Both the position numbers and the translations under genes were made by a program. Below the pieces are notes generated by a model, which was given only the letters and a program-made list of their open reading frames with translations, ran no database searches and was not told the origin of the DNA. Below are positions 1-64,000 of a stretch of DNA of 64,000 nucleotides, in pieces; within the stretch, counting starts at the first letter, position 1, and each line of letters starts with the position of its first letter. This stretch comes from Parcubacteria group bacterium M6-OD1-4 (GTDB taxonomy: Bacteria; Patescibacteriota; Patescibacteriia; Patescibacteriales; UBA12465). Location: positions 188,630-252,629 of the forward strand of contig LSNS01000004.1 in assembly GCA_003056205.1 (NCBI GenBank). Reading direction: 5' to 3'.

Positions 1-1620
1 CATGGTAAATAAAGCGGTTTCAGCTTGATTTTTAATTTCCGCTTCTTCTTTCTTTTTCTGATCTTCTCCAGCATGAAGTTCTGCCTCTTTTTTCATTTTT
101 TCTATTTCTTCTTTACTGAGACCAGAAGAAGCGGTAATCGTAATCTTTTGTTGCTTATTGGTAGCCTTATCAGTGGCCGAGACATTTAAAATACCATTAG
201 CATCAATATCAAATTTAACTTCAATTTGCGGAACTCCGCGGGGAGCAGAAGGGATACCATCTAGAATAAAACGTCCTAAAGTTTTATTATCAGCAGCCAT
301 GGAACGTTCACCTTGAACAATGTGAATATCAACAGCAGTTTGACCATCAGCCGCCGTAGAAAAAATCTGTGATTTAGAAGTTGGAATAGTAGTATTCTTT
401 TCAATTAATGGGGTAGCCACTGAACCCATAGTTTCAATTCCTAAAGTTAAGGGGGTCACATCTAATAACAAAACATCTTTAACATCGCCTTGTAAAACAC
501 CCGCCTGAACTGCCGCTCCCATTGCTACAACTTCATCGGGATTAACATTAAGATTAGGTTCTTTATTAAAAAATTCTTTAACTTTTTTCTGAACCAAAGG
601 CATTCTGGTCATTCCACCAACCATAATTACTTCATTGATATCTGCTAATTTAAAACCAGAATCAGCAAGCGCTTTTTTACAAGGTTCAATTGTTTTTTCT
701 ACTAAATCTTGAATAAGAGTTTCTAGTTTTGCCCGTGAGAGCTTCATTACTAAGTGCTTAGGACCATTAGCATCAGTGGTGATAAAGGGTTGATTAATTT
801 CAGTTTCCTGTGCTGTTGATAATTCAATCTTAGCTTTCTCAGCTGATTCTTTAATACGCTGTAAAGCTAAAGGATCTTTAGATAAATCAATTCCCTGATC
901 TTTTTTGAATTCTTCAATAATCCAAGCAATAATCCGTTGATCAAAGTCTTCACCACCTAAGTGAGTATTACCATTGGTCGCTTTAACCTCAACAGTATCG
1001 CTAGAAATATCTAAAACCGAAACATCAAATGTTCCACCACCAAGATCATAAACAGCAATCTTTTGGCCCTGCTTTTTATCAAAACCATAAGCCAGCGCAG
1101 CGGCTGTTGGTTCGTTAATAATTCTCTTCACCTCTAAACCAGCAATTGTACCCGCATCTTTGGTGGCTTGACGCTGAGAATCATTAAAATAGGCGGGAAC
1201 AGTAATAATCGCTTCAGTAATTTTTTCTCCTAACTTAACTTCGGCATCGGCTTTTAATTTTGACAAAATCATTGCCGATATTTCTTGAGGACTATAATTT
1301 TTATCACCCATTTTAACTTGCACTCCTTCACCAGATTGCAAAATCTTATAGGGAGCAGTTTTTAGATCTCGTTGAACTTCGTCTTCACCAAAATGACGAC
1401 CAATCAAACGCTTCACCGCATAAACGGTATTCTCGGGGTTAATAACTGCCTGACGTTTTGCTGCTGAACCAACAATTCGTTCACCATTTTTATCAATAGC
1501 AACGACTGAAGGTGTGGTTCGATTACCTTCAATATTTTCAATGATTTTTGGTGCCCCCCCCTCCATAATTGCCATGGCGGAGTTTGTTGTCCCTAAATCA
1601 ATTCCTAAAATTTTAGACAT
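1..1620 (-). CDS. dnaK: Molecular chaperone DnaK (Hsp70), N-terminal ~540 aa; the C-terminus lies beyond the window edge
   Basis: Not in the ORF track because it runs off the window. Reverse-strand translation from the ATG at 1620-1618 reads [29 protein letters not shown], the canonical Hsp70 N-terminal ATPase signature. The frame stays open to position 1. Confidence 0.95.
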
Positions 1621-1651
1621 AATGTTTTTTGTTTAATTTATTATTAATTTA

Positions 1652-2089
1652 TTATTTATTTTTCTTCTTAGTTTCTATTTTGATGGTTTGTGACTTAATT
1701 TCCGGAGCTTTCGGAATAGTAATTTTTAGGATTCCTTCACTATTAACTGCTGTTGCTCGCTGACCATTAACCTTGGTTGGTAAAGGAATAGAACGATAAA
1801 AGGAACCTCGATGGATTTCTTTACGATAATAATTTTGATCATCAACTTCGCTTTTTTTCTCACTTTCTCCTTTTAGAGAAAGCACATTATTTTCAATAGA
1901 AATGCTAACTTTCTTGGGATCAATCCCTCCCAACTGGGTTTCAACAATAATATTATCTTTATCCTCGTAGATATCAACGGCGGGGGTAAAGCCAAATTGT
2001 TGACCACGAATTCCTGGTAACAGAGAATTCATGGTTTGCTCTAAATCATCAAATTCTGGAAAGAATGGTGTCCATTTTATTAAAGACAT
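1652..2089 (-). CDS. Small heat-shock protein, Hsp20/alpha-crystallin family
   Basis: 145 aa with an alpha-crystallin-like core (PAVDIYEDKDNIIVETQLGGIDPKKVSISIENNVLSLKGE ... FYRSIPLP ... GILKITIPK). It lies between grpE and dnaK. Confidence 0.85.
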   Translation of the reverse strand: MSLIKWTPFFPEFDDLEQTMNSLLPGIRGQQFGFTPAVDIYEDKDNIIVETQLGGIDPKKVSISIENNVLSLKGESEKKSEVDDQNYYRKEIHRGSFYRSIPLPTKVNGQRATAVNSEGILKITIPKAPEIKSQTIKIETKKKNK

Positions 2090-2173
2090 AATATTTCTAT
2101 TATTTTTCTTTAAAATTTAAGTGATTTACTAAAACTTAAATAGATAAAGAAAAAAAACTTTAAAAAAATAAAA

Positions 2174-2788
2174 TTACTTAACTATTACTTTAGCCGGTCT
2201 AATCACTCGACCATTCAGTTTATAGCCCGGCATAATTTCCTGCTGAACCTGGTCACCAGTACCACTGATTGCTTCCATGGTCTGATGATCAAATTTAGCA
2301 TTTTTAGTTTCAATCTCTTCTACTCCACGAGCATAGAGAACATTTTTAAATTCTTTTAAAACGTGTTTAACGCCAATTACCCAAGCACTTTTCAATTCTG
2401 TTTCACTTAAACCAGCAATAGAAATTTTTAAATGATCATAAATTGGTAAAATATCCTGTAAAAAATCACCAATGGCATATTTAATAAAATCTTGCTTCTC
2501 CTGGGCACTTTGCTTTAATAAATTATGATAGTCTGCTAAGGCCCGGCGGTATTTATTTTCCCAACTTTGTTGATCTTCTTCTTTAATAAGTTCAAAACGA
2601 GCTTGGCGACCCTTTTTAGTCTCCACTTCATCTAAAAATTCTGATAAAGGGCGAGACCAAAACTTTCCGTCTTTTAAGCCTTTATAAATAACTACTGGTT
2701 TTTCATTAATTGTCGATTTGGCTAATAGAACAATCTGATACTCGTGGCCTTTGTAATGACGATAAATTCCTTTTTTTAACTCAGGCAT
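2174..2788 (-). CDS. grpE: Nucleotide exchange factor GrpE with an N-terminal DUF1653-like domain
   Basis: The C-terminal two-thirds has GrpE hallmarks: a coiled-coil (YRRALADYHNLLKQ), then FDHQTMEAI ... GYKLNGRVIRPAKVIV. The first ~60 aa (GIYRHYKGHEYQIV...VVIYKGL..GKFWSRPLSEF) match the DUF1653 pattern from memory. Confidence 0.85.
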   Translation of the reverse strand: MPELKKGIYRHYKGHEYQIVLLAKSTINEKPVVIYKGLKDGKFWSRPLSEFLDEVETKKGRQARFELIKEEDQQSWENKYRRALADYHNLLKQSAQEKQDFIKYAIGDFLQDILPIYDHLKISIAGLSETELKSAWVIGVKHVLKEFKNVLYARGVEEIETKNAKFDHQTMEAISGTGDQVQQEIMPGYKLNGRVIRPAKVIVK

Positions 2789-2793
2789 AATAC

Positions 2794-3489
2794 TTATTGT
2801 TTAAATTTCTTTTCAATAAATGTTAATAAGGCTAAATTGTGACGATAATCCATGCGCATCGGACCAAGAATACCTAAAATAGCGCTTTGCTTGTTATTTT
2901 TATATTTAAGCAAAACTGTACTTAGAAAGTTTCCGAAAGGATTTTGTGAACCAATTAATACTTGCTGACCATTAGGTAATTTTTCAAAAACATCATCAAT
3001 AATTTCTTCTAAACGATCAATAACCTCAGAAACATTACAAACGGTATTAACCCGCTTAAATTCTGGCTGAGCAAATAAATTAGCTAAACCAGTATAAAAT
3101 AAATTATTCTTATGAAAAGCCCAAAAAACAGTAGCCGATGAAAATTTAGCAATTATTTTGGCAATTTGTTTATAAGCCGTTTCTTCATGCTTAAAGAACT
3201 TATCAAGGGTTTTTAGTTCCGAATCTTTTAGTTCTGTTTTCTGGTGATTATTCCTAATATCTAATAAAAATAATTCATAAGCTAACTCAGTGGGAATACG
3301 TCCCGAAGAAGTATGGGGCTGATAAATATAACCAGCATTCTCTAATTCCATCATTTCATTACGCACTGTCGCTGGGGAAATATTTAATTTATATTTATTT
3401 ACTAAAACACCCGAAGAAACTGCTTGAGCAGTTTTCAAATATTCTTTAATAACAGTAAATAATAAAAATTTTTTACGTTCAGAAATCAT
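2794..3489 (-). CDS. hrcA: Heat-inducible transcription repressor HrcA (short form, 231 aa)
   Basis: N-terminal winged-helix region with SPATVRNEMMELENAGYIYQPHTSSGRIPT, the conserved HrcA motif. A perfect CIRCE operator lies immediately upstream. Confidence 0.85.
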   Translation of the reverse strand: MISERKKFLLFTVIKEYLKTAQAVSSGVLVNKYKLNISPATVRNEMMELENAGYIYQPHTSSGRIPTELAYELFLLDIRNNHQKTELKDSELKTLDKFFKHEETAYKQIAKIIAKFSSATVFWAFHKNNLFYTGLANLFAQPEFKRVNTVCNVSEVIDRLEEIIDDVFEKLPNGQQVLIGSQNPFGNFLSTVLLKYKNNKQSAILGILGPMRMDYRHNLALLTFIEKKFKQ

Positions 3490-3497
3490 ACATATCT

Positions 3498-3526
3498 ATT
3501 ATAGCGCTAATTAGCACTCAAGTCAA
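3498..3526 (-). promoter_or_regulatory. Sigma70-type promoter of the hrcA operon, overlapping CIRCE
   Basis: The minus strand reads TTGACT(3526-3521)-17 nt-TATAAT(3503-3498). The -10 ends 8 nt before the hrcA ATG. The -35 lies in the CIRCE spacer, and one CIRCE arm fills much of the promoter spacer. Confidence 0.6.
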
Positions 3527-3537
3527 GAGAGTGCTAA
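3511..3537. promoter_or_regulatory. CIRCE operator (HrcA binding site)
   Basis: TTAGCACTC-aagtcaaga-GAGTGCTAA is an exact match to the CIRCE consensus TTAGCACTC-N9-GAGTGCTAA. It sits 22 nt upstream of the hrcA ATG. Confidence 0.95.
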
Positions 3538-3574
3538 TTATTATTATTATTTACCTAATATTTAAACAATATCT

Positions 3575-5710
3575 TTATTTAGAAACTAAAGGATGATCAA
3601 CTGTAAAATACCATTTAATAATATCTCGGGAAATAAAAGCTGTAATAGCATCACCAGCAACCCCCTTCTCAACAATAACAGCAATCACAATTTGCGGTTT
3701 TTTATAGGGAGCAAAAGCAGTAAACCAAGCATGGGGTGGTTCGGTTGAAGACCATTGGGCAGTTCCTGTCTTTCCTGCTGTCGCTACTGGTAAATACTCT
3801 AATTCTCGACCACTACCGCTAGTAACGGCCTGGCGCATTCCTTCCCGAACAATTTGTAAATTAGCTGAAGAAATAAAATGACTGCGAATAACCACGGGCT
3901 TAATAACTTTAATAACTTGATTATCAGAATTTAATATTTTACTAACGAGATGTGGGCGATAAAGAGTCCCCCCATTAGCAACGGCGGAGATATAATTAGC
4001 AACTTGTAAGGGAGTAACCAATAATGCTCCCTGACCAATAGATAAATGATAAGTATCACCAACATACCAAGCTTGGTGTTTAACCCGTTCTTTCCAGGCT
4101 GCTGTTGGAACAAAGCCTGGACGTTCTCCCGGCAAATCAATACCCGTTAATTGACCAAGTCCGAAGAGCCGCGCATATTTTATCAAACCCGAAAGTCCCA
4201 AACCTTTAAAATTCTTATAGCCACCACCAATCATATAAAAGAAGGTATTCACTGACCAAGCAAGAGCCTTTTTAACATTTGTTATTCCATGTCCACCGGG
4301 TTTCCAATCGGGGAAAAACCACTGACCAATTCGTAAACCACCAGTACTTAAAACTGTGGTATTCTCAGTAATTATTTTGTCTTGCAAAGCACCCGCGGCA
4401 AAGACGGGTTTAATAACCGAACCTGAGGGAAATTCTCCACTGATGGCTCGGTCAAATAAAGGTTTATCGGGATTATTTAAAAATTTATCATATTCCTGTT
4501 GACTAATTCCTCGGGCAAATAAATTATTATTATAAGCTGGTAAACTAACGAGAGCGAGGATCGCCCCATTATTAGGATTCATTACTACTGCCGCCGCCCG
4601 ATGTAATTTTGCTTTCTTTAAATATATTTTTAGAACCCTTTCTACTTCTTGCTGTAAGCGGCCATCTAAAGATAATTCCAGATTATGACCATTAACCGCT
4701 GGAGTAATACTAACAATCTTTTCTTGGCGACCCAGAGCATCAACTTCAATATTTATCTTTCCAGGAGCACCTTTTAACTGTTTTTCCCAAGAATATTCTA
4801 AACCAGTTTTTCCGACATAATCTAGAGGAGAATAATTATTGCCTAATTTTTTTAATTCTGAGGCTGTAATTTTCCCCGTATAACCAAGAAGATGAGAAAA
4901 GCTACTCCTCCCGAGAATAATTGGTTGAGAACTAGTGCTGGGTAATAGATATTCTCGTCTAATCTTGCTGGATAAAAAAACTCCGGGCCAATTCGGAAGA
5001 TGGAGATCAATTTGTAAGGCTTGATCATAAGGAATTTTATCAAAAGCAAATAATGGTTTATATGATTCTAAAGAACCAATTTGGACCGTAGATAAAATAT
5101 GTTTTAATTTATAAAAAATAGCATTATCAGTGCTAATCTGAATAGTTGAAGTTCCTAGATGATAAATATCAGAATTCTTAATTAGATTAGAATTATGAGT
5201 ATCGGGATTTACATTACCAGATAATATCTTACTAACTTTACGTAATAGATTATCACGTACTAACTCATTTTTCGGTAAATCAATTGGTTTAAAATATAAA
5301 ACAAAATTAGCTTTATTACGCACTAACGCTCGTAAATTACGTGTATAAATAATTCCCCGTTTTGGTTCAATAATCTCCGAACGCAAACGATTTCCTTCAG
5401 ATAAAGAATTATAATAATTATTCTTACCAATTTGCAACCAGAATGCTCGTCCAATTAAAAACAATAAACCAAGAATTATTATTAAAGAAAAATATTTTAA
5501 TTTATTAAAATCAAAAGATAAATTAATAATTTCCTTGCGCTGATTATCTGCTAAAAACGACTCCTCAGTCCAATTAGTATAATAGAAAGAATCCTTCAAG
5601 CCTCCAAAATGAAAGCGTCCTTCTTTAATTAGAAAAGGGTCTTCTTTTTTGGTGGATAACATTTCAACTAAACGATCTTTTTTAGTTTTCTTAAAAAAAT
5701 TTCTAAACAT
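3575..5710 (-). CDS. Penicillin-binding protein 2 / class B PBP transpeptidase
   Basis: 711 aa with an N-terminal TM anchor, a dimerisation domain, and a transpeptidase domain carrying SxxK (SGSVIKP), SxN (WSVNT) and KTG (GKTGTAQ) motifs. Confidence 0.9.
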   Translation of the reverse strand: MFRNFFKKTKKDRLVEMLSTKKEDPFLIKEGRFHFGGLKDSFYYTNWTEESFLADNQRKEIINLSFDFNKLKYFSLIIILGLLFLIGRAFWLQIGKNNYYNSLSEGNRLRSEIIEPKRGIIYTRNLRALVRNKANFVLYFKPIDLPKNELVRDNLLRKVSKILSGNVNPDTHNSNLIKNSDIYHLGTSTIQISTDNAIFYKLKHILSTVQIGSLESYKPLFAFDKIPYDQALQIDLHLPNWPGVFLSSKIRREYLLPSTSSQPIILGRSSFSHLLGYTGKITASELKKLGNNYSPLDYVGKTGLEYSWEKQLKGAPGKINIEVDALGRQEKIVSITPAVNGHNLELSLDGRLQQEVERVLKIYLKKAKLHRAAAVVMNPNNGAILALVSLPAYNNNLFARGISQQEYDKFLNNPDKPLFDRAISGEFPSGSVIKPVFAAGALQDKIITENTTVLSTGGLRIGQWFFPDWKPGGHGITNVKKALAWSVNTFFYMIGGGYKNFKGLGLSGLIKYARLFGLGQLTGIDLPGERPGFVPTAAWKERVKHQAWYVGDTYHLSIGQGALLVTPLQVANYISAVANGGTLYRPHLVSKILNSDNQVIKVIKPVVIRSHFISSANLQIVREGMRQAVTSGSGRELEYLPVATAGKTGTAQWSSTEPPHAWFTAFAPYKKPQIVIAVIVEKGVAGDAITAFISRDIIKWYFTVDHPLVSK

Positions 5711-5898
5711 ATCTGTTAAAAATTTTAACGTTAATTAGATAGAAAAGCAAGAATAAAAAACGGCTTAAAAGGCAATAGTAACTTTATTTTTTATTTATAA
5801 AAACTTTAGATTTTATTCATCCAATTTCTGTTATAATTAAAAATGTCTTTCATAATAATTATTAATTTAAAAGTTTTAAAAATCTAAAAAATAAAAAT

Positions 5899-6570
5899 AT
5901 GCACTTACTCTTAATAGAAGACGATCTTAATATTACGAAGGCACTCATCCCCATTCTAAAAGAAAAAGGTTACAACATTGATCAAGCTTCAGAAGGAGAG
6001 CGCGGTTATTTCCTCGCCAGCACAAATAATTATGATTTGCTGATTTTGGATTATAATCTTCCGAAATTAACTGGTCGGGAGCTGATTAAAAAATTACGAC
6101 AAGAAAAAAATATTGTTCCTATTCTCATGCTAACCGTTCGTAACGAATTAAAGGAAAAAATTGATTTGTTTGAACTCGGAGTTGATGATTATCTAACTAA
6201 ACCTTTTAAAATTCCAGAGCTCTTAGCCCGAATTACAGCTTTATTACGACGACCGCAAAGCTGGCGTGGTAATATTTTAAAAATAAAGAATTTAGAACTA
6301 GATCATAATAAATTTTTAGTCACTAAAAATAAAATTAGAATAGCTCTGTCCTCTAAAGAATTTACCCTGTTAGAATATTTATTAGCAAACCAAGGAACAG
6401 TTTTATCTCGCCAGAATATTATGGAATACGTTTGGGATGAAAATGCTGATCCTTTTTCTAATACGATTGAAGTTCACATTGGAAATCTTCGTCGAAAGCT
6501 AGAAACTAAAAAAGAAAAATTTATTTTTACCATTTCTAACCGAGGCTATAAAATTGATCAGCAAAAATAA
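5899..6570 (+). CDS. OmpR/PhoB-family two-component response regulator
   Basis: The receiver domain has LLIEDD, a phospho-acceptor context (DLLILDYNLP) and LTVR..KEK. The C-terminal winged-helix has LSSKEFTLLEYL ... VWDE ... SNTIEVHIGNLRRKL. Confidence 0.9.
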   Translation: MHLLLIEDDLNITKALIPILKEKGYNIDQASEGERGYFLASTNNYDLLILDYNLPKLTGRELIKKLRQEKNIVPILMLTVRNELKEKIDLFELGVDDYLTKPFKIPELLARITALLRRPQSWRGNILKIKNLELDHNKFLVTKNKIRIALSSKEFTLLEYLLANQGTVLSRQNIMEYVWDENADPFSNTIEVHIGNLRRKLETKKEKFIFTISNRGYKIDQQK

Positions 6571-6588
6571 TAATAAAAACTAATAAAT

Positions 6589-8009
6589 ATGAATAAGTAT
6601 AAGATGGGGATTAAAAATTGGTGTTTGAAATTAATTGAACCGCAAAGTTTAAAAAAAAATTTAAAACGTAAAGAATTATTACTGAATATTTTATTAGTTT
6701 TTTCAATTGCCAGTTTCTTATTAATAAATCTAATAAATTTAATAGATTTATTAAACCACAACCAAAACTACTGCTTAGCGCCAATTTATGCTGGACCAAT
6801 TTTATTTTTTCTATTATTTATCTTTTATCTATCTAAAAAAGGGAAAATTAAGCTTGCTAGCTGGTTGCTATTATTAATTTATTCTTGGCCGATGCTTCAC
6901 TTGTTTATTATGCGTGGGGTAAATTTACCAGTGGCCCTATTATTCGCTGTTCTAATTATTTCTTTATTTGGTCTCTTACTTGGTGCTAGTCTTTCTCTAA
7001 TAAGCAGCGGAATAATCGGGATTCTGATGATTTCATTAAGCTATATCAAACATTTAAATTTAATGCCCGTTGATAATTATTGGCAAAATGAAATAAATGA
7101 AATCAGTCTTTATGTTCTGCTTTTACTACTAATTTCCACGATTATTTGGCTGTTTGCTCGAAATTTAAAACAAGCCTTGTTTCGTGCTCAAGCTAGTGAA
7201 AAAAAATTGCAACAGGAACGAGACTTATTAGAACTAAAAGTAATGGAAAAAACCACTGCTCTGCGTCAAATAGAAAAAGAAAAAATAATTCAGCTTTATC
7301 GTCTGGCTAATTTTGGACGTCTATCCTCGGGTGTTTTTCACGATTTAATCAATCCCTTAAGCGCTGTCTCCCTTAACCTCCAGCAAGTTCAAGAAGAAAC
7401 CAAGGCTCTAAATAATGTTAATCTCTATTTGGAACAAGCCATTGTCGCTGCTCATCAAATAGAAGATTTAATGGCGGGAATTAAAAAAATTATTCAACAA
7501 AAAAAGTAATTCGGGAATTTTTTAATATTAATGAAGAAATTAAAAAGATTATTTGTGTTTTAACTTTTAAAGCTCGTCGAGCAAAAGTTAAAATAAATTT
7601 TGATCCAGGAATTAATATCAATTTTTACGGAAACAGCGTTAAATTCGGACAAATAATTATGAATCTAATTGCCAATGCTATTGAAGCTAATGAAGAACAA
7701 AATAAAAAAGAGAAAATAAGATTACTTGAAAAGGAAGTCCAAATTAAAATCTGGAAAAACAAAAATAAAATTCGGATTACTATTGATGATCAGGGGACTG
7801 GTATCGCTCCAGAAAATATCATTAAAATTTTTGATTTATTTTTTACTACTAAAACTAAAGCTAATCAGGGTTTAGGAGTTGGACTATCTTCCGCCAAAAC
7901 AATTATTGAAGAGGATTTTCAAGGAGGAATTAGAGTAAAAAATAGAGAAAAAGAGGGGAGCCAATTCATTGTCTCTTTACCTTTTGCTTTCCCAAAAGTC
8001 CTTAGCTAA
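6589..8009 (+). pseudogene. Sensor histidine kinase interrupted by a frameshift near A7 homopolymers
   Basis: ORF 6589-7509 has multiple TM helices, a coiled coil and an H-box (SGVFHDLINPLSAV). After the stop at 7507-7509 the reading continues in another frame from ~7485/7509 (REFFNINEEIKKII...KFGQIIMNLIANAIEA). That frame runs through ORF 7659-8009 with N-box, G1 (DDQGTGI) and G2 (GLGVGL) ATPase motifs. A7 runs lie at 7483-7489 and 7499-7505. Confidence 0.7.
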
Positions 8010-8100
8010 TAGCTAATATTATTTTTAAATTAAGATTTAAAAGGTAAAAAATGATATAATAAGCTTATTAATTTACAAAATATTTATCTAAAAGACAACT

Positions 8101-8814
8101 ATGCCTCAAGATTTATTATCAATTATTGTCCCCGTGTATAATGAAGAACAACTTATTGGTACTTCCTTGCCGAAGATTTTTGAATTAAAGATTGCCAAAG
8201 AAGTAATAATTGTTAATGATGGTTCAACGGATCAAACGGGAATTATTCTTCAAGACTTACAACAAAAATTTAATTTTCAATTAATTAGCGAAACCAAGAA
8301 TAAAGGTAAAGGCTTTGCCGTCAGACAAGCTTTGAAACAGATTTCTGGAAATTATTTTATTATTTATGATGCTGATGATGAATATCAACTTAGTGATGTC
8401 GTTTCCCTCTTTGAAGAAATACAGAAAATTAATTTGTCCATGAACGCTCCAAAATCTAATCCCCAACCAGTAGTTCTTTACGGATCACGTTGGTTACATA
8501 AACCAGCGCTGAGTGCTCATTATCTCGTAAATAAATTTCTCACTGCCTTAACTAATCTGCTTTTTTCTAGTCACTTAACTGACATGGAAACTTGTTTAAA
8601 ACTAATCCCCAGCACCGCCTTAAAAGATTTAAAATTAAAAGGACGACGCTTTGAGATTGAACCAGAAATAACCGCTCAGTTATTAAAAGCTAATTATCTA
8701 ATTAAAGAGTTGCCAATTCAATATACTCGACGTAATTATCAACAAGGGAAAAAAATAAAAGCTCGTGATGGCCTTTTAGCAATTTATACTCTTATTAAAG
8801 AAAGGCTTATTTAA
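8101..8814 (+). CDS. Family 2 glycosyltransferase (polyprenol-phosphate glycosyltransferase-like)
   Basis: 237 aa with SIIVPVYNEE, VNDGSTD and a DxD-like YDADDEY motif, typical of a GT-A fold GT2. Confidence 0.8.
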   Translation: MPQDLLSIIVPVYNEEQLIGTSLPKIFELKIAKEVIIVNDGSTDQTGIILQDLQQKFNFQLISETKNKGKGFAVRQALKQISGNYFIIYDADDEYQLSDVVSLFEEIQKINLSMNAPKSNPQPVVLYGSRWLHKPALSAHYLVNKFLTALTNLLFSSHLTDMETCLKLIPSTALKDLKLKGRRFEIEPEITAQLLKANYLIKELPIQYTRRNYQQGKKIKARDGLLAIYTLIKERLI

Positions 8815-10840
8815 ATAGTGGTAACTTACCGACCGCTTGTAGAGATTTAACTTCCTGTAAATAATGGCGAGCGGTAATATTGTTTCTATCCAGATTTTGA
8901 GCTTTTCGCCAAGACTGAGCCGCTTGTTGATAATTGCCTAAACGCCAATAAACTAGGGCTTCTTGATTATAAACCGCTGGTAAGTGATAACCCGCTTGAA
9001 AAGCACGAGAAAAGTAATTTAAAGCCACTTGTAAATCAAGGGCATCTTGACTATGAGCATATAAGGATCCTAAAGAAAATAAAGCTTGGCGATTATTAGG
9101 AAAAGTAAAAAGAATATTTTGATAGATAACTTGAGCAATATCTTCTTGACCCAGCTCTTGAGCCAAGAAGGCTAAATTGAATTTCTCCCTTAGATTAGAA
9201 TGCAAACTTAAATGACGTAAACGAGCACGCAAAGCTAAATTATTTAAAGTCAATTTTTTAATTACTAATGGATTAGTAGTTTTTTTATTAAGGAGAATAA
9301 GAGAATAACGACCAAAATAAACTAAAGACCAATTTTTGTCTTTCAAAATAAAAGGTAAAAACTTTTGGGCCCAAGGAGTAGAATCGGTATAAGCGAAAAA
9401 AATAGTTTGAAAATGATATTGATTACTAATTTTTTTCCAAACCACGGGATTGTTTTGCAGAGGCTTATAAATATTTTCAAAAAATTTAACGGGATAAGCT
9501 TCCGGACGATTATCAACAAAAACTCGTTCTTGAGGATAAAGCCAAAAGATTAAGGCACTACCTAGATCATAATTATTAAAAATAGGACCTTTTAATTTAT
9601 GATCTTTAAAAAAATTTGAAGCGTTAGTACTGCCAGTCGCTAAACCCCAGCCAAAAGAATTTTTAATAAAATTTTGCTGACTAATAAAATTACTTCCTAA
9701 ATAAAGAAGGCTAACAATAATTAATATTAATAAAGTGATAGACAAATAAAGAGGTTTAATTTTTTGATAAATTAAATTAATCAAAACTTTCTTATTAAAA
9801 CCATTTTTTAGACTCATTAGATTAGTACTAATCAAAACCAAGGCAATTAAAGCGAATAAAGAAATATTACGAGAAGCAAATAGTCCAAGACCAGCAAAAA
9901 AAATCATTAAAAAAGTTGAGAACAGTTGTAATTTTTTGCTAATCAGCCAGTTTAAGGCCCAACTTAAAATCAATAGTAATAATAAAACTTTAAAAATAAT
10001 AAAATTATAATTAACCATTAAATGACTAAGATAAAAAATACTTTTATTCTCAGCAATTTGATAACCGTAATGACGTAAAATAACAAAAGGATAAATCAAG
10101 CCCCGCCAGGTATTGGGATTTATTAAACAAACTAGAGTTAATAAAATAAAATTTTTAATCCAAGGACCTGCTCGCCGCCAAGCCAATTGCCAACGATCTG
10201 GAAAGCTGGTTAAACGCTGACCCAGGGGTGGCAAAAATTCAGCGAGAGCCTTAAAACCTAATAAAGCTAAACCAATAAAAAAATAAATATGAAGATTAAC
10301 CCATAAAATAAAAATGGGGACTAACCAATATAAACGACGATAATTTTTAGTAGTTGCTACCCGGTCAATAATCAACCAAGTTAAAATAATAAATAAATAA
10401 CTAAAAGCCTCAGGACGAATATTAATCCGTTCAGTTAACAAAAAAATAACTGGTAACGATAAAAAGCTAGCCAAATAAAAATTACTTTTTTTACGAGCAA
10501 AATTAAAAGTTAAAGCAAAAATTAATACCGCTAACAAAGCATTAAATAGAGAAAGTAGCTTAAAGCCTCCCCATAAATAGATAGTGTAAAAAACTACTCC
10601 CGCAAACCAATGATGATTGATAAATGGAAAATTCGTTTCGGTATAAGAATAGAGGTTGGTATAAAGAACTTGGCTATTTTGCCAAAGAACTTTTCCATTC
10701 TCTAAGTGTCGCCCAAGATCAATGGAGCTGAACTCAATTTTCTGAGAATGAATTATAAAAATCAGAGATAATAATCCGCAGATAATTAAAATTTTAAATA
10801 CTTTCTCAATCTTGATTTTATGAAATATAGAATACTTCAT
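8807..10840 (-). CDS. Polytopic membrane protein with C-terminal TPR repeats (GT-C / ArnT-PMT-like glycosyltransferase candidate)
   Basis: 677 aa with about 12 predicted TM helices, then a soluble C-terminal region of TPR-like repeats (ALFSLGSLYA, ALNYFSRAFQ, YNQEALVYWRLGNYQQAAQSWRKA). Convergent with the GT2 gene, overlapping it by 8 nt. Confidence 0.45.
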   Translation of the reverse strand: MKYSIFHKIKIEKVFKILIICGLLSLIFIIHSQKIEFSSIDLGRHLENGKVLWQNSQVLYTNLYSYTETNFPFINHHWFAGVVFYTIYLWGGFKLLSLFNALLAVLIFALTFNFARKKSNFYLASFLSLPVIFLLTERINIRPEAFSYLFIILTWLIIDRVATTKNYRRLYWLVPIFILWVNLHIYFFIGLALLGFKALAEFLPPLGQRLTSFPDRWQLAWRRAGPWIKNFILLTLVCLINPNTWRGLIYPFVILRHYGYQIAENKSIFYLSHLMVNYNFIIFKVLLLLLILSWALNWLISKKLQLFSTFLMIFFAGLGLFASRNISLFALIALVLISTNLMSLKNGFNKKVLINLIYQKIKPLYLSITLLILIIVSLLYLGSNFISQQNFIKNSFGWGLATGSTNASNFFKDHKLKGPIFNNYDLGSALIFWLYPQERVFVDNRPEAYPVKFFENIYKPLQNNPVVWKKISNQYHFQTIFFAYTDSTPWAQKFLPFILKDKNWSLVYFGRYSLILLNKKTTNPLVIKKLTLNNLALRARLRHLSLHSNLREKFNLAFLAQELGQEDIAQVIYQNILFTFPNNRQALFSLGSLYAHSQDALDLQVALNYFSRAFQAGYHLPAVYNQEALVYWRLGNYQQAAQSWRKAQNLDRNNITARHYLQEVKSLQAVGKLPLFK

Positions 10841-10865
10841 TAATTAAACTAAAGTTAATAATAAT

Positions 10866-11684
10866 TTAAAACCAATGCAGGAGTCGTTGGCGACGATTAC
10901 TAAAAACTATTAAAAATATAAATAACATTGTTAAAACGATTGTCCCTCCGGTGGAAAGATTAAAATAGAAAGATAAAAACATTCCCGCAACTACTGAAAA
11001 TATTGAAAAAATTTCCGCATATAGAATTGTTTGGCGAAAACCTTTCTTAAGTTGCAAGGCGGTAACTACGGGAATAACAATCAAAGCCGCAATTAATAAG
11101 ACCCCCACAATGGGAATTGCTAAAGAAACGGTAAAGGCCGCTAAAATAATAAAAACTAAATTAAGGAATTTTAAAGGTAAACCGCTAACTTGAGCCGCTT
11201 CTTCATCGAAAGTAATAAAAACTAATTCTTTAAAGAAAAGTAAAAGAGTGGCCATCACAATTAATGCTAAAACAGCTATTTCATAAACATTACTAATTGT
11301 CACCGTCACAATACTCCCAAATAAATAATTAAATAGACTAGTATTAAAGCCATGGGCTAGACTGAGTAAAACAATCGCTAGTGCTAAACCTCCTGATAAA
11401 TATAGAGCTAAGGCAGCATCACTATATAATTTTTTAGAATTTCTTAATTTTTCAATTCCTAAAGCAGCTAGAACGGTTGTTCCGAGAGCGGTCAGAGCCG
11501 GGTTCAAGCCAAATAATAATCCAAAAGCAATACCGGCTAAAGAGACATGGCTTAAGGTGTCAGCAATTAGTGAATATTTTCTGAGAACTAAAAAAATTCC
11601 AATTAAAGGAGCAATAATCGCCACAATTAAACCAGCGATTAAACCACGAATAATAAAATCATATTGGAAAATACTCAATAACAT
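10866..11684 (-). CDS. Metal ABC transporter permease (ZnuB/TroCD type)
   Basis: 272 aa, highly hydrophobic, with the typical ABC-3 family layout (ADTLSHVSLAGIAFGLL). It sits in an operon with an ATPase and a cluster-9 binding protein. Confidence 0.8.
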   Translation of the reverse strand: MLLSIFQYDFIIRGLIAGLIVAIIAPLIGIFLVLRKYSLIADTLSHVSLAGIAFGLLFGLNPALTALGTTVLAALGIEKLRNSKKLYSDAALALYLSGGLALAIVLLSLAHGFNTSLFNYLFGSIVTVTISNVYEIAVLALIVMATLLLFFKELVFITFDEEAAQVSGLPLKFLNLVFIILAAFTVSLAIPIVGVLLIAALIVIPVVTALQLKKGFRQTILYAEIFSIFSVVAGMFLSFYFNLSTGGTIVLTMLFIFLIVFSNRRQRLLHWF

Positions 11685-11731
11685 AAGTTTCTAAAAATTA
11701 ATAAACTTGAAAAATAAACGAACTAAAATAA

Positions 11732-12466
11732 TTAATATTTATTATCAGAAAAATGTCGCTCAGTAGAAAAATCATTAGGCGAATTATAATAAGTTAAAAA
11801 TTTATCTAAATAGGCAATATGCATTACTTCTCTGGTAAGACGGGCGGTATCATGAGAAACTAACACTAAACTTAAACCCATATTCTGATTAAGATTTTTT
11901 AATAATTTATAAAAATCATCTTGAGACGCTTGATCAATACCCGTCGTCGGTTCATCTAAAAAAATAAGTTCTGGCTGGCTAACCAAAGCCCGAGCAATAA
12001 AAACTCTTTGTGCTTGTCCTCCAGATAAATTACCAATTAATTCCTGTTGATACTCTCGCATTTTAACCTGTTCTAGCGAATTATCTATTATTTTAAAATC
12101 TTGACTATCCAAACGATGAAATAATCCTCGCCGAGCATAGCGCCCCATAGAAACTACCTCCCGTACCGTCGCTGGAAAATTAGTATCAAAATTTGTTGCC
12201 TGCTGAGGAACATAACTAATTTTAGAATAATCTTTAAAATCTTTAATATCCACCCCAAATAATTTGATTTGTCCTTGGAAAGAAGTGAGTAATCTTAAAA
12301 GAACTTTTAATAAAGTAGTTTTACCAGCTCCATTTGGCCCAACAATTCCCAGATAATCCCCCTGATGAATATTTAAGGAAATTTGATTTAAAATTAGTTG
12401 AGATTTATAAGCAAAGGAAAGTTTTTTAATTTCAACAATATTATGATGGTGATTTAATTTTAACAT
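11732..12466 (-). CDS. Metal ABC transporter ATP-binding protein (ZnuC type)
   Basis: Walker A GPNGAGKTT, signature LSGGQAQR and Walker B LIFLDEPT. Confidence 0.9.
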   Translation of the reverse strand: MLKLNHHHNIVEIKKLSFAYKSQLILNQISLNIHQGDYLGIVGPNGAGKTTLLKVLLRLLTSFQGQIKLFGVDIKDFKDYSKISYVPQQATNFDTNFPATVREVVSMGRYARRGLFHRLDSQDFKIIDNSLEQVKMREYQQELIGNLSGGQAQRVFIARALVSQPELIFLDEPTTGIDQASQDDFYKLLKNLNQNMGLSLVLVSHDTARLTREVMHIAYLDKFLTYYNSPNDFSTERHFSDNKY

Positions 12467-12502
12467 ATTAACAATAATTTACTGTCTAGTAATTATTCTT
12501 TA

Positions 12503-13450
12503 TTAATGGCACTCTAAGGCAATTTTTAAATTTTTCAGATTAGAACGCATTTCGGTAAAATAGTTTTTACCCTCTTGCACTTCCTGGGGAGTTAAACCTT
12601 CAATGGGATTAAGTTCTAAGGTCTGAGCACCAACTTCTTGAGCAATAGTATCAGCTAATTTTGGACTAACTAAACTTTCAAAAAAGATATATTTTATCTT
12701 TTGCTTCCGAACTAATTTCACTAAACTAATTAATTGTTTTGGAGAAGGTTCAGAATTAGGAGACAAGCCAGCAATGGGCACTTGCTGTAGTTGATATTGG
12801 CTAGCTAAATAACCAAAGGCGGCATGAGCGGTCACAATATCTTTTTGTTGACAATCTTTTAAAGTTTGAAGATACTCTTGATCTAAAACTTGTAATTTAA
12901 TTTTAAGCTCTTGGGCACGATGTTGATAATAATCTCGATGTTGAGGATCAACCTTAATAAAGCCCGCACTAATTTTATCTACCATTCTTTGAGCTAAAAT
13001 TGGACTCAACCAAACATGAGGATCAACGATAGAACGTCCATCACGATTTATCTGACGATTTGTTAAACCAGCTGCAGCGATAATTAAAACTGTTTGATGG
13101 GGATTAATAAGCTGTTTAATGTGCGGTCCCCAAGCTTCTAAATGGCCACCATTAAGGATTAATAATTGGCTATTTTCAATTTTGATCATATCCGCTGGAG
13201 TTAATTCATAATCATGCGGTTCGGCCCCAGCGGGCGTAATATTGACTACTGTCGCCCACTGACCACCAATTTCTTGAGCCAGGAAATATAAAGGATAAAA
13301 GCTAGCAACAACTTTAATTTGATTAATCTGCTGAGTTTTATTCTTAACTATAAAAGATTTTTTAGAAAAAAAAGTAATAAAAAAAACTATCAGAATCAAA
13401 ACACTAAATGAAATACCAATAATAATAAAATTTTTATTTTTCTGAGACAT
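12503..13450 (-). CDS. Metal (Zn/Mn-type) ABC substrate-binding protein, ZnuA/TroA family
   Basis: Motifs GAEPHDYELTPAD, DPHVWLSP and HAAFGYL give the conserved metal-liganding His/Asp pattern. No His-rich loop is present, so metal specificity is uncertain. The start was moved to MSQKNKNF (ATG at 13450), which removes the overlap with the regulator gene. Confidence 0.8.
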   Translation of the reverse strand: MSQKNKNFIIIGISFSVLILIVFFITFFSKKSFIVKNKTQQINQIKVVASFYPLYFLAQEIGGQWATVVNITPAGAEPHDYELTPADMIKIENSQLLILNGGHLEAWGPHIKQLINPHQTVLIIAAAGLTNRQINRDGRSIVDPHVWLSPILAQRMVDKISAGFIKVDPQHRDYYQHRAQELKIKLQVLDQEYLQTLKDCQQKDIVTAHAAFGYLASQYQLQQVPIAGLSPNSEPSPKQLISLVKLVRKQKIKYIFFESLVSPKLADTIAQEVGAQTLELNPIEGLTPQEVQEGKNYFTEMRSNLKNLKIALECH

Positions 13451-13454
13451 ATTT

Positions 13455-13892
13455 TTAAAAATGTTTTTTAGAACAACAATCACATAAACCATAAAATTCC
13501 AAAGAATGATCGATAATTTTAAAGTTTAATTGTTGAGAAATTTGTTTTTCTTGTTTAATTAAAACATTCTCTAGGACAACACGTTTAATTTGGTGGCAAG
13601 ACAAACAAACAAGGTGATGACTATGTTTTTCTAATTTCAATTCATAACGTTTAATACCATCTTTAAAAACGACTTCATTAATAATGTTTTTTTGTAATAA
13701 AAAAGCTAATTCACGATAAATCGTTGTTTTATTTACAACTATTTGACAATAAGATAAACGCTGTTTTATTTCCAAAGCCGAAAAAGGCTGAGGACAATTT
13801 AAAATTTTCAATATCTCTGTTCGTGTTTTAGTTTGTCGACAACCAAGTAATTTTAATTTACGTTCTACTTCTAAAGGATTAATAATTTTCAT
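13455..13892 (-). CDS. Fur-family metalloregulator (Zur-like)
   Basis: It has a winged-helix domain, EKHSHHLVCLSCHQ and a C-terminal CDCC metal-site pattern. The start is set at MKIINPLEV (ATG 13892) because the promoter lies at 13900-13928, inside the longer track ORF. Confidence 0.75.
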   Translation of the reverse strand: MKIINPLEVERKLKLLGCRQTKTRTEILKILNCPQPFSALEIKQRLSYCQIVVNKTTIYRELAFLLQKNIINEVVFKDGIKRYELKLEKHSHHLVCLSCHQIKRVVLENVLIKQEKQISQQLNFKIIDHSLEFYGLCDCCSKKHF

Positions 13893-13899
13893 TACTATA

Positions 13900-13928
13900 A
13901 TAATAATGCAACTAAGTTGCATTGTCAA
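13900..13928 (-). promoter_or_regulatory. Sigma70-type promoter of the zur/metal-ABC operon, with a 19-bp palindromic operator in its spacer
   Basis: The minus strand reads TTGACA(13928-13923)-17 nt-TATTAT(13905-13900), then 7 nt to the ATG. The perfect palindrome AATGCAACT-A-AGTTGCATT occupies 13905-13923. Confidence 0.6.
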
Positions 13929-13951
13929 CTTTAAATTAAATATTAAGAATT

Positions 13952-15124
13952 CTAATTATTATTTACCTTCTGTTTTAATTTTTTATCTCCTTGAAGATAA
14001 CGTGCTGCTAACCAAGTCGTAATCGGTACTGATAAGCTTAAACCAATTACTCCAACTAAAGTCCGCACGATTTCTGTTGATATTTTTTCACTATTAACTA
14101 TTTGGAAAAAAGATAAAAAAGGCGTTTGATGCAAACCAATTAAAACTATTAACGGCAAAGACATACCAACATAAGCCAAAAATAAAGTATTAACAACTGC
14201 GCCTAAATGAGCCCGACCAACTTTCATGCTCATTGTAAAAGTTTTTTTAAATGGCAAACGAGGATTAAGAGAACGAATTTGAGTTACAACTTCAACTTGA
14301 CCAATAACAATATCATCCAAAATACCTAAAGTTCCAATAATTATAGCTGCTAATAATAAGCCCTGAAAATTAATTGCTGGGCCAGCTTCTATTAAATAAG
14401 TTACTTCTTCCTGTGCCGTACCAGTTAAATGAGCTAAATTACTAAAAAATATTGCCAATCCCGCAGTAACAATTAATGATATCAAAATACTTAATAAAGC
14501 AATATGAGATTTTTTATTAATTCCATTAGTTAAATAAACAATAATTAATAAAATTACAAAAGATCCGAGGCCTCCTACTAATAATGGGTTAAAGCCTTGA
14601 ATTATCAAAGGAATCATAACTTTAATAATAAAAACAAAACTCAAAGATAAAGATAAGATTGCTTTTAAACCTTGACTGCGACCAATTAATAGAATAACAA
14701 CAATAAATAATAGCAATAACCACCACAAAGAATTCTCCCGGATATAATTCATGATATAAAAAGTGTTTTGTCCATTAAGACCTGCGCTGTAATTTACTAC
14801 TACTTTATCACCTGCTTTATAAACATTATTACCAACAACATCTAATTTGGAAATGCCTTGATATTTAACAAGTTTACCAGTTAAAGGGCCAGTCAATATT
14901 TTTAATTGTAAATTTTGCTGTTTAGATTTAGCACCATTATTTCTTGTAATAATTCGTTCTTGTAAAACTTTTAAAACCTGAGCTTGGGCTGAATGAGTAA
15001 CAATGGTTTGATTAACATTAGAATTAATATTTGCTGTTTGAGAAACAGCTAAAACTGGTCTAACAAAAGAAAATAATAGAAGACTAACAATAAAAAATTT
15101 TATTATTTTTAACATAAAATTCAT
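13952..15124 (-). CDS. YibE/F-like integral membrane protein
   Basis: 390 aa with a signal/anchor, an ~120-aa extracytoplasmic domain, then about 7 TM helices. This layout and the GRSQGLKA segment recall the YibE/F family, recognised from memory only. Confidence 0.5.
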   Translation of the reverse strand: MNFMLKIIKFFIVSLLLFSFVRPVLAVSQTANINSNVNQTIVTHSAQAQVLKVLQERIITRNNGAKSKQQNLQLKILTGPLTGKLVKYQGISKLDVVGNNVYKAGDKVVVNYSAGLNGQNTFYIMNYIRENSLWWLLLLFIVVILLIGRSQGLKAILSLSLSFVFIIKVMIPLIIQGFNPLLVGGLGSFVILLIIVYLTNGINKKSHIALLSILISLIVTAGLAIFFSNLAHLTGTAQEEVTYLIEAGPAINFQGLLLAAIIIGTLGILDDIVIGQVEVVTQIRSLNPRLPFKKTFTMSMKVGRAHLGAVVNTLFLAYVGMSLPLIVLIGLHQTPFLSFFQIVNSEKISTEIVRTLVGVIGLSLSVPITTWLAARYLQGDKKLKQKVNNN

Positions 15125-15131
15125 CGAATAT

Positions 15132-16496
15132 CTATTTACTATTTAATTGATCAATATCTTTTTGGTAGCGGTTAGCAGTGGCTATCACACTATCACCATA
15201 AAAACTAAAAGCAGGATTTGTTCCTCCAGAAAAATAACGCATTGCTGCTGCCCATTCACCAGCTCGGGAACCTGCCCCATCAGCTCTCAATTTTAGACCA
15301 GCAGCTAAAAAAGCATCACGAATATTCCAGGGATTGGCCGTCTGTCCAGTAATGGCCGTAATTTTAGACCGATATCCCAACCAAGTAGAAGGAATAAATT
15401 GTGCGGGGCCCATTGCTCCTCCCCAACCCATTTGTTTACCACTCTTATAATACATCGGGCAAGAGATAGGAGTAATATTAATATTCAATCCTAAAGATTT
15501 AGTAATTTGAATAAAGGGTTTCTGATCTCGCCGCGGGCTCATCACCACTCGCCAACTTTTACTCGGAGGATCACCTTGACGATTACAGGTTCCGACATTA
15601 CGCCCTAAATTGGACTCTTGAGTTAAAATCGCTAACAATAAAGCAGCACGAACTCCGGTTGCTTGAGAAGTAGCTTGAGCAATTTGGACCGCTTGACCAA
15701 AAGTAATTTGTTTATTAGCAGCAACAGTTACTAAACTATAAATACGATTACGAATAATCGTCGCTTGTTGTTTGTTTTTTTTGAGCGTGGCCTGATAATT
15801 GGCTTCTTGACCGCGCGTTTGCCATAATAAATTATTTTTTTCTTGAATATTTTGAGCAACTTGATTGTTTTGTAAATCAATAATTCTGGCTAAATTCTGT
15901 TGAGCCTCTTTCTGACTAGTGATTAATTGCTGTGTTTTTTGTAGTTGACTCTTTTGATATTCTAGAGAATTGGCTAATTTATTTAGATTAACGGTAATAT
16001 TTTCTAAACTATGTAAATTATTATAGAAATCAGAAAAATTATGGACACTTAAAAACAAATCGAATAAAGAGGTTTGTTTAGTGCGCCAAAGCTTATTAAT
16101 AATTACCGCTAAATACTGTTGCAATTCGGTAATTTTTTTTTGATTTTGATTGAGTTGAAATTGCGCTTGAGTTAATTGAACAACTGAACGGTCAAGATTA
16201 ATGGAGTTCGCTTGGATTTTTAATATCAAGCCTGCTTTTTGAATACTCAATTGGGTAAGACGATTTGCGAGAGTGTTCTTTTCTCGTCTAACTCGTACTA
16301 AAGATTGTTGATTTTGAGTAATTTGTTGTTCAATATTTCTTAACTGCTGTTCTAAGCGTGCTCGTTCTATCTCTAAAGATTGGTTCTGACTACTCTGAGC
16401 AAAAGAATTTAAACTTCCCGAGAACAAAAAAACTAGCAAAATTAAAAAATATAATAATATTTTTTTCATAATAATATTATTATACCATGTTTTCAC
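15132..16496 (-). CDS. Secreted coiled-coil protein with a C-terminal lytic transglycosylase (SLT-like) domain
   Basis: It has a signal peptide and ~220 aa of Q/L/N-rich heptad coiled coil. The C-terminal part carries AILTQESNLG (catalytic Glu-Ser context) and GPAQFIPSTW, typical of SLT/MltB-type domains. An alternative start at MKKILLYF (16469) is plausible. Confidence 0.7.
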   Translation of the reverse strand: MKTWYNNIIMKKILLYFLILLVFLFSGSLNSFAQSSQNQSLEIERARLEQQLRNIEQQITQNQQSLVRVRREKNTLANRLTQLSIQKAGLILKIQANSINLDRSVVQLTQAQFQLNQNQKKITELQQYLAVIINKLWRTKQTSLFDLFLSVHNFSDFYNNLHSLENITVNLNKLANSLEYQKSQLQKTQQLITSQKEAQQNLARIIDLQNNQVAQNIQEKNNLLWQTRGQEANYQATLKKNKQQATIIRNRIYSLVTVAANKQITFGQAVQIAQATSQATGVRAALLLAILTQESNLGRNVGTCNRQGDPPSKSWRVVMSPRRDQKPFIQITKSLGLNINITPISCPMYYKSGKQMGWGGAMGPAQFIPSTWLGYRSKITAITGQTANPWNIRDAFLAAGLKLRADGAGSRAGEWAAAMRYFSGGTNPAFSFYGDSVIATANRYQKDIDQLNSK

Positions 16497-16533
16497 AAGA
16501 GACTATATTAATCATAAAAATTGAAAAAAGTAA

Positions 16534-17544
16534 TCAAAAATTGATGATTGTTTTTATTCTCTTGTCTTGATAAGCGGCTGCTTCTCGAAAAGCCCGAATA
16601 CCATCTTGGGCCCGATAACGATGAGTAATTAAACTTTTCAAATCTATCTTTTTAGCGGCAACTAGCTCAATAGAAGGTAAGAAAGAAAAAGCGCAGGTCC
16701 AAGAACCATGAACATTTAATTCTTTCTTCACAATATTCATTAAATTTATTTTGGAGGCAGTTTCAAAAACTCCTAAAGTAAAGACCTCACCGCCACGACG
16801 GGTAATTTCTAGAGCTAATTCTGCCGTACTTGCTTGACCAACCACTTCAAAAGCTATGTCTGCTCCCCACGGAGCAATCTTTTTCAGAACCTGCACTAAA
16901 TCCTGTCGTTGATTGTTAACAACGAAATTAGCCCATTTCTTCCGTTTGGCTATTTGTAATCGCCAACTAGCAATATCAACGCCAATTACTACTGCTCCAC
17001 TTTGTTGTAAAACTTGATCAAGCAAAAGACCAACTGGTCCTTGACCAATAACCACAATCTTTTTATCTAATAAGGAACCTGCTTTATGAGCAGCATAGTA
17101 GGCAATTGATAAGGGTTCAATCATTGCTCCCTCTTCAAAACTTAACTGCGCTGGTAATTTATAAACTAAATGAGCTGGAATCGCTAAATATTCAGCCAAA
17201 GCTCCTGGTAATTGTAAACCAATCACTTTAGAATTCGGACATAAATTAGGCTTACCAGATAAACAATAATAGCATTTGCCACAACTAACTACATGTTCGC
17301 CAGTGACTCGGTCATTAATTTTAAAATTTTGAACTTGACTACCAATTTCTACAACAATTCCAGAAAATTCATGCCCCATTGTCAAGGGTGTGGGTAAATT
17401 CATTCCCCCATTATAAATATGTAAATCAGTGCCGCAAATACCCACGCTTTTAATTTTCAATAGAACTTCATGGGCTTTAATTCGGGGCTTAGGGACATTA
17501 ATATATTTCAAAGTCTTGGGCCCAGTATAAACAATACTTTTCAT
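16534..17544 (-). CDS. Zinc-dependent medium-chain alcohol/polyol dehydrogenase
   Basis: GICGTDLHIY, GHEFSG, the structural-zinc Cys cluster (CGKCYYCLSGKPNLC) and the Rossmann motif GQGPVGL are present. The gene ends on a TGA stop. Confidence 0.85.
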   Translation of the reverse strand: MKSIVYTGPKTLKYINVPKPRIKAHEVLLKIKSVGICGTDLHIYNGGMNLPTPLTMGHEFSGIVVEIGSQVQNFKINDRVTGEHVVSCGKCYYCLSGKPNLCPNSKVIGLQLPGALAEYLAIPAHLVYKLPAQLSFEEGAMIEPLSIAYYAAHKAGSLLDKKIVVIGQGPVGLLLDQVLQQSGAVVIGVDIASWRLQIAKRKKWANFVVNNQRQDLVQVLKKIAPWGADIAFEVVGQASTAELALEITRRGGEVFTLGVFETASKINLMNIVKKELNVHGSWTCAFSFLPSIELVAAKKIDLKSLITHRYRAQDGIRAFREAAAYQDKRIKTIINF

Positions 17545-17595
17545 AAAAATAAAATTAATATTTAAAAATTGATCTTAACAATTAAGACCTCTCTA

Positions 17596-18924
17596 TTATA
17601 GCATAATTAACATAATAACAGCAGAAGCGGCCATAATGGAAAAGGTTCCCCAAACTAGAATATTAGATAGCCAACCACTACGATAACGACCCATGATTTT
17701 TTCATTATTAGCAATTCGGGCTACTAAAAATATAATTGGTACGGCAACCAAACCGTTAAAAACAGCGGTAAAAATTAAAGCCTTGATAGGATCAATACCA
17801 ACGAGATTAATTAAGAGTCCAATTAAAGTAGAAATGATAATAACACCATAGAAACTGGGAGCTTTTTTGAATTTTAGATTCAAGCCTGCTCGCCAATCAA
17901 AGGCTTCCGAGAGAGCATAAGAAGCGGAACCAGATAAAATTGGAATTGCCAACAGTCCGAGACCAATAATACCAATAGAAAAAATAAATTTTGTAATCAA
18001 GCCAGCATAGGGAAAGGTTTGTACTAAAGGCTCAAGAGCCTTAGCAGCATCGGCAGCGGTAACAATGTTTGTAATTCCATGTTGATTTAAAACACTCGCC
18101 GCCGTAACAATAATACACCAAGCAACAATTTCCGAAAAAAGCATTCCCACAAAATTATCCCAATGGAGACGACGAATAAATTTATTAATACCTCGAGGCT
18201 CGCCCGTCCAACGAAAAATGTGTTTTCTTTTTTCTTCTTCAACTTCTTCAGACGCTTCCCAAAAAAACATATAGGGCGAAATAGTCGTTCCGAAAACAGC
18301 AGTAATAATAAAGAAAAAAGCAAAATTAAATTCCAAATGAGGAATTGCTGTTGCTACTAAAATTTGCTGCCAAGGTTGATGAATCAAAAAAACTGTGATT
18401 GGATAAGCTAAAAGAGTAATCGCCAACCATTTTAAAATTTTAGAATACACCTTATAACTAGTAATAATTTCTAAAGTGAGAATTAAAATAGCAAATATTA
18501 AGGTGGCAAAAATAAAATTAATTGGAATGAGTAATTGTAAAGCAGCGGCCATGGCCCCCAGATCAGCACCAATATTAACAACATTAGCAATCACCATTAA
18601 GATAATTGCTCCTAACAAAATTTTTTGATTATAGTGTCTTTTAATTACCGCTGCCAATCCTTTGCCAGTCACGGCACCAATTCGCGCTGATGCTTCTTGA
18701 ATAGCAGTTAGAAATGGCAAAGCAAAAAGAATTGTCCAAAGCTGACTATAACCAAATTGAGCACCAGTTTGAGAATAAGTAGCAATACCAGAAGGATCAT
18801 CATCGGCCGCTCCAGTAATAACCCCCGGTCCAATAATTTTCAGAATTTTTTTTATCTTCGCTTTAAATTTTTTGTTTTTCTTCATATTTCTAAAACCTAA
18901 CATCTTTATTCTACCATAAAACAA
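17596..18924 (-). CDS. NRAMP-family divalent cation transporter (divergent clade)
   Basis: About 11 TM helices with N-terminal GPGVITGAADDDPSGIATYSQTGAQFGY, characteristic of the Nramp-related family. The start codon is uncertain. Confidence 0.7.
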   Translation of the reverse strand: MFYGRIKMLGFRNMKKNKKFKAKIKKILKIIGPGVITGAADDDPSGIATYSQTGAQFGYSQLWTILFALPFLTAIQEASARIGAVTGKGLAAVIKRHYNQKILLGAIILMVIANVVNIGADLGAMAAALQLLIPINFIFATLIFAILILTLEIITSYKVYSKILKWLAITLLAYPITVFLIHQPWQQILVATAIPHLEFNFAFFFIITAVFGTTISPYMFFWEASEEVEEEKRKHIFRWTGEPRGINKFIRRLHWDNFVGMLFSEIVAWCIIVTAASVLNQHGITNIVTAADAAKALEPLVQTFPYAGLITKFIFSIGIIGLGLLAIPILSGSASYALSEAFDWRAGLNLKFKKAPSFYGVIIISTLIGLLINLVGIDPIKALIFTAVFNGLVAVPIIFLVARIANNEKIMGRYRSGWLSNILVWGTFSIMAASAVIMLIML

Positions 18925-19032
18925 AGAAAAATTTAAAGATAAAAATTATTTAAAAATCGACCTGGTAAAAGATCGATTAAATAATTATGATATTAAACAA
19001 ATACTGAACTAGGAGATTTTAATTAACAAATT

Positions 19033-19605
19033 TTATCGATAAGTCGAGGCATTTAAGGTATTCATAGTAATTTCGGAAACATGGTGAAGACGTGCATAGT
19101 TCTCCATATTGCTAATCATCTTATAACGAATAGCATAGCTATAATCAAAATTATAGAGATGACTTAAATATCTTAAAGTAGTAGCGTCCCATCTCATAGT
19201 TGTTCCATAACGTGAAGTATAATAGGTTCTCCGGACTGTTTTTGGAGTGATAACAGCTGATTTGGCCGTAGTTTTTGTCTTAGACACTGATTTTGCTGTT
19301 TTAGTAATGGAAGAGGAAACATGACGAGGAGTGTGAACTATTATCTTTGTTCGTTTTTTAATAGCAACTTGTTTTGTTGGAGTGGAAATGGTTTTAACCT
19401 TAGTAGGAATATTCTTTTCAGCTAAAACCTGAACATTAGTCTCAACTGGTTGATAAGAAGAAAGATTATTATCAATATTATTCGCTTGTCCAATTAAATC
19501 CGTTAAACCGGGCTGATTAGTAGCGGAAACACTACGGACCACAAAAATAATCGCTAAGAAAAAGATACTACCTAAAAATATTTTTTTTATCATAGAAAAC
19601 AACAA
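19033..19605 (-). CDS. Hypothetical secreted protein
   Basis: 190 aa with a signal peptide, a K/T/S-rich linker and a Tyr/Arg-rich C-terminal region. No family was recognised. Confidence 0.5.
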   Translation of the reverse strand: MLFSMIKKIFLGSIFFLAIIFVVRSVSATNQPGLTDLIGQANNIDNNLSSYQPVETNVQVLAEKNIPTKVKTISTPTKQVAIKKRTKIIVHTPRHVSSSITKTAKSVSKTKTTAKSAVITPKTVRRTYYTSRYGTTMRWDATTLRYLSHLYNFDYSYAIRYKMISNMENYARLHHVSEITMNTLNASTYR

Positions 19606-19836
19606 AACAAATAAAACTATTTATTAAAAATTAAATTTTATTTAGATTTGTTCTTATTTGTAGTCTATCATAACAAAAAGCAACTAAGAAATCAAGGTTA
19701 AAAAAATAAAAGATCTAAAGATTAACTATTTACAGGCTAAATAGATTTTGGATTAAAATAAAAAAAAATAACATTTTAAATAGGTACTCATCCCTTCGGT
19801 CGTCGCTGACACCCCCACAAATGTGCCTACGGCGTA

Positions 19837-19879
19837 AAATTAAAATCACCACTCAACGAGAGAGTGGTAATTTTAATTT
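19837..19879. terminator. Long AT-rich hairpin abutting the tRNA-Gln 3' end
   Basis: An 18-bp stem with one mismatch (aaattaaaatcaccactc / gagtggtaattttaattt) and a 7-nt loop, with T runs on both sides. Confidence 0.45.
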
Positions 19880-19880
19880 G

Positions 19881-19951
19881 CTGCGAGACCTGGATTCGAA
19901 CCAGGATAAACGGCTTCAAAGGCCGCGGTCCTACCATTAGACGATCTCGCA
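19881..19951 (-). tRNA. tRNA-Gln (anticodon UUG)
   Basis: The reverse complement TGCGAGATCGTCTAATGGTAGGACCGCGGCCTTTGAAGCCGTTTATCCTGGTTCGAATCCAGGTCTCGCAG folds as a cloverleaf. The acceptor is TGCGAGA/TCTCGCA, the anticodon loop is CTTTGAA and the T-loop is GGTTCGAATCC. No CCA is encoded. Confidence 0.85.
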
Positions 19952-19963
19952 TTATTCAATTAA

Positions 19964-19984
19964 AATATCCTCAATGAGGATATT
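19964..19984 (-). terminator. Hairpin between ftsX and tRNA-Gln (weak terminator or processing signal)
   Basis: aatatcctc-aat-gaggatatt forms a 9-bp stem located 26 nt after the ftsX stop. The U-tail is poor (TTAATT). Confidence 0.35.
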
Positions 19985-20009
19985 ATTAGAAATTAATTAA
20001 TTTGTCAAA

Positions 20010-20918
20010 TTAAATCTTCGCATATTTACGAACAGCGAATAAACTAGCAACGGCATTGATAACGGCGACCACTAAGAATTGGGAACCAAAAATCAACACA
20101 AAGTTATTTATAAAATAAGCTAAGATATTAATATTATAATTCAGAAAAAAGCTATTTAGATAGGGTTGTAGTAAAGTCAAAAAGGGATAAAAGATTAAAA
20201 TTACAATGAGCACACTTAAGAATGAATAAATAAGCGCTGAGAAAAGATAGGGCATGTAAATAAAAGAATTGGAAGCTCCTACTAGGCGCATAATCTCAAT
20301 TTCCCGGCGATGAGTATAAATAGCAACCCGAATAGCATTATAAACCACTAACAAACTAATAAGAATAAAGATCGAAATAATAAATAAACCAACTTCATTA
20401 ATTCGTTTCGTGAGTTTATTAATTTTAGTTAAAATAAGAGTATTATTAGAAAAGTCATGAGATTCAATAATTGGGTTATTAAGAGTTTTAAGTTCATTAA
20501 TTACCAAATTAGATTCATTAAAATCTCGGGGCACAATTGTTAAACTAGGAGATAAAGGATTACGCCCTAACTCTCGTAAAGCCGTTAAAACTTGAGGATT
20601 ATTCGCATACTTAACCCGGAAAGAGTTAATAGCACTCTGTTTAGAAATATAGTTAACTTGCTGGACATTATCTAGTTTAGAAATCTTAGTTTTTAGAGTG
20701 CTAATCTGGGCTTCCGTGGAATCAGCATTAAGGTATAAACTAATGTTAATTTTTGTTTTGACGGCCTGAATAGCACTATTGCTAATTAAATGAACGGTAA
20801 TTAGGGTGTTAATAGAAAACAATGCCAATAATAAAACCATAATTGTCGCCACACTCAACCAAATATTACGAACAATATCTTGAAAACTAAATTTTATAAT
20901 ACGGTACAAAAATAACAT
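20010..20918 (-). CDS. ftsX: Cell division ABC transporter permease FtsX
   Basis: 302 aa with TM1, a large extracytoplasmic loop and three C-terminal TM helices. MRLVGASNSFI is the conserved FtsX motif. It lies directly downstream of ftsE. Confidence 0.9.
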   Translation of the reverse strand: MLFLYRIIKFSFQDIVRNIWLSVATIMVLLLALFSINTLITVHLISNSAIQAVKTKINISLYLNADSTEAQISTLKTKISKLDNVQQVNYISKQSAINSFRVKYANNPQVLTALRELGRNPLSPSLTIVPRDFNESNLVINELKTLNNPIIESHDFSNNTLILTKINKLTKRINEVGLFIISIFILISLLVVYNAIRVAIYTHRREIEIMRLVGASNSFIYMPYLFSALIYSFLSVLIVILIFYPFLTLLQPYLNSFFLNYNINILAYFINNFVLIFGSQFLVVAVINAVASLFAVRKYAKI

Positions 20919-20932
20919 AAATAAAAATTATA

Positions 20933-21613
20933 TTAGAGTAAATATTTTCCTCGTTCTTGGTCATTAATAATTTGACCATGATCCATGGTAATAACCCGTC
21001 GGTTTAAACGATTAACAATTTCTTTATTATGGGTTACTAACACTACTGTCGTTCCAAATTTATTAATTCGTAACAGTAAATTAACAATATCATTGGCGTT
21101 AATAGCATCTAAATTACCAGTAGGCTCATCAGCTAAAAGAATTTTTGGTTGATGTACTAAAGCCCGAGCAATTGCCGTACGTTGTTGTTCCCCACCGGAT
21201 ACTTCATGGGGATAACGATTTTTTTCGGCATCTAAACCAACAATTTTGAGAACACTAGGAACAATTTTTTTTATTTTATTTGGTTTCGCTCCAGAAACTT
21301 GAAGAGCAAAAGAAACATTTTCTTCTAAAGTTTTTTTGCGAATTAATTTGAAATCTTGAAAAATAACACCAATCTGTCGTCGAAGATAAGGAACTTCATG
21401 ACGACTAATTTTGGTGATATCCCAATCACCAATAATTATTCGTCCTTGATCAACATGTTCTTCGCCAATTAATAAGCGTACTAAAGTCGTTTTACCAGCA
21501 CCAGATTGTCCGACAATGGAAACAAATTCTCCAGGTTTAATTAGGATATTAACATCTGTCAAAACCTTAACTTGACCTTGATAGGTTTTGGAGATGTTGT
21601 CCAAATTAATCAT
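20933..21613 (-). CDS. ftsE: Cell division ATP-binding protein FtsE
   Basis: Walker A GQSGAGKTT, signature VSGGEQQR and Walker B LLADEPTGNLD. Confidence 0.9.
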   Translation of the reverse strand: MINLDNISKTYQGQVKVLTDVNILIKPGEFVSIVGQSGAGKTTLVRLLIGEEHVDQGRIIIGDWDITKISRHEVPYLRRQIGVIFQDFKLIRKKTLEENVSFALQVSGAKPNKIKKIVPSVLKIVGLDAEKNRYPHEVSGGEQQRTAIARALVHQPKILLADEPTGNLDAINANDIVNLLLRINKFGTTVVLVTHNKEIVNRLNRRVITMDHGQIINDQERGKYLL

Positions 21614-21626
21614 AAGTTTTAATAAT

Positions 21627-23123
21627 TTATTTTTTTAACAGTTGCAAACCATAACGGATTAATTGAACATTATCAGCAAAATCAGCAGCACGACTTTTAG
21701 AACCAAAGTTTACTAAAATTAAATTACCTCTTGTCGTTCTCACCCGAGTCATTAAACAATATTTCGCTTCATCTAAATATCCAGTTTTAGAACCAATAAT
21801 CCGATAAGTATTCAAACGTAGTAAGCGATCAGTGTTATGAATAGTGTGCCAGTGGTGAGTATTTAATGTCTGAAAACGATAACTACGGGTAGTACTGATT
21901 TCTTGTAATAAAGGATTAGTAAAAATCTCTCTAGTTATTATAGCATAATCTAGCGGAGAACTCACATTCTGAGGAGAGAGACCGGTGGGCTCTACAAAAT
22001 GAGTATTGGTCGCCCCCCAAGATTTAACAAGCTCATTCATTTTCTGAATAAAAACTGGTCGTTTTAAACCGCTAGCACGAACCAAGCTTTCCACAGCATT
22101 ATTAGCAGACCCCAATAAAGCACTGTACATCAAATCTTTTACCGTAACCTTCTCTCCAGGGTACAAACTAACATGGGCGGATTGCCAAGGAAGAACATAA
22201 CGATAATTATAGTTCTCGTCTTGTTTTTTATAAGTAACAATTTCATTTAAACTTGGCCGAGTATCTAGAAAAACCCGCATGGCAATTAATTTACTTAAAC
22301 TGGCTAAGGGCGAAACCTTATTCTGATTTTTTCCCCATAAAACTTTTCCAGTTTTTTCAGACATAATAACTGCTGACCAAGCACTAATCTTTGGACTACT
22401 AGCTTTTGGCACTAGGGCTTGGTGAAGGGCTAAACCGCTAACCTTTTGAGGTTCAACTTTAACTTTTATCAATCCAACAGAGGGATTAGCAATTTTTTGG
22501 AAAGCAACATAATCTAAATCAATTACTCGCTGAGGAAAGATGGCTCGTTCTGGACCATAATCATTAACGGTAATAATAACTGATTTATGATTCTCAAGAT
22601 TAATAACTTTTAAAGTAGAACCTTTTGGAAAATCTGGTGAAGCAGCAAATAAACCATGTCGATAACGATACCAACTTGCGGTCCCCACGGTCATAATATT
22701 GGAATTGACCGCTAATAATAAACGTCCTGAAATTGAAGTGGTTAAAGCTTGCGCATAATGTTGCTGAGGAAAATCAGTGGTCGGAAGAGGACGCCAAACT
22801 TTAGCCCAAGAATCAAAAATAAAAATTTTCTTCAAATTATTATTAGTCTGTTGATAATGAATTTTAATTAATAATGGGCGACTGGGATCATAAAAACCAG
22901 AAGTTTGAAATGAATAATTATAAACTGGACCAAGAGCTTGCCACTGCCAAGGTAGCTTAATCGGCAAAGAACTGGCGGTAATATTCAAAGTAGCCGCTGT
23001 AGTGAAAGCTTGAGCTTGAGAGACAATCTCTAGATTAAGCTTAGTTTTAGCTTGACTAGCTAGCGGTAATATTAATAAAGCGAAACTAATTAAAAAAAGA
23101 TATTTACCAAATTTGAACTTCAT
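21627..23123 (-). CDS. Fusion of an RlpA-like double-psi beta-barrel domain and a D-alanyl-D-alanine carboxypeptidase (S11/PBP5 type)
   Basis: It has a signal peptide. The middle segment (GTASWYRY..GLFAASPDFPKGSTLKVINLENHKSVIITVNDYGP) fits the RlpA/DPBB pattern. The C-terminal half carries SxxK (SLSK), SxN (SAN) and KTG (SKTGY). Confidence 0.75.
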   Translation of the reverse strand: MKFKFGKYLFLISFALLILPLASQAKTKLNLEIVSQAQAFTTAATLNITASSLPIKLPWQWQALGPVYNYSFQTSGFYDPSRPLLIKIHYQQTNNNLKKIFIFDSWAKVWRPLPTTDFPQQHYAQALTTSISGRLLLAVNSNIMTVGTASWYRYRHGLFAASPDFPKGSTLKVINLENHKSVIITVNDYGPERAIFPQRVIDLDYVAFQKIANPSVGLIKVKVEPQKVSGLALHQALVPKASSPKISAWSAVIMSEKTGKVLWGKNQNKVSPLASLSKLIAMRVFLDTRPSLNEIVTYKKQDENYNYRYVLPWQSAHVSLYPGEKVTVKDLMYSALLGSANNAVESLVRASGLKRPVFIQKMNELVKSWGATNTHFVEPTGLSPQNVSSPLDYAIITREIFTNPLLQEISTTRSYRFQTLNTHHWHTIHNTDRLLRLNTYRIIGSKTGYLDEAKYCLMTRVRTTRGNLILVNFGSKSRAADFADNVQLIRYGLQLLKK

Positions 23124-23215
23124 AATTTGTGATTGACTAAAATGATTTAATAATTCTATAATGTATTTACGTTTATTAATTTTCTTAATCTATTTTTTAA
23201 ACTTAAAAACTTCAA

Positions 23216-23290
23216 GCGGGTGTCGTATAGTGGTTATTATGTCAGCTTCCCAAGCTGAAGAGGGCGGTTCGATTCCGCTTACCCGCTCCA
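23216..23290 (+). tRNA. tRNA-Gly (anticodon CCC), CCA encoded
   Basis: GCGGGTGTCGTATAGTGGTTATTATGTCAGCTTCCCAAGCTGAAGAGGGCGGTTCGATTCCGCTTACCCGCTCCA has an anticodon stem TCAGC/GCTGA with loop TTCCCAA. Confidence 0.85.
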
Positions 23291-23305
23291 AAATCAACAT
23301 ACTTG

Positions 23306-23381
23306 GCCGAGATAGCTCAGTTGGTAGAGCGACGCACTCGTAACGCGTAGGTCAGGGGTTCGACCCCCCTTCTCGGCTCCA
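23306..23381 (+). tRNA. tRNA-Thr (anticodon CGU), CCA encoded
   Basis: GCCGAGATAGCTCAGTTGGTAGAGCGACGCACTCGTAACGCGTAGGTCAGGGGTTCGACCCCCCTTCTCGGCTCCA has the anticodon loop CTCGTAA and closely resembles canonical bacterial tRNA-Thr. Confidence 0.85.
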
Positions 23382-23389
23382 AAAATATT

Positions 23390-23821
23390 TTACTTAAAAA
23401 AGTACTGCCACCATTTCTGAAAATTATTAATATTCTGTGTAGCTACTGGAAAATTACTATTGATAACTTTAATTTTCTTGTCTTCAACAACAACCACTTC
23501 TTCTCCTGGTTTTTTCATATTGAAATTTAAACGGGCTTGAGTTTCTAAATATTGTTTAGAATTTAAATAAGTCATTAACTCTCCAAGCTGTTTATTTTGT
23601 AGTTCGTAGTGATTGATCTTATCTTTTACCCCTTGAATCTCTTGACTAACCAAACGACGTTGGCTATAAGTCTGAGCTAAAGGAAAGACAATTAAGACTA
23701 AAACAAACAAACCCAAGATTGCTAAAAATCGTTGGTTAAGAAATAAACGGTAAAAAAAACCGCGCGAATTAGAATTTAAATCTCCATGAAAATTTCGAGG
23801 ACGGAGACGATGTTTAGTCAT
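23390..23821 (-). CDS. Septum formation initiator family protein (FtsB/DivIC-like)
   Basis: 143 aa with a single TM helix, a coiled coil and the ETQARLNFNMKKPGEEVVVV motif typical of FtsB/DivIC. Confidence 0.6.
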   Translation of the reverse strand: MTKHRLRPRNFHGDLNSNSRGFFYRLFLNQRFLAILGLFVLVLIVFPLAQTYSQRRLVSQEIQGVKDKINHYELQNKQLGELMTYLNSKQYLETQARLNFNMKKPGEEVVVVEDKKIKVINSNFPVATQNINNFQKWWQYFFK

Positions 23822-23886
23822 GTTCCTTATTATAGCACAAAAAAAATACTAGCAAAATTAAATTAAATTAATCATTTTTTCTCTCT

Positions 23887-25482
23887 CTAACGTGATTTTG
23901 GAGTAACCGAAAAGCCCATATATTTACCAAACATCAAACGAATTTGGGCTTCTAAACAAGGGATAGCGCCAAAAATAATAATAGTTATTGGCACAAAGGC
24001 CCATTCAACAAAAATTATAATATTCTTTAAAACTGTATATTTCTTCGGTCGCGGCGGTAACAAAAGAACTGAAATTACTCCAGAAAGAATTAAGCCAATC
24101 ATGGCGATACTCATTAAGTTTTGAGTAATCATTGGCAAATTACCAGAAAGAACCATAGAATTAAAACGATTCCCTCCTAAAAAGAGTGGTAACCAACCAA
24201 TAACAGCAATAATTAAAGCATTGGTCGCCCAAGAATAGAAACCATAAATTTGAATAAAAATATGGCCGACAACACGTTTTTTATCAAAGCCTTTATTTTT
24301 CCAACGTTGAGCAGTATTAAATAATAAATAAGGAATATTTTCTCCACCCCAAGCCCATCGTCGTTGTTGTTTATATAAACTTTTAGCAGTCTTTAAATAA
24401 TTTTGATCACAAGTAACATCCATGGAAACCTTATAATTAATAGGTTCCACCCGATAATGACCGTTATAATACATTAAACAGTGCCAAAAAATACGCGAGT
24501 CTTCAGAAACATTAGCTGTTGACCAAAAACCAATCTCTACTAAAGCTTTCCAGGTCATAGAATGAGAAGAATAAGTCACCAAGCTTTCCTGCCGAATCTG
24601 CATAATCATCTGCCAAAAAGTATTAGAAGCAGCGGCTACCCGAGAAAAAAATGGTGAGTTCCAAATATTATTATGATAAACTGGAACGGGCTGGTAACTA
24701 GCGTGATAAGGATCATCAACGCTTAAAAATTTATATGTTAAAGCAAAAAAGTAACCGGGATAAACCACGGTATCAATATCAAAAACACTAACTAAAATTT
24801 TAGAATAATCTAATTGTTCACGATCAATTATTTCTTTTTTAATAACTCGAGCCGACCACGCTTGATTAGCCCCCTTTCCTTTTAATTCACCAGGAAGATG
24901 ATCGGGGTGCCAAGTAATAATGAAATGCCCAAACTGCTGAGCAAATTCTTGTTGAATGGCGGCAGCTCGTTCGTGAGCAGCTGTTCCTGCTCGCTCTTCC
25001 ATTGCTAAAGCAATAATCATCCGTGCTGGCGGATAACCATCTTTCAGTAAAGAAATTAAAGAAGATCGAATTATCTCTAAACTTTCATTATAATTAGGCA
25101 AAATAATTAATTGCCATAAATCGTCGGTAGAAACCCCCTGACGCGCTAAACATTTCGCAGCAATATCGGAAGAGTCAAATTGTTTATCTTTTAACTTTTG
25201 GCACGCTAAACGCCAATTAACTCGCAAACCTTTTTGTAATTGATAATAAGAACCAATTAAAAAAATAGCTAGATAAAGAACTAACAACAACCAATAAACA
25301 TCGAAAGCAATAATGAAGTAAGCCACCCAAACCGGCTCAAAATAAGATAAAATAATTAAAACTAATAAAGAAAAGATTGATAAAAACCCAGGTAGTATCT
25401 CCAATAAACGATAAATAGTATAATAACGACCGCTTAAATCTGTCGCTTTACCAATTTTAAGATAATTAACAATTGAGTTCAT
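23887..25482 (-). CDS. Membrane-embedded processive family 2 glycosyltransferase (cellulose/chitin-synthase-like)
   Basis: 531 aa with N- and C-terminal TM bundles flanking a GT-A domain. The domain has LPNYNES, DID and the processive-synthase signature QxxRW (QQRRWAWG). Confidence 0.7.
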   Translation of the reverse strand: MNSIVNYLKIGKATDLSGRYYTIYRLLEILPGFLSIFSLLVLIILSYFEPVWVAYFIIAFDVYWLLLVLYLAIFLIGSYYQLQKGLRVNWRLACQKLKDKQFDSSDIAAKCLARQGVSTDDLWQLIILPNYNESLEIIRSSLISLLKDGYPPARMIIALAMEERAGTAAHERAAAIQQEFAQQFGHFIITWHPDHLPGELKGKGANQAWSARVIKKEIIDREQLDYSKILVSVFDIDTVVYPGYFFALTYKFLSVDDPYHASYQPVPVYHNNIWNSPFFSRVAAASNTFWQMIMQIRQESLVTYSSHSMTWKALVEIGFWSTANVSEDSRIFWHCLMYYNGHYRVEPINYKVSMDVTCDQNYLKTAKSLYKQQRRWAWGGENIPYLLFNTAQRWKNKGFDKKRVVGHIFIQIYGFYSWATNALIIAVIGWLPLFLGGNRFNSMVLSGNLPMITQNLMSIAMIGLILSGVISVLLLPPRPKKYTVLKNIIIFVEWAFVPITIIIFGAIPCLEAQIRLMFGKYMGFSVTPKSR

Positions 25483-25484
25483 AG

Positions 25485-26054
25485 TTAAATAATATTTTTC
25501 CTTTTCAATTCAAAAAAACATTTAGCACAAGCCCGCACATCAACACTAGCATCATGAGCATCGGGAAAACTAGTTTTAAATAAACAATTATAAAGTTCAG
25601 TTAAATTAGGCCACTTATAACCATAACGCCCTGGCAAACGACAATAAGCAACACTTTTTTTCATGGTACAAATCTCTTGAGCCTTAATTAATGGATTATC
25701 TAAACCCACTCGGAGAAGCTCGGAACCAATAATTTTTTTATCAAAATCAATATTATGAGCCACTAAATAAGAACTTTGTCGAACATCACGTAAGAAATAA
25801 TTTAAGGCTAATTTTAATTCGATCCCTTCTCGCATAGCCTGTTCTTGAGAAATATGATGAATTTTAGTAGCTTCTTCAGGAATCACAAAACCTTCCGGTT
25901 TAATTATATAATTATAAGTTTCCCAAGCCCCGCCGTCAGCATCATATAAATTCCAAGCTAATTGTACCAAACGAGGCCAATTCAAAAAATCATCAAGAGG
26001 CGCTTGATAATTACGAGGCAAACCAGTTGTCTCTGTATCAAAAACTAAATACAT
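25485..26054 (-). CDS. DnaQ-like (DEDDh) 3'-5' exonuclease
   Basis: Exo I is VFDTETTGL, Exo II is AHNIDFD and Exo III is HDASVD. Confidence 0.85.
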   Translation of the reverse strand: MYLVFDTETTGLPRNYQAPLDDFLNWPRLVQLAWNLYDADGGAWETYNYIIKPEGFVIPEEATKIHHISQEQAMREGIELKLALNYFLRDVRQSSYLVAHNIDFDKKIIGSELLRVGLDNPLIKAQEICTMKKSVAYCRLPGRYGYKWPNLTELYNCLFKTSFPDAHDASVDVRACAKCFFELKRKNII

Positions 26055-26056
26055 AA

Positions 26057-27925
26057 TTAAAAATTATTATTGTTGATAGTAATTTCTTCACCTTCTTGTA
26101 ATTCTCGTTCCTGGAGTTGGCCACGAGCTAAGGAATTATCAGTTTTTACAGCTCGCCCACGAAAATCTTGAGGAGTCATTTTCTTTAAATCATTTAAAGA
26201 TAACTCGGGACCAGCGGAAAGAATTTTTTTCCGTTCCTGCTCTTTAGCTAACTGACGAGTAGCTAATTCATCACGTTTTTCTTTTTTTTTCTTGCTTAAA
26301 CATTCCCGGCAATAAATCGGACGAAGACCATCGGGCTCAAAATTTACAATTGTCTCTTGCCCACAAATACTACAAACCGTTTGATAACCATGTTCAATCT
26401 TAGATTCCAAAGGTGCTCGGGTAGATAATAATTGAGGGTTATTATTTACTTTCGGATGAGAATCATTTTGGGAATTAAAATGAGGCTGAACCGAAGAATG
26501 AGGACGAGACTGGATATTAGAAGTAGATTGCGAATGAGAATTTAGGGAAGAATTCAAATTAGAATGAGACGGCGACACTCTTGACGAAGTTTTTAAATTA
26601 GTAATATTATTTTTTCTTTTAGCTAACACTTTAGTATCATCCTGATTATAATTTTCATGCCAACTCATAATCTTCTCTTCGACCGTTTCTCGATCAGAAG
26701 CATATTTTTCACGAGAATAATCAATTACTTTCTGAACATTATGAGTTTCTTGAGCTTTGCTAAATGGTGGTAAACCCAGGGCAGAAAAGGGTGTAGAAGA
26801 TATTCCATCAATCATGAGCTTTAAATACATCTCATACTTTGGTAAATTAACCAAATCTTCTTCAGTAAAAGTTGGCGTAAATTCCTTCACCAATTCCTCG
26901 GCATCAGTTGCTCCCACCCGAAAAACAACCATTGTCCCAACGTTACCAAAAACCGCTGGTTTAACTTTTTCGCTTAATTGTTCAATATACTGGTGAGCTA
27001 AAATTAAATTCAAGCGATATTTTCGAGCCTCAGATAGAATATTAGCAAAACTATCAGTAGAAAAATTTTGAAATTCATCAATATATAAATAAAAATCTCG
27101 ACGATTTTCTTCAGGAACATCTACTCGACTCATCGCTGCTAATTGAATTTTAGTAATCATCATTGCTCCTAAAAGAGCCGAATTATCCTCGCCAATTCGT
27201 CCTTTTGACAAATTCATAATTAATACCTTACCCTGATCCATAATCTCCCGAATATCAATTGAAGAGCGAACTTGCCCAATAACATTCCTCATTAAAGAAC
27301 TAGAAAGAAACTGCCCAACCTTATTTTGAATTGGAGAAACTGCTTCCGAGGCAAAACGATCGGCATAACTAGAAAACTCTTTTTCCCAAAAAGCTTTTAC
27401 TACAGGATCTTTAATATTGGCTACAACTCGTTTCCGATAATTTTTATCAGATAACATCCGAACGACCCCCAATAGAGTGGAGCCCGGGAAATCTAAAATT
27501 GCTAAAATAGCATTACGCAAGATATACTCCAAACGTGGCCCCCAAGAATCAGCCCATAATTTTTGAAAAACACCAATTAAACCTGAGGCTACTAAATGCC
27601 GTAAATGAGGCTCAACTTGTTCCACGACATTAAAAGCAATTGGATAATCAATATCCGAAGGATTAAAATACACAATATCTTTAATACGCTCGGACGGAAT
27701 GTATTTCACAATTCTTTCAGCTAAATCACCATGAGGGTCAACAACTGCCACGCCATAACCAGCTCGAATATCATTAACAATCATATTCTCCAGAACTGTT
27801 GACTTACCCATACCAGTTTTCCCAATCAAATACATATGCCGACGACGATCATCAGTTTTGATACCAAATTTTTTAAATTTGTTACGGTAAGTAGTTTGAG
27901 CAAAAACCGCAATATCTTGATTCAT
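26057..27925 (-). CDS. Soluble FtsK/HerA-superfamily ATPase of the VirD4/TraD (type IV coupling protein)-like type, with a C-terminal CxxC-x17-CxxC zinc ribbon
   Basis: Walker A is IGKTGMGKST and Walker B is LYIDEFQNF. RKYRLNLILAHQYIEQL is a coupling-protein-like segment. No TM helix is seen. A low-complexity S/N/Q linker is followed by CSIC-17 aa-CREC (nt ~26300-26374) and a K/E-rich tail. Confidence 0.65.
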   Translation of the reverse strand: MNQDIAVFAQTTYRNKFKKFGIKTDDRRRHMYLIGKTGMGKSTVLENMIVNDIRAGYGVAVVDPHGDLAERIVKYIPSERIKDIVYFNPSDIDYPIAFNVVEQVEPHLRHLVASGLIGVFQKLWADSWGPRLEYILRNAILAILDFPGSTLLGVVRMLSDKNYRKRVVANIKDPVVKAFWEKEFSSYADRFASEAVSPIQNKVGQFLSSSLMRNVIGQVRSSIDIREIMDQGKVLIMNLSKGRIGEDNSALLGAMMITKIQLAAMSRVDVPEENRRDFYLYIDEFQNFSTDSFANILSEARKYRLNLILAHQYIEQLSEKVKPAVFGNVGTMVVFRVGATDAEELVKEFTPTFTEEDLVNLPKYEMYLKLMIDGISSTPFSALGLPPFSKAQETHNVQKVIDYSREKYASDRETVEEKIMSWHENYNQDDTKVLAKRKNNITNLKTSSRVSPSHSNLNSSLNSHSQSTSNIQSRPHSSVQPHFNSQNDSHPKVNNNPQLLSTRAPLESKIEHGYQTVCSICGQETIVNFEPDGLRPIYCRECLSKKKKEKRDELATRQLAKEQERKKILSAGPELSLNDLKKMTPQDFRGRAVKTDNSLARGQLQERELQEGEEITINNNNF

Positions 27926-27948
27926 ATTTTTTGCTTAGTGGTAAAAAA

Positions 27949-28194
27949 CTATTTTAAGAAACTTCGGTAATTTTTTATAAAATCTCGAATAACTGGTGGT
28001 AAATAAATAAAACCTAAAACAATTGGGATTAAAATTAACAAAAATCTTAAAATACTCCAAATCTGCTGCCATTTAATATATTGCTTGGTTTTTTTAGAAA
28101 TAGCAAGAATCTCTTCGTTTTTTTGAAGATTTAACTTTAATAGACGCTTCAAATCATCAATATCTGAAGGTTTATTTTGATTTTCATTATCCAT
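27949..28194 (-). CDS. Small membrane protein, unknown function
   Basis: 81 aa with a charged N-terminus and one or two hydrophobic helices (IWSILRFLLILIPIVLGFIYLPPVI). Confidence 0.45.
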   Translation of the reverse strand: MDNENQNKPSDIDDLKRLLKLNLQKNEEILAISKKTKQYIKWQQIWSILRFLLILIPIVLGFIYLPPVIRDFIKNYRSFLK

Positions 28195-28202
28195 AGACTA
28201 AA

Positions 28203-28922
28203 TTACTGACGAAGCTCACAAAGATTAACATATTTCTTACCAATATTAACAAAATTTGTCATTTCTTGAGAAGTATAAGAATCGCGAGCTTGGTATTTTT
28301 TATCAACTAACGGCGTATCTGACTTAAAAGACTGTAAATACCATTTACTTGCCCCTTGGATAGCTTTCCCCATCGCAATAAAATCATCAGCATTCAATAA
28401 ACCAGGAACAACCGTCGTCCGAAATTCATAGGGTAAACCACTAGACATTATAATCTTAACACTTTTTTTTAAATTATTACAATTAATCGGAACATCAACA
28501 ACCGTTTTATATTTAGCAAAGGGAGCCTTAATGTCCATTGCTAAATAATCAATAAGTTTTTGTTGTAATAATTCTTTCAACATTACAGGATTGGTGCCAT
28601 TAGTATCTAATTTTACTAAGTATCCGAGGTCCTTAATTCTCTTAATAAAAGATGGCAAATCAGGATGTAAGGTGGGTTCACCACCAGTAATAACTACCCC
28701 TTCTAAGCGACCAAATCTTTTTTTCAAAAAAAGAAAAAGATTCTCAACTGTTAAGGGTGAATCTTTTTCTTTATTTTTATCATCCAGTCCCTGATGGGGC
28801 AGGACAAGCAAAGGGTTATAACAAAAGTGACATCGGAAATTACAACCTTGCGTAAAGATAATCGCCGCTAAATGATCGGGGTAGTCGAGAAGAGTTAACT
28901 TCTCTAAACCACCAATAATCAT
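28203..28922 (-). CDS. nrdG: Anaerobic ribonucleoside-triphosphate reductase activating protein (radical SAM)
   Basis: Radical-SAM CxxxCxxC motif (CNFRCHFCYN) and the SAM-binding segment GVVITGGEPT. It lies downstream of nrdD. Confidence 0.9.
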   Translation of the reverse strand: MIIGGLEKLTLLDYPDHLAAIIFTQGCNFRCHFCYNPLLVLPHQGLDDKNKEKDSPLTVENLFLFLKKRFGRLEGVVITGGEPTLHPDLPSFIKRIKDLGYLVKLDTNGTNPVMLKELLQQKLIDYLAMDIKAPFAKYKTVVDVPINCNNLKKSVKIIMSSGLPYEFRTTVVPGLLNADDFIAMGKAIQGASKWYLQSFKSDTPLVDKKYQARDSYTSQEMTNFVNIGKKYVNLCELRQ

Positions 28923-28940
28923 AAAATTTGAAATTAAAAA

Positions 28941-29087
28941 TTAATTATTATTTTGACAAGTTTGATAAGTCTGGCGATCAGTAAACTCGGAAGCTTTCCC
29001 AGGATTCCAGTTTTTTGTTGGTGTTAACCAACCAACAACTCGACTATAAATAATACATTCTTGTCTCTGACTTTTAATTGGGCTCAT
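28941..29087 (-). CDS. 48-aa ORF encoding the NrdD C-terminal glycyl-radical motif as a separate polypeptide
   Basis: Below the ORF-track cutoff. ATG at 29087-29085 and TAA at 28943-28941. The translation is MSPIKSQRQECIIYSRVVGWLTPTKNWNPGKASEFTDRQTYQTCQNNN. The segment YSRVVG[WY]..P...WN.GK..EF..R is the class III RNR glycyl-radical signature. Confidence 0.7.
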   Translation of the reverse strand: MSPIKSQRQECIIYSRVVGWLTPTKNWNPGKASEFTDRQTYQTCQNNN

Positions 29088-29129
29088 ATATTTGTAATTA
29101 TTAAATTAATAAATTAAATTATAAACAAA

Positions 29130-31232
29130 TTATTTTCTAACATTTTTTTCTTTAGTCACTACGGTAGTTTTATTCTCAATATTACTGATATGAACTGGAT
29201 TCTCCCCAGCTTTTTCTTTATAACCAATCTCTTCATCACACTTTGGACAATACTTATGTTCCCCAGATAGATAACCATGCTTAGGACAGATGGAAAAAGT
29301 AGGGGTAATTGTAAAATATGGTAAACGATAATTTTCCACAATCTTTTTAACTAATTTCTTGGCCGCATTACCATTTGGTAAGCGTTCACCAATGAAGCCG
29401 TGAAGAACTGTGCCACCAGTATATTTAACCTGTAAATCATCTTGTAAATCAAGAGCGGAAAAAATATCGTTAGTAAATCCTACTGGTAAATGTGATGAAT
29501 TAGTATAATAAGGAGCAGTGCCATTAGCTTTAAAGGCTTCAGTATTGGCACAAATAATTCCAGGATAAAGTTCTTGATCTTTCTTGGCAAAACGATAAGT
29601 CGTACCTTCGGCTGGGGTGGCTTCTAAATTATAAAGATTATTAGTTTCATTTTGAAAGTCCATTAAGCGCTCACGCATATAGTCTAGCACTTCTGAAGCA
29701 AATTCTCGACCCTCGGGAGTTGACACATCTTGACCGATTAAATTTACTGCTGCTTCATTCATTCCATTAATACCAATGGTAGAAAAATGATTTTGCCAAT
29801 AAGAATTAAATTTTTCTTTAATATCGCTTAAATAATAAATAGAATAAGGGTATAAACGATCTTCACTAAATTTTTCAAGAATCTTTCTTTTAATTTCTAA
29901 ACTTTCTTTCGCTAATTCCATTAATTCTAAAACCCGTTTTTTAAATTGTTCTTTGTTTTTCGATAAAAAACCAATTCGCGGTAAATTAATGGTTACTACG
30001 CCAATAGAACCAGTTAAGGGATTAGCTCCAAATAAACCACCACCACGCTTGCGCAATTCACGATTATCTAAACGTAAACGGCAACACATTGAACGAGCAT
30101 CATCACGTTTCATGTCTGAGTTCACAAAATTAGAAAAATAAGGAATACCATATTTAGCTGTCATTTCCCAAGCGGGTTTTAAGCATTCTCGATCCCAATC
30201 AAAATCTTTATCGATACAATAAGTGGGAATTGGAAAACCAAAAACTCGACCAGTAGAATCACCAGCCAACATCACTTCGGCAAAAGCTTGATTGAAAACA
30301 TCCATTTCAGCTTGAAAATCTTTATACTTTTCAGGTTGAGGTTGGCCACCAATAATTACACTTTCTTCACCAGTCATCGGTGATGGAGTAACATCTAAAG
30401 TAATATTGGTAAAAGGAGTTTGAAATCCTACCCGAGTCGGAACATTGATATTAAACATGAATTCTTGTAAACCCTGCTTAACCTCTTTATAACTTAGATG
30501 ATCATAACGAATAAATGGTGCTAAATAAGTATCAAAATTAGCAAAAGCTTGAGCACCAGCTGCTTCACCCTGCATCGTGTAAAAGAAATTAATTATTTGT
30601 CCGAGAGCACTACGAAAATGTTTTGGAGGGTTACTCTGGACCTTTTCATCAACGCCACGAAAACCACGAATTAATAAATCTTTTAAATCCCAACCACAAC
30701 AATAGGGGGCTAAAAGCCCTAAATCATGAATATGTAAATCGCAATTAATATGGGCTAAACGAATATTTTCAGGATATAATTTATCTAACCAATAGCGTGC
30801 TGAAATCGCTGAAGAGATATAATTATTCAAACCTTGAACCGAAAAGCTCATATTACTATTTTCCTTTAATCGCCAATCTGCTCGTCCTAAATAATCTTCC
30901 ATTAGCTTATCGTTGACAGTCGCCGTATTAATATTACGTAACTGACGATGCTGATCACGATATAAAATATAAGACTTAGCAATTTTAATCAATTTATTCT
31001 CAATTAAAATTCCTTCAACGATATCTTGAACTTCTTCTACGGCTGGAATACTATGTTGATGGAATTTTTTATTAAGTCGTTCTACTACTTGTTTAGTCAA
31101 CTTCTCAGCAAGTTGCCGATCATCAACTTCAACTGCTAAGCCCGCCTTATAAATGGCAGTGACGATTTTATCTTGATTAAATTCACTAACTTCGCCAGAA
31201 CGTTTAATCAACTTGCTAATGGTTTCAGACAT
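29130..31232 (-). CDS. nrdD: Anaerobic (class III) ribonucleoside-triphosphate reductase large polypeptide with an ATP-cone, lacking the glycyl-radical motif
   Basis: 700 aa with an N-terminal ATP-cone (VIKRSGEVSEFNQDKI...YILYRDQHR). The catalytic barrel has the CCRLRLD thiyl loop, and a C-terminal zinc site reads CPKH-x10-CPKC. The ORF then ends in a K/E/T-rich tail without RVxG. Confidence 0.9.
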   Translation of the reverse strand: MSETISKLIKRSGEVSEFNQDKIVTAIYKAGLAVEVDDRQLAEKLTKQVVERLNKKFHQHSIPAVEEVQDIVEGILIENKLIKIAKSYILYRDQHRQLRNINTATVNDKLMEDYLGRADWRLKENSNMSFSVQGLNNYISSAISARYWLDKLYPENIRLAHINCDLHIHDLGLLAPYCCGWDLKDLLIRGFRGVDEKVQSNPPKHFRSALGQIINFFYTMQGEAAGAQAFANFDTYLAPFIRYDHLSYKEVKQGLQEFMFNINVPTRVGFQTPFTNITLDVTPSPMTGEESVIIGGQPQPEKYKDFQAEMDVFNQAFAEVMLAGDSTGRVFGFPIPTYCIDKDFDWDRECLKPAWEMTAKYGIPYFSNFVNSDMKRDDARSMCCRLRLDNRELRKRGGGLFGANPLTGSIGVVTINLPRIGFLSKNKEQFKKRVLELMELAKESLEIKRKILEKFSEDRLYPYSIYYLSDIKEKFNSYWQNHFSTIGINGMNEAAVNLIGQDVSTPEGREFASEVLDYMRERLMDFQNETNNLYNLEATPAEGTTYRFAKKDQELYPGIICANTEAFKANGTAPYYTNSSHLPVGFTNDIFSALDLQDDLQVKYTGGTVLHGFIGERLPNGNAAKKLVKKIVENYRLPYFTITPTFSICPKHGYLSGEHKYCPKCDEEIGYKEKAGENPVHISNIENKTTVVTKEKNVRK

Positions 31233-31233
31233 A

Positions 31234-31692
31234 TTATTTTTTTTCTTTAATTAATTTATTTAATTCTTTACGAAATTCATGAGCGTCTTTGAATGATTCA
31301 TAAACCGAGGCATAACGAATATAGGCGACTGGATCAACTTTTTTTAAGTTTTTCATTACTATCTGCCCAACTTGCAAGGAGGTAATTTCACTACTTTTTA
31401 AACGTTGCAAATCCCGTTCAATGGTATGAATCAATTTTTTAAAACGATCTTTAGTAATAGCCCTTTTCTCACAAGATTTCTTCAGACCACTTACCATTTT
31501 GTCACGATTATAAGATTCTCGCCGTCCATCTCGTTTGACAATCGCTAAATCAAGTAATTCTATCTCTTCATAAGTGGAAAAACGAAAACTACACTTTAAA
31601 CATTCCCGACGACGACGAATTGAAAGACCATCCGGAGCAACTCGCGAATCAACAACCTTAGTATCATTAAAATAACAAATTGGACATTTCAT
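31234..31692 (-). CDS. nrdR: Transcriptional repressor NrdR
   Basis: It starts MKCPICYFNDTKVVDSR with a second Cys pair in CLKC (zinc ribbon), followed by an ATP-cone (VKRDGRRESYNRDK). Confidence 0.95.
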   Translation of the reverse strand: MKCPICYFNDTKVVDSRVAPDGLSIRRRRECLKCSFRFSTYEEIELLDLAIVKRDGRRESYNRDKMVSGLKKSCEKRAITKDRFKKLIHTIERDLQRLKSSEITSLQVGQIVMKNLKKVDPVAYIRYASVYESFKDAHEFRKELNKLIKEKK

Positions 31693-31695
31693 ATA

Positions 31696-31711
31696 AATCT
31701 ATATTTTGTGG
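31696..31711. promoter_or_regulatory. Candidate NrdR box 1
   Basis: aatctatattttgtgg matches 12 of 16 positions of the published NrdR-box consensus acaCwAtATaTwGtgt (from memory). It sits 4 nt upstream of the nrdR ATG. Confidence 0.5.
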
Positions 31712-31728
31712 TTATTAAGCTACTACGA

Positions 31729-31744
31729 CCACTAAATATTGTGT
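31729..31744. promoter_or_regulatory. Candidate NrdR box 2
   Basis: ccactaaatattgtgt matches 14 of 16 positions of the NrdR-box consensus. The centre-to-centre distance to box 1 is 33 bp, about three helical turns, as is typical for tandem NrdR boxes. Confidence 0.6.
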
Positions 31745-31857
31745 TACATCTCTATTTTAGCAAACTTTCAAACTGAGGTCAATTTAGCTAATCTTAAAAT
31801 AAATATTGATATTTTATAAAGTTATCCACAGTTTTTTATAAAATTAGGTTTAAAATT

Positions 31858-31889
31858 ATAAAAAATTCTCCGATTTAAATGGAGAATTT
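31858..31889 (-). terminator. Rho-independent terminator downstream of ftsZ
   Basis: A 9-bp stem (aaattctcc/ggagaattt) with a 9-nt loop. On the minus strand it is followed by a T-rich tail (GGAGAATTTTTTAT). Confidence 0.6.
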
Positions 31890-31935
31890 TAATTAACAAA
31901 TTGAAATCTTAAATAAAACCTATAGATTCTGTTTT

Positions 31936-33192
31936 CTATCCCATCTTTTTCCTAATAAATGTGGGAATACTTAAATCTTCCTCTTCTTCTGGATTAGGAA
32001 CCCCCTTCTTTCTAAATAGTGCTGGAGTCTCTAAATCTTCTTCTTGATTACGAAGCTTCTCTGCTTTTTTTTCTAAAGCGGGTTTAACAGGAATATTTTT
32101 AAAAACAGAAAATTTACCTTTATGCTTATCAACGCTCGTTCGAGAACCAGTATCTTTCTTACCAGCTTTTTCAGCAATAAAGGAATTTGGGGTATAAGCA
32201 GAAGTCATTTCTTCTTTCTGGCTTTTACCATAACCATCAAAACCAGTAGCGACAACCGTAATTTTAATCTGATCTTTCATTTTTTCATCAACAACGGCTC
32301 CAAAAATAATTTTAGCATCTTCATCGGCAGCGGAAGTAATAACTTTTGCGGCTTCACTCACTTCAGTCATACTTAAATCTGGACCACCGGTGATAGTAAA
32401 AACAATGCCTCGAGCGCCATCAATGGACATATCTAATAAATTAGAGTTAATGGCATCTTTAGCGGCCTCTACGGCCTTATTTTCGCCACTAGCTTGTCCA
32501 ATACCCATTAAAGCTGAACCGGCGTTAGACATCACCGCTTTCACATCTGCGAAGTCAGCATTAATAATACCCGGAACAGTGATAATCTCGGCAATTCCTT
32601 GGACTCCTTGTCGCAAAACATCATCAGCAGTTTTAAAAGCTTCTAATAAAGTAGTACGTTTATCAATAACCTGAAGTAATTTATCATTAGAGATGGTAAT
32701 AATAGTATCAACTTTATCAGCTAGTTCTGAGAAGGCTCGATCAGCAATACTTTTCCTTTGCCCACCTTCAAACATAAACGGCTTAGTAACCACTGCTACT
32801 GTTAAAGCTCCAACATCTTTGGCAATCTGAGCCACAATTGGTGAGGCCCCAGAGCCAGTACCTCCCCCTAAACCACAAGTCACAAAAACCATATCACAAC
32901 CTTTAATAACTTCGCGAATTTCATTTTGGGATTCTTCGGCGGCGCCTTTTCCTAAATCAGGATTCATTCCCGCGCCTAAACCCTTAGTCACTGCTTTTCC
33001 GATGTGGATTTTTTCAGTAGCTTTATTATAATGAAGAGCTTGAACATCGGTATTAATTGCGACAAAACCCACCCCTTTAATACCATTAGCAATCATCCGG
33101 TTGATAGCGCTTCCACCGCCACCACCGACACCGATGACTTTTATTTTAGCAAAAGTTTCAATTTCTGGTTTAATTTCGGCCATAGATTTCAT
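31936..33192 (-). CDS. ftsZ: Cell division GTPase FtsZ
   Basis: The tubulin signature GGGTGSG, NTDVQAL, and a C-terminal linker with conserved terminal peptides (LETPALFRKK, DLSIPTFIRKK). Confidence 0.97.
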   Translation of the reverse strand: MKSMAEIKPEIETFAKIKVIGVGGGGGSAINRMIANGIKGVGFVAINTDVQALHYNKATEKIHIGKAVTKGLGAGMNPDLGKGAAEESQNEIREVIKGCDMVFVTCGLGGGTGSGASPIVAQIAKDVGALTVAVVTKPFMFEGGQRKSIADRAFSELADKVDTIITISNDKLLQVIDKRTTLLEAFKTADDVLRQGVQGIAEIITVPGIINADFADVKAVMSNAGSALMGIGQASGENKAVEAAKDAINSNLLDMSIDGARGIVFTITGGPDLSMTEVSEAAKVITSAADEDAKIIFGAVVDEKMKDQIKITVVATGFDGYGKSQKEEMTSAYTPNSFIAEKAGKKDTGSRTSVDKHKGKFSVFKNIPVKPALEKKAEKLRNQEEDLETPALFRKKGVPNPEEEEDLSIPTFIRKKMG

Positions 33193-33222
33193 TTTAAAAA
33201 ATTAATTATATTTAAATTAAGC

Positions 33223-34482
33223 CTAACGAGGCATTATTTTATTCCAAAAAGATTTAGTTTTTTCTAATAATCCTCCTAAACTATTTTTTAAAGTATTATC
33301 AATAGTTTCACTACTATCCATATTACTGCCCCAAATAACTAAGCCGAGGGCGGTTAAAAATTCAGGATTCTTGACCTTATCAATAACAACATTAATATTG
33401 TTCGCCACGCCTAAGGCTGCTGGTAAACGAAGTTTTTTCTTAGCTTCTTCTACTAGACCATTCAATTTAGAACCACCACCAACAAAAATTACTCCCGCTG
33501 GCAACATCCCCGAGCGATCAATGCGCTTAAATTCATTATCAATTTTTTCAAAAATCTCTTCTACTCGAGCACTGATAATTTCTGCTAAATATTTTTTAGA
33601 AATCACATCAAGATCATCGTTCACTTCTTCTTCTTGGACTAATTGACTAATATCAATCTCATCTTTTTTATTAATATCTTCAACAGTCGCTGTGCCATAT
33701 TCTTGTTTGATTCTTTCCGCTAAATTAATCGGGCAACGTAAACCAATGGCAATATCAGAAGTGATATGTTCAGAACCAATTGGGAGAATAGCGGTGTGAA
33801 TTAGATTTCGTTCTTCATAAACTGCTAAAGAAACGGTAGCCGAGCCAAGATTAACGAGAGCGACACCTAAATCTTTCTGTTTATTACTCAGGACGGCTTC
33901 TGCAGAGGCTAGAGGAGCGATTACTAAATCTTCTATTTCCAAGCCCGTGCGATAAATAGCTTTCGTTAAATTCTTTATTTGCGTACTTAAACCTTGGATA
34001 ATTAAGGTTTCCACTTCCAGACGAATACCATTCATGCCGAGAGGATCTTTCACATCGCTTTGGTTATCAACTCCAAACTTAATAGGAATAACGTGGAGAA
34101 TTTCATAATTAACTGGAACCGCTAAAGCCCGAGCAGCTTCAATAGCTCGATTAACATCAGTTTCATTAATTTCTCCGTCACTCCGACTAACCGCCACAAC
34201 CCCCTTTGAACGTTCACATTTAATATAAGGGTCATTAACACTCACCCAAACTTTAGTAATTGGAATACCCACCAAGCGTTCCGCTTTTTCTAAAACCGCT
34301 GAAATCGAAGAAGTCGTATCTTCAATACTATTAACAATACCACGACTAACTCCCGCTGTGGGACCCGAGACCGCCCCAATGATTTGTAATTCATCGCCAG
34401 TCGGTCCCGAAATTTTTTGACCAACTACTAAACGAATAGCAGTTGAACCAACATCTAAACCGGCAATAATATTATCCCTCAT
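33223..34482 (-). CDS. ftsA: Cell division protein FtsA
   Basis: Actin-fold motifs (GLDVGSTAIRLVVG, VNLGSATVSLAVY, FVGGGSKLNGL). It lies immediately upstream of ftsZ. Confidence 0.93.
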   Translation of the reverse strand: MRDNIIAGLDVGSTAIRLVVGQKISGPTGDELQIIGAVSGPTAGVSRGIVNSIEDTTSSISAVLEKAERLVGIPITKVWVSVNDPYIKCERSKGVVAVSRSDGEINETDVNRAIEAARALAVPVNYEILHVIPIKFGVDNQSDVKDPLGMNGIRLEVETLIIQGLSTQIKNLTKAIYRTGLEIEDLVIAPLASAEAVLSNKQKDLGVALVNLGSATVSLAVYEERNLIHTAILPIGSEHITSDIAIGLRCPINLAERIKQEYGTATVEDINKKDEIDISQLVQEEEVNDDLDVISKKYLAEIISARVEEIFEKIDNEFKRIDRSGMLPAGVIFVGGGSKLNGLVEEAKKKLRLPAALGVANNINVVIDKVKNPEFLTALGLVIWGSNMDSSETIDNTLKNSLGGLLEKTKSFWNKIMPR

Positions 34483-34610
34483 AAAAATTTATACTCTCGC
34501 TTAGTTAAAAAACTAAACAAGCGATAATAAACAAATAAATTAAAAATAAACATTTTCAATGATTACTTCTATTATACAAAATTTCTAAAAATATAACAAT
34601 TCCTCAGGGC

Positions 34611-35378
34611 CTAATAGATTAATGATAAATACCAAACAATTATCTGCCCGCCCCAGATTAAAGTAACCAAGGCTCCCAAGCTCAAAAACGGACCGAGGGC
34701 AATTTTGGATTTTAATTTCTTTTTCTGAACAGCCATTAAGACTAAACCAATTAGAGCCCCAACAGCATAGGCAATTAGGATAATTAACAATAAATTGGCA
34801 ATTGCTGGAAAAGCAATCCCTAAAAAAGCACCTAAATAAATATCGCCCTCACCAATCCCTTTCTTTTTTGTCAGTAAATATTGAATTAAGAAAAATCCTG
34901 CACTAATTATAGCAAATAATACTAAACTTATCCAAGAAATACCCAATATTAAATTCAGTATAAAAATAACAACCGCCAATGGCCAGAGAAAATTTATCGG
35001 AATTAATTGCCAACGGTAATCATAAACAAAAACCACAATTAGAGTAATAGCAATCAAAATATCACGTAAAAACAAATAAACAAAATTAGCGCTACTGCTA
35101 TCTAAACGCCAAATTAATAAGAAAATTAGACTAGTGGCAATTTCCACTAGAGGATATTGCCAAGAAATTTTTTGTTGACAATGCCGACAACGTCCTCTCA
35201 AGAATAAAAAACTCAAAACAGGAATATTATCATACCAGGCAATAGTTTTTCTACATTTTGGACAATAGGATCGACCACCAATAGTTTCATTCTGATATAA
35301 ACGCCAAATTAAACAATTTAGAAAACTACCAATAATTAAGCCCAAAATAATTACTAGTCCTTCATAATAGATAAACAT
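34611..35378 (-). CDS. pilD: Prepilin peptidase (A24 family, PilD-like)
   Basis: N-terminal Cys motifs (CPKCRKTIAWYDNIPVLSFLFLRGRCRHCQ) and a polytopic body with the aspartyl-protease context GIGEGDIYLGAFLG. Confidence 0.85.
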   Translation of the reverse strand: MFIYYEGLVIILGLIIGSFLNCLIWRLYQNETIGGRSYCPKCRKTIAWYDNIPVLSFLFLRGRCRHCQQKISWQYPLVEIATSLIFLLIWRLDSSSANFVYLFLRDILIAITLIVVFVYDYRWQLIPINFLWPLAVVIFILNLILGISWISLVLFAIISAGFFLIQYLLTKKKGIGEGDIYLGAFLGIAFPAIANLLLIILIAYAVGALIGLVLMAVQKKKLKSKIALGPFLSLGALVTLIWGGQIIVWYLSLIY

Positions 35379-35393
35379 AAAAATTTAAAATAA

Positions 35394-37793
35394 TTATTTA
35401 ATTAATTCTTTCTGAAAATTTAATAACTCGATATTATTAGGAGCAAGTTGGCGAGCTTGCTGAATATAAGTTAGCGCTAAATCTTGCTGATTGTTAGCTT
35501 TAAATAACAGTGCTAAAGCAAAATCCCAATGATAATCTTCAGGATGGCGAGTCCGCCCATGTTGAATATATTTTATAGTGGAACCAAAATCACCAACTTG
35601 ATAATAAGTATTAGCAATGTTTTTTAGTAAAGAAAAATCACTTAAATTATAGCGGTAAGCTAATTTATAATATTTTCTTGCTAACAAATAGTTCCCTTGA
35701 CGTTCATAAATCTGAGCAATTTTTTTAGTAATAAAATAATGATACTGAGCGATATTATGACGATGTTCCGAATTAAGATAAATATTATTAACAGCCGGCA
35801 AATTAGAACTGGCTAAATAATAGTTGAATAAAGCGGCCTTAAAATTTTTCTGGAGCGCCGACGCTTTTCCAGCTTCTAAATAAGTAATCGGCCAAAAAGG
35901 ACTTGCGGTACTAATTTGCGATAAATAAACTTTGGCTTGTGAAAAATTATCTGTCAATAAACTAATTTTAGCTTTTAAAAGAAGATTTTGATAGCCTGAG
36001 ACCGGTAAAGAATCAGATATTTCTTGTAGACGATAATAAAAAAGTTTTTTAATAGCTGGATTTGTAATTTGCGGTAAACGATTAATTATTCTCGTACCCA
36101 ATAATAAATTATAGGAACTCAAATAAACTGGGTTGGGTCTTTCGGCAGACATTTCATTATCCAGTACTAAGGCCTGAAGATAGTGACCTTGATTTAATTC
36201 TTGATAAGAAGCGCTAAAATAATAATCAGCCAATAAGGAATGTTGAATAAAATTAATTTGTCTCGAGATTAATAAAAAAATAATTAAACTAAAAATAATT
36301 TTAAGAAATATTTTTAATTGCGGACGACCAATATGATGTTGATGGAGATGCTTAACAGAAACTATTTTACTAATCCCCAAACTTAATTTTTCACCACTAT
36401 GAGAGAAGTGAATAACGACCAAAAGGGCAAAAAATAACCAAAGATAAACTTCACTACTAATCGTCGAAAAACTAAATAATAAAGAAAACAAATAACCCGC
36501 TAGACCCAAGCCTAAAGCTAAATTTAGAAATTCAAATTCTCGCCGACGAAAATTATCTCGCCATAAATCAAAAAAGAAATAATATAATAAAATATACAAA
36601 ATAAGACCAAAGGCTCCAGTGCTTAATAAAATATCAAGAATTAAATTATGAGCACGATTGGGATTTTGTCCAACATTGCCATAAATTGCCCAATTGGGAA
36701 GATAATATTTAATAAAAACATTGCCAGCATTTTCCAAACCATAGCCCTGTAAAGGCCGTTGAGTGATAGCGAGGCTAGCGGCTTGATAAATATTTAAACG
36801 GGCACGAACTGAGCCTTGTTTAAAATTAACCAAATTTTGGAGACGACCCGCAGAATAATAATTAAATGTTCCTAATAAAGCTCCAACAAAAAAAACAAAA
36901 CCAATAATAATAAATAACTTTCTAAGTTTTGACCACGGAGTACGATATAATAAATAAATTGAAAATAAAAAAATAATAAAAATTAAAGAGAGAATTCCAC
37001 CCCGACTATTCGTGAGGAATAGAGCTAATAACTGTATACCACCAGCTAAAAAATAAAAAAACTTACCGAGAAAATAAGGAGTACGATATAATAAATAAAC
37101 AGTAATTGGCCAAACCAATAATAACCAAGAGGCTAAAAAATCTGGTTGTCCAAAGGTAGAAAAAATACGATGAGTTAACCACGGAGCTTCTTGCCAAACT
37201 ACAAAATCAATATTCAAAATCTGCAAGACGCCATAAAGTGAAACTAAAGTAGCCGAGAAAACTAGAATAATTAATAGATGCTGAAGGTTGTTACGAAGAG
37301 GACGAGAAAAAGAATTGGAAGATAATTTTTTAGAATTAATAAAAGAAGCTTGATTATGAACAGTCAATAAATTAAAACTCAAGAGAATAAACCAAAGAAA
37401 ATAATAAAGATAACTCAATAGCCCAGCCTGACGACTAAGAGATCCATAAAAACTTAAAGCTGGATTTAAAGAACCGAGCAAGCTCAAACTTAAACCGAAA
37501 ATAAAAATACTCGGTACTAACCAGTATTTTTTAAAGAATCTACTAGCTTTTAAAGTAGCGCTTACTTGATAAAAAATTACTTTGATGACTGTTAGTAATA
37601 ATAATATTAAGGTTAAGATTTTAAAAACTACCAATTTATTAAATTCAAAAATATAATAACTAGGCAACCAATAAGCGATCCAGAGCGGAATTAAAAAAAT
37701 TACCATTAAATAAGTAAATTCAATTAACAAATCCAGAATATTTCGGAATGATATTTTTCTAAAATTATCGAACATCAAAGAATAAATTTTCAT
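35394..37793 (-). CDS. O-antigen ligase/polymerase-like (Wzy_C) polytopic membrane protein with C-terminal TPR repeats
   Basis: 799 aa with about 12 TM helices, including the LTNSRGGILSL and RAHNLILDILLSTGAFGL motifs typical of the O-antigen ligase family. The C-terminal ~300 aa are TPR-like repeats. Confidence 0.65.
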   Translation of the reverse strand: MKIYSLMFDNFRKISFRNILDLLIEFTYLMVIFLIPLWIAYWLPSYYIFEFNKLVVFKILTLILLLLTVIKVIFYQVSATLKASRFFKKYWLVPSIFIFGLSLSLLGSLNPALSFYGSLSRQAGLLSYLYYFLWFILLSFNLLTVHNQASFINSKKLSSNSFSRPLRNNLQHLLIILVFSATLVSLYGVLQILNIDFVVWQEAPWLTHRIFSTFGQPDFLASWLLLVWPITVYLLYRTPYFLGKFFYFLAGGIQLLALFLTNSRGGILSLIFIIFLFSIYLLYRTPWSKLRKLFIIIGFVFFVGALLGTFNYYSAGRLQNLVNFKQGSVRARLNIYQAASLAITQRPLQGYGLENAGNVFIKYYLPNWAIYGNVGQNPNRAHNLILDILLSTGAFGLILYILLYYFFFDLWRDNFRRREFEFLNLALGLGLAGYLFSLLFSFSTISSEVYLWLFFALLVVIHFSHSGEKLSLGISKIVSVKHLHQHHIGRPQLKIFLKIIFSLIIFLLISRQINFIQHSLLADYYFSASYQELNQGHYLQALVLDNEMSAERPNPVYLSSYNLLLGTRIINRLPQITNPAIKKLFYYRLQEISDSLPVSGYQNLLLKAKISLLTDNFSQAKVYLSQISTASPFWPITYLEAGKASALQKNFKAALFNYYLASSNLPAVNNIYLNSEHRHNIAQYHYFITKKIAQIYERQGNYLLARKYYKLAYRYNLSDFSLLKNIANTYYQVGDFGSTIKYIQHGRTRHPEDYHWDFALALLFKANNQQDLALTYIQQARQLAPNNIELLNFQKELIK

Positions 37794-37889
37794 AATCTAA
37801 TTATATCAAACAAAGATTAAACAAAAAAGAGTTTATCTATAATAAACTCTTTTTAATTTTAAAAATTTTTATTTCTTCCTTCAACAATC

Positions 37890-38804
37890 TTATTCCGCTT
37901 TCCGCCGAGTTAAATTATCCCAAATCACTAAAACCGGACTAGCAATAAAGATAGAGCTATAAGTACCAACAAAGATTCCCACAATTAAGGCCAGAGCGAA
38001 ATCCTTAATAGTGCTTCCTCCGAAGAAAAGAACAGCTAATAAAGCTAAAATTGCTGAAAACGAAGTATTAATTGAACGAGTAATAGTTTGGTTAACGCTC
38101 CGATTGACAGTATTTTCAAAATCTTCCTGACTCTTTGGTAAATTTTCTCTAATTCGATCAAAAACAATAATCGTATCACTAACACTATAACCGAGGACGG
38201 TAAGAATGGCAGCAATAAATGGCGTATTTATTTCAATACCATAGAAATGTCCCAAGACGGCAAAGACTCCCAGAGTAAAGATAACATCATGAATTAAAGC
38301 AATAATAGCGGCCACTCCATACTTCCAAGAAGAAACTGGCTTAGAAACCCGCCGAAAAGCAAAAGAAATGAAGAGGATAATCATGATAAAAGCAATCGCC
38401 ACGGCATTAAAAGATTTACTTTTTAATTCTTGACCAATTGAGGGACCAACCGAATCAAATTGCAATTGCTTAAAGGTCGCTCCTTGATGACCAACTGTTA
38501 AGCTACTTAATTTACCAAGAACAGCTTGATGAACAGCTTCAGTATTTTCTTGAAAACGTAAAATAATAGAATGTTTATTCGTCGGTTGAACCACTAAACT
38601 GTGTAAATGCACTCCTTGCAAACTACTTTCAATAGCAGTAATACTTGGTTGATATTTAGTGAATTGAACTTCCAACAAACTTCCACCAGTAAAATCAATA
38701 CCAAAATTTAAACCCCAAAAAATTAAAGCCAAAATCGAAGCAACAATTGCTAAGCTGGAGAGCGTCATAAATATTTTTCGAGATTGAATTATCCGATAAG
38801 TCAT
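37890..38804 (-). CDS. secF: Protein translocase subunit SecF
   Basis: GIDFTGGSLLEV, six TM helices and DTIIVFDRIREN. Confidence 0.92.
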   Translation of the reverse strand: MTYRIIQSRKIFMTLSSLAIVASILALIFWGLNFGIDFTGGSLLEVQFTKYQPSITAIESSLQGVHLHSLVVQPTNKHSIILRFQENTEAVHQAVLGKLSSLTVGHQGATFKQLQFDSVGPSIGQELKSKSFNAVAIAFIMIILFISFAFRRVSKPVSSWKYGVAAIIALIHDVIFTLGVFAVLGHFYGIEINTPFIAAILTVLGYSVSDTIIVFDRIRENLPKSQEDFENTVNRSVNQTITRSINTSFSAILALLAVLFFGGSTIKDFALALIVGIFVGTYSSIFIASPVLVIWDNLTRRKAE

Positions 38805-38840
38805 ATAATTAAATTAGCAAATTAAAAATAAAATTTTAGA

Positions 38841-40520
38841 TTATTCAGCAATTTTACTGCGACGAACGCCTAATAGCCAAGTTCTCTTTTCTAACCAATC
38901 TCCGAGAATAACTACAAACAAGGTATGGGTAACAACAATGGCACTAAAGAGTGAAACGGAGATTCCAATAAATAGAGTCGTTCCAAAACCTTTCACTGTT
39001 GAAGTCCCAAAGAACATTAAGATCAAACAAGTAATTAAAGTGGAAAGGTTTCCATCGCGAATTGATGGCCAAGCTCGTTTAAAACCGTCGTTAACAGCTT
39101 GAGTTACCGATTTACCAGCTTTAAGTTCTTCCCGAGTTCGAGAAAAAATTAAAATATTAGCATCAACTGCCATTCCAATAGAAAGAATAAATCCAGCGAT
39201 ACCTGATAAAGATAGCGTTACTGGTTTGAGAGCATAGAAGAATAATATAAAACCAATCGCAATAAACAAAGCGGCCAAAGAACCATTAAAAATCTTTAGC
39301 TCATTGAAAGTATAGAAAATTAGACCAATCATAATGACCACTAAAATCAGGGCTAACCAAATAGGAATGGATTTGAAAATAGCTAGAACAGTTAGACCAT
39401 AAACTAAGAGAGATAAAACAGAAAGAAATCCTGGAAGACGATAATAGAGAATCATAAACAAAGAAACTAAAAGTAAACCAATTAAACCGGCACGCAGACT
39501 ATTATCAATTGATTTGGAACCTAAGCTAGCACCAATAGTTTTTTGGGAAATTAAAGTAATTGGGACTGGCAATGCTCCAGAATTTAATCGTGAAACTAAA
39601 GACTTCGCCTCTTTAATATTAAAATGTCCAGAAATAACAGCTTGTCCACCAGTAATTTCTTCATTAACTGTCGGAGCACTAATTACTCGACCATCTAAGA
39701 AAATGGCTACTGGCTTACCAACGTTCCGCGCGGTAATTTTAGCAAACAATTTAGCACCAGCCGAATCAAAGTTTAAAGCTACTTCCGGCGAACCATCTCG
39801 TTGATTAAATTGAATTGAGGCTCGTTGTAAATATTTCCCAGTCAGCTCGGTATTTTTCCAAGCAATGGTTTGTGGATTATTAGCAGTTGCCGGAAGAGAA
39901 GATGAGGAAAATGTCCCGGGCTGTACGGCCACTGAACCCGCCAAAGACTTAACTGTCTTTAAAGAATTACTTGCTGAAGAACTAGTTGAATTATTAGAAA
40001 CGGGAACGACGGATAATTTAACTTTTGGTGTTGTTGCTGATAATTTTCGACTAGCTTCTTCCTTAAATTGTAAAACTGGTGTTTCGCCAATAACTTTAAT
40101 TGCTTGTCGAACATCTTTAATGCCTGCTAACTCAGCGATGACTTGATAATTACCCTGAACATCACGATTAACAGTAACAACGGGCTCACTAACTCCAAAA
40201 GTATTCACTCGACGTTCAATAATATCTCTTGCTGAACTCAAGGCACTAGCCCTTTCTCCAGCCGGAATATTCTTCACATTAGCTTGATAAACCAAATAAG
40301 AACCTCCCTGTAAATCCAAGCCGAGATGAAAAGGAATTGGTTTTACCATTGGTAGAATAACGATATCATTAGTTTTCCGAGCCAATTCTTTCACCGAATT
40401 ATTATAAGAACTTCCGCCAACAATTAAACCGATAGTAATGACGAAGAGGACAATCAAACCGAGAATCCACCAAGATTTAGCGCGCAGTGGTAACTTAGAA
40501 AATTTTTGAATTAATGACAT
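38841..40520 (-). CDS. secD: Protein translocase subunit SecD
   Basis: LGLDLQGGSYLVY, a large periplasmic domain and a C-terminal six-TM bundle with DANILIFSRTREE. The start is set at MSLIQKF (ATG 40520); the track ORF extends to 40586. Confidence 0.92.
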   Translation of the reverse strand: MSLIQKFSKLPLRAKSWWILGLIVLFVITIGLIVGGSSYNNSVKELARKTNDIVILPMVKPIPFHLGLDLQGGSYLVYQANVKNIPAGERASALSSARDIIERRVNTFGVSEPVVTVNRDVQGNYQVIAELAGIKDVRQAIKVIGETPVLQFKEEASRKLSATTPKVKLSVVPVSNNSTSSSASNSLKTVKSLAGSVAVQPGTFSSSSLPATANNPQTIAWKNTELTGKYLQRASIQFNQRDGSPEVALNFDSAGAKLFAKITARNVGKPVAIFLDGRVISAPTVNEEITGGQAVISGHFNIKEAKSLVSRLNSGALPVPITLISQKTIGASLGSKSIDNSLRAGLIGLLLVSLFMILYYRLPGFLSVLSLLVYGLTVLAIFKSIPIWLALILVVIMIGLIFYTFNELKIFNGSLAALFIAIGFILFFYALKPVTLSLSGIAGFILSIGMAVDANILIFSRTREELKAGKSVTQAVNDGFKRAWPSIRDGNLSTLITCLILMFFGTSTVKGFGTTLFIGISVSLFSAIVVTHTLFVVILGDWLEKRTWLLGVRRSKIAE

Positions 40521-40605
40521 AATGTTAAGAAATTGACTATTTTTAAAATTTAGTTTTATCTTAGAATAAATAAGAATAAAAATCAAGGGTTCATTGCCGT
40601 CCTAC

Positions 40606-40634
40606 TTTACAAGCTGACAGATTTTACTTATAAT
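40606..40634 (+). promoter_or_regulatory. Candidate sigma70-type promoter of clpP
   Basis: TTTACA(40606-40611)-17 nt-TATAAT(40629-40634), located 42 nt upstream of the clpP ATG. Confidence 0.45.
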
Positions 40635-40676
40635 AATAACCTAGAAAGTAAAAATAAATATTAATAATAAATAATT

Positions 40677-41258
40677 ATGCCCTTAATTCCAACCGTTATC
40701 GAAAAAGATGGCCAAGTCGAACGAGCTTATGATATTTATTCTCGTTTACTGCGTGACCGAATTATTTTCTTAGGAGAGGCGATTGATAATCACGTCGCTA
40801 ATATTATCATCGCCCAATTCCTATTTCTGGACGCTGAAAATAAGGATCAAGATATTAAATTCTATATTAATTCCCCGGGAGGATCAGTTAGTGCTGGTTT
40901 AGCAATTTATGATACGATGCAATTTATTAAATCAGACGTTTCCACAATTTGTATTGGCTCCGCAGCTTCTATGGCCTCAGTCCTCTTAGCCGCTGGAAAA
41001 CATGGCAAAAGATTTGCTCTCCCCAATAGTGAAGTAATGATTCATCAGATTATGGGTGGAACTGAAGGACAAGCTTCAGATATTAAAATACATGCTGAAC
41101 ATATTCTGAAATTGAAGAACAAAATGAATAAAATTCTCGCCACTCATACTGGACAAAAAATTAACACTATTGAACATGACAGTGATCGCGATAATTTTAT
41201 GAGTGCTGAAGAATCTCTAAAATATGGTATTGTTGATAAAATAATTGGTAAAAAATAA
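40677..41258 (+). CDS. clpP: ATP-dependent Clp protease proteolytic subunit ClpP
   Basis: [16 protein letters not shown], the catalytic Ser context GSAASMAS and the His context MIHQ. Confidence 0.96.
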
Positions 41259-41291
41259 ATCTCTTAAAATAATTAACCAAGGAGTAATAAA

Positions 41292-41318
41292 AAATTCCCA
41301 GTACTAGGGAATTTTTTT
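41292..41318. terminator. Bidirectional Rho-independent terminator (clpP / convergent surface-protein operon)
   Basis: An 8-bp stem aaattccc/gggaattt with a 7-nt loop. It is flanked by an A-run upstream and a T-run downstream. Confidence 0.7.
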
Positions 41319-41364
41319 AATTGCTTTTAAAATTTAATATTATTGATGTCCAGATTCTCAATAA

Positions 41365-42432
41365 TTATTTAATAATTAAAGAATTAATCATTAACTGAAA
41401 AATATGGGGATAAACTAATCGTCCAGCAACGGCAGGAATATAAGAAATAACAAAAATTTGTGTACGTTTTTTGTTAGTTAAATAAAAATTAAGATTGTTT
41501 TGCCCCATAATTCCTGACCAGCCAGCAGTTTTCTTAAGGCTATTCTGAGAAATCTTTAAATTTGGAAATAAAGCTTGATACCAATTTGAAATACTAACCT
41601 CGCGAGAATTAGCTTGAACCGAAACTTGAATTAAAGAACCATCGGGAGCAGTAAAAATAATACTCGCACCATTATTAATTGATTGTTGAGGCCAAGTCTG
41701 GGGATAGAGTAATTGATAATCAAAAGCCTGATTATGATAAGTACTTAAATTAGGATCGGCGTTTAAGCGCCCAGTGCCAATAGGATTATAATTATTTTCT
41801 ACTTCGGTTAAATCTGGATAACCATTATGATTGGTGTCAGAAGAGGTCGCTGAAGTTCCTAATACTAATTCTTCTAAATTATTTAAACCGTCATGATCAG
41901 AGTCTAGCAAGGGTGGTAATTTATTAGTGGTGGGTGAAGATGTTCCAACTGAAGTTTTAGTTATCGGAACATTAACAACTGTCGTCTTCACCACTTTCTT
42001 ATTAATTAATGATTTAATAGAGTTTTGATTAGTATTTGTAGCTAAAGATGAGCCAGTGCTATGAGCCAAACTTGAAGAAGCAGACACTGTGATCTGCGAG
42101 CTTGGATTATTAACAATTTTAACCGCCGCCGATTTATGAATTAACTTCTGTCGGACCGTTGATTTCACGATAAATAAATAAAAAAATACAACTAATCCAA
42201 TAATAAATATTAAACCCCCAATAATAATAATGATACCCATAGTTTTGGACTTTTTCTGAGAATCGCTAGAAGCCTTACTGGTCTTAAAGCCAACGGTAAT
42301 GGATCTATTTTTCTGATGCAGAGAAGCCCCTCTTAAACGGTCTGAACTCGGCATATTGTGTACCAGTAGATCATGGTTAAGCTGTGTATCCAACTCCGGA
42401 TTCTGCTTTGTTTCGGGTTTTTTATTAAACAT
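41365..42432 (-). CDS. Membrane-anchored exported protein with an S/T-rich linker, a thrombospondin-type-3-like Ca-binding motif and a C-terminal globular domain
   Basis: 355 aa with a cytoplasmic N-terminus, one TM helix (GIIIIIGGLIFIIGLVVFFYLFIV) and an S/T-rich spacer. DSDHDGLNNLEE and YNPIGTGRL follow, then an ~130-aa C-terminal domain. Confidence 0.6.
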   Translation of the reverse strand: MFNKKPETKQNPELDTQLNHDLLVHNMPSSDRLRGASLHQKNRSITVGFKTSKASSDSQKKSKTMGIIIIIGGLIFIIGLVVFFYLFIVKSTVRQKLIHKSAAVKIVNNPSSQITVSASSSLAHSTGSSLATNTNQNSIKSLINKKVVKTTVVNVPITKTSVGTSSPTTNKLPPLLDSDHDGLNNLEELVLGTSATSSDTNHNGYPDLTEVENNYNPIGTGRLNADPNLSTYHNQAFDYQLLYPQTWPQQSINNGASIIFTAPDGSLIQVSVQANSREVSISNWYQALFPNLKISQNSLKKTAGWSGIMGQNNLNFYLTNKKRTQIFVISYIPAVAGRLVYPHIFQLMINSLIIK

Positions 42433-42457
42433 ATAAATAGTTCAAGATAAAATAGTT

Positions 42458-42655
42458 TTAACGCCAAAAAATAATAATAGCGACCAGAACCATTAAACCA
42501 AAGATGAAGAAGGCTAAAAACAGCCATTTTTTAAAATGACTATCAGCACTTTGAGGCATCGTGTGAAGGCTAAGAGATAAACGAGGAAAAATTTTAGAAC
42601 TAATTTTTCGTGATTTAAGAATTCTCTTATTGTTAGAGTTATTATCACTGAGCAT
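42458..42655 (-). CDS. Small single-pass membrane protein (hypothetical)
   Basis: 65 aa with a basic N-terminus and a C-terminal TM helix (WLFLAFFIFGLMVLVAIIIFW). It fits the operon spacing, but there is no homology support. Confidence 0.35.
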   Translation of the reverse strand: MLSDNNSNNKRILKSRKISSKIFPRLSLSLHTMPQSADSHFKKWLFLAFFIFGLMVLVAIIIFWR

Positions 42656-42681
42656 AAAATAGCTTATTTACTAAAGATAAT

Positions 42682-43530
42682 TTATTTCAGGGGTAAATTA
42701 TTAGTACTTAACTTGCCAGCACCAAGGGGATTATAGCCCGCTTTAACTTCCTGTCCATCGGAAAAACCATCAGCATCAGTATCGGGATTAAGAGGATCAG
42801 TATGGTAAATCTTAATTTCTTCATAATCACTAAGATGATCGCCGTCAGTATCAACTGCTTGTGGATTAGTTCCATACATTTTCTCTTGGACATTCGTTAA
42901 ACCATCTAAATCAGAATCAACTAAAGATTCTGGTGTAGTATTAGCGGTGGAAGTAGCCAGTAGACTAGAGGTTGCTGTATTCACTCCAGGAATAAGAGGA
43001 ATCACAACTGATTTGGCATTAGAATTACTAGTAGTTGATTGCTGGTTAGCTGTTGATAATTTAGCTTGCTGGACGGTTTTCACCGAGGATGTTGTTGTTT
43101 TCTGGGTTTTCTTAATAGAAGAAGTAACAGCACTATTATTAACCACTGCCGGAGTCCTCTTCTTTAAAAACTTGTCATATAACAAATAAGCACTTAAGAG
43201 AACAATCGTCACAACAATAAAAATTAAAATAATTTTAAACCAACGGTTGCCACCATCATCTTTTTCTAATTCCTCAGTAAGATTAGCACCAGACGCTAAA
43301 CCCACTTTTTGGGCGGCAATTTCTCCAGCGCCCTTAGCGCTTGTGCTGGCGACATTATTATTAACACTCCCAACATTACCACTTTCATTAAGTTTAATAC
43401 CCTTATTTGGGAGACTAACATCTGGATTATTTGCTGGTTCAACATTCTGATCGCTCTTCGCTTGATCAGTTTCTGCAAAAATATCATCAACTGCGGCGGG
43501 TTTATTATTTTGATTTAGGTCGTTAAACAT
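42682..43530 (-). CDS. Membrane-anchored exported protein with thrombospondin-type-3-like calcium-binding repeats
   Basis: 282 aa with one TM helix and an S/T-rich linker. The C-terminus reads DSDLDGLTN...DTDGDHLSDYEEIKIYHTDPLNPDTDADGFSDGQEVKAGYNPLGAGKL. Confidence 0.65.
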   Translation of the reverse strand: MFNDLNQNNKPAAVDDIFAETDQAKSDQNVEPANNPDVSLPNKGIKLNESGNVGSVNNNVASTSAKGAGEIAAQKVGLASGANLTEELEKDDGGNRWFKIILIFIVVTIVLLSAYLLYDKFLKKRTPAVVNNSAVTSSIKKTQKTTTSSVKTVQQAKLSTANQQSTTSNSNAKSVVIPLIPGVNTATSSLLATSTANTTPESLVDSDLDGLTNVQEKMYGTNPQAVDTDGDHLSDYEEIKIYHTDPLNPDTDADGFSDGQEVKAGYNPLGAGKLSTNNLPLK

Positions 43531-43608
43531 ATTTTTTAGTAATTTATTAGTTATCTAAATTATAATCTATATTTAAAGATTTGACCAGTTAAATTAATAA
43601 TTGCTGTT

Positions 43609-43968
43609 TTATTTCTGGCTATTAGGAAAAAGAGATTTAATACCACTAGGATTGTAAATAATATCTTGTTTAGATTTAATAATCTTATAAACCATCACCG
43701 CCCCTTGAGAATCTCGTTTTAAAACCTGCGCCTTAATATTAGGAGAAATTCTCAGTTTTTTCTTTTCCGTGATAGTTAGGAAACTTGGTGGTAGTAACTG
43801 ACGTTTATGAACACTGGTAACAGCGTCTTGGGGGTTCAAGTTTTTAGATTTAAGTGATTCTAAACGTTGTCGCCAAAGAAATGCTAAACCAATAACTAAA
43901 ATAACCGTAAACAAAATAAAGCCTGAAATTATTAGTAATTTTTTATCTTTTAATTCATTCATATTCAA
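43609..43968 (-). CDS. Small N-terminally anchored protein, unknown function
   Basis: 119 aa with one N-terminal TM helix. No family was recognised. It is tightly spaced in the operon. Confidence 0.45.
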   Translation of the reverse strand: MNMNELKDKKLLIISGFILFTVILVIGLAFLWRQRLESLKSKNLNPQDAVTSVHKRQLLPPSFLTITEKKKLRISPNIKAQVLKRDSQGAVMVYKIIKSKQDIIYNPSGIKSLFPNSQK

Positions 43969-43995
43969 AATAAAAATATATGTTAAATAAACTTA

Positions 43996-46995
43996 TTAAT
44001 TATAAGGTGGTCCTGTATTATTATAAGTATTAATAGTAGTTATATTACCCTGACTATCTAAACCGAAGACGTGCCAATAACAACTAGTTTGAGTCGGATT
44101 AGCATGATAAACTTTAGTAATCCCGTTATGACTATCATAAATAGTAACTGTCGTAGTCCCGAAAGGTATCTCGGAAGAACCATAACCACAAGCGGAATAA
44201 TTAAAAACATCATATTTATAATTATTAGCAATATATTTTTGAATTCTAATATTCTCTGGACCATAACCACTCTGAACATCAATATCAAGACTAGAAGAAG
44301 CAACATTATGATTTTGATACCAAACATGGTAGCTAGTACCAAAAGTTAAATGAGAATCTAAATCTCGAGGCGAAGCACCCCAAGTTAAACTAATCTTATT
44401 AGTTCCCTGGTAACTCGGGGTAGACATAATAAAATTAATAATTTTGCTAAGTCGGGGATCAAAACTTTGGATAGTGTTGTCATAACCATATAAAGAAGCA
44501 GTTGCCGTGTAAGAGCCAGAATAAGAAGGACTGACAGGAGGAATCGTCAATGAATACTTCCCTTGCGAATCAGTAGTAGTTTGCGTAATAATATTTCCCT
44601 GGCCGCCAACTACTATTTTAACTCCAGGAAGAGTTTTGCTCGGATGAGCATAATAAGCATAACTATTCACCGTTCCAGTAATAATTACAGCTTCAGGATT
44701 ATCAGCGCATGCTCCACAATCTTGGGCACAACTATTACAAGTCTCCAAAGACTTATTGCTAGCACTCAAGGCCTGGCAATAGCCGTCACCACAATAACCG
44801 CCACCTTGTAACGGTGAAGAAAAAATACATTGGTCATTGGTTAAAATAGGATAAGGGGTTTGAGCGCCGACACCAGTCTGACAAGCATATTGTAGGTGAA
44901 CATTACTCAAAGTGGGATTGGCAGTAATTCCGCTCAGACCATCACAAGATTCATTACCATCATTATTAAAGCCACCAGAACCTTCAGAATTTGGAGCTTC
45001 TTTTCGTCCGTCACCACAATAAGTATTTACTGTTAATTTAAAACGATAAACAGCTTGAGCTTTATATTGATTTGTCGCCTGAATTGTAATTGGAAAACTG
45101 CCCGCCACAGTTGGAGTCCCAGTAAGACCGGAATCACTAATACTTAATCCAGCGGGCAAACCACTGGCAGAATAAGTAACTTTATTAATCAGAGGAAATG
45201 AGCAATTATAGACATTACTAATACGGGTTATTGTTGAGCAATTAATATTTAAACCTAAATGACTAGGAATAATTTTTAGACTAAAATCTTTGGTAACGGA
45301 ATTGCCATCAGCATCAGTAACTCGGATTCGATAAGTGAAATTTGCCCCTGATGATAATTTACTAATTGGTAATTGTTTTGCCTGATAAGTAATCTGATAA
45401 CGATAATTTCCTGTTGAACTAATAGTTCTCGTTAAACTAGACAAAAGATTAAATCCAGCTGGACCAGTTAATTGAGAAACGTAATAAGTATTTGGCTGAG
45501 AACTAGTAGTATACCGTGGTACAGATTTTAAAGCTCTTCCAGAAATAGAAAAATGATAACTAAATGGTAGATTAGAATCTAGAGCATATTCTCCATTACT
45601 GGCAGTGATAATTAATGATGAACTTAAAATAGTGATGGGTGTAACGGTTGATAAAGTTCCCCCACGACCATCTTTAACAGTTAAGAGCATCTGATAAGCT
45701 CCAGCGTTTCCAGCCGTCTCTGCAAAAACATTTTTTTGATTAAGACTACTAGTATTCTTCAAAATTGGCCAATGATTCTTTTGGCCAGCACTATTCCAAC
45801 CCGTCCAATTAGTAGTTACGGGACTAAGCGACCATGATAATGGATCGTGATTAGCATCTTGAACTTGAATAAAGCCATTAAATTCTTGACCAGTTTGACC
45901 AGTTAAAAATTTATTAACTAACACTGGTGGAATATTAGAACTTGTTCCCCCAGAAATAATTCCAGTGTCAATCACACACGCTGAACCTTGAGGATTAAGT
46001 GGATAAAAATTATAATTTAAGGCTTTAGTTTCTAAGCTGGCACATAAATTATAATCAGAACCAGTGCCATTGGAGGCATAAGCAAAAGCATAACTCCCAC
46101 GTGGTAAAATTAGAGTAGAATTACTGGGATTAGAAAAAAACTTTTTTGTTTGAGGGTTCCAACAAGTACTGGAATTATAACCAGTACAAGCCCCGAGATG
46201 ATTAATAGGATCAACTAAGCTCGGAGAAACCGCTAAATCAGAGAGAAGAACTTTTGACCAGCTGGGCCAAAGAGAAACAGAATTATGGGGTAAATAAGTA
46301 CCAGCTGACAAAAGAGGATAATGCTGATTTGTTAATTTAAAATTATTCAAGGCAATTTTAAGTTCAGTTAGAAGACCAACTCGTCGGACATCACGAGTAA
46401 CTTGAGATTTTAAACTATTACAGAAGAAACCCGTTGAACAGTCAGCATCACTTAAACAATCCTTAGGGGTTTTTAGTATACAAGTACTGGAAGCAGCTCC
46501 ACTAGTAGCACAATACTGGCCGGAAGAACAATCTGAATTACTAGTACAATTGAAAGTGGAGATAGAACAAGTCGCCGGAGCATTAAGAATATTAGAAGAT
46601 AGATTATTATTAAATTTCCAATGGGAAATAATTTGCCCTAAAATATCAACTGTCTTAGGGGCGGGATTCTGATTATAGGAAATTAAATAAATATTGGTAT
46701 AAATGATTTTGGTAGTCGGATTAACATTGGCCGCATTAACATAAACCGTGCGACCATCACGAATAGCTTGATAACCATCCACAACTAGAGATTGAGGCGA
46801 CCCCTGGAAACCTTGATTGGCATACCAACGATCAATACTATAGTGATTAGGATTGGGAATAATTCGTACCGCAATAGCGTCGGGGCTAGCGATAATACTG
46901 GCAGATTGAGCTCGAGAATACTGTCGCCAACTAAATAAAAAAACAAAAACTAAAATTATAGTAAAGAGTAAAAATTTTTTATTTTTGTTAATCAT
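43996..46995 (-). CDS. Large secreted cysteine-rich multidomain protein (Ig-like, carboxypeptidase-regulatory-like and DUF2135/YfaP-like segments)
   Basis: 999 aa with a signal peptide. It has a 'putative Ig' pattern (GLPAGLSISDSGLTGTPTVAGSFPITIQATN) and a CarboxypepD_reg-like pattern (ITGTV...LPGVKIVV...TTDSQGKYSL). The C-terminus (PRDLDSHL...LDIDVQSGYGPENI) recalls DUF2135. These are motif-level calls only. Confidence 0.7.
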   Translation of the reverse strand: MINKNKKFLLFTIILVFVFLFSWRQYSRAQSASIIASPDAIAVRIIPNPNHYSIDRWYANQGFQGSPQSLVVDGYQAIRDGRTVYVNAANVNPTTKIIYTNIYLISYNQNPAPKTVDILGQIISHWKFNNNLSSNILNAPATCSISTFNCTSNSDCSSGQYCATSGAASSTCILKTPKDCLSDADCSTGFFCNSLKSQVTRDVRRVGLLTELKIALNNFKLTNQHYPLLSAGTYLPHNSVSLWPSWSKVLLSDLAVSPSLVDPINHLGACTGYNSSTCWNPQTKKFFSNPSNSTLILPRGSYAFAYASNGTGSDYNLCASLETKALNYNFYPLNPQGSACVIDTGIISGGTSSNIPPVLVNKFLTGQTGQEFNGFIQVQDANHDPLSWSLSPVTTNWTGWNSAGQKNHWPILKNTSSLNQKNVFAETAGNAGAYQMLLTVKDGRGGTLSTVTPITILSSSLIITASNGEYALDSNLPFSYHFSISGRALKSVPRYTTSSQPNTYYVSQLTGPAGFNLLSSLTRTISSTGNYRYQITYQAKQLPISKLSSGANFTYRIRVTDADGNSVTKDFSLKIIPSHLGLNINCSTITRISNVYNCSFPLINKVTYSASGLPAGLSISDSGLTGTPTVAGSFPITIQATNQYKAQAVYRFKLTVNTYCGDGRKEAPNSEGSGGFNNDGNESCDGLSGITANPTLSNVHLQYACQTGVGAQTPYPILTNDQCIFSSPLQGGGYCGDGYCQALSASNKSLETCNSCAQDCGACADNPEAVIITGTVNSYAYYAHPSKTLPGVKIVVGGQGNIITQTTTDSQGKYSLTIPPVSPSYSGSYTATASLYGYDNTIQSFDPRLSKIINFIMSTPSYQGTNKISLTWGASPRDLDSHLTFGTSYHVWYQNHNVASSSLDIDVQSGYGPENIRIQKYIANNYKYDVFNYSACGYGSSEIPFGTTTVTIYDSHNGITKVYHANPTQTSCYWHVFGLDSQGNITTINTYNNTGPPYN

Positions 46996-47037
46996 ATATA
47001 AATATTTAAAAATACCAAAACATTTTATATTCTAAAA

Positions 47038-50000
47038 CTAGGGAGTACACTTTAATTTTGTCCAAACTGTTGAGCTCGGATAAGCAGAATCTAGCGACAT
47101 TACACAAGTTAATTCCCCACTCTGAATACTTTCGTTATGGGAACTATCAAAGGCGGAAACTGTAAAATAATTATTACCCAGAGAGAATTTATTAGTTGGC
47201 AAACTGAGACTCGTACTAGAAGCTTGGGAATCGAAAGATTCGCCATATTTTCCAGAAATAATTCCATGATATAAACGATAAAAACTCACGCCATTAGTAC
47301 TAGTTGCCCAAGAAAATTTAATAGTCGAAGTAGGACTGATTATGGCCTGTAAATTAGTTGGCACACTCGGAGGTGTTTGATCGCTTGGAATGGCAGTGAC
47401 TACTGGCGATAAAGCACTTTCTGTCTTGTCAGTCGAAATAACACTAATCTGAAAGTTATAGGATACTCCATTACTTAAACCACCAATACTAGTCTGACAA
47501 TTATTAGTTTTTACTCCCAGTTGACAAACTTTAGTGGCCAAGACCTCTTGAGAACTAGTAGCTCCTTGACTAGGTGATGAATAATAAATTTTATAAGAAT
47601 AAACTTTATTGGCATTAGATTGCCAATTAAGTTTAATTAGCCCCCCAGTTAATTGGTCGCTAGCATTAGTAATTGTCGCCCCACTAAGAATTGGAGCCCG
47701 GAAAAAATAAGATTGTTTGAGAAGCCCCCAAGTACAAATTCCAGTTTGTTGCCCATTGCTATTGTTTGAACCACAAGCCTCACCGACTGTTTGACAAGTT
47801 TGGTGGTTAGAACTACAAACTAAGGTTGCTGATCGTCCCAAAGTTAGGGGCTGACTATTTAAAGCTGGTAAATTATCACTAGTCCCCGAAGAACCCTGGT
47901 CCCGACAATAATAGAATTGATAATTATAATTAGCGGAGTTAGTGCCTTGAGAAGTATCCGTCCAAGGAGCCCAAGTTCCACTAACTAAATTAACTGGTGG
48001 CCAAGGATTATTACAAATAAAAACATAAATATTGGCGGAAGTATTAAAACCATTCCCACCCGAATAAGTATTGCAATCACTGGTACATTTTGGACTAATA
48101 AAATTATTCATATCAACTGTCGCCGTGAGTTTGGTTTGGGCATCAGTTATTCCTGGATTAGCTCGTACAAAAACTTCATTAGCGGGTAAATTAGGGACCG
48201 AGCTTATTGTCGCAATACGAGGCACAGTATTATCCAAAGAAAATTTCCAAGTCCAGTTATAACCAATAACTGGTTGGAGAATTTGTTTATCAATACTATA
48301 AGCAGTCGCGGTAAAAACTTTATCACTATCGGCAACCGTATCAAAGCTGGAATTACTAAGAGCGGCATTAGCATCATTTTCTTGAGACTGTAAAGCGTTA
48401 TTAGTAGTATTAAATAAATAGGAAGAAGGGGTAAGAGTAACATGATTCACTGCACAAATTCCATTCATTGGTCCTTGGGCTGATAAGGTAGAAAACTTAA
48501 TAATTTGAGAATTAGCGTAGTAATTATTATTAAATCTAATTAATTTTCCTGAAATATAAGTAGCTGTGGTGGGGTTAAAATAACCAGGACCCACAAAACC
48601 AATATCTTTAAAATTCAAAATGCCCGTTTTATTATTTAAGCTTTCATCACCTTTAACTACTACATAATAAGTGGCTGTTGGATCCAATATTTTCTTTGGT
48701 CTGAAAACTAAAGAGCTATTTTGACCATGATTTTCGTTATAAACCATCCCCGGGATAGAACAATAAAGACTATTAGAATTTGGACCGGCAGCAAATACTG
48801 AACTAGATAAATTACCAGTTAAAAATGCTAAAGTTCGACGAAATCGTTGTTCTACCTTTTGCCACCAAGTTTGTGGGTCTGAATTTAATTCACTAATTAA
48901 AGAATTATTAGTAACTAGAAAAGTTCCTGATGGACAAACTCCATTTTTATAATCTTTGGCTTCTAATAATAAGAAATTCTGCGCATAACTAGAACTATCT
49001 AAACGCTGATTAAAATTAATTTTCACTAGAGTATTCCGGCAAACATTAACAGCTAAATGTTTAGGAGAAGTAGAAACAATTTTCGGTCGGACTATAGTTG
49101 ACGAAGTACTCGTGCTATTACATTTTAGTAGACAAGAACTAACATTACTATAAGTCCCAGTTGCTGATGGCGTAGAAGTAGCACATAAGTCAGAATTAGT
49201 AGCAGGTGGTGGTAATTTACAACTATAATAAGCACAATAACCATTATTAGTAGAGACTGCGCTATCAATTATCTGATTACCAGACCGACATTTTGCTCCG
49301 CCAGTAGCTTGAGAATCAAAACAACAACGAGTATCTGCCTGACAATCATTTAAGGTAGTAAAACTACCGCAGGCTGGTTGAACGGGGCAACGATTATTAC
49401 AAACATCAAGAGTTTTATAATTTCCTTTTTTAACTGGGGTACTGGTAGCACATTGGGAAGGATTAGCTAGAGAACAATTATAATAAGCACAATAACCTTT
49501 GTCGCTGGAACCAGTAATTTGGCTGCCAGACCGACATTTCGCTCCGCCAGTAGCTTCAGCATCAAAACAACAACCAGTATTCGCTTGACAGGCATTTAAA
49601 TTAGTAAAAGCAGTACAAGGATCAGACGGTGGTGGTGGCGGCGGAGAGATAATTCCAAAACCAGTATTAAAACTCCATTCAAAAACTGAAGTCGGAATAT
49701 TAATCAAACAATCTTGCAAAGTATTAACACAACGACCATGTTGATAAGTATTTTGAGCACAACAAACTTGAGTACCACTACAATCACTATTAATCGTACA
49801 GGAACCGATATTAAAATTAAGAGTATTGCCCCAAGCACTATTTTTTACAACTTTCACAGGACCTGTTAGGGCTTTATTGGGGACTTTAGTTTTAATTAAA
49901 TCCGCTTGGCCACTTTGCTGAATAGTTCCGGTCGCATTTTCATTAGGGTTGAACTTGACCAAACCATTACTATTAACGGCCCCAAAATATTCTCCCCAAA

Positions 50001-51564
50001 GAGTCACTGGAGTGCCCACGGGACCATTTTGAGGATCTATTTTACATAAACTAGTTTGTAGCGCTGAATTTTTATCAAATTTAAAAGCACGAGGATTTAA
50101 AATATTAGTATTAATAATATCTTTACCTAAATTAATACTAATGGGATAAGAACCATTGGCTAGACCAGTAGGAACTTTTACAATAATCTGATTATTAGTC
50201 CAAACAGAATTTAAACAAACTGTTGGAAAATTATAACTAGCTTCTACTTTTCCAAAATAAACTTGAGTTTTACCCCGTTGCTGACCGAAACCACTGCCTT
50301 GAATGGTGATATATTGACCAGTATTGCCAGTAGTCGGGGAGAAACTTGAAATAAAGGCCCCTGACCCTGGTTCGGCTTGTTTAGTAAATAGTAAATAATT
50401 ACTTTTTTCTAATGAACCATTAATTTTGGTTTGTACAAAGCTACTGGAAATTCCCGTTTTAATATTAGGAATTGTTGAACTACCAGTTAAACCAGCAGGG
50501 CTTAGAAAAGAAGATTGCAAAGCTTGAATATTATTCTGATAATTACCGAAATAAGCCGAAGCTGAATGTAAATTAACTCCTAAATATCCCACCGAGGAAC
50601 TCAGGGTTCCTTGGCTAGGACTAAGTTGACATAAACCAGGACGCAGAATTTTATTTACTTGAAAATCTGGAATTTTCGGACCATAAGAATCATTACTTAA
50701 GTCAGAAGAACCATTTTGATTAATAACTTTAAGAGGACCAGTAGTTGCTCCTTTAGGAACCGCAATAATTATTTGATTTGTCTTCCAAGAATTAACACAG
50801 GCTGGATTTAAATTATTAACTTGATTAGCAAGAACTGGCTTTCCTTGTCCAACAAAAACAACTTTGCTACTCGTGGCTGAATAAGTCCCAAAATTTTGCC
50901 CAGAAATAGTAATAAAATTATCAACTGTGCCATTGGGAGTTACTAAATTACAGCTTCCTGAAGAACACTGGCTATTAGTAGAGCAAGATTTATCTAAATT
51001 ATTAGTGCAAAATCCACCAGCGGGACTAATTATTTGAATTACGGGATGACCACTACTAGCCTGACAATTTGGGTTAGGATTAGTAGCACAATTATTAGGA
51101 ACACCTCCGCCGCCACCGCCAGTACAATCAGTACCAACACAAGTACCAAAGCCGTTGCCATTACCATTCCCATTATTTCCACCATTACCACCATTCATCG
51201 CCCCACCCAATTTAGAGATTAAAAAGGTGGCAATCCCCCAAGAAGCCAAAATAATAACTAAACCAATAATTCCATTTTTTAAGATTTTCTTTGCCGTTTC
51301 TATTTTTTCTTCATTACCATTAGAAGTTAACCAAATAAACCCAGCATAAGCAATAAAACCCACAGCGATTACTCCTAAAAATCCTAAAGCAATATTCACA
51401 ATTCGACCTAATAAAATTCGCGGATCAACACTAGTTAATGATCCACCTAAACCATTATTAACAGCATTCAAACCAAGCCCTTGTGCAAATACAAAATTAG
51501 CAACAAAGAGTCCACCAATTAATAGACTAAATACTAATAAATTTTTAATAATTTTTCTAATCAC
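47038..51564 (-). CDS. Giant (1508 aa) surface protein: VirB2/TrbC-like pilin-type N-terminal hairpin fused to IPT/TIG-like, Cys-rich, Big_5-like and fibronectin-III-like domains
   Basis: It has a signal peptide and two hydrophobic helices flanking WLTSNGNEEKIETAKKILKNG, followed by a G/N low-complexity stretch. There are three IPT/TIG-like units (ITISGQNFG, ITIQGSGFG, VTLWGEYFG), a PPPPPP hinge and two tandem Cys-rich modules. The C-terminus has FN3-like units (PPSVPTNLQA...). Confidence 0.75.
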   Translation of the reverse strand: MIRKIIKNLLVFSLLIGGLFVANFVFAQGLGLNAVNNGLGGSLTSVDPRILLGRIVNIALGFLGVIAVGFIAYAGFIWLTSNGNEEKIETAKKILKNGIIGLVIILASWGIATFLISKLGGAMNGGNGGNNGNGNGNGFGTCVGTDCTGGGGGGVPNNCATNPNPNCQASSGHPVIQIISPAGGFCTNNLDKSCSTNSQCSSGSCNLVTPNGTVDNFITISGQNFGTYSATSSKVVFVGQGKPVLANQVNNLNPACVNSWKTNQIIIAVPKGATTGPLKVINQNGSSDLSNDSYGPKIPDFQVNKILRPGLCQLSPSQGTLSSSVGYLGVNLHSASAYFGNYQNNIQALQSSFLSPAGLTGSSTIPNIKTGISSSFVQTKINGSLEKSNYLLFTKQAEPGSGAFISSFSPTTGNTGQYITIQGSGFGQQRGKTQVYFGKVEASYNFPTVCLNSVWTNNQIIVKVPTGLANGSYPISINLGKDIINTNILNPRAFKFDKNSALQTSLCKIDPQNGPVGTPVTLWGEYFGAVNSNGLVKFNPNENATGTIQQSGQADLIKTKVPNKALTGPVKVVKNSAWGNTLNFNIGSCTINSDCSGTQVCCAQNTYQHGRCVNTLQDCLINIPTSVFEWSFNTGFGIISPPPPPPSDPCTAFTNLNACQANTGCCFDAEATGGAKCRSGSQITGSSDKGYCAYYNCSLANPSQCATSTPVKKGNYKTLDVCNNRCPVQPACGSFTTLNDCQADTRCCFDSQATGGAKCRSGNQIIDSAVSTNNGYCAYYSCKLPPPATNSDLCATSTPSATGTYSNVSSCLLKCNSTSTSSTIVRPKIVSTSPKHLAVNVCRNTLVKINFNQRLDSSSYAQNFLLLEAKDYKNGVCPSGTFLVTNNSLISELNSDPQTWWQKVEQRFRRTLAFLTGNLSSSVFAAGPNSNSLYCSIPGMVYNENHGQNSSLVFRPKKILDPTATYYVVVKGDESLNNKTGILNFKDIGFVGPGYFNPTTATYISGKLIRFNNNYYANSQIIKFSTLSAQGPMNGICAVNHVTLTPSSYLFNTTNNALQSQENDANAALSNSSFDTVADSDKVFTATAYSIDKQILQPVIGYNWTWKFSLDNTVPRIATISSVPNLPANEVFVRANPGITDAQTKLTATVDMNNFISPKCTSDCNTYSGGNGFNTSANIYVFICNNPWPPVNLVSGTWAPWTDTSQGTNSANYNYQFYYCRDQGSSGTSDNLPALNSQPLTLGRSATLVCSSNHQTCQTVGEACGSNNSNGQQTGICTWGLLKQSYFFRAPILSGATITNASDQLTGGLIKLNWQSNANKVYSYKIYYSSPSQGATSSQEVLATKVCQLGVKTNNCQTSIGGLSNGVSYNFQISVISTDKTESALSPVVTAIPSDQTPPSVPTNLQAIISPTSTIKFSWATSTNGVSFYRLYHGIISGKYGESFDSQASSTSLSLPTNKFSLGNNYFTVSAFDSSHNESIQSGELTCVMSLDSAYPSSTVWTKLKCTP
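49120..49620 (-). repeat. In-frame tandem duplication of an ~81-86-aa cysteine-rich module inside the 1508-aa gene
   Basis: Copy 1 (49378-49620) reads PCTAFTNLNACQANTGCCFDAEATGGAKCRSGSQ...GYCAYYNC. Copy 2 (49120-49377) reads PACGSFTTLNDCQADTRCCFDSQATGGAKCRSGNQ...GYCAYYSC. The two share near-identical nucleotide stretches (ccagaccgacattt.gctccgccagtagctt.ag.atcaaaacaaca). Confidence 0.85.
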
Positions 51565-51628
51565 AAAGTTTAAATTTTTATTATGTTTTCTATTATCTTA
51601 TTTCTAATTTTCCTAATTATTTAATAAT

Positions 51629-54337
51629 TTATTGACAATTGCCGTTCGTTCCCAAGGTTTTGGTTGGACTTCCAAAACAACAAGAAGGAGTACCACTGGT
51701 TGCTGCACAAGAAGGGCCCGCACTAGGTTTATAACAATTCTGATAAATATCCTTCACGCCAGAACCAACTTGAGCCTGAAAAGTCGCCGACGCTTTTAAA
51801 GGGGAATGGAAAATCGTCGCTTGGGTAATATCGGGAAAACCATCATAAGGTGGTAAATCTTTATTCTGAGCACTCAACCAATAACCCAGGGGACTAGGCG
51901 AAAGACTATAAAGATTAATGAGGTGGTGTTCAGTCTTTGAATTTTTATTAATTACTTTTACCGCTCCCGATTGAAGAGTGCTTTTCATCATTAATTTATT
52001 AAAAGTAATATTAACAGGAACGGTCAGTTTTAATTTTTTCTGTCCTTGGATTGGACTAATATTACTAATAATTGGCGGATTTAAATTAAGTTTATCACTA
52101 ATATAGAATGACCACTGATAGTTATCTTTTTGTGCTAAATTAACAGTTGAACTAGCAGTATAGTTGTCATTATAGAAAGAGATTGGCCCATTGGCGACTC
52201 CGTCACGATTACCATCTAAAGAATTGAGCGAAGCACTAAGCACCCCATCTAATTTAGTGGCATCAGCGGCGGGATAGTTCTGACCTGAGGAGTTTTGACA
52301 AGTGGAATAGGCGAGTGAGCTAGCAGAACAAGTTCGAAATGATCCATCAGCCCAACAACTCTTATCACTGGTACAAGCCTGAAGATCAGCCGCCGTTAAT
52401 TTAACAGTTAAATGACTATTAGAAGGTAAACAATAAATTTTTTCACCACAAGCATTAATACCGCACTCTTGATTAGAGGTAAATTCTACAGTGTGGTAAG
52501 CATTACTAACCATGAAATTACCATCTAAATAATTACCAACACAAGTATTATTAGAACATTTATAAGACTGACATTGGGCATTATTACTGCAAACCGCCCC
52601 TGCTGAACTACTAGAAGCATTAGCATTAACAACTTTAATATATTTAACAACTTTTTCAGCTGGTCCAGAAATTGTGAGAGGATTAATAGCTTTATTAAAA
52701 TTAATTTGAATAACAGTATTTAAAGGTTGATCGGGTTTATCTTGAAATTGGTTAGTAACTTTCCGATCACGTCCTCCGGTCAGTGGAATAATTTGAATGG
52801 CTGGCGAATTACTCGTACTGACCGCAATATTATTACCACTAAGCCCCTGGACTTTAGCACTGAGATTTACAGTTGAACCATTCAAACTAACATTAATAGC
52901 AGAATTACCACTAATTTTAGCTTCAATATTTGATGCTAATTGATTATTACTAAAATTATTAGGAACTAAAATATTATTATTTAAACTAGAACTAGCAAAA
53001 GTATAGACTAGCGAATTAATAGTTAAATTATCGGCTAATTTCTCCGGACTAATTTTAATATCCCATAAACTGCCGGCTGGATGTTGCGGAGCAATAAAGG
53101 TCATAAATCCTTTGAAGACGGCCTGTCCCGAAGAATTAAAACTAGCAACACCGAGAGGATTATTGTGAACATCAAACAATTGTGCCTGATTGGGAGCGGT
53201 GGCGGAAACGGAAATTTTAAACTCAGTAATTGATCCTTGATAATCTAGCAAAACTCGGGCCGTACTTGGAGTAGCAGTGTTTTCTGCGGTCACCGATAAA
53301 ACTTTAGCTGGACTATAAATATTGGGACGAGCTTGAACAATAATCTGACCATGGGCCGCTTGGGCCGGACTGGTTTGATTAATAATATCTCGAGCATTAT
53401 CTGGTGGCGGAAAAATGCCATTAGGAACAACTATCGGGGGTACTAAATCTAGTTTATTACTAACGGTAAAATTCCAAGCAGCATAGTTTGTTGAGCAAGT
53501 AGCAAACATCGAAGAATTATCTACTTTCCGAATAACATTTGTAAATTTAACAGTGTACGGGGTATCACCATTAGAACGACCAAGATATTGACGAGGGATT
53601 AATAACAAAGTTTGATGATCGCTAGAAACTTGAACAGAAATGTCAGTATTATTAGTATTAACTTTTGGACAAGATATTTTTGAACAAGCATCGCCTAAAT
53701 CTTGGGTATAAAGTCTAACCGCCGCCGGGTTAATTTGGTCACAACTAGAAGTGTTGGAACACGCACAACTACTTCCAGAACTATCAACACAAACTGTATC
53801 TAACTTAACTTTATTCTTGAAACTAATAATAAGTGAGGTGTTCCGTGGAACATTTTGTTGACCATTTGTCGGATAAGTATTCTGAATTGTACAAGCACCA
53901 ATAACGCCAATCCCCGGATTATTAAATCCCGGTCCTGTCGGAGGCCCTGGCACTGGAACATTTACACCAATCATCGCTGCGGCTAATCTGCTAATAATAA
54001 AAGTAGCAATCGCCCAAGAACTTAAAATAATTACTAAACCAATAATAGCATTTTTAAGAATTTTTTTAGCACTAGTTATTTTTTCTTCATCACCATTAGA
54101 AGTCATCCATAAAAAACCAGCATAAATAATAATGGAAACGGCAATTACTCCTAGGAAACTTAGAGCAATTTGAATAATTCGACCAATTAAAATTCGGGGG
54201 TCAGTCATCGTTAATGATCCGGCAAGACCATTATTAACAATATTAATTCCAAAACTTGCTGCTAATACAAAATTACTGATGAATATTATTCCCAGGAAAC
54301 TAAGGAAAGGGATAATTAATTTCAATCTTTTAATCAT
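51629..54337 (-). CDS. Giant (902 aa) surface protein: VirB2/TrbC-like pilin-type N-terminal hairpin fused to Big_5-like and Cys-rich ectodomains
   Basis: The N-terminal ~120 aa are paralogous to those of the 1508-aa protein (DPRILIGRIIQIALSFLGVIAVSIIIYAGFLWMTSNGDEEKITSAKKILKNAIIGLVIILSSWAIATFIISRL). Downstream are SbsA/Big_5-like units (TYPTNGQQNVPRNTSLIISF, NTVIQINFNKAINP, VPVNITFNKLM) and many Cys residues. Confidence 0.75.
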   Translation of the reverse strand: MIKRLKLIIPFLSFLGIIFISNFVLAASFGINIVNNGLAGSLTMTDPRILIGRIIQIALSFLGVIAVSIIIYAGFLWMTSNGDEEKITSAKKILKNAIIGLVIILSSWAIATFIISRLAAAMIGVNVPVPGPPTGPGFNNPGIGVIGACTIQNTYPTNGQQNVPRNTSLIISFKNKVKLDTVCVDSSGSSCACSNTSSCDQINPAAVRLYTQDLGDACSKISCPKVNTNNTDISVQVSSDHQTLLLIPRQYLGRSNGDTPYTVKFTNVIRKVDNSSMFATCSTNYAAWNFTVSNKLDLVPPIVVPNGIFPPPDNARDIINQTSPAQAAHGQIIVQARPNIYSPAKVLSVTAENTATPSTARVLLDYQGSITEFKISVSATAPNQAQLFDVHNNPLGVASFNSSGQAVFKGFMTFIAPQHPAGSLWDIKISPEKLADNLTINSLVYTFASSSLNNNILVPNNFSNNQLASNIEAKISGNSAINVSLNGSTVNLSAKVQGLSGNNIAVSTSNSPAIQIIPLTGGRDRKVTNQFQDKPDQPLNTVIQINFNKAINPLTISGPAEKVVKYIKVVNANASSSSAGAVCSNNAQCQSYKCSNNTCVGNYLDGNFMVSNAYHTVEFTSNQECGINACGEKIYCLPSNSHLTVKLTAADLQACTSDKSCWADGSFRTCSASSLAYSTCQNSSGQNYPAADATKLDGVLSASLNSLDGNRDGVANGPISFYNDNYTASSTVNLAQKDNYQWSFYISDKLNLNPPIISNISPIQGQKKLKLTVPVNITFNKLMMKSTLQSGAVKVINKNSKTEHHLINLYSLSPSPLGYWLSAQNKDLPPYDGFPDITQATIFHSPLKASATFQAQVGSGVKDIYQNCYKPSAGPSCAATSGTPSCCFGSPTKTLGTNGNCQ

Positions 54338-54477
54338 CTTTGATAAGTAATAAAAATTTTAAATTAAGTTTCAATATGATATAATATATTAATCTTATTA
54401 TATCATAGAAAATTAAAAATAAAAAAGAAAAAGATTAAAAATAAGATAAAATAAACAAAAAATTATCAACCCAACCT

Positions 54478-55944
54478 ATGACGATTGAGAGAATAATACA
54501 AAAATTTAAAGAAAACCATCCTGGAGAAGATACCACGGTCTTGTCATTGGCTTTTGAATTTGCCTCAGTTGCCCATGCTAATCAAAAACGACAAAGTGGT
54601 GAATCTTATATCCAACACCCTCTACACACTGCTTATATTTTAACGGAAATCAAAGCGGATTTAGCAACTGTCGCTGCTGGGCTACTTCATGATGTTCCTG
54701 AAGATACTGATCGTACTTTAGAAGACATTAAAATACTTTTTGGTCCTGATATTGCTATGCTAGTGGAGGGAATTACTAAATTAGGTAAAATAAAATATCG
54801 CGGTGTAGAACGCTATCGAGAAAATTTAAAGAAAATGTTTCTGGCAATGTCCAGCGATCTCCGGGTAATTTTTATTAAATTCTGTGATCGCTTAAATAAT
54901 CTCCGAACCTTAGAGAGTCTTCCTCCTGAAAAACAAAAAAGGATTGCCCAAGAAACTTTAGAAATTTATGTGCCCATCGCCAGTCTACTTGGTATTAGTC
55001 GTCTAAAATGGCAGATGGAAGATATTTGTTTTAAGTTCCTTTATCCCGAAGAATATCAGGAACTAGAGTATAAATATGAGGTAGAAAAAAAAGTAGAAAG
55101 AAATCGTTTCTTTCAAAAAGTCAAAAGCATTTTAAATCCAAAATTAATGGAAGCAGGGATTCAATACACTATTGAGGTTCGTTTCAAACATCTCTACAGT
55201 ATTTATCTAAAGATGCAAAAAAAAGAACGAAAGTTTAACGAAATCTATGATGTTTTTGCCCTGCGTTTAATTGTCCCCACAATTGATGATTGCTATAAAA
55301 GTTTAGGAGTTATTCATACTCTCTGGAAACCTTGGCCAAATCGTTTTAAAGATTATATTGCCGTTCCTAAACCTAATGGCTATCGTTCACTCCATACCAC
55401 TGTTTTTGGACCAGAAGGCAAGGCGACCGAATTTCAAATTAGAACCCAAGAAATGCATGAAGAAAGTATTTATGGTTTAGCGGCTCACTGGTATTATAAA
55501 ATTCAAAAAGGTTCAGAATCTTATAAAACTCCAGGCTGGGTAGAAGAAATTCTCGATATTCAAAAAGAAATCAGTAATACTAATGAATTAGTTAAAAAAA
55601 TAAAATTAAATATTTTTCAAGATCGCATCTTTGTTTTTTCACCGCGTGGCGATGTTTTTGAACTTCCCGAACATGCCACGCCAATTGATTTTGCTTATGC
55701 GGTTCATACTAATATCGGGAATAAAGCCGCCGGAGCAATTATTAATGATAAGTTTGGTAGTCTAGATCAAAAACTGAAAAACGGTGACTTTGTTGAAATT
55801 GTCACCGAAAAGAATCGTCCTTATCCAAATCGGGATTGGTTGAAATTTGTTAAAACTAAACGAGCTCGTGACCACATTAAACAATTTGCCAAAAAATCAA
55901 CTTTAGAAAATATCAGAAAATTTATTCCTGGTATTAAGAAATAA
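54478..55944 (+). CDS. Short bifunctional RelA/SpoT homolog (HD hydrolase + synthetase + TGS; no C-terminal regulatory domains)
   Basis: The HD domain has HPLHTAYIL...LLHDVPEDT. The synthetase domain has GYRSLHTTV and EFQIRTQEMH. The TGS domain has IFVFSPRGDVFELPEHATPIDFAYAVH. At 488 aa it is well short of the ~700+ aa of long RSH proteins. Confidence 0.9.
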   Translation: MTIERIIQKFKENHPGEDTTVLSLAFEFASVAHANQKRQSGESYIQHPLHTAYILTEIKADLATVAAGLLHDVPEDTDRTLEDIKILFGPDIAMLVEGITKLGKIKYRGVERYRENLKKMFLAMSSDLRVIFIKFCDRLNNLRTLESLPPEKQKRIAQETLEIYVPIASLLGISRLKWQMEDICFKFLYPEEYQELEYKYEVEKKVERNRFFQKVKSILNPKLMEAGIQYTIEVRFKHLYSIYLKMQKKERKFNEIYDVFALRLIVPTIDDCYKSLGVIHTLWKPWPNRFKDYIAVPKPNGYRSLHTTVFGPEGKATEFQIRTQEMHEESIYGLAAHWYYKIQKGSESYKTPGWVEEILDIQKEISNTNELVKKIKLNIFQDRIFVFSPRGDVFELPEHATPIDFAYAVHTNIGNKAAGAIINDKFGSLDQKLKNGDFVEIVTEKNRPYPNRDWLKFVKTKRARDHIKQFAKKSTLENIRKFIPGIKK

Positions 55945-55946
55945 AA

Positions 55947-55972
55947 AATCACTTCGGTAAAAGTGATTTTTT
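55947..55972. terminator. Bidirectional Rho-independent terminator (relA/spoT homolog and convergent rpsU)
   Basis: An 8-bp stem aatcactt/aagtgatt with a 6-nt loop, an A-run before it and TTTT after it. Confidence 0.7.
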
Positions 55973-55998
55973 AGATTCTCACAAATAAAAATGAAGTT

Positions 55999-56232
55999 TT
56001 AAGAACGCATCGTGCCTTCTGGTAATTTACCAATTTTACGTAAATATTCATTCTTCTTCTGTAAATCAAGACCAATTAGAGCTTGTTTTTTCTGAAGGTG
56101 TTTAGTCTTTTTTGGTTTCAAATGTTGTTTAGAGCGTGCTTTCTCTAAACGTTTACTATTTTTGAGTCCTTTCTTAAATTTCCGTAAAAAACTCTCAAAA
56201 CTTTCACCTGGTTTTCTTTTAAAGTCTGCCAT
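55999..56232 (-). CDS. rpsU: 30S ribosomal protein S21 (with C-terminal extension)
   Basis: Starting at MADFKRKPGESFESFLRKFKKGLKNSKRLEKARSKQHLKPKK it fits the S21 pattern (GES.E..LR.FK....). The upstream Met of the track ORF (56271) would overlap hisS more extensively. Confidence 0.6.
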   Translation of the reverse strand: MADFKRKPGESFESFLRKFKKGLKNSKRLEKARSKQHLKPKKTKHLQKKQALIGLDLQKKNEYLRKIGKLPEGTMRS

Positions 56233-57604
56233 ATAGTCCGCCCCCCTTTCTATTATTAATTTTTTTTTCAACTAATTTATTTTTTTTATTCAAGTGTTCC
56301 TTAATCTTTTTGTAAACTATCGTTTCCTGTGTTCCCGAGTCCATATCACGGAGCAAGATAGTGCCATCCATAATTTCTTTCTTTCCTAAAATTAAGCTCG
56401 TCTTGGCCTGCATAGCTACCGCCTCTTCTAATTGATTTCTTAAACTATCCGAAGTTAAGGATTGTCGGACTTTAAAGCCTGCTTGTCGTAAATCAATAAA
56501 TAATTGAAAAGCTTTAATTCGCGCCTGATTACCTAATTGAGCGATAAATATTATATCATCTTCATACTTATTAATCAAGTTCGCTTTATCTTTGATTTTA
56601 GCAATTGTTCTTTCTAAACCAATAGCAAGACCCACTGCTGGAGTTGCTAAACCACCAAAATCTTCAATTGCAGAATCATAACGACCACCACCAGCTAACG
56701 CTAAGCGCCCCGCAGGCACGCCCTCATTATTTAGTGGCCAGAATTCAAAAACCGTATCATTATAATAATTTAAACCCCGTACTAAATAAGGGTTAAAATT
56801 ATAATTGACATTAAGTTCATCTAAAAATTCGAGAGTCTTGGTAAAATGTTCTCGTCCCTCTGCTGATAAATGGTCAACAATCTGAGGAGCCTCTTCATGA
56901 AGTTGAAGACAAGATTCTTCCTGACAATCTAACAGTCCTAAACAATTTTTATTTAAGTTATTCTTACAAGAACGACATAGTTTGGAACGTCGTCCTCGCT
57001 CTTTATAGAAGTTTAATAATTTATTACAATATTCTCGTTGACAATCGGCTTGTCCAATACTGTTGATTTGCACCTGGACTTTGATTCCTAATTCGGCAAA
57101 AAAACTATTAGCCAAGGCAATTAGTAAAGCCTCAGAGAGGGGTTTATCATCACCAATAATCTCCAAATTTAATTGAGTAGATTCTCGATAGTGTCCAGTT
57201 TGTAATTTATCATAACGAAAAATCGGTCCCAATGAGAATAAACGAGCAGCTGAATTTTGTTCATTTAAATCACTAGCAACATAAGCTCGTAACACTCCTT
57301 GAGTAATTTCTGGCCGCAGAGTAATTTTTTCATTTTTTCCACCTAATACTGAATAAAATTCATGACCAGTATTTTTTCTAGTAGACTTTTTATATAAATC
57401 ATAAGTCTCTAAAATCGGAGTTTTAATTGAACTAAAACCATAGATCTTAGCAAATTCTCGAGCCCGAGCAATAACATAATCATAATACTGGGAATCAAGT
57501 CCCAACAAATCCTTCATACCAAAAAGTCGAGGAAAAGTTTTTTTATCTTCTGCTTCCGTTGTTTGGTCTTTCGGTTTGGCAGTATTTTTTTTTGTTTTTG
57601 GCAT
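56219..57604 (-). CDS. hisS: Histidine--tRNA ligase
   Basis: Class II aaRS motifs (FSLGPIFRYDKLQTGHYRESTQLNLEIIG, ALAGGGRYD, GLAIGLERT) and a C-terminal anticodon-binding domain. A K-rich N-terminal extension is present. Confidence 0.9.
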   Translation of the reverse strand: MPKTKKNTAKPKDQTTEAEDKKTFPRLFGMKDLLGLDSQYYDYVIARAREFAKIYGFSSIKTPILETYDLYKKSTRKNTGHEFYSVLGGKNEKITLRPEITQGVLRAYVASDLNEQNSAARLFSLGPIFRYDKLQTGHYRESTQLNLEIIGDDKPLSEALLIALANSFFAELGIKVQVQINSIGQADCQREYCNKLLNFYKERGRRSKLCRSCKNNLNKNCLGLLDCQEESCLQLHEEAPQIVDHLSAEGREHFTKTLEFLDELNVNYNFNPYLVRGLNYYNDTVFEFWPLNNEGVPAGRLALAGGGRYDSAIEDFGGLATPAVGLAIGLERTIAKIKDKANLINKYEDDIIFIAQLGNQARIKAFQLFIDLRQAGFKVRQSLTSDSLRNQLEEAVAMQAKTSLILGKKEIMDGTILLRDMDSGTQETIVYKKIKEHLNKKNKLVEKKINNRKGGGLYGRL

Positions 57605-57607
57605 AAT

Positions 57608-58177
57608 TTAATTTTTATATTTTGGCCAATGAGCAGCATCAAATAAAGTTACCTCATCTAATGGCCAGCCACGAAATAAAACTTTCCCAATAATAAAACT
57701 AGAATTAACTGGACCAAAATAACGAGAGTCTTTAGAAGCATGCCGATTATCACCAAGGACATAATATTGATGAGGACCAATATCAATTTTCTTCTGATCT
57801 TGATCGAAAGTAGTTAATCTCGGAAATAAATATTTCTCAGATAAAGTGAAACCTTGGGGGTGTTTTTTATTATAAATGATAATATGACCTTGTTTAAATT
57901 GTATCTGCTCGTTTGGCAAACCAATAATTCTTTTAATAAAATATTCTTGAGGATTAAGGGGATAACGAAAAACAATCACTTGTCCCCGTTGCGGTGCTTC
58001 AAAACGATAGCTAATTTCATCCACAATCAAATATTGATTATTTTGGAAATTAGGTTCCATTGAAGAACCCTTCACATAGAAAGGTTGAATAAGAAAATAA
58101 CGTACTGGCAAAATAATCGCTAGAGAAATAGCTACAACCTTAACAATTTCCAAAGTAAATAAAAAAAACTTTTTCAT
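57608..58177 (-). CDS. lepB: Signal peptidase I
   Basis: N-terminal TM helix, catalytic Ser box GSSMEPN, Lys box KRIIGLPNE and GDNRHASKDSR. Confidence 0.92.
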   Translation of the reverse strand: MKKFFLFTLEIVKVVAISLAIILPVRYFLIQPFYVKGSSMEPNFQNNQYLIVDEISYRFEAPQRGQVIVFRYPLNPQEYFIKRIIGLPNEQIQFKQGHIIIYNKKHPQGFTLSEKYLFPRLTTFDQDQKKIDIGPHQYYVLGDNRHASKDSRYFGPVNSSFIIGKVLFRGWPLDEVTLFDAAHWPKYKN

Positions 58178-58410
58178 AAAAAATAAGAATTAACCTTTAC
58201 TATATCAAAAACTAGTAAATAAATCAAATCAGTATAACTGGGTAATAATTATTGAAAAAAATGTTCCATAATGTTAAACTGATGATAAAGAGTAAATAAT
58301 AAGTGCCCGAAGAACACAAATTAATGGTTAATTAGTGAAGTCCTACGAGGGAGGACGAGAGCTAGATTATAATAAATTATTTAATAAAATATAAAGTTAA
58401 TTATTAATAT

Positions 58411-59994
58411 ATGCCCAACCAACAATTAGCTAATTATATCAAACAACAGCTACAGCAAGGCATCTCCCAAGCGACTATTAATACTGAGCTATTGGCAAAA
58501 GGTTGGCAAGTCAGTGATCTCAAAGCCGAATTTGATTTAATTCCACAAACAACTAATAGTAAAAAACCAACTACTAGCCCCAACTTAACCCCTGTCCAAT
58601 CAACAAAAAAATCACCTAAAACTTTAATAATACTAATCGTTATAAGCGCTATATTAATAATTAGTGGCGGAGCTTTGGCTTATTTTTATTACTTCCAATC
58701 ACCAAAAGTGATAGTACAAAAAATGGTTTCTAAATTAATTCAGGTTAAATCGGCAGAATATTCAGGAACAATAGAAATTAAAGCAAATGTCAGTAATTTC
58801 ATGAATGCTAGTAGTACTAATGGAGATTTACTACAATTTACTGGATTATCTATAAATAAGAAAACTAGTAATTTTTTAATTAATTTTACTGGAGCTATTA
58901 ATAGGTATGAAACAAACAAGTTACGGAATTCATTTTCTTTTGACTTAAAAACAAATGCCCTACAACAAGAATTAAGTTTGGGTTTAAAAATTAAAAGTAT
59001 TGGCAAGGTAATTTATATTGAATTAGATGATGTCCCTAAGTTAAAAACTTTTAATTTGGAGGCCATAAAAAATCACTGGGTAAAAATTGATACAGGAACA
59101 GTTAAAAAACAACTTAAAGTCAGTAATGATACAATTGGGATGTCTCCCAAACAAATTCTGAAATCAAGAGCAATCGCCGAGAAGGTTTTTAAACTGACTG
59201 AAAAATCAAATAATACCAAACTCAACAATTTAGTTACTTATCATTATAAATTTATTATCGAAATAAAAGAGCTTAAAAAATTATTTATCAATTTTAGGCA
59301 AACCATGCAAAATAAATCTTTAACTAAAGAAGAATTGACTAAAATTGATAATGATTTTGAAACAATAAAATCAGCTCAAGGAGAGATTTGGATTGGTAAA
59401 AAAGATTTATTACCATACAAACTGACCTTAAATTTAATAACCAAAGCATCTCACAAAGGTCAAGCTCCCATGGAAATCAAATTTACAATCTTAACCAAGA
59501 ATTTTAATCAAGCAATTAAAATAAATCCTCCGGCACAAGTTAAAACTTTAGAAGAACTTATAGGAAGTTTATTTGGTGGATTCGGTAATCAAGTTTCACT
59601 AAATATTCCCCAAAAAGATATATCACCATCAATCAAGACGACCGCCACAAGTACCGGACAGACAAGCAAAGAATTATCCATGCAAATTAGAGCTAAGAGT
59701 GATATTAATATGAATCAGGCTAACACTAATAGCCAAGGGCTTATTAATGCTAAAAAAGAATTATCCAAAACGAATACTAATACTATTGACACTGATCACG
59801 ATGGTTTAAGCGATTATCAAGAACTTAAAATATATCAAACTGATCCTCTAAACCCCGATACTGACGGTGATGGTTATAACGACGGAGCAGAGGTTAAAGC
59901 AGGTTATAATCCTAATGGCCCGGGTAAGCTACCCCAAAATATTATTAACACTAGCTCCCAGTCCACGACAACTATAAAGGGTGGCATTAAATAA
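58411..59994 (+). CDS. Membrane-anchored exported protein with C-terminal thrombospondin-type-3-like Ca-binding repeats (paralog family of 42682-43530)
   Basis: 527 aa with a small cytoplasmic N-domain, one TM helix and a large ectodomain. The C-terminus reads DTDHDGLSDYQELKIYQTDPLNPDTDGDGYNDGAEVKAGYNPNGPGKLP. Confidence 0.65.
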   Translation: MPNQQLANYIKQQLQQGISQATINTELLAKGWQVSDLKAEFDLIPQTTNSKKPTTSPNLTPVQSTKKSPKTLIILIVISAILIISGGALAYFYYFQSPKVIVQKMVSKLIQVKSAEYSGTIEIKANVSNFMNASSTNGDLLQFTGLSINKKTSNFLINFTGAINRYETNKLRNSFSFDLKTNALQQELSLGLKIKSIGKVIYIELDDVPKLKTFNLEAIKNHWVKIDTGTVKKQLKVSNDTIGMSPKQILKSRAIAEKVFKLTEKSNNTKLNNLVTYHYKFIIEIKELKKLFINFRQTMQNKSLTKEELTKIDNDFETIKSAQGEIWIGKKDLLPYKLTLNLITKASHKGQAPMEIKFTILTKNFNQAIKINPPAQVKTLEELIGSLFGGFGNQVSLNIPQKDISPSIKTTATSTGQTSKELSMQIRAKSDINMNQANTNSQGLINAKKELSKTNTNTIDTDHDGLSDYQELKIYQTDPLNPDTDGDGYNDGAEVKAGYNPNGPGKLPQNIINTSSQSTTTIKGGIK

Positions 59995-60022
59995 ATTACT
60001 GAATTAACTCTTTCTATTCTTT

Positions 60023-61057
60023 TTAAATCAACTGTTTAGTTTCTAGTTTTTTTAAACCCAGATGCTGGTAAGCTCGTATAGTTACTAAACGACCACGCGC
60101 GGAACGATCTAAAAATCCTAACTGCATTAAGTACGGCTCATAAACGTTTTCAATGGTATCAGCTTCTTCTCCGGTGGCTGCCGCTAAAGTGTTTAAGCCA
60201 ACTGGTCCTCCTTGAAATTTATCAATAATAGTTTGAAGAATTCGCCGATCTATCAAATCTAAACCCAAAACATCAACTTCTAATAATTTAAAAGCGGCTA
60301 AAGCATCTTCTAAAGAAATAGTACCATCACCCTTAACTTCGCAATAATCACGGACCCTTTTCAACAAGCGATTAGCAATTCGGGGGGTGCGACGACTACG
60401 CTTAGCAATCTCTTGGGCAGCTTCGGTACTAATCTTAATCCCTAAAATATGAGCACTACGATTAATAATTTTTTCCAGATCCTGTGGTTCATAGAAATTT
60501 AGATGGTGAGTAATGCCAAAACGATCTCGTAAAGGAGCAGACAAAAGACTCGCTAAAGTCGTGGCACCAATAATTGTAAATTTTGGTAAATCCAATCGTA
60601 AAGTACGAGCACTCGGTCCCTTACCCATAATGATATCTAAAGCATAATCTTCCATGGCGGGATATAAAATTTCTTCAACGGATTTATGTAAACGGTGAAT
60701 CTCGTCAATGAAGAGAATATCACCCTCTTCTAAATTAGTTAAAATAGCTGCTAAATCACCAGTTTTTTCAATAGCTGGACCAGAGGTCACTCGAATATTA
60801 GCGCCAATCTCGTTAGCGATAACATGGGCAAGAGTTGTTTTTCCTAAGCCAGGAGCACCATATAATAAAACATGTTCAATCGTCTCTTGACGCTTTTTAG
60901 CAGCAGTAATCGTAATCTGTAGATTTTCCTTGAGTTTTTCTTGCCCAATATACTCCGCTAAGGTTTTGGGGCGTAAAGATAAATCTAAAGCTTCATCACC
61001 CTGACGTTCAATAGGGCTAATGAGACGATTGTTAGTTGGCGGAGATTGATTAGGCAT
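60023..61057 (-). CDS. ruvB: Holliday junction branch migration helicase RuvB
   Basis: [12 protein letters not shown], Walker [10 protein letters not shown], Walker B FIDEIHR and the C-terminal winged helix ([18 protein letters not shown]). Confidence 0.96.
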
Positions 61058-61072
61058 ATAATTCTATTATAT

Positions 61073-64000
61073 TTAAAGCTGACGAAATTCGCAAATATCT
61101 CGAAAATCACAAAAATTACATAAGGGTGTTGGACGGGGGTCAAACTTTCGTTTTTTAATTGAAGCAATCTGTTCACGAACAGTTAACCGCAGTTTACTAA
61201 TATCTTGTGGGCTAGCGGTAAACGAGATTTTTTCATCGTCTTCCACATAATAATAACTTAGTAAACTAACTTTAGTTTCTAAAAATTCTTCTAAAAATAA
61301 TTGATATAAAACTAACTGACGTTTATCCACTTTTGCCTTGGAATGACCAGTTTTGTAGTCAATAATTTCTAGGGTGCCATCGGCTAAACGATCAACTCGA
61401 TCAATAGCTCCCTTAATTATTTCTTGACCAATTCGGAAAGAAAACCTTTTTTCTAAAAATAGAATAGCTTGAGGAGGATTAGCTTGATAATCAGTAAAAA
61501 AATTATGTAGAGCTTGACGCCCCTGGGCTTTGTATTTTGTTCTTTCTACTTTATCACGATATCCATCATCCTGCCAAAATTCTTCATATAAAGCTAGGAG
61601 TCGCTTCCAGTTTAATAATTTAGAGAGGCTTAAGGACGAATCCTTCTTTTTCTTTTTATTTAAACTAGTGAAAAGATTAGCTGCTAATTCTTGATGTTCT
61701 TTTAAAACCGGTAATAAAAAATTATAAAGAGTATCGTGAATCACCCGACCGAAAATTAACGATGATTTATTTGTGGAAACCGGAACTTTCAGAACAAAAG
61801 CAAATTTATATTGCAAAGGACAAACGCTGTAAGCAGCAAGTTGAGAAAAGGAAAACTTTGCTGGTAGAGGATAATTATCAGTAGAAGAATTTTTAGATTT
61901 TAAAGTTAATTTTCGAGAATTTAAATAATGTAAATCACGTAAAAATTCATTTTGAGAACTTAAACTTATTTCCGCTTGTTCTAAACTCTCTAAGCCCATT
62001 TCCTCTAAAAACCGAGAGGGTTTTTTCTCGCGCACTCCACCATAGTCTTTCGCCCCAGTTAAATATAACTTTTCCTTAGCACGAGTAACGGCCACGTAGA
62101 ATAAACGACGTTCTTCTTCGAGGTGAATATCCTTTGAAGAAATTATCTTTTCTCGCACTAAAGCATCTGGTATTGATATTTTTTCGTTACGAGAAATAGT
62201 TGGAAATTTCTTATCTACTAAATTAACAATAAAAACATAACGAAATTCTAATCCTTTAGCTCCATGAACAGTCATAATTTTTACCGTTTCCTGATCAGCA
62301 AAATCTAACTTTAAGGCTCCAGTTTCTCCGGCTTCTAACTCTAAATTAATGGCTACTAAAAAATCTTTTAAGCGTAAATCAACTTCTGTTTCTTCGAGTC
62401 TCTTGATTTTCTGATAAAACTGATTGAGATAAGAATATAATTCCAAATCACGATCGCGATCCAAACTGGCCAATAAACCTGAATCATAAGCAAATCTTAG
62501 AAAGATTTTTGTAGTTGCTTGATGGGCGACAAGCTGTGAATGTTTAGCGATTAAAGCTAAAAGTTTATTAATATTTTTAACACTTTGAGAACTTAGACCG
62601 GGGATACTATTGATATTTTTGAGAGCTTCATATAGAGACCAGACTTTCCGTCTCGCCATTTTATTAATATTGATTAAGTCAATCGGTGAGACCTTAAAAA
62701 TTTCCATATTCAAAACACGGAACAAGGCTGAGGATTCATGGTAATTATCTAGTAAACGAAAATAAGCTAGAATATCTAGAATTAAGGGTTTATAATATAA
62801 ACCACGCCAGGACATAAATTGATTAGGAATTTCTTGACGGTTTAATTCTTTAACATAAGCTTCGGCGGTTTTATTCGCTCGCACTAAGATCGCAAAATCA
62901 GACCATAATACTGGCTGAGCATCGTGGTCAACTTTTAGTTCTTTAATTTTTTGAACAACATAAGTTAATTCATCATCTTGAGAAGTAAAATTCAGAAAAT
63001 TAACTGCTGACTCAGAAGAGCTTGTTGGCAATGTACCTTTTGAAGAAGATGTTTGAGAACGAGAATTCTGAGAACCTAGTTTTTTAGAAGTGGCCTTACT
63101 ATTAACCAATCCTCGAGCTTTAAGTTTCTTAACAATGTTTAATTTTACTTCTAAACGATGTGGATTGTTATGCTGAATAAAGTGATGGGCTTGATCTAAA
63201 ATTTCTTGGCGTGAACGATAATTATCTGTTAAAACAATTTCTGAAGCTTGCGGATAATCATCCTTAAACTGCATAATATTAGATAATGAAGCTCCACGAA
63301 ATTTATAGATTGCTTGATCGTCATCACCCACAACCACTAGATTGTTAGCGGGTTTAGCTAGTAATTTAATTAACTCATACTGGACCCAATTAGTATCCTG
63401 GAATTCATCAACCATGAGATATTTAAACTGTTGGCGATAAAACTTAAGAATCTGTGGACGCTGTTGAAATAATTTTAAAGTATAAACTAACAAATCGCCA
63501 AAATCTAAAAAATTATTTTGTAACAATAATTGGTTATAAGTTTGATAAGCGGTGGCCAACTCCAAAACTCGTTTTTGTTCATCTCCTTTTTCTTTTTGTT
63601 GGGCATATTTTAAATATTCCTCAGAAGAAATATTTTCATCTTTCAAACGTGAAAAATGATGAATTAATTCTGTAATAAATTTAGTTGGATTGCCCAGAGG
63701 GCGATAATAATCTAATTGAAAACGATCAAGATTTTTTTTAATTAAAACCCACTGTTCAGTCTGCGTCAGTAATTTAAAACTAGCATTTAAACCAATATCT
63801 AAACCAAATTCCCGTAAAATACGCTCACCAAAACCATGAAAAGTATTAATCCATAAATCTAAATAACCATAAGGTAAGATTTCATCAGCCCGTCCAGACA
63901 TTTCAGCGGCCGCCTTCTCGGTAAAAGTTAGTAAGAGAATTTCATCCATTTTGACCTTCTTCTCAATAATTAGATACGCTAAACGATTAATTAACACCGT
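61073..64000 (-). CDS. UvrD/PcrA-type helicase fused to a C-terminal PD-(D/E)XK (AddB/Cas4-like) nuclease with a Cys cluster; the N-terminus lies beyond the window
   Basis: Helicase motifs TFTEKAA, MVDEFQDTN, VGDDDQAIYKFRGA, TVHGAKGLEF and YVAVTRAK are present. The C-terminus has YSVCPLQYKF, IDRVD...EIIDYKTG, QLVLYQ and CNFCDFRDIC. The frame is open to the window end. Confidence 0.85.
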   Translation of the reverse strand, partial: TVLINRLAYLIIEKKVKMDEILLLTFTEKAAAEMSGRADEILPYGYLDLWINTFHGFGERILREFGLDIGLNASFKLLTQTEQWVLIKKNLDRFQLDYYRPLGNPTKFITELIHHFSRLKDENISSEEYLKYAQQKEKGDEQKRVLELATAYQTYNQLLLQNNFLDFGDLLVYTLKLFQQRPQILKFYRQQFKYLMVDEFQDTNWVQYELIKLLAKPANNLVVVGDDDQAIYKFRGASLSNIMQFKDDYPQASEIVLTDNYRSRQEILDQAHHFIQHNNPHRLEVKLNIVKKLKARGLVNSKATSKKLGSQNSRSQTSSSKGTLPTSSSESAVNFLNFTSQDDELTYVVQKIKELKVDHDAQPVLWSDFAILVRANKTAEAYVKELNRQEIPNQFMSWRGLYYKPLILDILAYFRLLDNYHESSALFRVLNMEIFKVSPIDLININKMARRKVWSLYEALKNINSIPGLSSQSVKNINKLLALIAKHSQLVAHQATTKIFLRFAYDSGLLASLDRDRDLELYSYLNQFYQKIKRLEETEVDLRLKDFLVAINLELEAGETGALKLDFADQETVKIMTVHGAKGLEFRYVFIVNLVDKKFPTISRNEKISIPDALVREKIISSKDIHLEEERRLFYVAVTRAKEKLYLTGAKDYGGVREKKPSRFLEEMGLESLEQAEISLSSQNEFLRDLHYLNSRKLTLKSKNSSTDNYPLPAKFSFSQLAAYSVCPLQYKFAFVLKVPVSTNKSSLIFGRVIHDTLYNFLLPVLKEHQELAANLFTSLNKKKKKDSSLSLSKLLNWKRLLALYEEFWQDDGYRDKVERTKYKAQGRQALHNFFTDYQANPPQAILFLEKRFSFRIGQEIIKGAIDRVDRLADGTLEIIDYKTGHSKAKVDKRQLVLYQLFLEEFLETKVSLLSYYYVEDDEKISFTASPQDISKLRLTVREQIASIKKRKFDPRPTPLCNFCDFRDICEFRQL

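What the first reader, a model, noticed from the sequence alone, without database searches (positions are those of the whole stretch)
25485..27925. Soluble VirD4/TraD-like FtsK-HerA ATPase with a CxxC-x17-CxxC zinc ribbon, translationally coupled to a DnaQ-like exonuclease
Seen in sequence:
- The 622-aa ATPase has Walker A and B motifs and coupling-protein-like segments, but no TM helix.
- After a ~90-aa S/N/Q/H low-complexity linker it carries CSIC-(17 aa)-CREC, then a Lys/Glu-rich tail.
- Its stop codon begins 2 nt after the start codon of a 189-aa DEDDh exonuclease gene.
- An 81-aa membrane protein lies just upstream and a processive GT2 just downstream.

Established knowledge: canonical type IV coupling proteins are membrane-anchored. 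The CxxC-x17-CxxC module is a named small domain that occurs as a C-terminal add-on to other proteins.

Inference: several roles are possible for this pair.
- A DNA translocase/processing pair for DNA uptake or secretion.
- An FtsK-like chromosome-segregation function, given that the neighbourhood is rich in division genes.
- An ATPase-plus-nuclease defence pair.

None of these can be decided from sequence alone.
Basis: partly seen in the sequence, partly recalled or inferred. Interest (0 to 1): 0.55.

Follow-up and report, generated by a model that had tools for sequence, protein, structure and literature searches.

The report
Conserved VirD4-like ATPase of Patescibacteria
The ATPase is this lineage's copy of a very strongly conserved, still uncharacterised VirD4/TrwB-like motor found in nearly all Patescibacteria, and the exonuclease beside it is a lineage-specific neighbour, not a co-conserved partner.

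Summary
The genes are real, but they do not overlap: TAA, 2 nt, then ATG. The same spacing joins the exonuclease to the GT2 gene.

The 622-aa protein is a coupling-protein (T4CP) homologue. It has no TM helix and carries an S/N-rich linker, a CxxC-x17-CxxC zinc ribbon and a charged tail.

It belongs to a large Patescibacteria family. ATPase domains are 59-90% identical across 80 genomes, at least as conserved as FtsZ. The family sits in core-genome synteny, not in a defence island.

The exonuclease lies next to the ATPase in 18 of 74 loci, all in one clade. A nested subclade of 7 lacks it. None of the 49 loci outside the clade has it within 10 kb.

The recurrent partner is a different, upstream protein, DUF8128:
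- It is single-pass, ~420-570 aa, and present in 45 of those 49 loci.
- It is fused to the ATPase in 70 of 150 cluster representatives.
- Its model resembles the VirB4 N-terminal domain and the N-terminal halves of Bacillus phage proteins.

In the window's clade, DUF8128 and a sigma4/HARE-HTH gene are absent from the region examined. An 81-aa bitopic protein occupies the position.

Most likely this is a membrane-docked T4CP-like translocase. Substrate and role are unproven.

The parts
27949..28194 (-). 81-aa bitopic protein ('TM81'): N-terminal charged helical region, one TM segment (aa ~42-73). It holds the position immediately upstream of the ATPase that DUF8128 holds in other Patescibacteria.
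   Evidence: ORF. Hydropathy peak 2.58. Same-position homologues with the shared motif YI.WQ...-TM-YLPP occur in about 20 loci of the window's clade. No significant Pfam or NCBIfam hit.
26057..27925 (-). 622-aa T4CP-like (VirD4/TrwB-family) P-loop ATPase with a C-terminal zinc ribbon; coordinates include the stop codon.
   Evidence: More than 8000 homologues; the top 120 are 65-90% identical with the same architecture, and every hit that carries a source name is a Patescibacteria MAG.
26651..27925 (-). ATPase domain (aa 1-425), with a helical insert between Walker A and Walker B.
   Evidence: Pfam TrwB_AAD_bind over aa 22-344. hhalign to TrwB: 96.9% probability, E 2e-10, 271 columns. hhalign to pGO1 TrsK: 87% over 294 columns. 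The 9 best Foldseek hits are TrwB, DotL and Cag-beta, but the model is low-confidence.
27800..27826 (-). Walker A, GKTGMGKST (aa 35-43)
   Evidence: Read from the sequence. G35, G38, G40 and K41 are invariant across 32 diverse orthologues.
27068..27094 (-). Walker B, FYLYIDEFQ (aa 278-286)
   Evidence: Read from the sequence. D283, E284, F285, Q286, N287 and F288 are invariant.
26390..26650 (-). S/N/Q/H-rich low-complexity linker (aa 426-512); length and sequence vary between orthologues.
   Evidence: Composition. The consensus is unresolved in this region. pLDDT is below 50.
26285..26386 (-). CxxC-x17-CxxC zinc ribbon (aa 514-547; C518, C521, C539, C542).
   Evidence: TIGR04272 at 2.7e-13 and PF23477 at 2.8e-12. 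The four Cys and the internal F.PDG.RP motif are conserved. Block pLDDT is 85-91 over about aa 511-560. Present in 60 of 74 genome loci. Archaeal small proteins with the same domain bind zinc (PMC12704099).
26060..26284 (-). Charged tail (aa 548-622) with two conserved short motifs: DFRGR (aa 587-591) and the near-terminal EGEEITI (aa 611-617).
   Evidence: The motifs recur as PVDFRGR and (E/P)G(E/Q)x(I/V)xF in most orthologues.
25485..26054 (-). 189-aa stand-alone DEDDh (DnaQ-like) 3'-5' exonuclease. It starts 2 nt after the ATPase stop codon. It is a lineage-specific neighbour.
   Evidence: RNase_T at 7e-11. PADLOC DEDDh at 1e-27 and phrog_192 at 1e-34. All NCBIfam DnaQ/PolC models score far below their cut-offs. 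Adjacent to the ATPase in 18 of 74 loci and found nowhere else in the 80 loci.
23887..25482 (-). 531-aa membrane-embedded family-2 glycosyltransferase. It starts 2 nt after the exonuclease stop codon. It follows the ATPase, directly or one gene further on, in more lineages than the exonuclease does.
   Evidence: Glyco_trans_2_3 at 6.6e-9. TM segments at both ends. GT2 lies downstream of the ATPase in the window's clade, in L025-L038 and in L054/L063.

Best explanation
The 622-aa protein is this lineage's orthologue of a vertically inherited, near-universal Patescibacteria ATPase of the type IV coupling protein (VirD4/TrwB) family.

Shown:
- It has the T4CP nucleotide-binding domain but lacks the T4CP transmembrane anchor.
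- Across most of the Patescibacteria sampled, the gene lies directly after, or is fused to, DUF8128.
- DUF8128 is a single-pass membrane protein. The model of its soluble domain resembles the VirB4 N-terminal domain.
- The zinc ribbon and two tail motifs are widespread family features.
- In the window's clade, DUF8128 and the upstream sigma4/HARE-HTH gene are absent from the region examined. A small bitopic protein occupies the upstream position, and a DnaQ-like exonuclease sits in the variable slot between the ATPase and a GT2 gene.

Inferred:
- The ATPase works like a coupling protein: a ring-shaped NTP-driven motor held at the cytoplasmic face of the membrane. Elsewhere DUF8128 would dock it; here the 81-aa protein possibly does.
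- The zinc-ribbon and charged tail recruit a substrate, most likely nucleic acid or a nucleoprotein complex, which the motor moves.
- The exonuclease is co-transcribed in this clade, but it is not a required partner of the motor.
For: Family identity:
- Pfam TrwB_AAD_bind scores 47 bits against a cut-off of 20.5.
- hhalign to TrwB gives 96.9% probability over 271 columns. To VirB4 (TrwK) it gives only a P-loop match at 4.8%. To pGO1 TrsK it gives 87% over 294 columns.
- A profile search of the PDB ranks TrwB first (2e-7), then DotL (8e-7).
- The 9 best Foldseek hits are T4CPs.

Distribution and conservation:
- More than 8000 hits.
- 24,415 cluster representatives at E<1e-3 and 7,214 at E<1e-30.
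- ATPase-domain identity is 59-90% across 80 genomes of many classes.
- In L001 the ATPase domain is 90% identical, against FtsZ 86%, NrdD 87% and the exonuclease 75%. In L048 it is 62% against FtsZ 48%.
- A published survey found VirD4-type homologues in 2,918 of 3,035 Patescibacteria genomes. Only 148 of 5,713 lie near virB4 (PMC12102498).

Partner:
- DUF8128 is found upstream of the ATPase in 45 of 49 loci outside the window's clade. It is the immediately preceding gene in 43 of them, mostly with gaps of 2-40 nt.
- It is fused N-terminally in 70 of 150 representatives.
- The DUF8128 model has a core pLDDT of 80-93. Its 14 best PDB hits are all TrwK/VirB4 chains (E 2e-5 to 5e-3).
- It also matches phage G gp156 and phage JL proteins (E 3e-15, 2e-13). 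Those same proteins carry the ATPase domain.

Exonuclease not a partner.

Core-genome context.
Against: - No experiment exists for any member of the family. Hexamer formation, membrane docking and the substrate are all inferred by analogy.
- The VirB4-like fold of DUF8128 rests on Foldseek alone, with TM-scores of 0.29-0.34. hhalign against the single sequences TrwK and TrsD found nothing.
- The ATPase model itself is poor, with mean pLDDT 57.
- The Southlakia homologue is reported as non-essential (PMC12102498). This fits poorly with such strong conservation, unless paralogues compensate.
- Within the window's clade the exonuclease is retained in 18 of 25 loci with 3-10 nt gaps in most. A clade-specific functional link is therefore not excluded.
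- I could not check whether DUF8128 is encoded elsewhere in the genomes of the window's clade.
Confidence: 0.6

Rival explanations
1. The ATPase is the missing coupling protein of the patescibacterial type IV secretion system. It is encoded away from the virB4 cluster, acts in trans, and feeds substrate to (or receives it from) that essential machine.
For: - It has the T4CP fold and sequence family.
- The Southlakia T4SS cluster lacks a recognisable coupling protein (PMC10633639).
- T4CP genes are often encoded far from virB4 (PMC12102498).
- The DUF8128 partner has a VirB4-N-terminal-like model, which could dock on VirB3/VirB6-type components.
- The window encodes two giant proteins with T4SS_pilin domains.
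Against: - Only 148 of 5,713 homologues lie near virB4. The Southlakia homologue was non-essential although the T4SS genes were essential.
- The T4CP homologue is found in 2,918 of 3,035 genomes, while 2,474 virB4 genes were found in the same set.
- No relaxase or VirB4 gene lies in the 64-kb window.
- The N-terminal TM anchor is absent.
Confidence: 0.2
2. In the window's clade the ATPase and the DEDDh exonuclease form a real two-component module. The motor threads DNA or RNA taken up from outside or from a host, and the exonuclease trims or degrades it to nucleotides.
For: - There is a 2-nt gap on the same strand.
- The adjacency is kept in 18 of 25 clade loci, mostly with gaps of 3-10 nt.
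- The exonuclease is itself well conserved, at 65-81% identity among the top 120 hits.
- On the neighbour-joining tree the exonuclease appears at the same node where DUF8128 is replaced by the small TM protein.
- Patescibacteria depend on scavenged nucleotides, and the uptake route is unresolved (bioRxiv 10.64898/2026.06.21.733656).
Against: - A nested subclade of 7 loci lacks the exonuclease, yet the ATPase keeps its zinc ribbon and tail motifs.
- None of the 49 loci outside the clade has any homologue within 10 kb, even with an HMM at E<=0.01.
- The slot holds unrelated genes in sister lineages.
- The same 2-nt spacing links the exonuclease to GT2, so tight packing is not specific to the pair.
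- No fusion of the two was seen among 270 listed homologues.
Confidence: 0.12
3. It is an FtsK-like chromosome-segregation or division-linked DNA pump.
For: - It belongs to the same ATPase superfamily.
- It is core and strongly conserved.
- In this window it lies in one strand-string with FtsA, FtsZ, DivIC and a D,D-carboxypeptidase.
Against: - No FtsK_SpoIIIE or gamma-domain match at E<=0.01.
- The profile ranks T4CPs first.
- The division-gene neighbourhood exists only in this clade. In L048 and L070 FtsZ lies about 9 kb upstream, and elsewhere the flanking genes are SecF, the HTH protein, DUF8128, pgk and EF-P.
- The Southlakia homologue is non-essential.
Confidence: 0.05
4. It is an ATPase-plus-nuclease anti-phage defence pair.
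For: - PADLOC models mad8 (2e-15), HerA (3e-11) and cas-associated DEDDh (1e-27) give hits.
- HerA-type ATPases do partner with nucleases or Sir2 in known defence systems (PDB hits).
Against: - The hits are generic domain matches, and no other MADS or HerA-system component is present.
- The neighbours are housekeeping genes.
- The ATPase tree follows the gene-order clades.
- The protein is more conserved than FtsZ, which is the opposite of typical defence-gene behaviour.
- The pair is not co-conserved.
Confidence: 0.03

Closest known systems
Type IV coupling proteins (TrwB of R388, VirD4, TraD, DotL, Cag-beta, TrsK of pGO1)
   Same: - The nucleotide-binding domain is homologous, including the region that holds the all-alpha insert. 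The hhalign match to TrwB covers aa 22-320 at 24% identity.
- T4CPs are the best sequence and fold matches.
   Different: - There is no N-terminal TM anchor.
- There is no linked relaxase or VirB4 gene.
- It is chromosomal, core and near-universal in a phylum, not carried by mobile elements.
- It has a C-terminal zinc ribbon and conserved tail motifs.
- Its usual partner or fusion domain is DUF8128.
- It scores far below all NCBIfam TraD cut-offs (47 against 366 bits).
VirB4 (TrwK) and the split TrsD + TrsE pair of pGO1
   Same: - DUF8128 plus ATPase has the same two-part layout: a membrane-associated N-terminal domain followed by a C-terminal P-loop motor.
- The layout occurs either fused or as two adjacent genes, as with TrsD and TrsE.
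   Different: - The motor domain matches T4CPs across its length, not VirB4. Against TrwK only the P-loop aligns, and against TrsE only 98 columns align.
- No sequence similarity between DUF8128 and TrwK or TrsD was detected.
- In this window DUF8128 is missing.
phrog_5156: Bacillus phage G gp156 and Herelleviridae (SPO1-like) 'VirD4 component-like' proteins
   Same: - phrog_5156 matches at 3e-70 over its positions 407-818.
- tblastn identity is 25-30% across the ATPase domain.
- The N-terminal halves of these phage proteins match the DUF8128 model at E 3e-15 to 1e-12.
   Different: - The phage proteins are single fused polypeptides (825-913 aa). The one read in full (SP8, 906 aa) has no zinc ribbon.
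- Their function is also unknown.
- Sequence similarity of the N-terminal domain is not significant by hhalign.
FtsK/SpoIIIE and HerA-NurA
   Same: - They belong to the same P-loop superfamily.
- There is a DUF87/HerA central-domain hit at 30 bits.
- Having a nuclease gene next door recalls HerA-NurA.
   Different: - There is no FtsK_SpoIIIE or gamma domain.
- No NurA is present; the neighbour is a DEDDh exonuclease.
- HerA structures rank below T4CPs.
DnaQ / PolC-type DEDDh proofreading exonucleases (for the 189-aa gene)
   Same: - It has the RNase_T fold family and all five DEDDh residues.
- The best NCBIfam alignments are to the PolC and DnaQ exonuclease domains.
   Different: - It is a stand-alone 189-aa protein.
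- It scores 37-41 bits against equivalog cut-offs of 186-1043.
- No polymerase-binding extension was identified.

Membership tests
Type IV coupling protein (VirD4/TrwB/TraD) | P-loop nucleotide-binding domain homologous to TrwB/VirD4 | tested here: met
   PF10412 scores 47 bits against a cut-off of 20.5. hhalign to TrwB gives 96.9% probability, E 2e-10. TrwB and DotL are the top PDB profile hits.
Type IV coupling protein (VirD4/TrwB/TraD) | All-alpha domain inserted between Walker A and Walker B | tested here: inconclusive
   The alignment to TrwB runs through this region, and the model shows helices at aa 99-230. Confidence in the model there is only 40-76.
Type IV coupling protein (VirD4/TrwB/TraD) | N-terminal transmembrane anchor | tested here: not met
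   Walker A starts at aa 35, and no hydrophobic segment qualifies as a TM helix.
Type IV coupling protein (VirD4/TrwB/TraD) | Genetic linkage to a relaxase and/or a VirB4 mating-pair-formation cluster | tested here: not met
   Neither gene is in the 64-kb window. Across the phylum only 148 of 5,713 homologues lie near virB4 (PMC12102498).
Type IV coupling protein (VirD4/TrwB/TraD) | Reaches a curated TraD/T4CP family cut-off | tested here: not met
   SXT_TraD scores 47.5 against 366. TOL TraD scores 30.5 against 648. F-type TraD scores 17.9 against 521.
Type IV coupling protein (VirD4/TrwB/TraD) | Hexameric, DNA-stimulated ATPase that recruits transfer substrates | not testable with these tools
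   This needs biochemistry.
Patescibacteria DUF8128-associated T4CP-like ATPases | Orthology of the ATPase domain | tested here: met
   59-90% identity to 80 genome loci. The window protein nests inside the family tree.
Patescibacteria DUF8128-associated T4CP-like ATPases | DUF8128 encoded immediately upstream or fused | tested here: not met
   The DUF8128 HMM finds nothing in the six-frame translation of the window, nor in the 25 loci of the window's clade. The rest of those genomes could not be searched.
Patescibacteria DUF8128-associated T4CP-like ATPases | C-terminal CxxC-x17-CxxC ribbon and tail motifs | tested here: met
   The ribbon is present in 60 of 74 loci.
FtsK/SpoIIIE | FtsK_SpoIIIE motor domain, gamma (KOPS-reading) domain, N-terminal membrane domain | tested here: not met
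   No Pfam match to either domain at E<=0.01. No TM helix.
HerA-NurA | HerA ATPase paired with a NurA nuclease | tested here: not met
   The DUF87 hit is weaker than the T4CP hit and overlaps it. The neighbour is a DEDDh exonuclease, not NurA.
Known anti-phage defence systems (PADLOC) | Complete set of system components in a variable island | tested here: not met
   Only single generic domain hits were found. The neighbours are FtsA/FtsZ, NrdRDG, DivIC, a D,D-carboxypeptidase and SecDF.
DEDDh (DnaQ-like) 3'-5' exonuclease | Exo I, II and III motifs with D, E, D, H, D | tested here: met
   DTET at aa 6-9, HNIDFD at aa 100-105, HDASVD at aa 167-172. PF00929 scores 43 bits against a cut-off of 24.
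DNA polymerase III epsilon / PolC proofreading subunit | Reaches an equivalog cut-off, or is linked to or fused with a polymerase | tested here: not met
   The best scores are 37-41 bits against cut-offs of 186-1043. No polymerase gene is adjacent.

The most novel reading that the evidence does not exclude
DUF8128 plus this T4CP-like ATPase, with the sigma4/HARE-HTH protein encoded upstream, could be a previously unrecognised machine found across the Patescibacteria. It would be independent of the type IV secretion system and would pull nucleic acid across, or along, the cytoplasmic membrane. That would make it part of the unresolved route by which these nucleotide-auxotrophic bacteria acquire host or environmental DNA or RNA. 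In the window's clade the machine would have been rebuilt with an 81-aa membrane anchor and a dedicated DEDDh exonuclease that processes the incoming strand.
Probability: 0.1. Interest if true: 0.85.

Novelty: new variant of a known kind. Interest (0 to 1): 0.45.

Why it matters
- Patescibacteria make up a large share of bacterial diversity and cannot make nucleotides. Published work leaves two questions open: how they take up host nucleic acid, and what their abundant 'orphan' coupling-protein homologues do.
- This ATPase is at least as conserved as FtsZ and is present in about 96% of genomes in a published survey. It almost always comes with an uncharacterised membrane partner, DUF8128, whose model looks like the VirB4 N-terminal domain.
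- I found no paper that mentions DUF8128.
- The module is well defined and testable: three genes, with cultivable Saccharibacteria available.
- The specific ATPase-exonuclease pair that prompted the finding is probably not a system in its own right.

Tried and rejected
- **ATPase structure.** AlphaFold2 with a 33-sequence alignment of about 75% identity gave a poor model (mean pLDDT 57). I used its fold hits only as support for the sequence evidence.
- **Sequence tests of the DUF8128 fold.** hhalign of the DUF8128 alignment against the single sequences TrwK, TrsD and the SP8 phage N-terminus gave no significant match. The VirB4-like fold therefore rests on Foldseek alone.
- **Viral contigs.** A scan with the single protein returned one locus at 34% identity. 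I did not pursue it.
- **Promoters and terminators.** The scan was uninformative in this AT-rich DNA.
- **HTH neighbour HMM.** My HMM was contaminated by SecF sequences, so its single window hit (SecF, 37893-38813) is not an HTH homologue.
- **Literature.** Searches for DUF8128, and for a phage role of the VirD4-like protein, found nothing useful.
- **Defence and FtsK readings.** Both were considered and rejected on context and profile evidence.
- **The 81-aa protein.** It gave only a sub-threshold Pfam hit (YukC), and I saw no obvious similarity to the DUF8128 N-terminus on inspection. I did not test it as a DUF8128 remnant by profile comparison.


Full report
**1. What is in the sequence**

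All genes of interest lie on the minus strand:
- an 81-aa protein at 27949..28194
- the 622-aa ATPase at 26057..27925
- a 189-aa exonuclease at 25485..26054
- a 531-aa GT2 at 23887..25482

The ATPase-to-exonuclease junction reads TTT-TAA-tt-ATG. The exonuclease-to-GT2 junction reads TAA-ct-ATG. The spacing is not special to the pair.

The rest of the description holds:
- Walker A is at aa 35-43 and Walker B at aa 278-286.
- There is no TM helix.
- An 87-aa S/N/Q/H-rich linker follows the ATPase domain.
- CSIC-17 aa-CREC matches TIGR04272 and PF23477.
- The tail is charged.
- The exonuclease has the full DEDDh set.

The window is AT-rich, at about 33% GC. Every homologue that carries a source name comes from a Patescibacteria (CPR) metagenome-assembled genome, several labelled Falkowbacteria.

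**2. Which ATPase family**

- Pfam gives TrwB_AAD_bind above its cut-off over aa 22-344, with weaker TraG-D_C and DUF87 hits.
- NCBIfam TraD models match only around the P-loop and score far below their cut-offs.
- A profile of 32 diverse orthologues ranks TrwB (2e-7) and DotL (8e-7) first in the PDB, ahead of HerA.
- hhalign aligns 271 columns to R388 TrwB (96.9%, E 2e-10) and 294 columns to pGO1 TrsK (87%).
- Against R388 VirB4 only the P-loop aligns. Against pGO1 TrsE only the last 98 columns align.
- The AlphaFold model is poor (pLDDT 57). Even so, its nine best Foldseek hits are TrwB, DotL and Cag-beta.

The motor is a coupling-protein homologue. It is not VirB4, FtsK or HerA.

**3. How widespread and how conserved**

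The top 120 are 65-90% identical and share the ATPase-plus-ribbon architecture.
- An exhaustive search of 50%-identity cluster representatives found 24,415 at E<1e-3 and 7,214 at E<1e-30.
- In 80 species-representative genomes the ATPase domain is 59-90% identical to the window's. Labelled lineages include Falkowbacteria, Magasanikbacteria, Uhrbacteria, Doudnabacteria, Wolfebacteria and Paceibacteria.
- That is at least as conserved as the neighbouring FtsZ. In L001 the values are 90% against 86%. In L048 they are 62% against 48%.
- A 2025 survey found VirD4-type homologues in 2,918 of 3,035 Patescibacteria genomes. Only 148 of 5,713 lie near virB4, and the Southlakia copy is non-essential. 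The authors left open that it was 'exapted for other functions' (PMC12102498).
- The original Southlakia study noted that the T4SS cluster lacks a recognisable coupling protein (PMC10633639).

**4. Is the exonuclease a partner?**

I called ORFs in all 80 loci and mapped the window's proteins onto them.
- The exonuclease is the gene directly downstream in 18 of 74 loci with a complete ATPase.
- An HMM built from 120 exonuclease homologues finds it nowhere else in these loci.
- On a neighbour-joining tree of the ATPase domain, the 18 loci fall in one clade of 25. That clade is defined by a small TM protein upstream of the ATPase.
- A nested subclade of 7 (L014, L017, L019, L020, L022, L023, L059) has ATPase followed directly by GT2. 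Their zinc ribbon and tail motifs are unchanged.
- In sister lineages the ATPase-to-GT2 slot holds a polytopic membrane protein or a PHP protein. Further out, the downstream genes include pgk, a DHH protein, EF-P and an HD-domain-like protein.

The exonuclease family is well conserved within the clade, at 65-81% identity. A clade-limited functional link cannot be excluded, and I give it about 0.12.

**5. The recurrent partner lies upstream**

- Outside the window's clade, 45 of 49 loci encode a ~420-570-aa protein upstream of the ATPase. It is the immediately preceding gene in 43 of them, mostly with gaps of 2-40 nt.
- The precomputed Pfam label for this protein is DUF8128, PF26449.
- In 70 of 150 cluster representatives this domain is fused to the N-terminus of the ATPase, giving proteins of about 750-1100 aa.
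- DUF8128 has one N-terminal TM segment, with basic residues after it. That places the large domain in the cytoplasm, consistent with the fusion.
- Its AlphaFold model (core pLDDT 80-93) has TrwK/VirB4 chains of the R388 T4SS as all 14 best PDB hits (E 2e-5 to 5e-3, TM 0.29-0.34).
- In the viral library it matches phage G gp156 (3e-15), a phage JL protein (2e-13) and phage Slash.
- gp156 and the JL protein also contain the ATPase domain, and phrog_5156 matches the window ATPase.
- Sequence-level tests of the VirB4 or TrsD relationship were negative. This point is therefore suggestive only.
- In 34 of 43 loci a sigma-70-region-4 plus HARE-HTH protein precedes DUF8128, and SecF often precedes that.
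- No paper in the library mentions DUF8128.

**6. What happened in this window**

The window's minus-strand gene order is:

SecD, SecF, a Wzy_C/TPR protein, a 255-aa protein, FtsA, FtsZ, NrdR, NrdD, NrdG, the 81-aa protein, ATPase, exonuclease, GT2, DivIC, D,D-carboxypeptidase.

- Compared with the common order SecF-HTH-DUF8128-ATPase, an eight-gene block sits where HTH and DUF8128 would be.
- The DUF8128 HMM finds nothing in the 64-kb window or in any locus of the window's clade.
- The 81-aa protein is conserved in that position throughout the clade.
- I could not test whether DUF8128 is encoded elsewhere in those genomes.

**7. Mechanism**

Shown:
- T4CP-type motor domain
- no TM anchor
- a conserved membrane partner or fusion elsewhere
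- a zinc-ribbon domain of a family shown to bind zinc in archaeal small proteins (PMC12704099)
- core-genome location

Inferred:
- The protein forms a ring ATPase at the membrane. It is docked by DUF8128 in most lineages, and possibly by the 81-aa protein here.
- The ribbon and tail bind a substrate or an adaptor.
- The substrate is a nucleic acid. This rests on analogy with T4CPs and on the adjacent HTH protein.

Whether it serves the T4SS in trans (about 0.2) or acts independently is open.

The defence reading (0.03) and the FtsK reading (0.05) fit neither the context nor the profiles.

**8. Verdict**

The interpretation as an ATPase-exonuclease system is not supported.

The ATPase is a member of a known but uncharacterised T4CP-like family. 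It is an unusual variant: anchor-less, zinc-ribbon-tailed, and in this clade without the family's usual DUF8128 partner nearby.

The family as a whole deserves experimental attention. The specific pair does not.

Noticed in passing
window 47038-51564(-), 51629-54337(-), 43996-46995(-): There are three giant surface-type proteins in a row. Two (1508 and 902 aa) have an N-terminal T4SS_pilin domain (PF18895) followed by Ig-like domains. The third (999 aa) has a He_PIG domain. No VirB4 gene is in the window.
   Followed up: partly
window 37890-40586(-) versus 26057-27925(-): SecD and SecF lie 10 kb upstream of the ATPase. In other Patescibacteria SecF is only two genes upstream. An eight-gene block (Wzy_C/TPR, a 255-aa protein, FtsA, FtsZ, NrdR, NrdD, NrdG and the 81-aa protein) sits where the sigma4/HARE-HTH and DUF8128 genes would be.
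   Followed up: yes
L038-L080 and L081, genes at -2 relative to the ATPase: A ~280-380-aa protein with an N-terminal sigma-70 region 4 and a C-terminal HARE-HTH precedes DUF8128 in 34 of 43 loci. It also precedes a fused DUF8128-ATPase in L081. It may be a third component of the module.
   Followed up: partly
L051, L055, L067 (gene +1 or +2); L081 5558-8116: Some lineages carry a second, tandem paralogue of the ATPase (~470-497 aa) or a second fused DUF8128-ATPase (852 aa). This is in line with about two T4CP homologues per genome in the published survey.
   Followed up: no
Bacillus phage G gp155/gp156; phages JL, CP-51, SP8 (L085 4747-7467): Jumbo and SPO1-like Bacillus phages encode 825-913-aa proteins with this ATPase domain at the C-terminus. 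For gp156, gp155 and the JL protein, the DUF8128 model also matches structurally. Their function is unknown.
   Followed up: partly
L084 7986-9173 (Sulfitobacter mediterraneus plasmid NZ_CP081110): A 395-aa homologue in an alphaproteobacterial plasmid is 41% identical to the window ATPase domain, well above the other listed plasmid hits except one fragmented Priestia match. Transposase and recombinase genes lie nearby. This may be a horizontal transfer.
   Followed up: no
window 26060-26284(-) and orthologues: Two short motifs in the otherwise variable tail are conserved across classes: PVDFRGR-like, and a near-terminal (E/P)G(E/Q)x(I/V)xF. They look like docking peptides.
   Followed up: partly
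window 23216-23290(+), 23306-23381(+): tRNA-Gly(CCC) and tRNA-Thr(CGU) lie on the plus strand between DivIC and the D,D-carboxypeptidase gene. They interrupt the long minus-strand gene string.
   Followed up: no
window 61073-63997(-): An AddA-like UvrD helicase with a C-terminal PD-(D/E)XK nuclease (974 aa) lies at the window's right-hand edge.
   Followed up: no
window 28203-31692(-): The anaerobic ribonucleotide reductase set NrdR-NrdD-NrdG sits directly between FtsZ and the ATPase locus. The clade keeps it in this position (L001-L024).
   Followed up: partly

Follow-up and report, generated by a model that had tools for sequence, protein, structure and literature searches.

We conclude, with a probability of about 0.8, that the nrd locus of Parcubacteria group bacterium M6-OD1-4 encodes a class III (anaerobic) ribonucleotide reductase (RNR) that naturally consists of two subunits, with a detachable, possibly exchangeable radical subunit. 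The locus lies in the window, that is, the whole stretch of 64,000 nucleotides that was analysed. Its nrdD ORF of 700 aa ends in a TAA stop at 29132-29130 and is followed by a 42-nt spacer with stops in all frames, an ORF of 48 aa that opens with the ATG at 29087 and, 18 nt after the end of this small ORF, the ATG of nrdG at 28922. The original prediction had described this arrangement, and its coordinates were confirmed. The prediction had left a choice between a natural two-piece NrdD, a recent disruption and an assembly artefact; the comparison of related loci supports the first. The split is genuine, is old as well as widespread, and is subject to selection. The features of the locus are as follows.

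31754..31782, minus strand: candidate operon promoter upstream of nrdR, sigma-70-like TTGACC-17-TAAAAT with TG
31234..31692, minus strand: nrdR (152 aa), Zn_ribbon_NrdR 1.1e-19 and ATP-cone 2.5e-17 (Pfam)
29130..31232, minus strand: nrdD, large subunit (700 aa), Pfam NRDD PF13597 1.6e-181, NF006126 1023 bits
30945..31211, minus strand: ATP-cone (aa 8-96), allosteric activity domain, PF03477, 3.9e-19
30234..30248, minus strand: internal R329-V-F-G-F333, barrel strand (FPxPT), aligned to QMFTF of Thermotoga NrdD
30081..30086, minus strand: Cys383-Cys384 in the finger loop SMCCRLRL, predicted thiyl-radical site, invariant in relatives
29238..29288, minus strand: zinc ribbon C649-P-K-H652-x9-C662-P-K-C665, kept on the large subunit, aligned to Thermotoga C-x3-H...CPVC
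29133..29222, minus strand: C-terminal tail (aa 671-700), K/E/T-rich, compared with 120 homologue tails
29088..29129, minus strand: intergenic spacer, 42 nt, stops in all three frames
28941..29087, minus strand: small subunit gene (48 aa), glycyl-radical loop YSRVVG19W...WNPGK...E..DR, NRDD profile 531-562
28203..28922, minus strand: nrdG (239 aa), radical-SAM activase, TIGR02495 NrdG2 5.7e-61

NrdR is a transcriptional repressor of nrd genes. The gap between its stop codon and the nrdD start is 1 nt, and the gene holds the same position upstream of nrdD in relatives. The sigma-70-like site upstream of nrdR, the best match of the region, is possibly the operon promoter; it is a consensus match alone, and such sites are no commoner than in shuffled sequence. 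No terminator-like site was found between the large and small ORFs. A Shine-Dalgarno sequence is present at 1 of 40 genes of this genome, and the AT-rich leader of the small ORF, which carries no such sequence, is therefore typical.

The large ORF covers positions 1-529 of the 562 positions of the NRDD profile in addition to the ATP-cone (Pfam), and its NF006126 score stands against a cutoff of 548. The small ORF matches positions 531-562 (E 3.5e-7, Pfam). The two ORFs thus tile one NrdD profile. In the alignment with Thermotoga NrdD, the large ORF pairs with residues 105-609 and the alignment stops at Tm 609. The conserved barrel and finger-loop residues are all kept in the large subunit, with a mean column identity of 81-88%. 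The finger loop SMCCRL corresponds by eye to ASCCRL of Thermotoga NrdD; C329/C330 of TmNrdD and C290 of the T4 enzyme are presumably the counterparts that identify the thiyl cysteine. The Cys383-Cys384 site is predicted to take the radical from the small subunit. The four Cys/His ligands of a putative zinc ribbon are present in the large ORF: in the wider subfamily, no substitution occurs at C649, C662 or C665, and the conservation of H652 is 90% or more. The spacer between the two halves of the zinc site has nine residues, not the ten originally given.

The large ORF ends 35 residues past C665 and has no RVxG[FYW] motif after the zinc site. An RVxG[FYW] motif 15-20 residues after the zinc site on one chain is thus missing from the large ORF, while the locus as a whole supplies it. 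An internal radical motif of the RVxG type in the large ORF, which the original prediction had named as evidence against the split, is not present; the string RVFGF exists, but it is a barrel strand. It was rejected as a radical site on the basis of the alignment to QMFTF and of G332, which is below 90% conserved, the consensus of the wider subfamily being GRVFxFPIPT. When MAFFT was run without a fused C-terminal anchor sequence, the small proteins were placed onto this RVFGF strand, and such an alignment was not used. Beyond the conserved CDEEIGY, the length and sequence of the tail vary among relatives, and no column past G670 is conserved. This tail is a remnant of the linker.

The product of the small ORF is MSPIKSQRQECIIYSRVVGWLTPTKNWNPGKASEFTDRQTYQTCQNNN. 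Its Gly19 (codon 29031-29033) aligns with the radical Gly621 of Thermotoga NrdD (Y616-MRIVG621) and is homologous to this known radical glycine. No Pfam family other than NRDD was matched in the small ORF at E<=0.1, and PF01228 gave no match. Conservation of the small ORF in relatives was evident: across 28 clusters, 14 residues including G19 are invariant, and the hallmark residues of the radical loop are all kept. Stand-alone small proteins across this large family have 40-115 aa. Among the best 150 of 4112 profile matches in 1.84 billion cluster representatives, all were stand-alone proteins of 47-115 aa, 145 of which begin with Met. The median dN/dS of the small ORF is about 0.07 (107 pairs), and the ORF is under strong purifying selection. 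In one pair of sister loci, the split small ORF (L055) and the C-terminus of the fused NrdD (L086) are 91% identical and the barrels 74%. The small ORF thus appears to be under the same constraint as the fused forms and to evolve in step with the barrel. AlphaFold2, applied to the concatenated large and small chains with 27 close homologues, gave a mean pLDDT of 46.8, too low for the model to be informative.

The original prediction had proposed a search for the same split in related genomes. We compared 84 related loci, consisting of 81 genome loci and three metagenome/MAG contigs; the comparison set without the window comprises 83. NrdD was split in 76 of the 84, with exactly one small ORF in each split locus, and the close relatives do not have one continuous ORF. 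No second 'spare' small ORF was found in the cellular loci or elsewhere in the window. All of the 120 closest NrdD homologues (80-87% identical) lack the glycine motif and end in CPKCDEEIGY plus a variable tail. The arrangement spans much of Patescibacteria, DPANN archaea and some cultured halophilic anaerobes, and the isolates with the split include Orenia metallireducens (WP_143786648.1), O. marismortui (WP_018247994.1) and Halanaerobium (WP_114457115.1). The pattern is far beyond chance, and independent assemblies share the arrangement. A neighbour-joining tree without support values would fit either a single ancient split followed by re-fusions or several splits that arose independently.

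Gene order varies among the relatives. Spacers of -11 to 276 nt, in any frame, separate the two genes where they are adjacent. Halanaerobiales and a Synergistales MAG have the small gene behind nrdG, at a distance of 720-814 nt from the large ORF; here it starts with ATG or GTG and is preceded by an AAGGAGG or AGGAGG Shine-Dalgarno sequence in 4 of 5 loci. The start codon and the MSP N-terminus of the small ORF are conserved, with about 7 residues before the conserved core. The small ORF thus possesses its own translation signals. NrdG is encoded in all 83 loci of the comparison set.

The small ORF was also found in IMG/VR, the contigs of which are predicted viruses. In 78 of 80 such loci, neither an NrdD barrel nor an NrdG is encoded within 10 kb. 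We covered up to 20 kb per contig and sampled the gene content in a few contigs, in which the neighbours were phage-like: tail fibres, amidase, SU10 adaptor and HNH. No recurrent partner gene was found beside the viral orphan small ORFs. The presence of the small gene alone on predicted viral contigs suggests action in trans with the large subunit and the NrdG of the host. These viral orphans also suggest that the small protein is a limiting or consumable component, and they lend indirect support to the proposal of the original prediction that the small subunit could be replaced in the manner of GrcA.

Several other explanations of the locus have to be weighed. In a lone window, a stop within a normally continuous gene resembles damage, which would speak for a pseudogene or an assembly or sequencing artefact. 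Comparison with other sequences refutes this reading: 6 contigs (NCBI and Logan) carry an identical 48-aa protein and 3 an identical large protein, from different sources; the same architecture is found in ENA, JGI, NCBI and Logan assemblies as well as in isolate genomes; and dN/dS is at the 0.07 given above. A second possibility is that recoding joins the two ORFs into one polypeptide, by a bypass of the T4 gene 60 type, double stop read-through, frameshifting or split-intein trans-splicing. The ORFs of the window do share a frame, the 42 nt being equal to 14 codons with in-frame TAA at 29132-29130 and 29108-29106; AAA codons occur directly ahead of the stop and two codons ahead of the ATG; and in a few relatives the stop and start codons overlap (spacer -1 or -11). 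The T4 gene 60 bypass, however, depends on take-off and landing codons that match, on a gap fixed at about 50 nt and on a stem-loop at take-off. In the relatives, the spacers of two loci (L001 and L003) contain no counterpart of the take-off codon, and the gap ranges from -11 nt, through all three frames, to the 814 nt reached where nrdG intervenes. The spacer RNA of the window, with an A+T content of 97% over its last 30 nt, forms no stable structure (MFE -5.5 kcal/mol, z = +0.5), and no Rfam family was matched at the junction; a bypass of this type and an intron or other RNA element were rejected. A split intein needs an IntN that ends the first chain and an IntC of at least about 35 aa, ending in HN and C/S/T, that starts the second. 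Against this, the tail of the large ORF is variable, the residues before the small-ORF core number about seven and no intein or Hint domain was detected in either ORF (Pfam); trans-splicing was rejected as well. The original view that neither a group I intron nor an intein interrupts the gene therefore holds. The conserved start of the small ORF, and Shine-Dalgarno sites where the lineage uses them, also argue against a single product, and we regard recoding as highly improbable. It is only slightly easier to suppose that catalysis does not rely on a radical carried by the small protein, which would instead be a regulator or serve NrdG as a decoy substrate, the large subunit being inactive or served by another radical source. 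In principle, competitive inhibition of the host reductase is a conceivable role for the orphan viral copies. The large subunit, however, keeps its conserved barrel and finger-loop residues while having no conserved glycine motif, the hallmark residues of the radical loop are all in the small ORF, and the evolution of the small ORF tracks that of the barrel. This reading is improbable.

A more serious alternative is a neutral, permanent fission. A stop and a start would have arisen in a long disordered linker that joined the zinc ribbon to the glycine loop, and the two chains would bind tightly and act as a fused NrdD with no benefit of exchange or repair; the viral copies would serve as a decoy, an inhibitor or a means of host takeover. 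Fused relatives with long linkers are known (L086 has CPICDEEIGLKKSAKAKSLERKRTRCEVYSR, and L066 is similar), and other RNR classes tolerate splits, as in NrdJa/NrdJb and phage Aeh1 NrdA (PMC3267527, PMC9669993). No difference in NrdG length was found between split and fused systems, and the splitting of a long flexible linker predicts an identical genomic picture in cells. On the other hand, the split is kept among sequences only about 60% identical, in bacteria and archaea; the small gene has moved behind nrdG with its own Shine-Dalgarno sequence; some small subunits have gained a zinc ribbon of their own; and orphan copies reside on phage-like contigs. These facts point to a module with an independent life. 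We consider neutral fission a possibility of some weight, though a doubtful one. The exchangeable-cofactor reading, according to which the protein of about 45 aa is free-standing, is activated by NrdG off the enzyme, fits any vacant large subunit and is discarded after oxygen damage, with phages carrying a copy to keep the host reductase running in infection, is put forward tentatively, at somewhat less than even odds.

For the two-subunit enzyme itself, the following mechanism can be proposed. The 700-aa chain would supply the ATP-cone, the zinc ribbon and a barrel of ten strands whose finger loop holds Cys383-Cys384. The 48-aa chain, made from its own start codon, would correspond to that portion of the C-terminal glycyl-radical domain which, in canonical enzymes, is inserted into the barrel. 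NrdG would abstract a hydrogen atom from Gly19 in the small protein, which would be housed in the barrel of the large subunit, and the radical would be passed to Cys384 and then to the nucleotide. Judging by homology, the two pieces probably assemble non-covalently and are active. Being separate, the radical-bearing piece would be cheap to replace after cleavage by O2 at the glycine, and it may be exchangeable between large subunits.

To our knowledge, all characterised glycyl-radical enzymes bear the radical glycine on the catalytic chain, and GrcA, which serves pyruvate formate-lyase (PFL), is the only known autonomous carrier. GrcA/YfiD was reportedly described by Wagner et al. in 2001 as a glycyl-radical 'spare part' of PFL. 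Among the class III RNRs described in the reviews consulted, none has the radical glycine off the catalytic chain. We found no description of a split class III RNR in the searchable literature, including the 2022 papers on RNR phylogeny and insertions and the June 2026 review of glycyl-radical enzymes; split class I and II enzymes and GrcA alone are mentioned. In the present locus, an essential enzyme would have an autonomous radical glycine as its normal state. The field has long asked how the activase gains access to the buried glycine loop, and a natural substrate of 5 kDa should let the activation step be studied apart from the barrel. Repair of oxygen damage to class III RNR by swapping of the subunit becomes testable, and the Orenia and Halanaerobium cultures make such experiments feasible. 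If the exchangeable-cofactor reading is true, class III RNR would gain a logic of catalytic and radical subunits like that of class I, and no glycyl-radical activase would be known to have a natural substrate smaller than this protein. There is also a consequence for annotation: the large genes are taken for complete NrdD, while the small ones are labelled as fragments of 'anaerobic ribonucleoside-triphosphate reductase' or are missed. Surveys that demand the glycine motif on the main chain would miscount class III enzymes in lineages where they are possibly the only RNR.

Compared with the single-chain NrdD and NrdG systems of phage T4, E. coli, Thermotoga maritima (4COI/4U3E) and Prevotella copri (8P23), the locus shows homology throughout. 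The ATP-cone, barrel, finger-loop Cys, zinc ribbon and RVxG[FYW]...WN.GK follow in the same order, with an adjacent radical-SAM activase and an upstream nrdR. It differs in that the glycine loop is a separate gene product and that the large chain ends in the conserved DEEIGY and a variable tail; the break lies past the last zinc ligand and ahead of the glycine loop, a position that corresponds to Tm residues 609 and 616.

The closest functional parallel is GrcA/YfiD of E. coli, with Y06I of phage T4, an autonomous glycyl-radical 'spare part' for PFL (PMC8683613). Both are small stand-alone proteins with a radical glycine that use the parent activase and serve a large chain without the loop, and a phage-borne version exists in both cases. 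The small ORF is not homologous to GrcA, as seen from the lack of a PF01228 match, is about 45 aa long against 127 aa, and serves NrdD instead of PFL. Moreover, the enzyme that GrcA backs up possesses a loop of its own, whereas the cellular small ORF is the sole glycine loop and hence, unlike GrcA, an obligate subunit. By analogy, the small ORF probably works like GrcA, in the rescue of a loop-less chain, but is not a member of its family.

Split catalytic chains are known in other RNR classes. In the class II NrdJa/NrdJb of Pseudomonas aeruginosa (PMC4520616) and the class I NrdA of phage Aeh1, the chain is likewise encoded by two adjacent genes and needs assembly, and the break in NrdJ also sets a C-terminal module containing a zinc finger apart from the barrel. 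In contrast to these enzymes of other classes, the detached piece in the present locus bears the radical cofactor, has only about 45 aa and mostly carries no zinc ribbon. The alpha and beta subunits of class I RNR are similar in that a stable radical is stored on a smaller, separate subunit that docks to the catalytic subunit. This is an analogy only, since the radical subunits are unrelated and class I employs a tyrosyl or metal radical with long-range transfer.

The original prediction placed the glycyl-radical motif of the class III ribonucleotide reductase (RNR) on a separate 48-aa ORF (the small ORF), 18 nt before nrdG. Both the coordinates and the Pfam matches agree with this:

31234..31692, minus strand: nrdR
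29130..31232, minus strand: large ORF, NrdD of 700 aa; Pfam ATP-cone and positions 1-529 of the 562-position NRDD profile
42 nt, minus strand: spacer between the large and small ORFs
28941..29087, minus strand: small ORF, 48 aa; NRDD profile positions 531-562 (E 3.5e-7)
28203..28922, minus strand: nrdG, 18 nt past the small ORF; TIGR02495 (NrdG2, 5.7e-61)
27949-28194, minus strand: 81-aa ORF directly 3' of nrdG; one predicted hydrophobic helix, no Pfam match
26057..27925, minus strand: TrwB/TraG-like ATPase with a treble-clef zinc finger, downstream of nrdG

Since the NRDD profile ends at position 529 on the large ORF and resumes at 531 on the small ORF, the two together tile one NrdD. In NCBIfam, the large ORF matched NF006126 (1023 bits); matches of the small ORF were confined to the C-terminal ends of NrdD models. 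Both ORFs lie in one frame, with two TAA codons between them. The zinc site of the large ORF is CPKH-x9-CPKC; the spacing had been given as x10.

In the small-ORF profile, Y14-SRVVG19 aligned to Y616-MRIVG621 of Thermotoga maritima NrdD (4COI). The glycine of RVVGW (G19) thus falls, as had been proposed, on G621, which we take to be the radical glycine of that enzyme. The large ORF aligned to T. maritima residues 105-609, and the break therefore comes precisely between the last zinc ligand and the glycine loop. SMC383C384RL, the finger loop in the barrel, is invariant and corresponds to ASCCRL in T. maritima. It had been considered that the large ORF might hold an unnoticed RVxG motif. Such a motif exists (RVFGF, aa 329-333; window 30234-30248, minus strand), but alignment and conservation led us to reject it as a hidden radical site: it aligns to QMFTF in the T. 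maritima barrel, and, while RVFGF is invariant in the close clade, its glycine is less than 90% conserved in the wider set. MAFFT put all small ORFs onto this near mimic of the radical motif. AlphaFold on the concatenated large and small chains gave a poor model (mean pLDDT 46.8) that carries no weight here.

A recent disruption of nrdD and an assembly artefact had been weighed against a natural two-piece enzyme. The same architecture, however, was found in JGI, ENA, NCBI and Logan contigs, which retain the order nrdR, nrdD (679-694 aa), small ORF (45-46 aa), nrdG; their spacers measure 38, 11 and 61 nt. Exact copies of the 48-aa protein are present on six contigs (NCBI and Logan), and 27 more 90%-identity clusters (34-69 aa) are 65-81% identical to it. 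The small-ORF alignment has 14 invariant residues, Y14-S-R-V-V-G19-W among them, and largely keeps a Met-Ser-Pro start. The median dN/dS of its core was 0.07 (107 usable pairs), a clear sign of purifying selection, although the estimate is rough as dS is near saturation. The best 120 large-ORF homologues (80-87% identical) run through CPKCDEEIGY into a variable tail and then end; none of the 120 has the glycine motif. A scan covering a single genome for each GTDB species found at least 590 relatives, the best 80 of which were compared together with the window and three metagenome/MAG contigs. The glycine motif is on its own ORF (split) at 76 of these 84 loci and on the barrel chain (fused) at 8; every locus has exactly one such motif and encodes NrdG. 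The split is neither an artefact nor a pseudogene, and its recurrence and the conserved 48-aa protein support the natural two-piece NrdD.

Joining of the two ORFs into one chain, by bypass or read-through, was rejected. Spacer length runs from -11 to 276 nt, in any frame, and the spacers of L001 and L003 (two compared loci) contain no match to the take-off codon. The RNA at the junction shows no structure (z = +0.5) and matches no Rfam family. Protein trans-splicing by an intein would likewise yield one chain, but neither ORF has an intein signature and the sequence around the junction is too short to hold one; the original prediction had dismissed an intein on similar grounds.

The two-piece arrangement is old, and the small piece is handled as a gene of its own. 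The arrangement is found among Patescibacteria (Falkowbacteria, Paceibacterota, Moraniibacteriota, Saccharibacteria, Veblenbacteria) and also in DPANN archaea, Halanaerobiales and one Synergistales MAG. Orenia metallireducens, Halanaerobium sp. and relatives have the small gene 3' of nrdG, at a distance of 720-814 nt from the large ORF; the Shine-Dalgarno sequence AAGGAGG or AGGAGG precedes it at four of five such loci (L057, L059, L069, L075), and only AAGG in the Synergistales MAG (L083). RefSeq isolate proteins of 45-48 aa (WP_143786648.1, WP_141677998.1, WP_018247994.1, WP_114457115.1) are named just 'anaerobic ribonucleoside-triphosphate reductase(-like protein)'. In the window genome (G+C 33.6%), a Shine-Dalgarno sequence was found at 1 of 40 genes and leaders in the window are 67-97% A+T (most 80% or more), which suggests initiation independent of Shine-Dalgarno sites; an AT-rich leader at the small ORF is therefore usual for this genome. 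Between the large and small ORFs no terminator-like site was found; the best promoter-like match lies upstream of nrdR.

At several DPANN and Patescibacteria loci the small-ORF start overlaps or abuts the large-ORF stop (spacer -1 in L046 and L068, -11 in L088, +1 in L062, +2 in L084, +3 in L074), a pattern expected under translational coupling. Many MAGs with this Patescibacteria-type operon are titled 'uncultured Gammaproteobacteria bacterium' (L010, L012, L013, L018-L020, L022, others), one Planctomycetota and one Nanoarchaeia; these labels look unreliable. Conserved synteny (window 23887-34482, minus strand; L001, L003, L006) flanks the nrd operon: ftsA, ftsZ, nrdR, nrdD-large, small ORF, nrdG, TrwB/TraG-like ATPase, RNase T-like exonuclease, GT2 glycosyltransferase, DivIC. 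In L003 and L006, unannotated ORFs of 99 and 86 aa stand where the window has its 81-aa ORF, directly after nrdG; L001 has none there. Elsewhere (47038-54337, minus strand), two very long proteins of 1508 and 902 aa, which start with a T4SS-pilin-like domain and continue in Ig-like, TIG and fn3 repeats, probably belong to the cell surface or a pilus tip.

In a neighbour-joining tree without support values, the window falls within a large Patescibacteria clade made up of split forms only. Fused forms comprise a short-linker group of Omnitrophota/Syntrophales and four scattered sequences; two of the four (L066, L086) have long linkers and resemble split forms that were joined. The split L055 and its fused sister L086 share 91% identity between the small ORF of the former and the C-terminus of the latter, and 74% between their barrels. 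One ancient split with later re-fusions is possible, as are several independent splits. Two members of the split clade, P0119 (1019 aa) and P0142 (1030 aa), have large subunits about 330 aa longer; P0119 contains an intein splicing domain (PF14890), and a split gene can thus host an intein as well.

Against 1.84 billion cluster representatives, the small-ORF profile gave 4112 matches at E<=1e-3 (349 at E<=1e-10), a count that over-represents short proteins relative to fused enzymes because 50%-identity clustering is less efficient for them. The best 150 of the 4112 are all 47-115 aa, and 145 start with Met. Longer small subunits, in Moraniibacteriota and some viral contigs (L056, L060, L065, L067, L071 and L082, with small ORFs of 87-113 aa; viral L124, L133, L143, L148; P0198, P0260), have their own N-terminal CxxC...CxxC zinc ribbon and form one clade in the tree; the paired large subunits retain theirs. 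Many small subunits end in Cys-rich tails (CC, CxC, GCGC, CGSCGC; L031, L036, L041, L042, L054, L056, L061, L065, others), as do some fused relatives (L076, L087); the window protein has C44 in ...QTCQNNN (28944-28964). Class I and II RNRs have C-terminal redox tails of similar appearance, and in this CC-finger-loop subfamily the Cys-rich tails might have to do with re-reduction of the thioredoxin type.

A search of IMG/VR, whose contigs are predicted to be viral, with the small-ORF alignment gave 166 relatives. Among the best 80 (L169-L248), 73 are short stand-alone ORFs (e.g. L170 10001-10138; L179 10001-10105), and many copies carry the YSRVVGW signature of the window's clade, at 62-74% identity to the window protein. 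In the 10-kb flanks, the large-subunit HMM matched only L175 and L241 and NrdG was found at one locus; 78 of the 80 have neither within 10 kb. Viral contigs encoding NrdD relatives mostly carry fused genes; their list and the small-ORF list have just those two contig names in common. The sampled neighbours are phage-like in predicted content (L179: collagen-like tail fibres and an amidase immediately 3'; L176: SU10 adaptor; L209: HNH endonuclease), with no recurring partner gene. Should these contigs indeed be viral, the small protein would have to pair with a large subunit and NrdG of the host. Such reliance on host partners is what an exchangeable or consumable radical subunit would predict. 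As a parallel, phage T4 Y06I is a GrcA-like cofactor for pyruvate formate-lyase.

We conclude that the finding is real and that the natural two-piece reading is supported. Judging from homology, the small subunit very likely functions in trans; an advantage in repair and exchange is plausible but unproven. The split enzyme is widespread, occurs in cultured organisms too and is directly testable. Full-text searches with partial journal coverage, and the RNR and glycyl-radical reviews consulted (one of June 2026), gave no description of a split class III RNR; an earlier mention elsewhere is possible. The locus agrees with class III RNR in all sequence features but one, the placing of the glycine loop on a chain of its own, and represents a known enzyme in a new architecture. 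The small ORF may be likened in mode of action to GrcA/YfiD, but it is not a member of that family (PF01228 unmatched). Split reductases are known in class I (phage Aeh1) and class II (NrdJa/NrdJb) (PMC3267527, PMC9669993).
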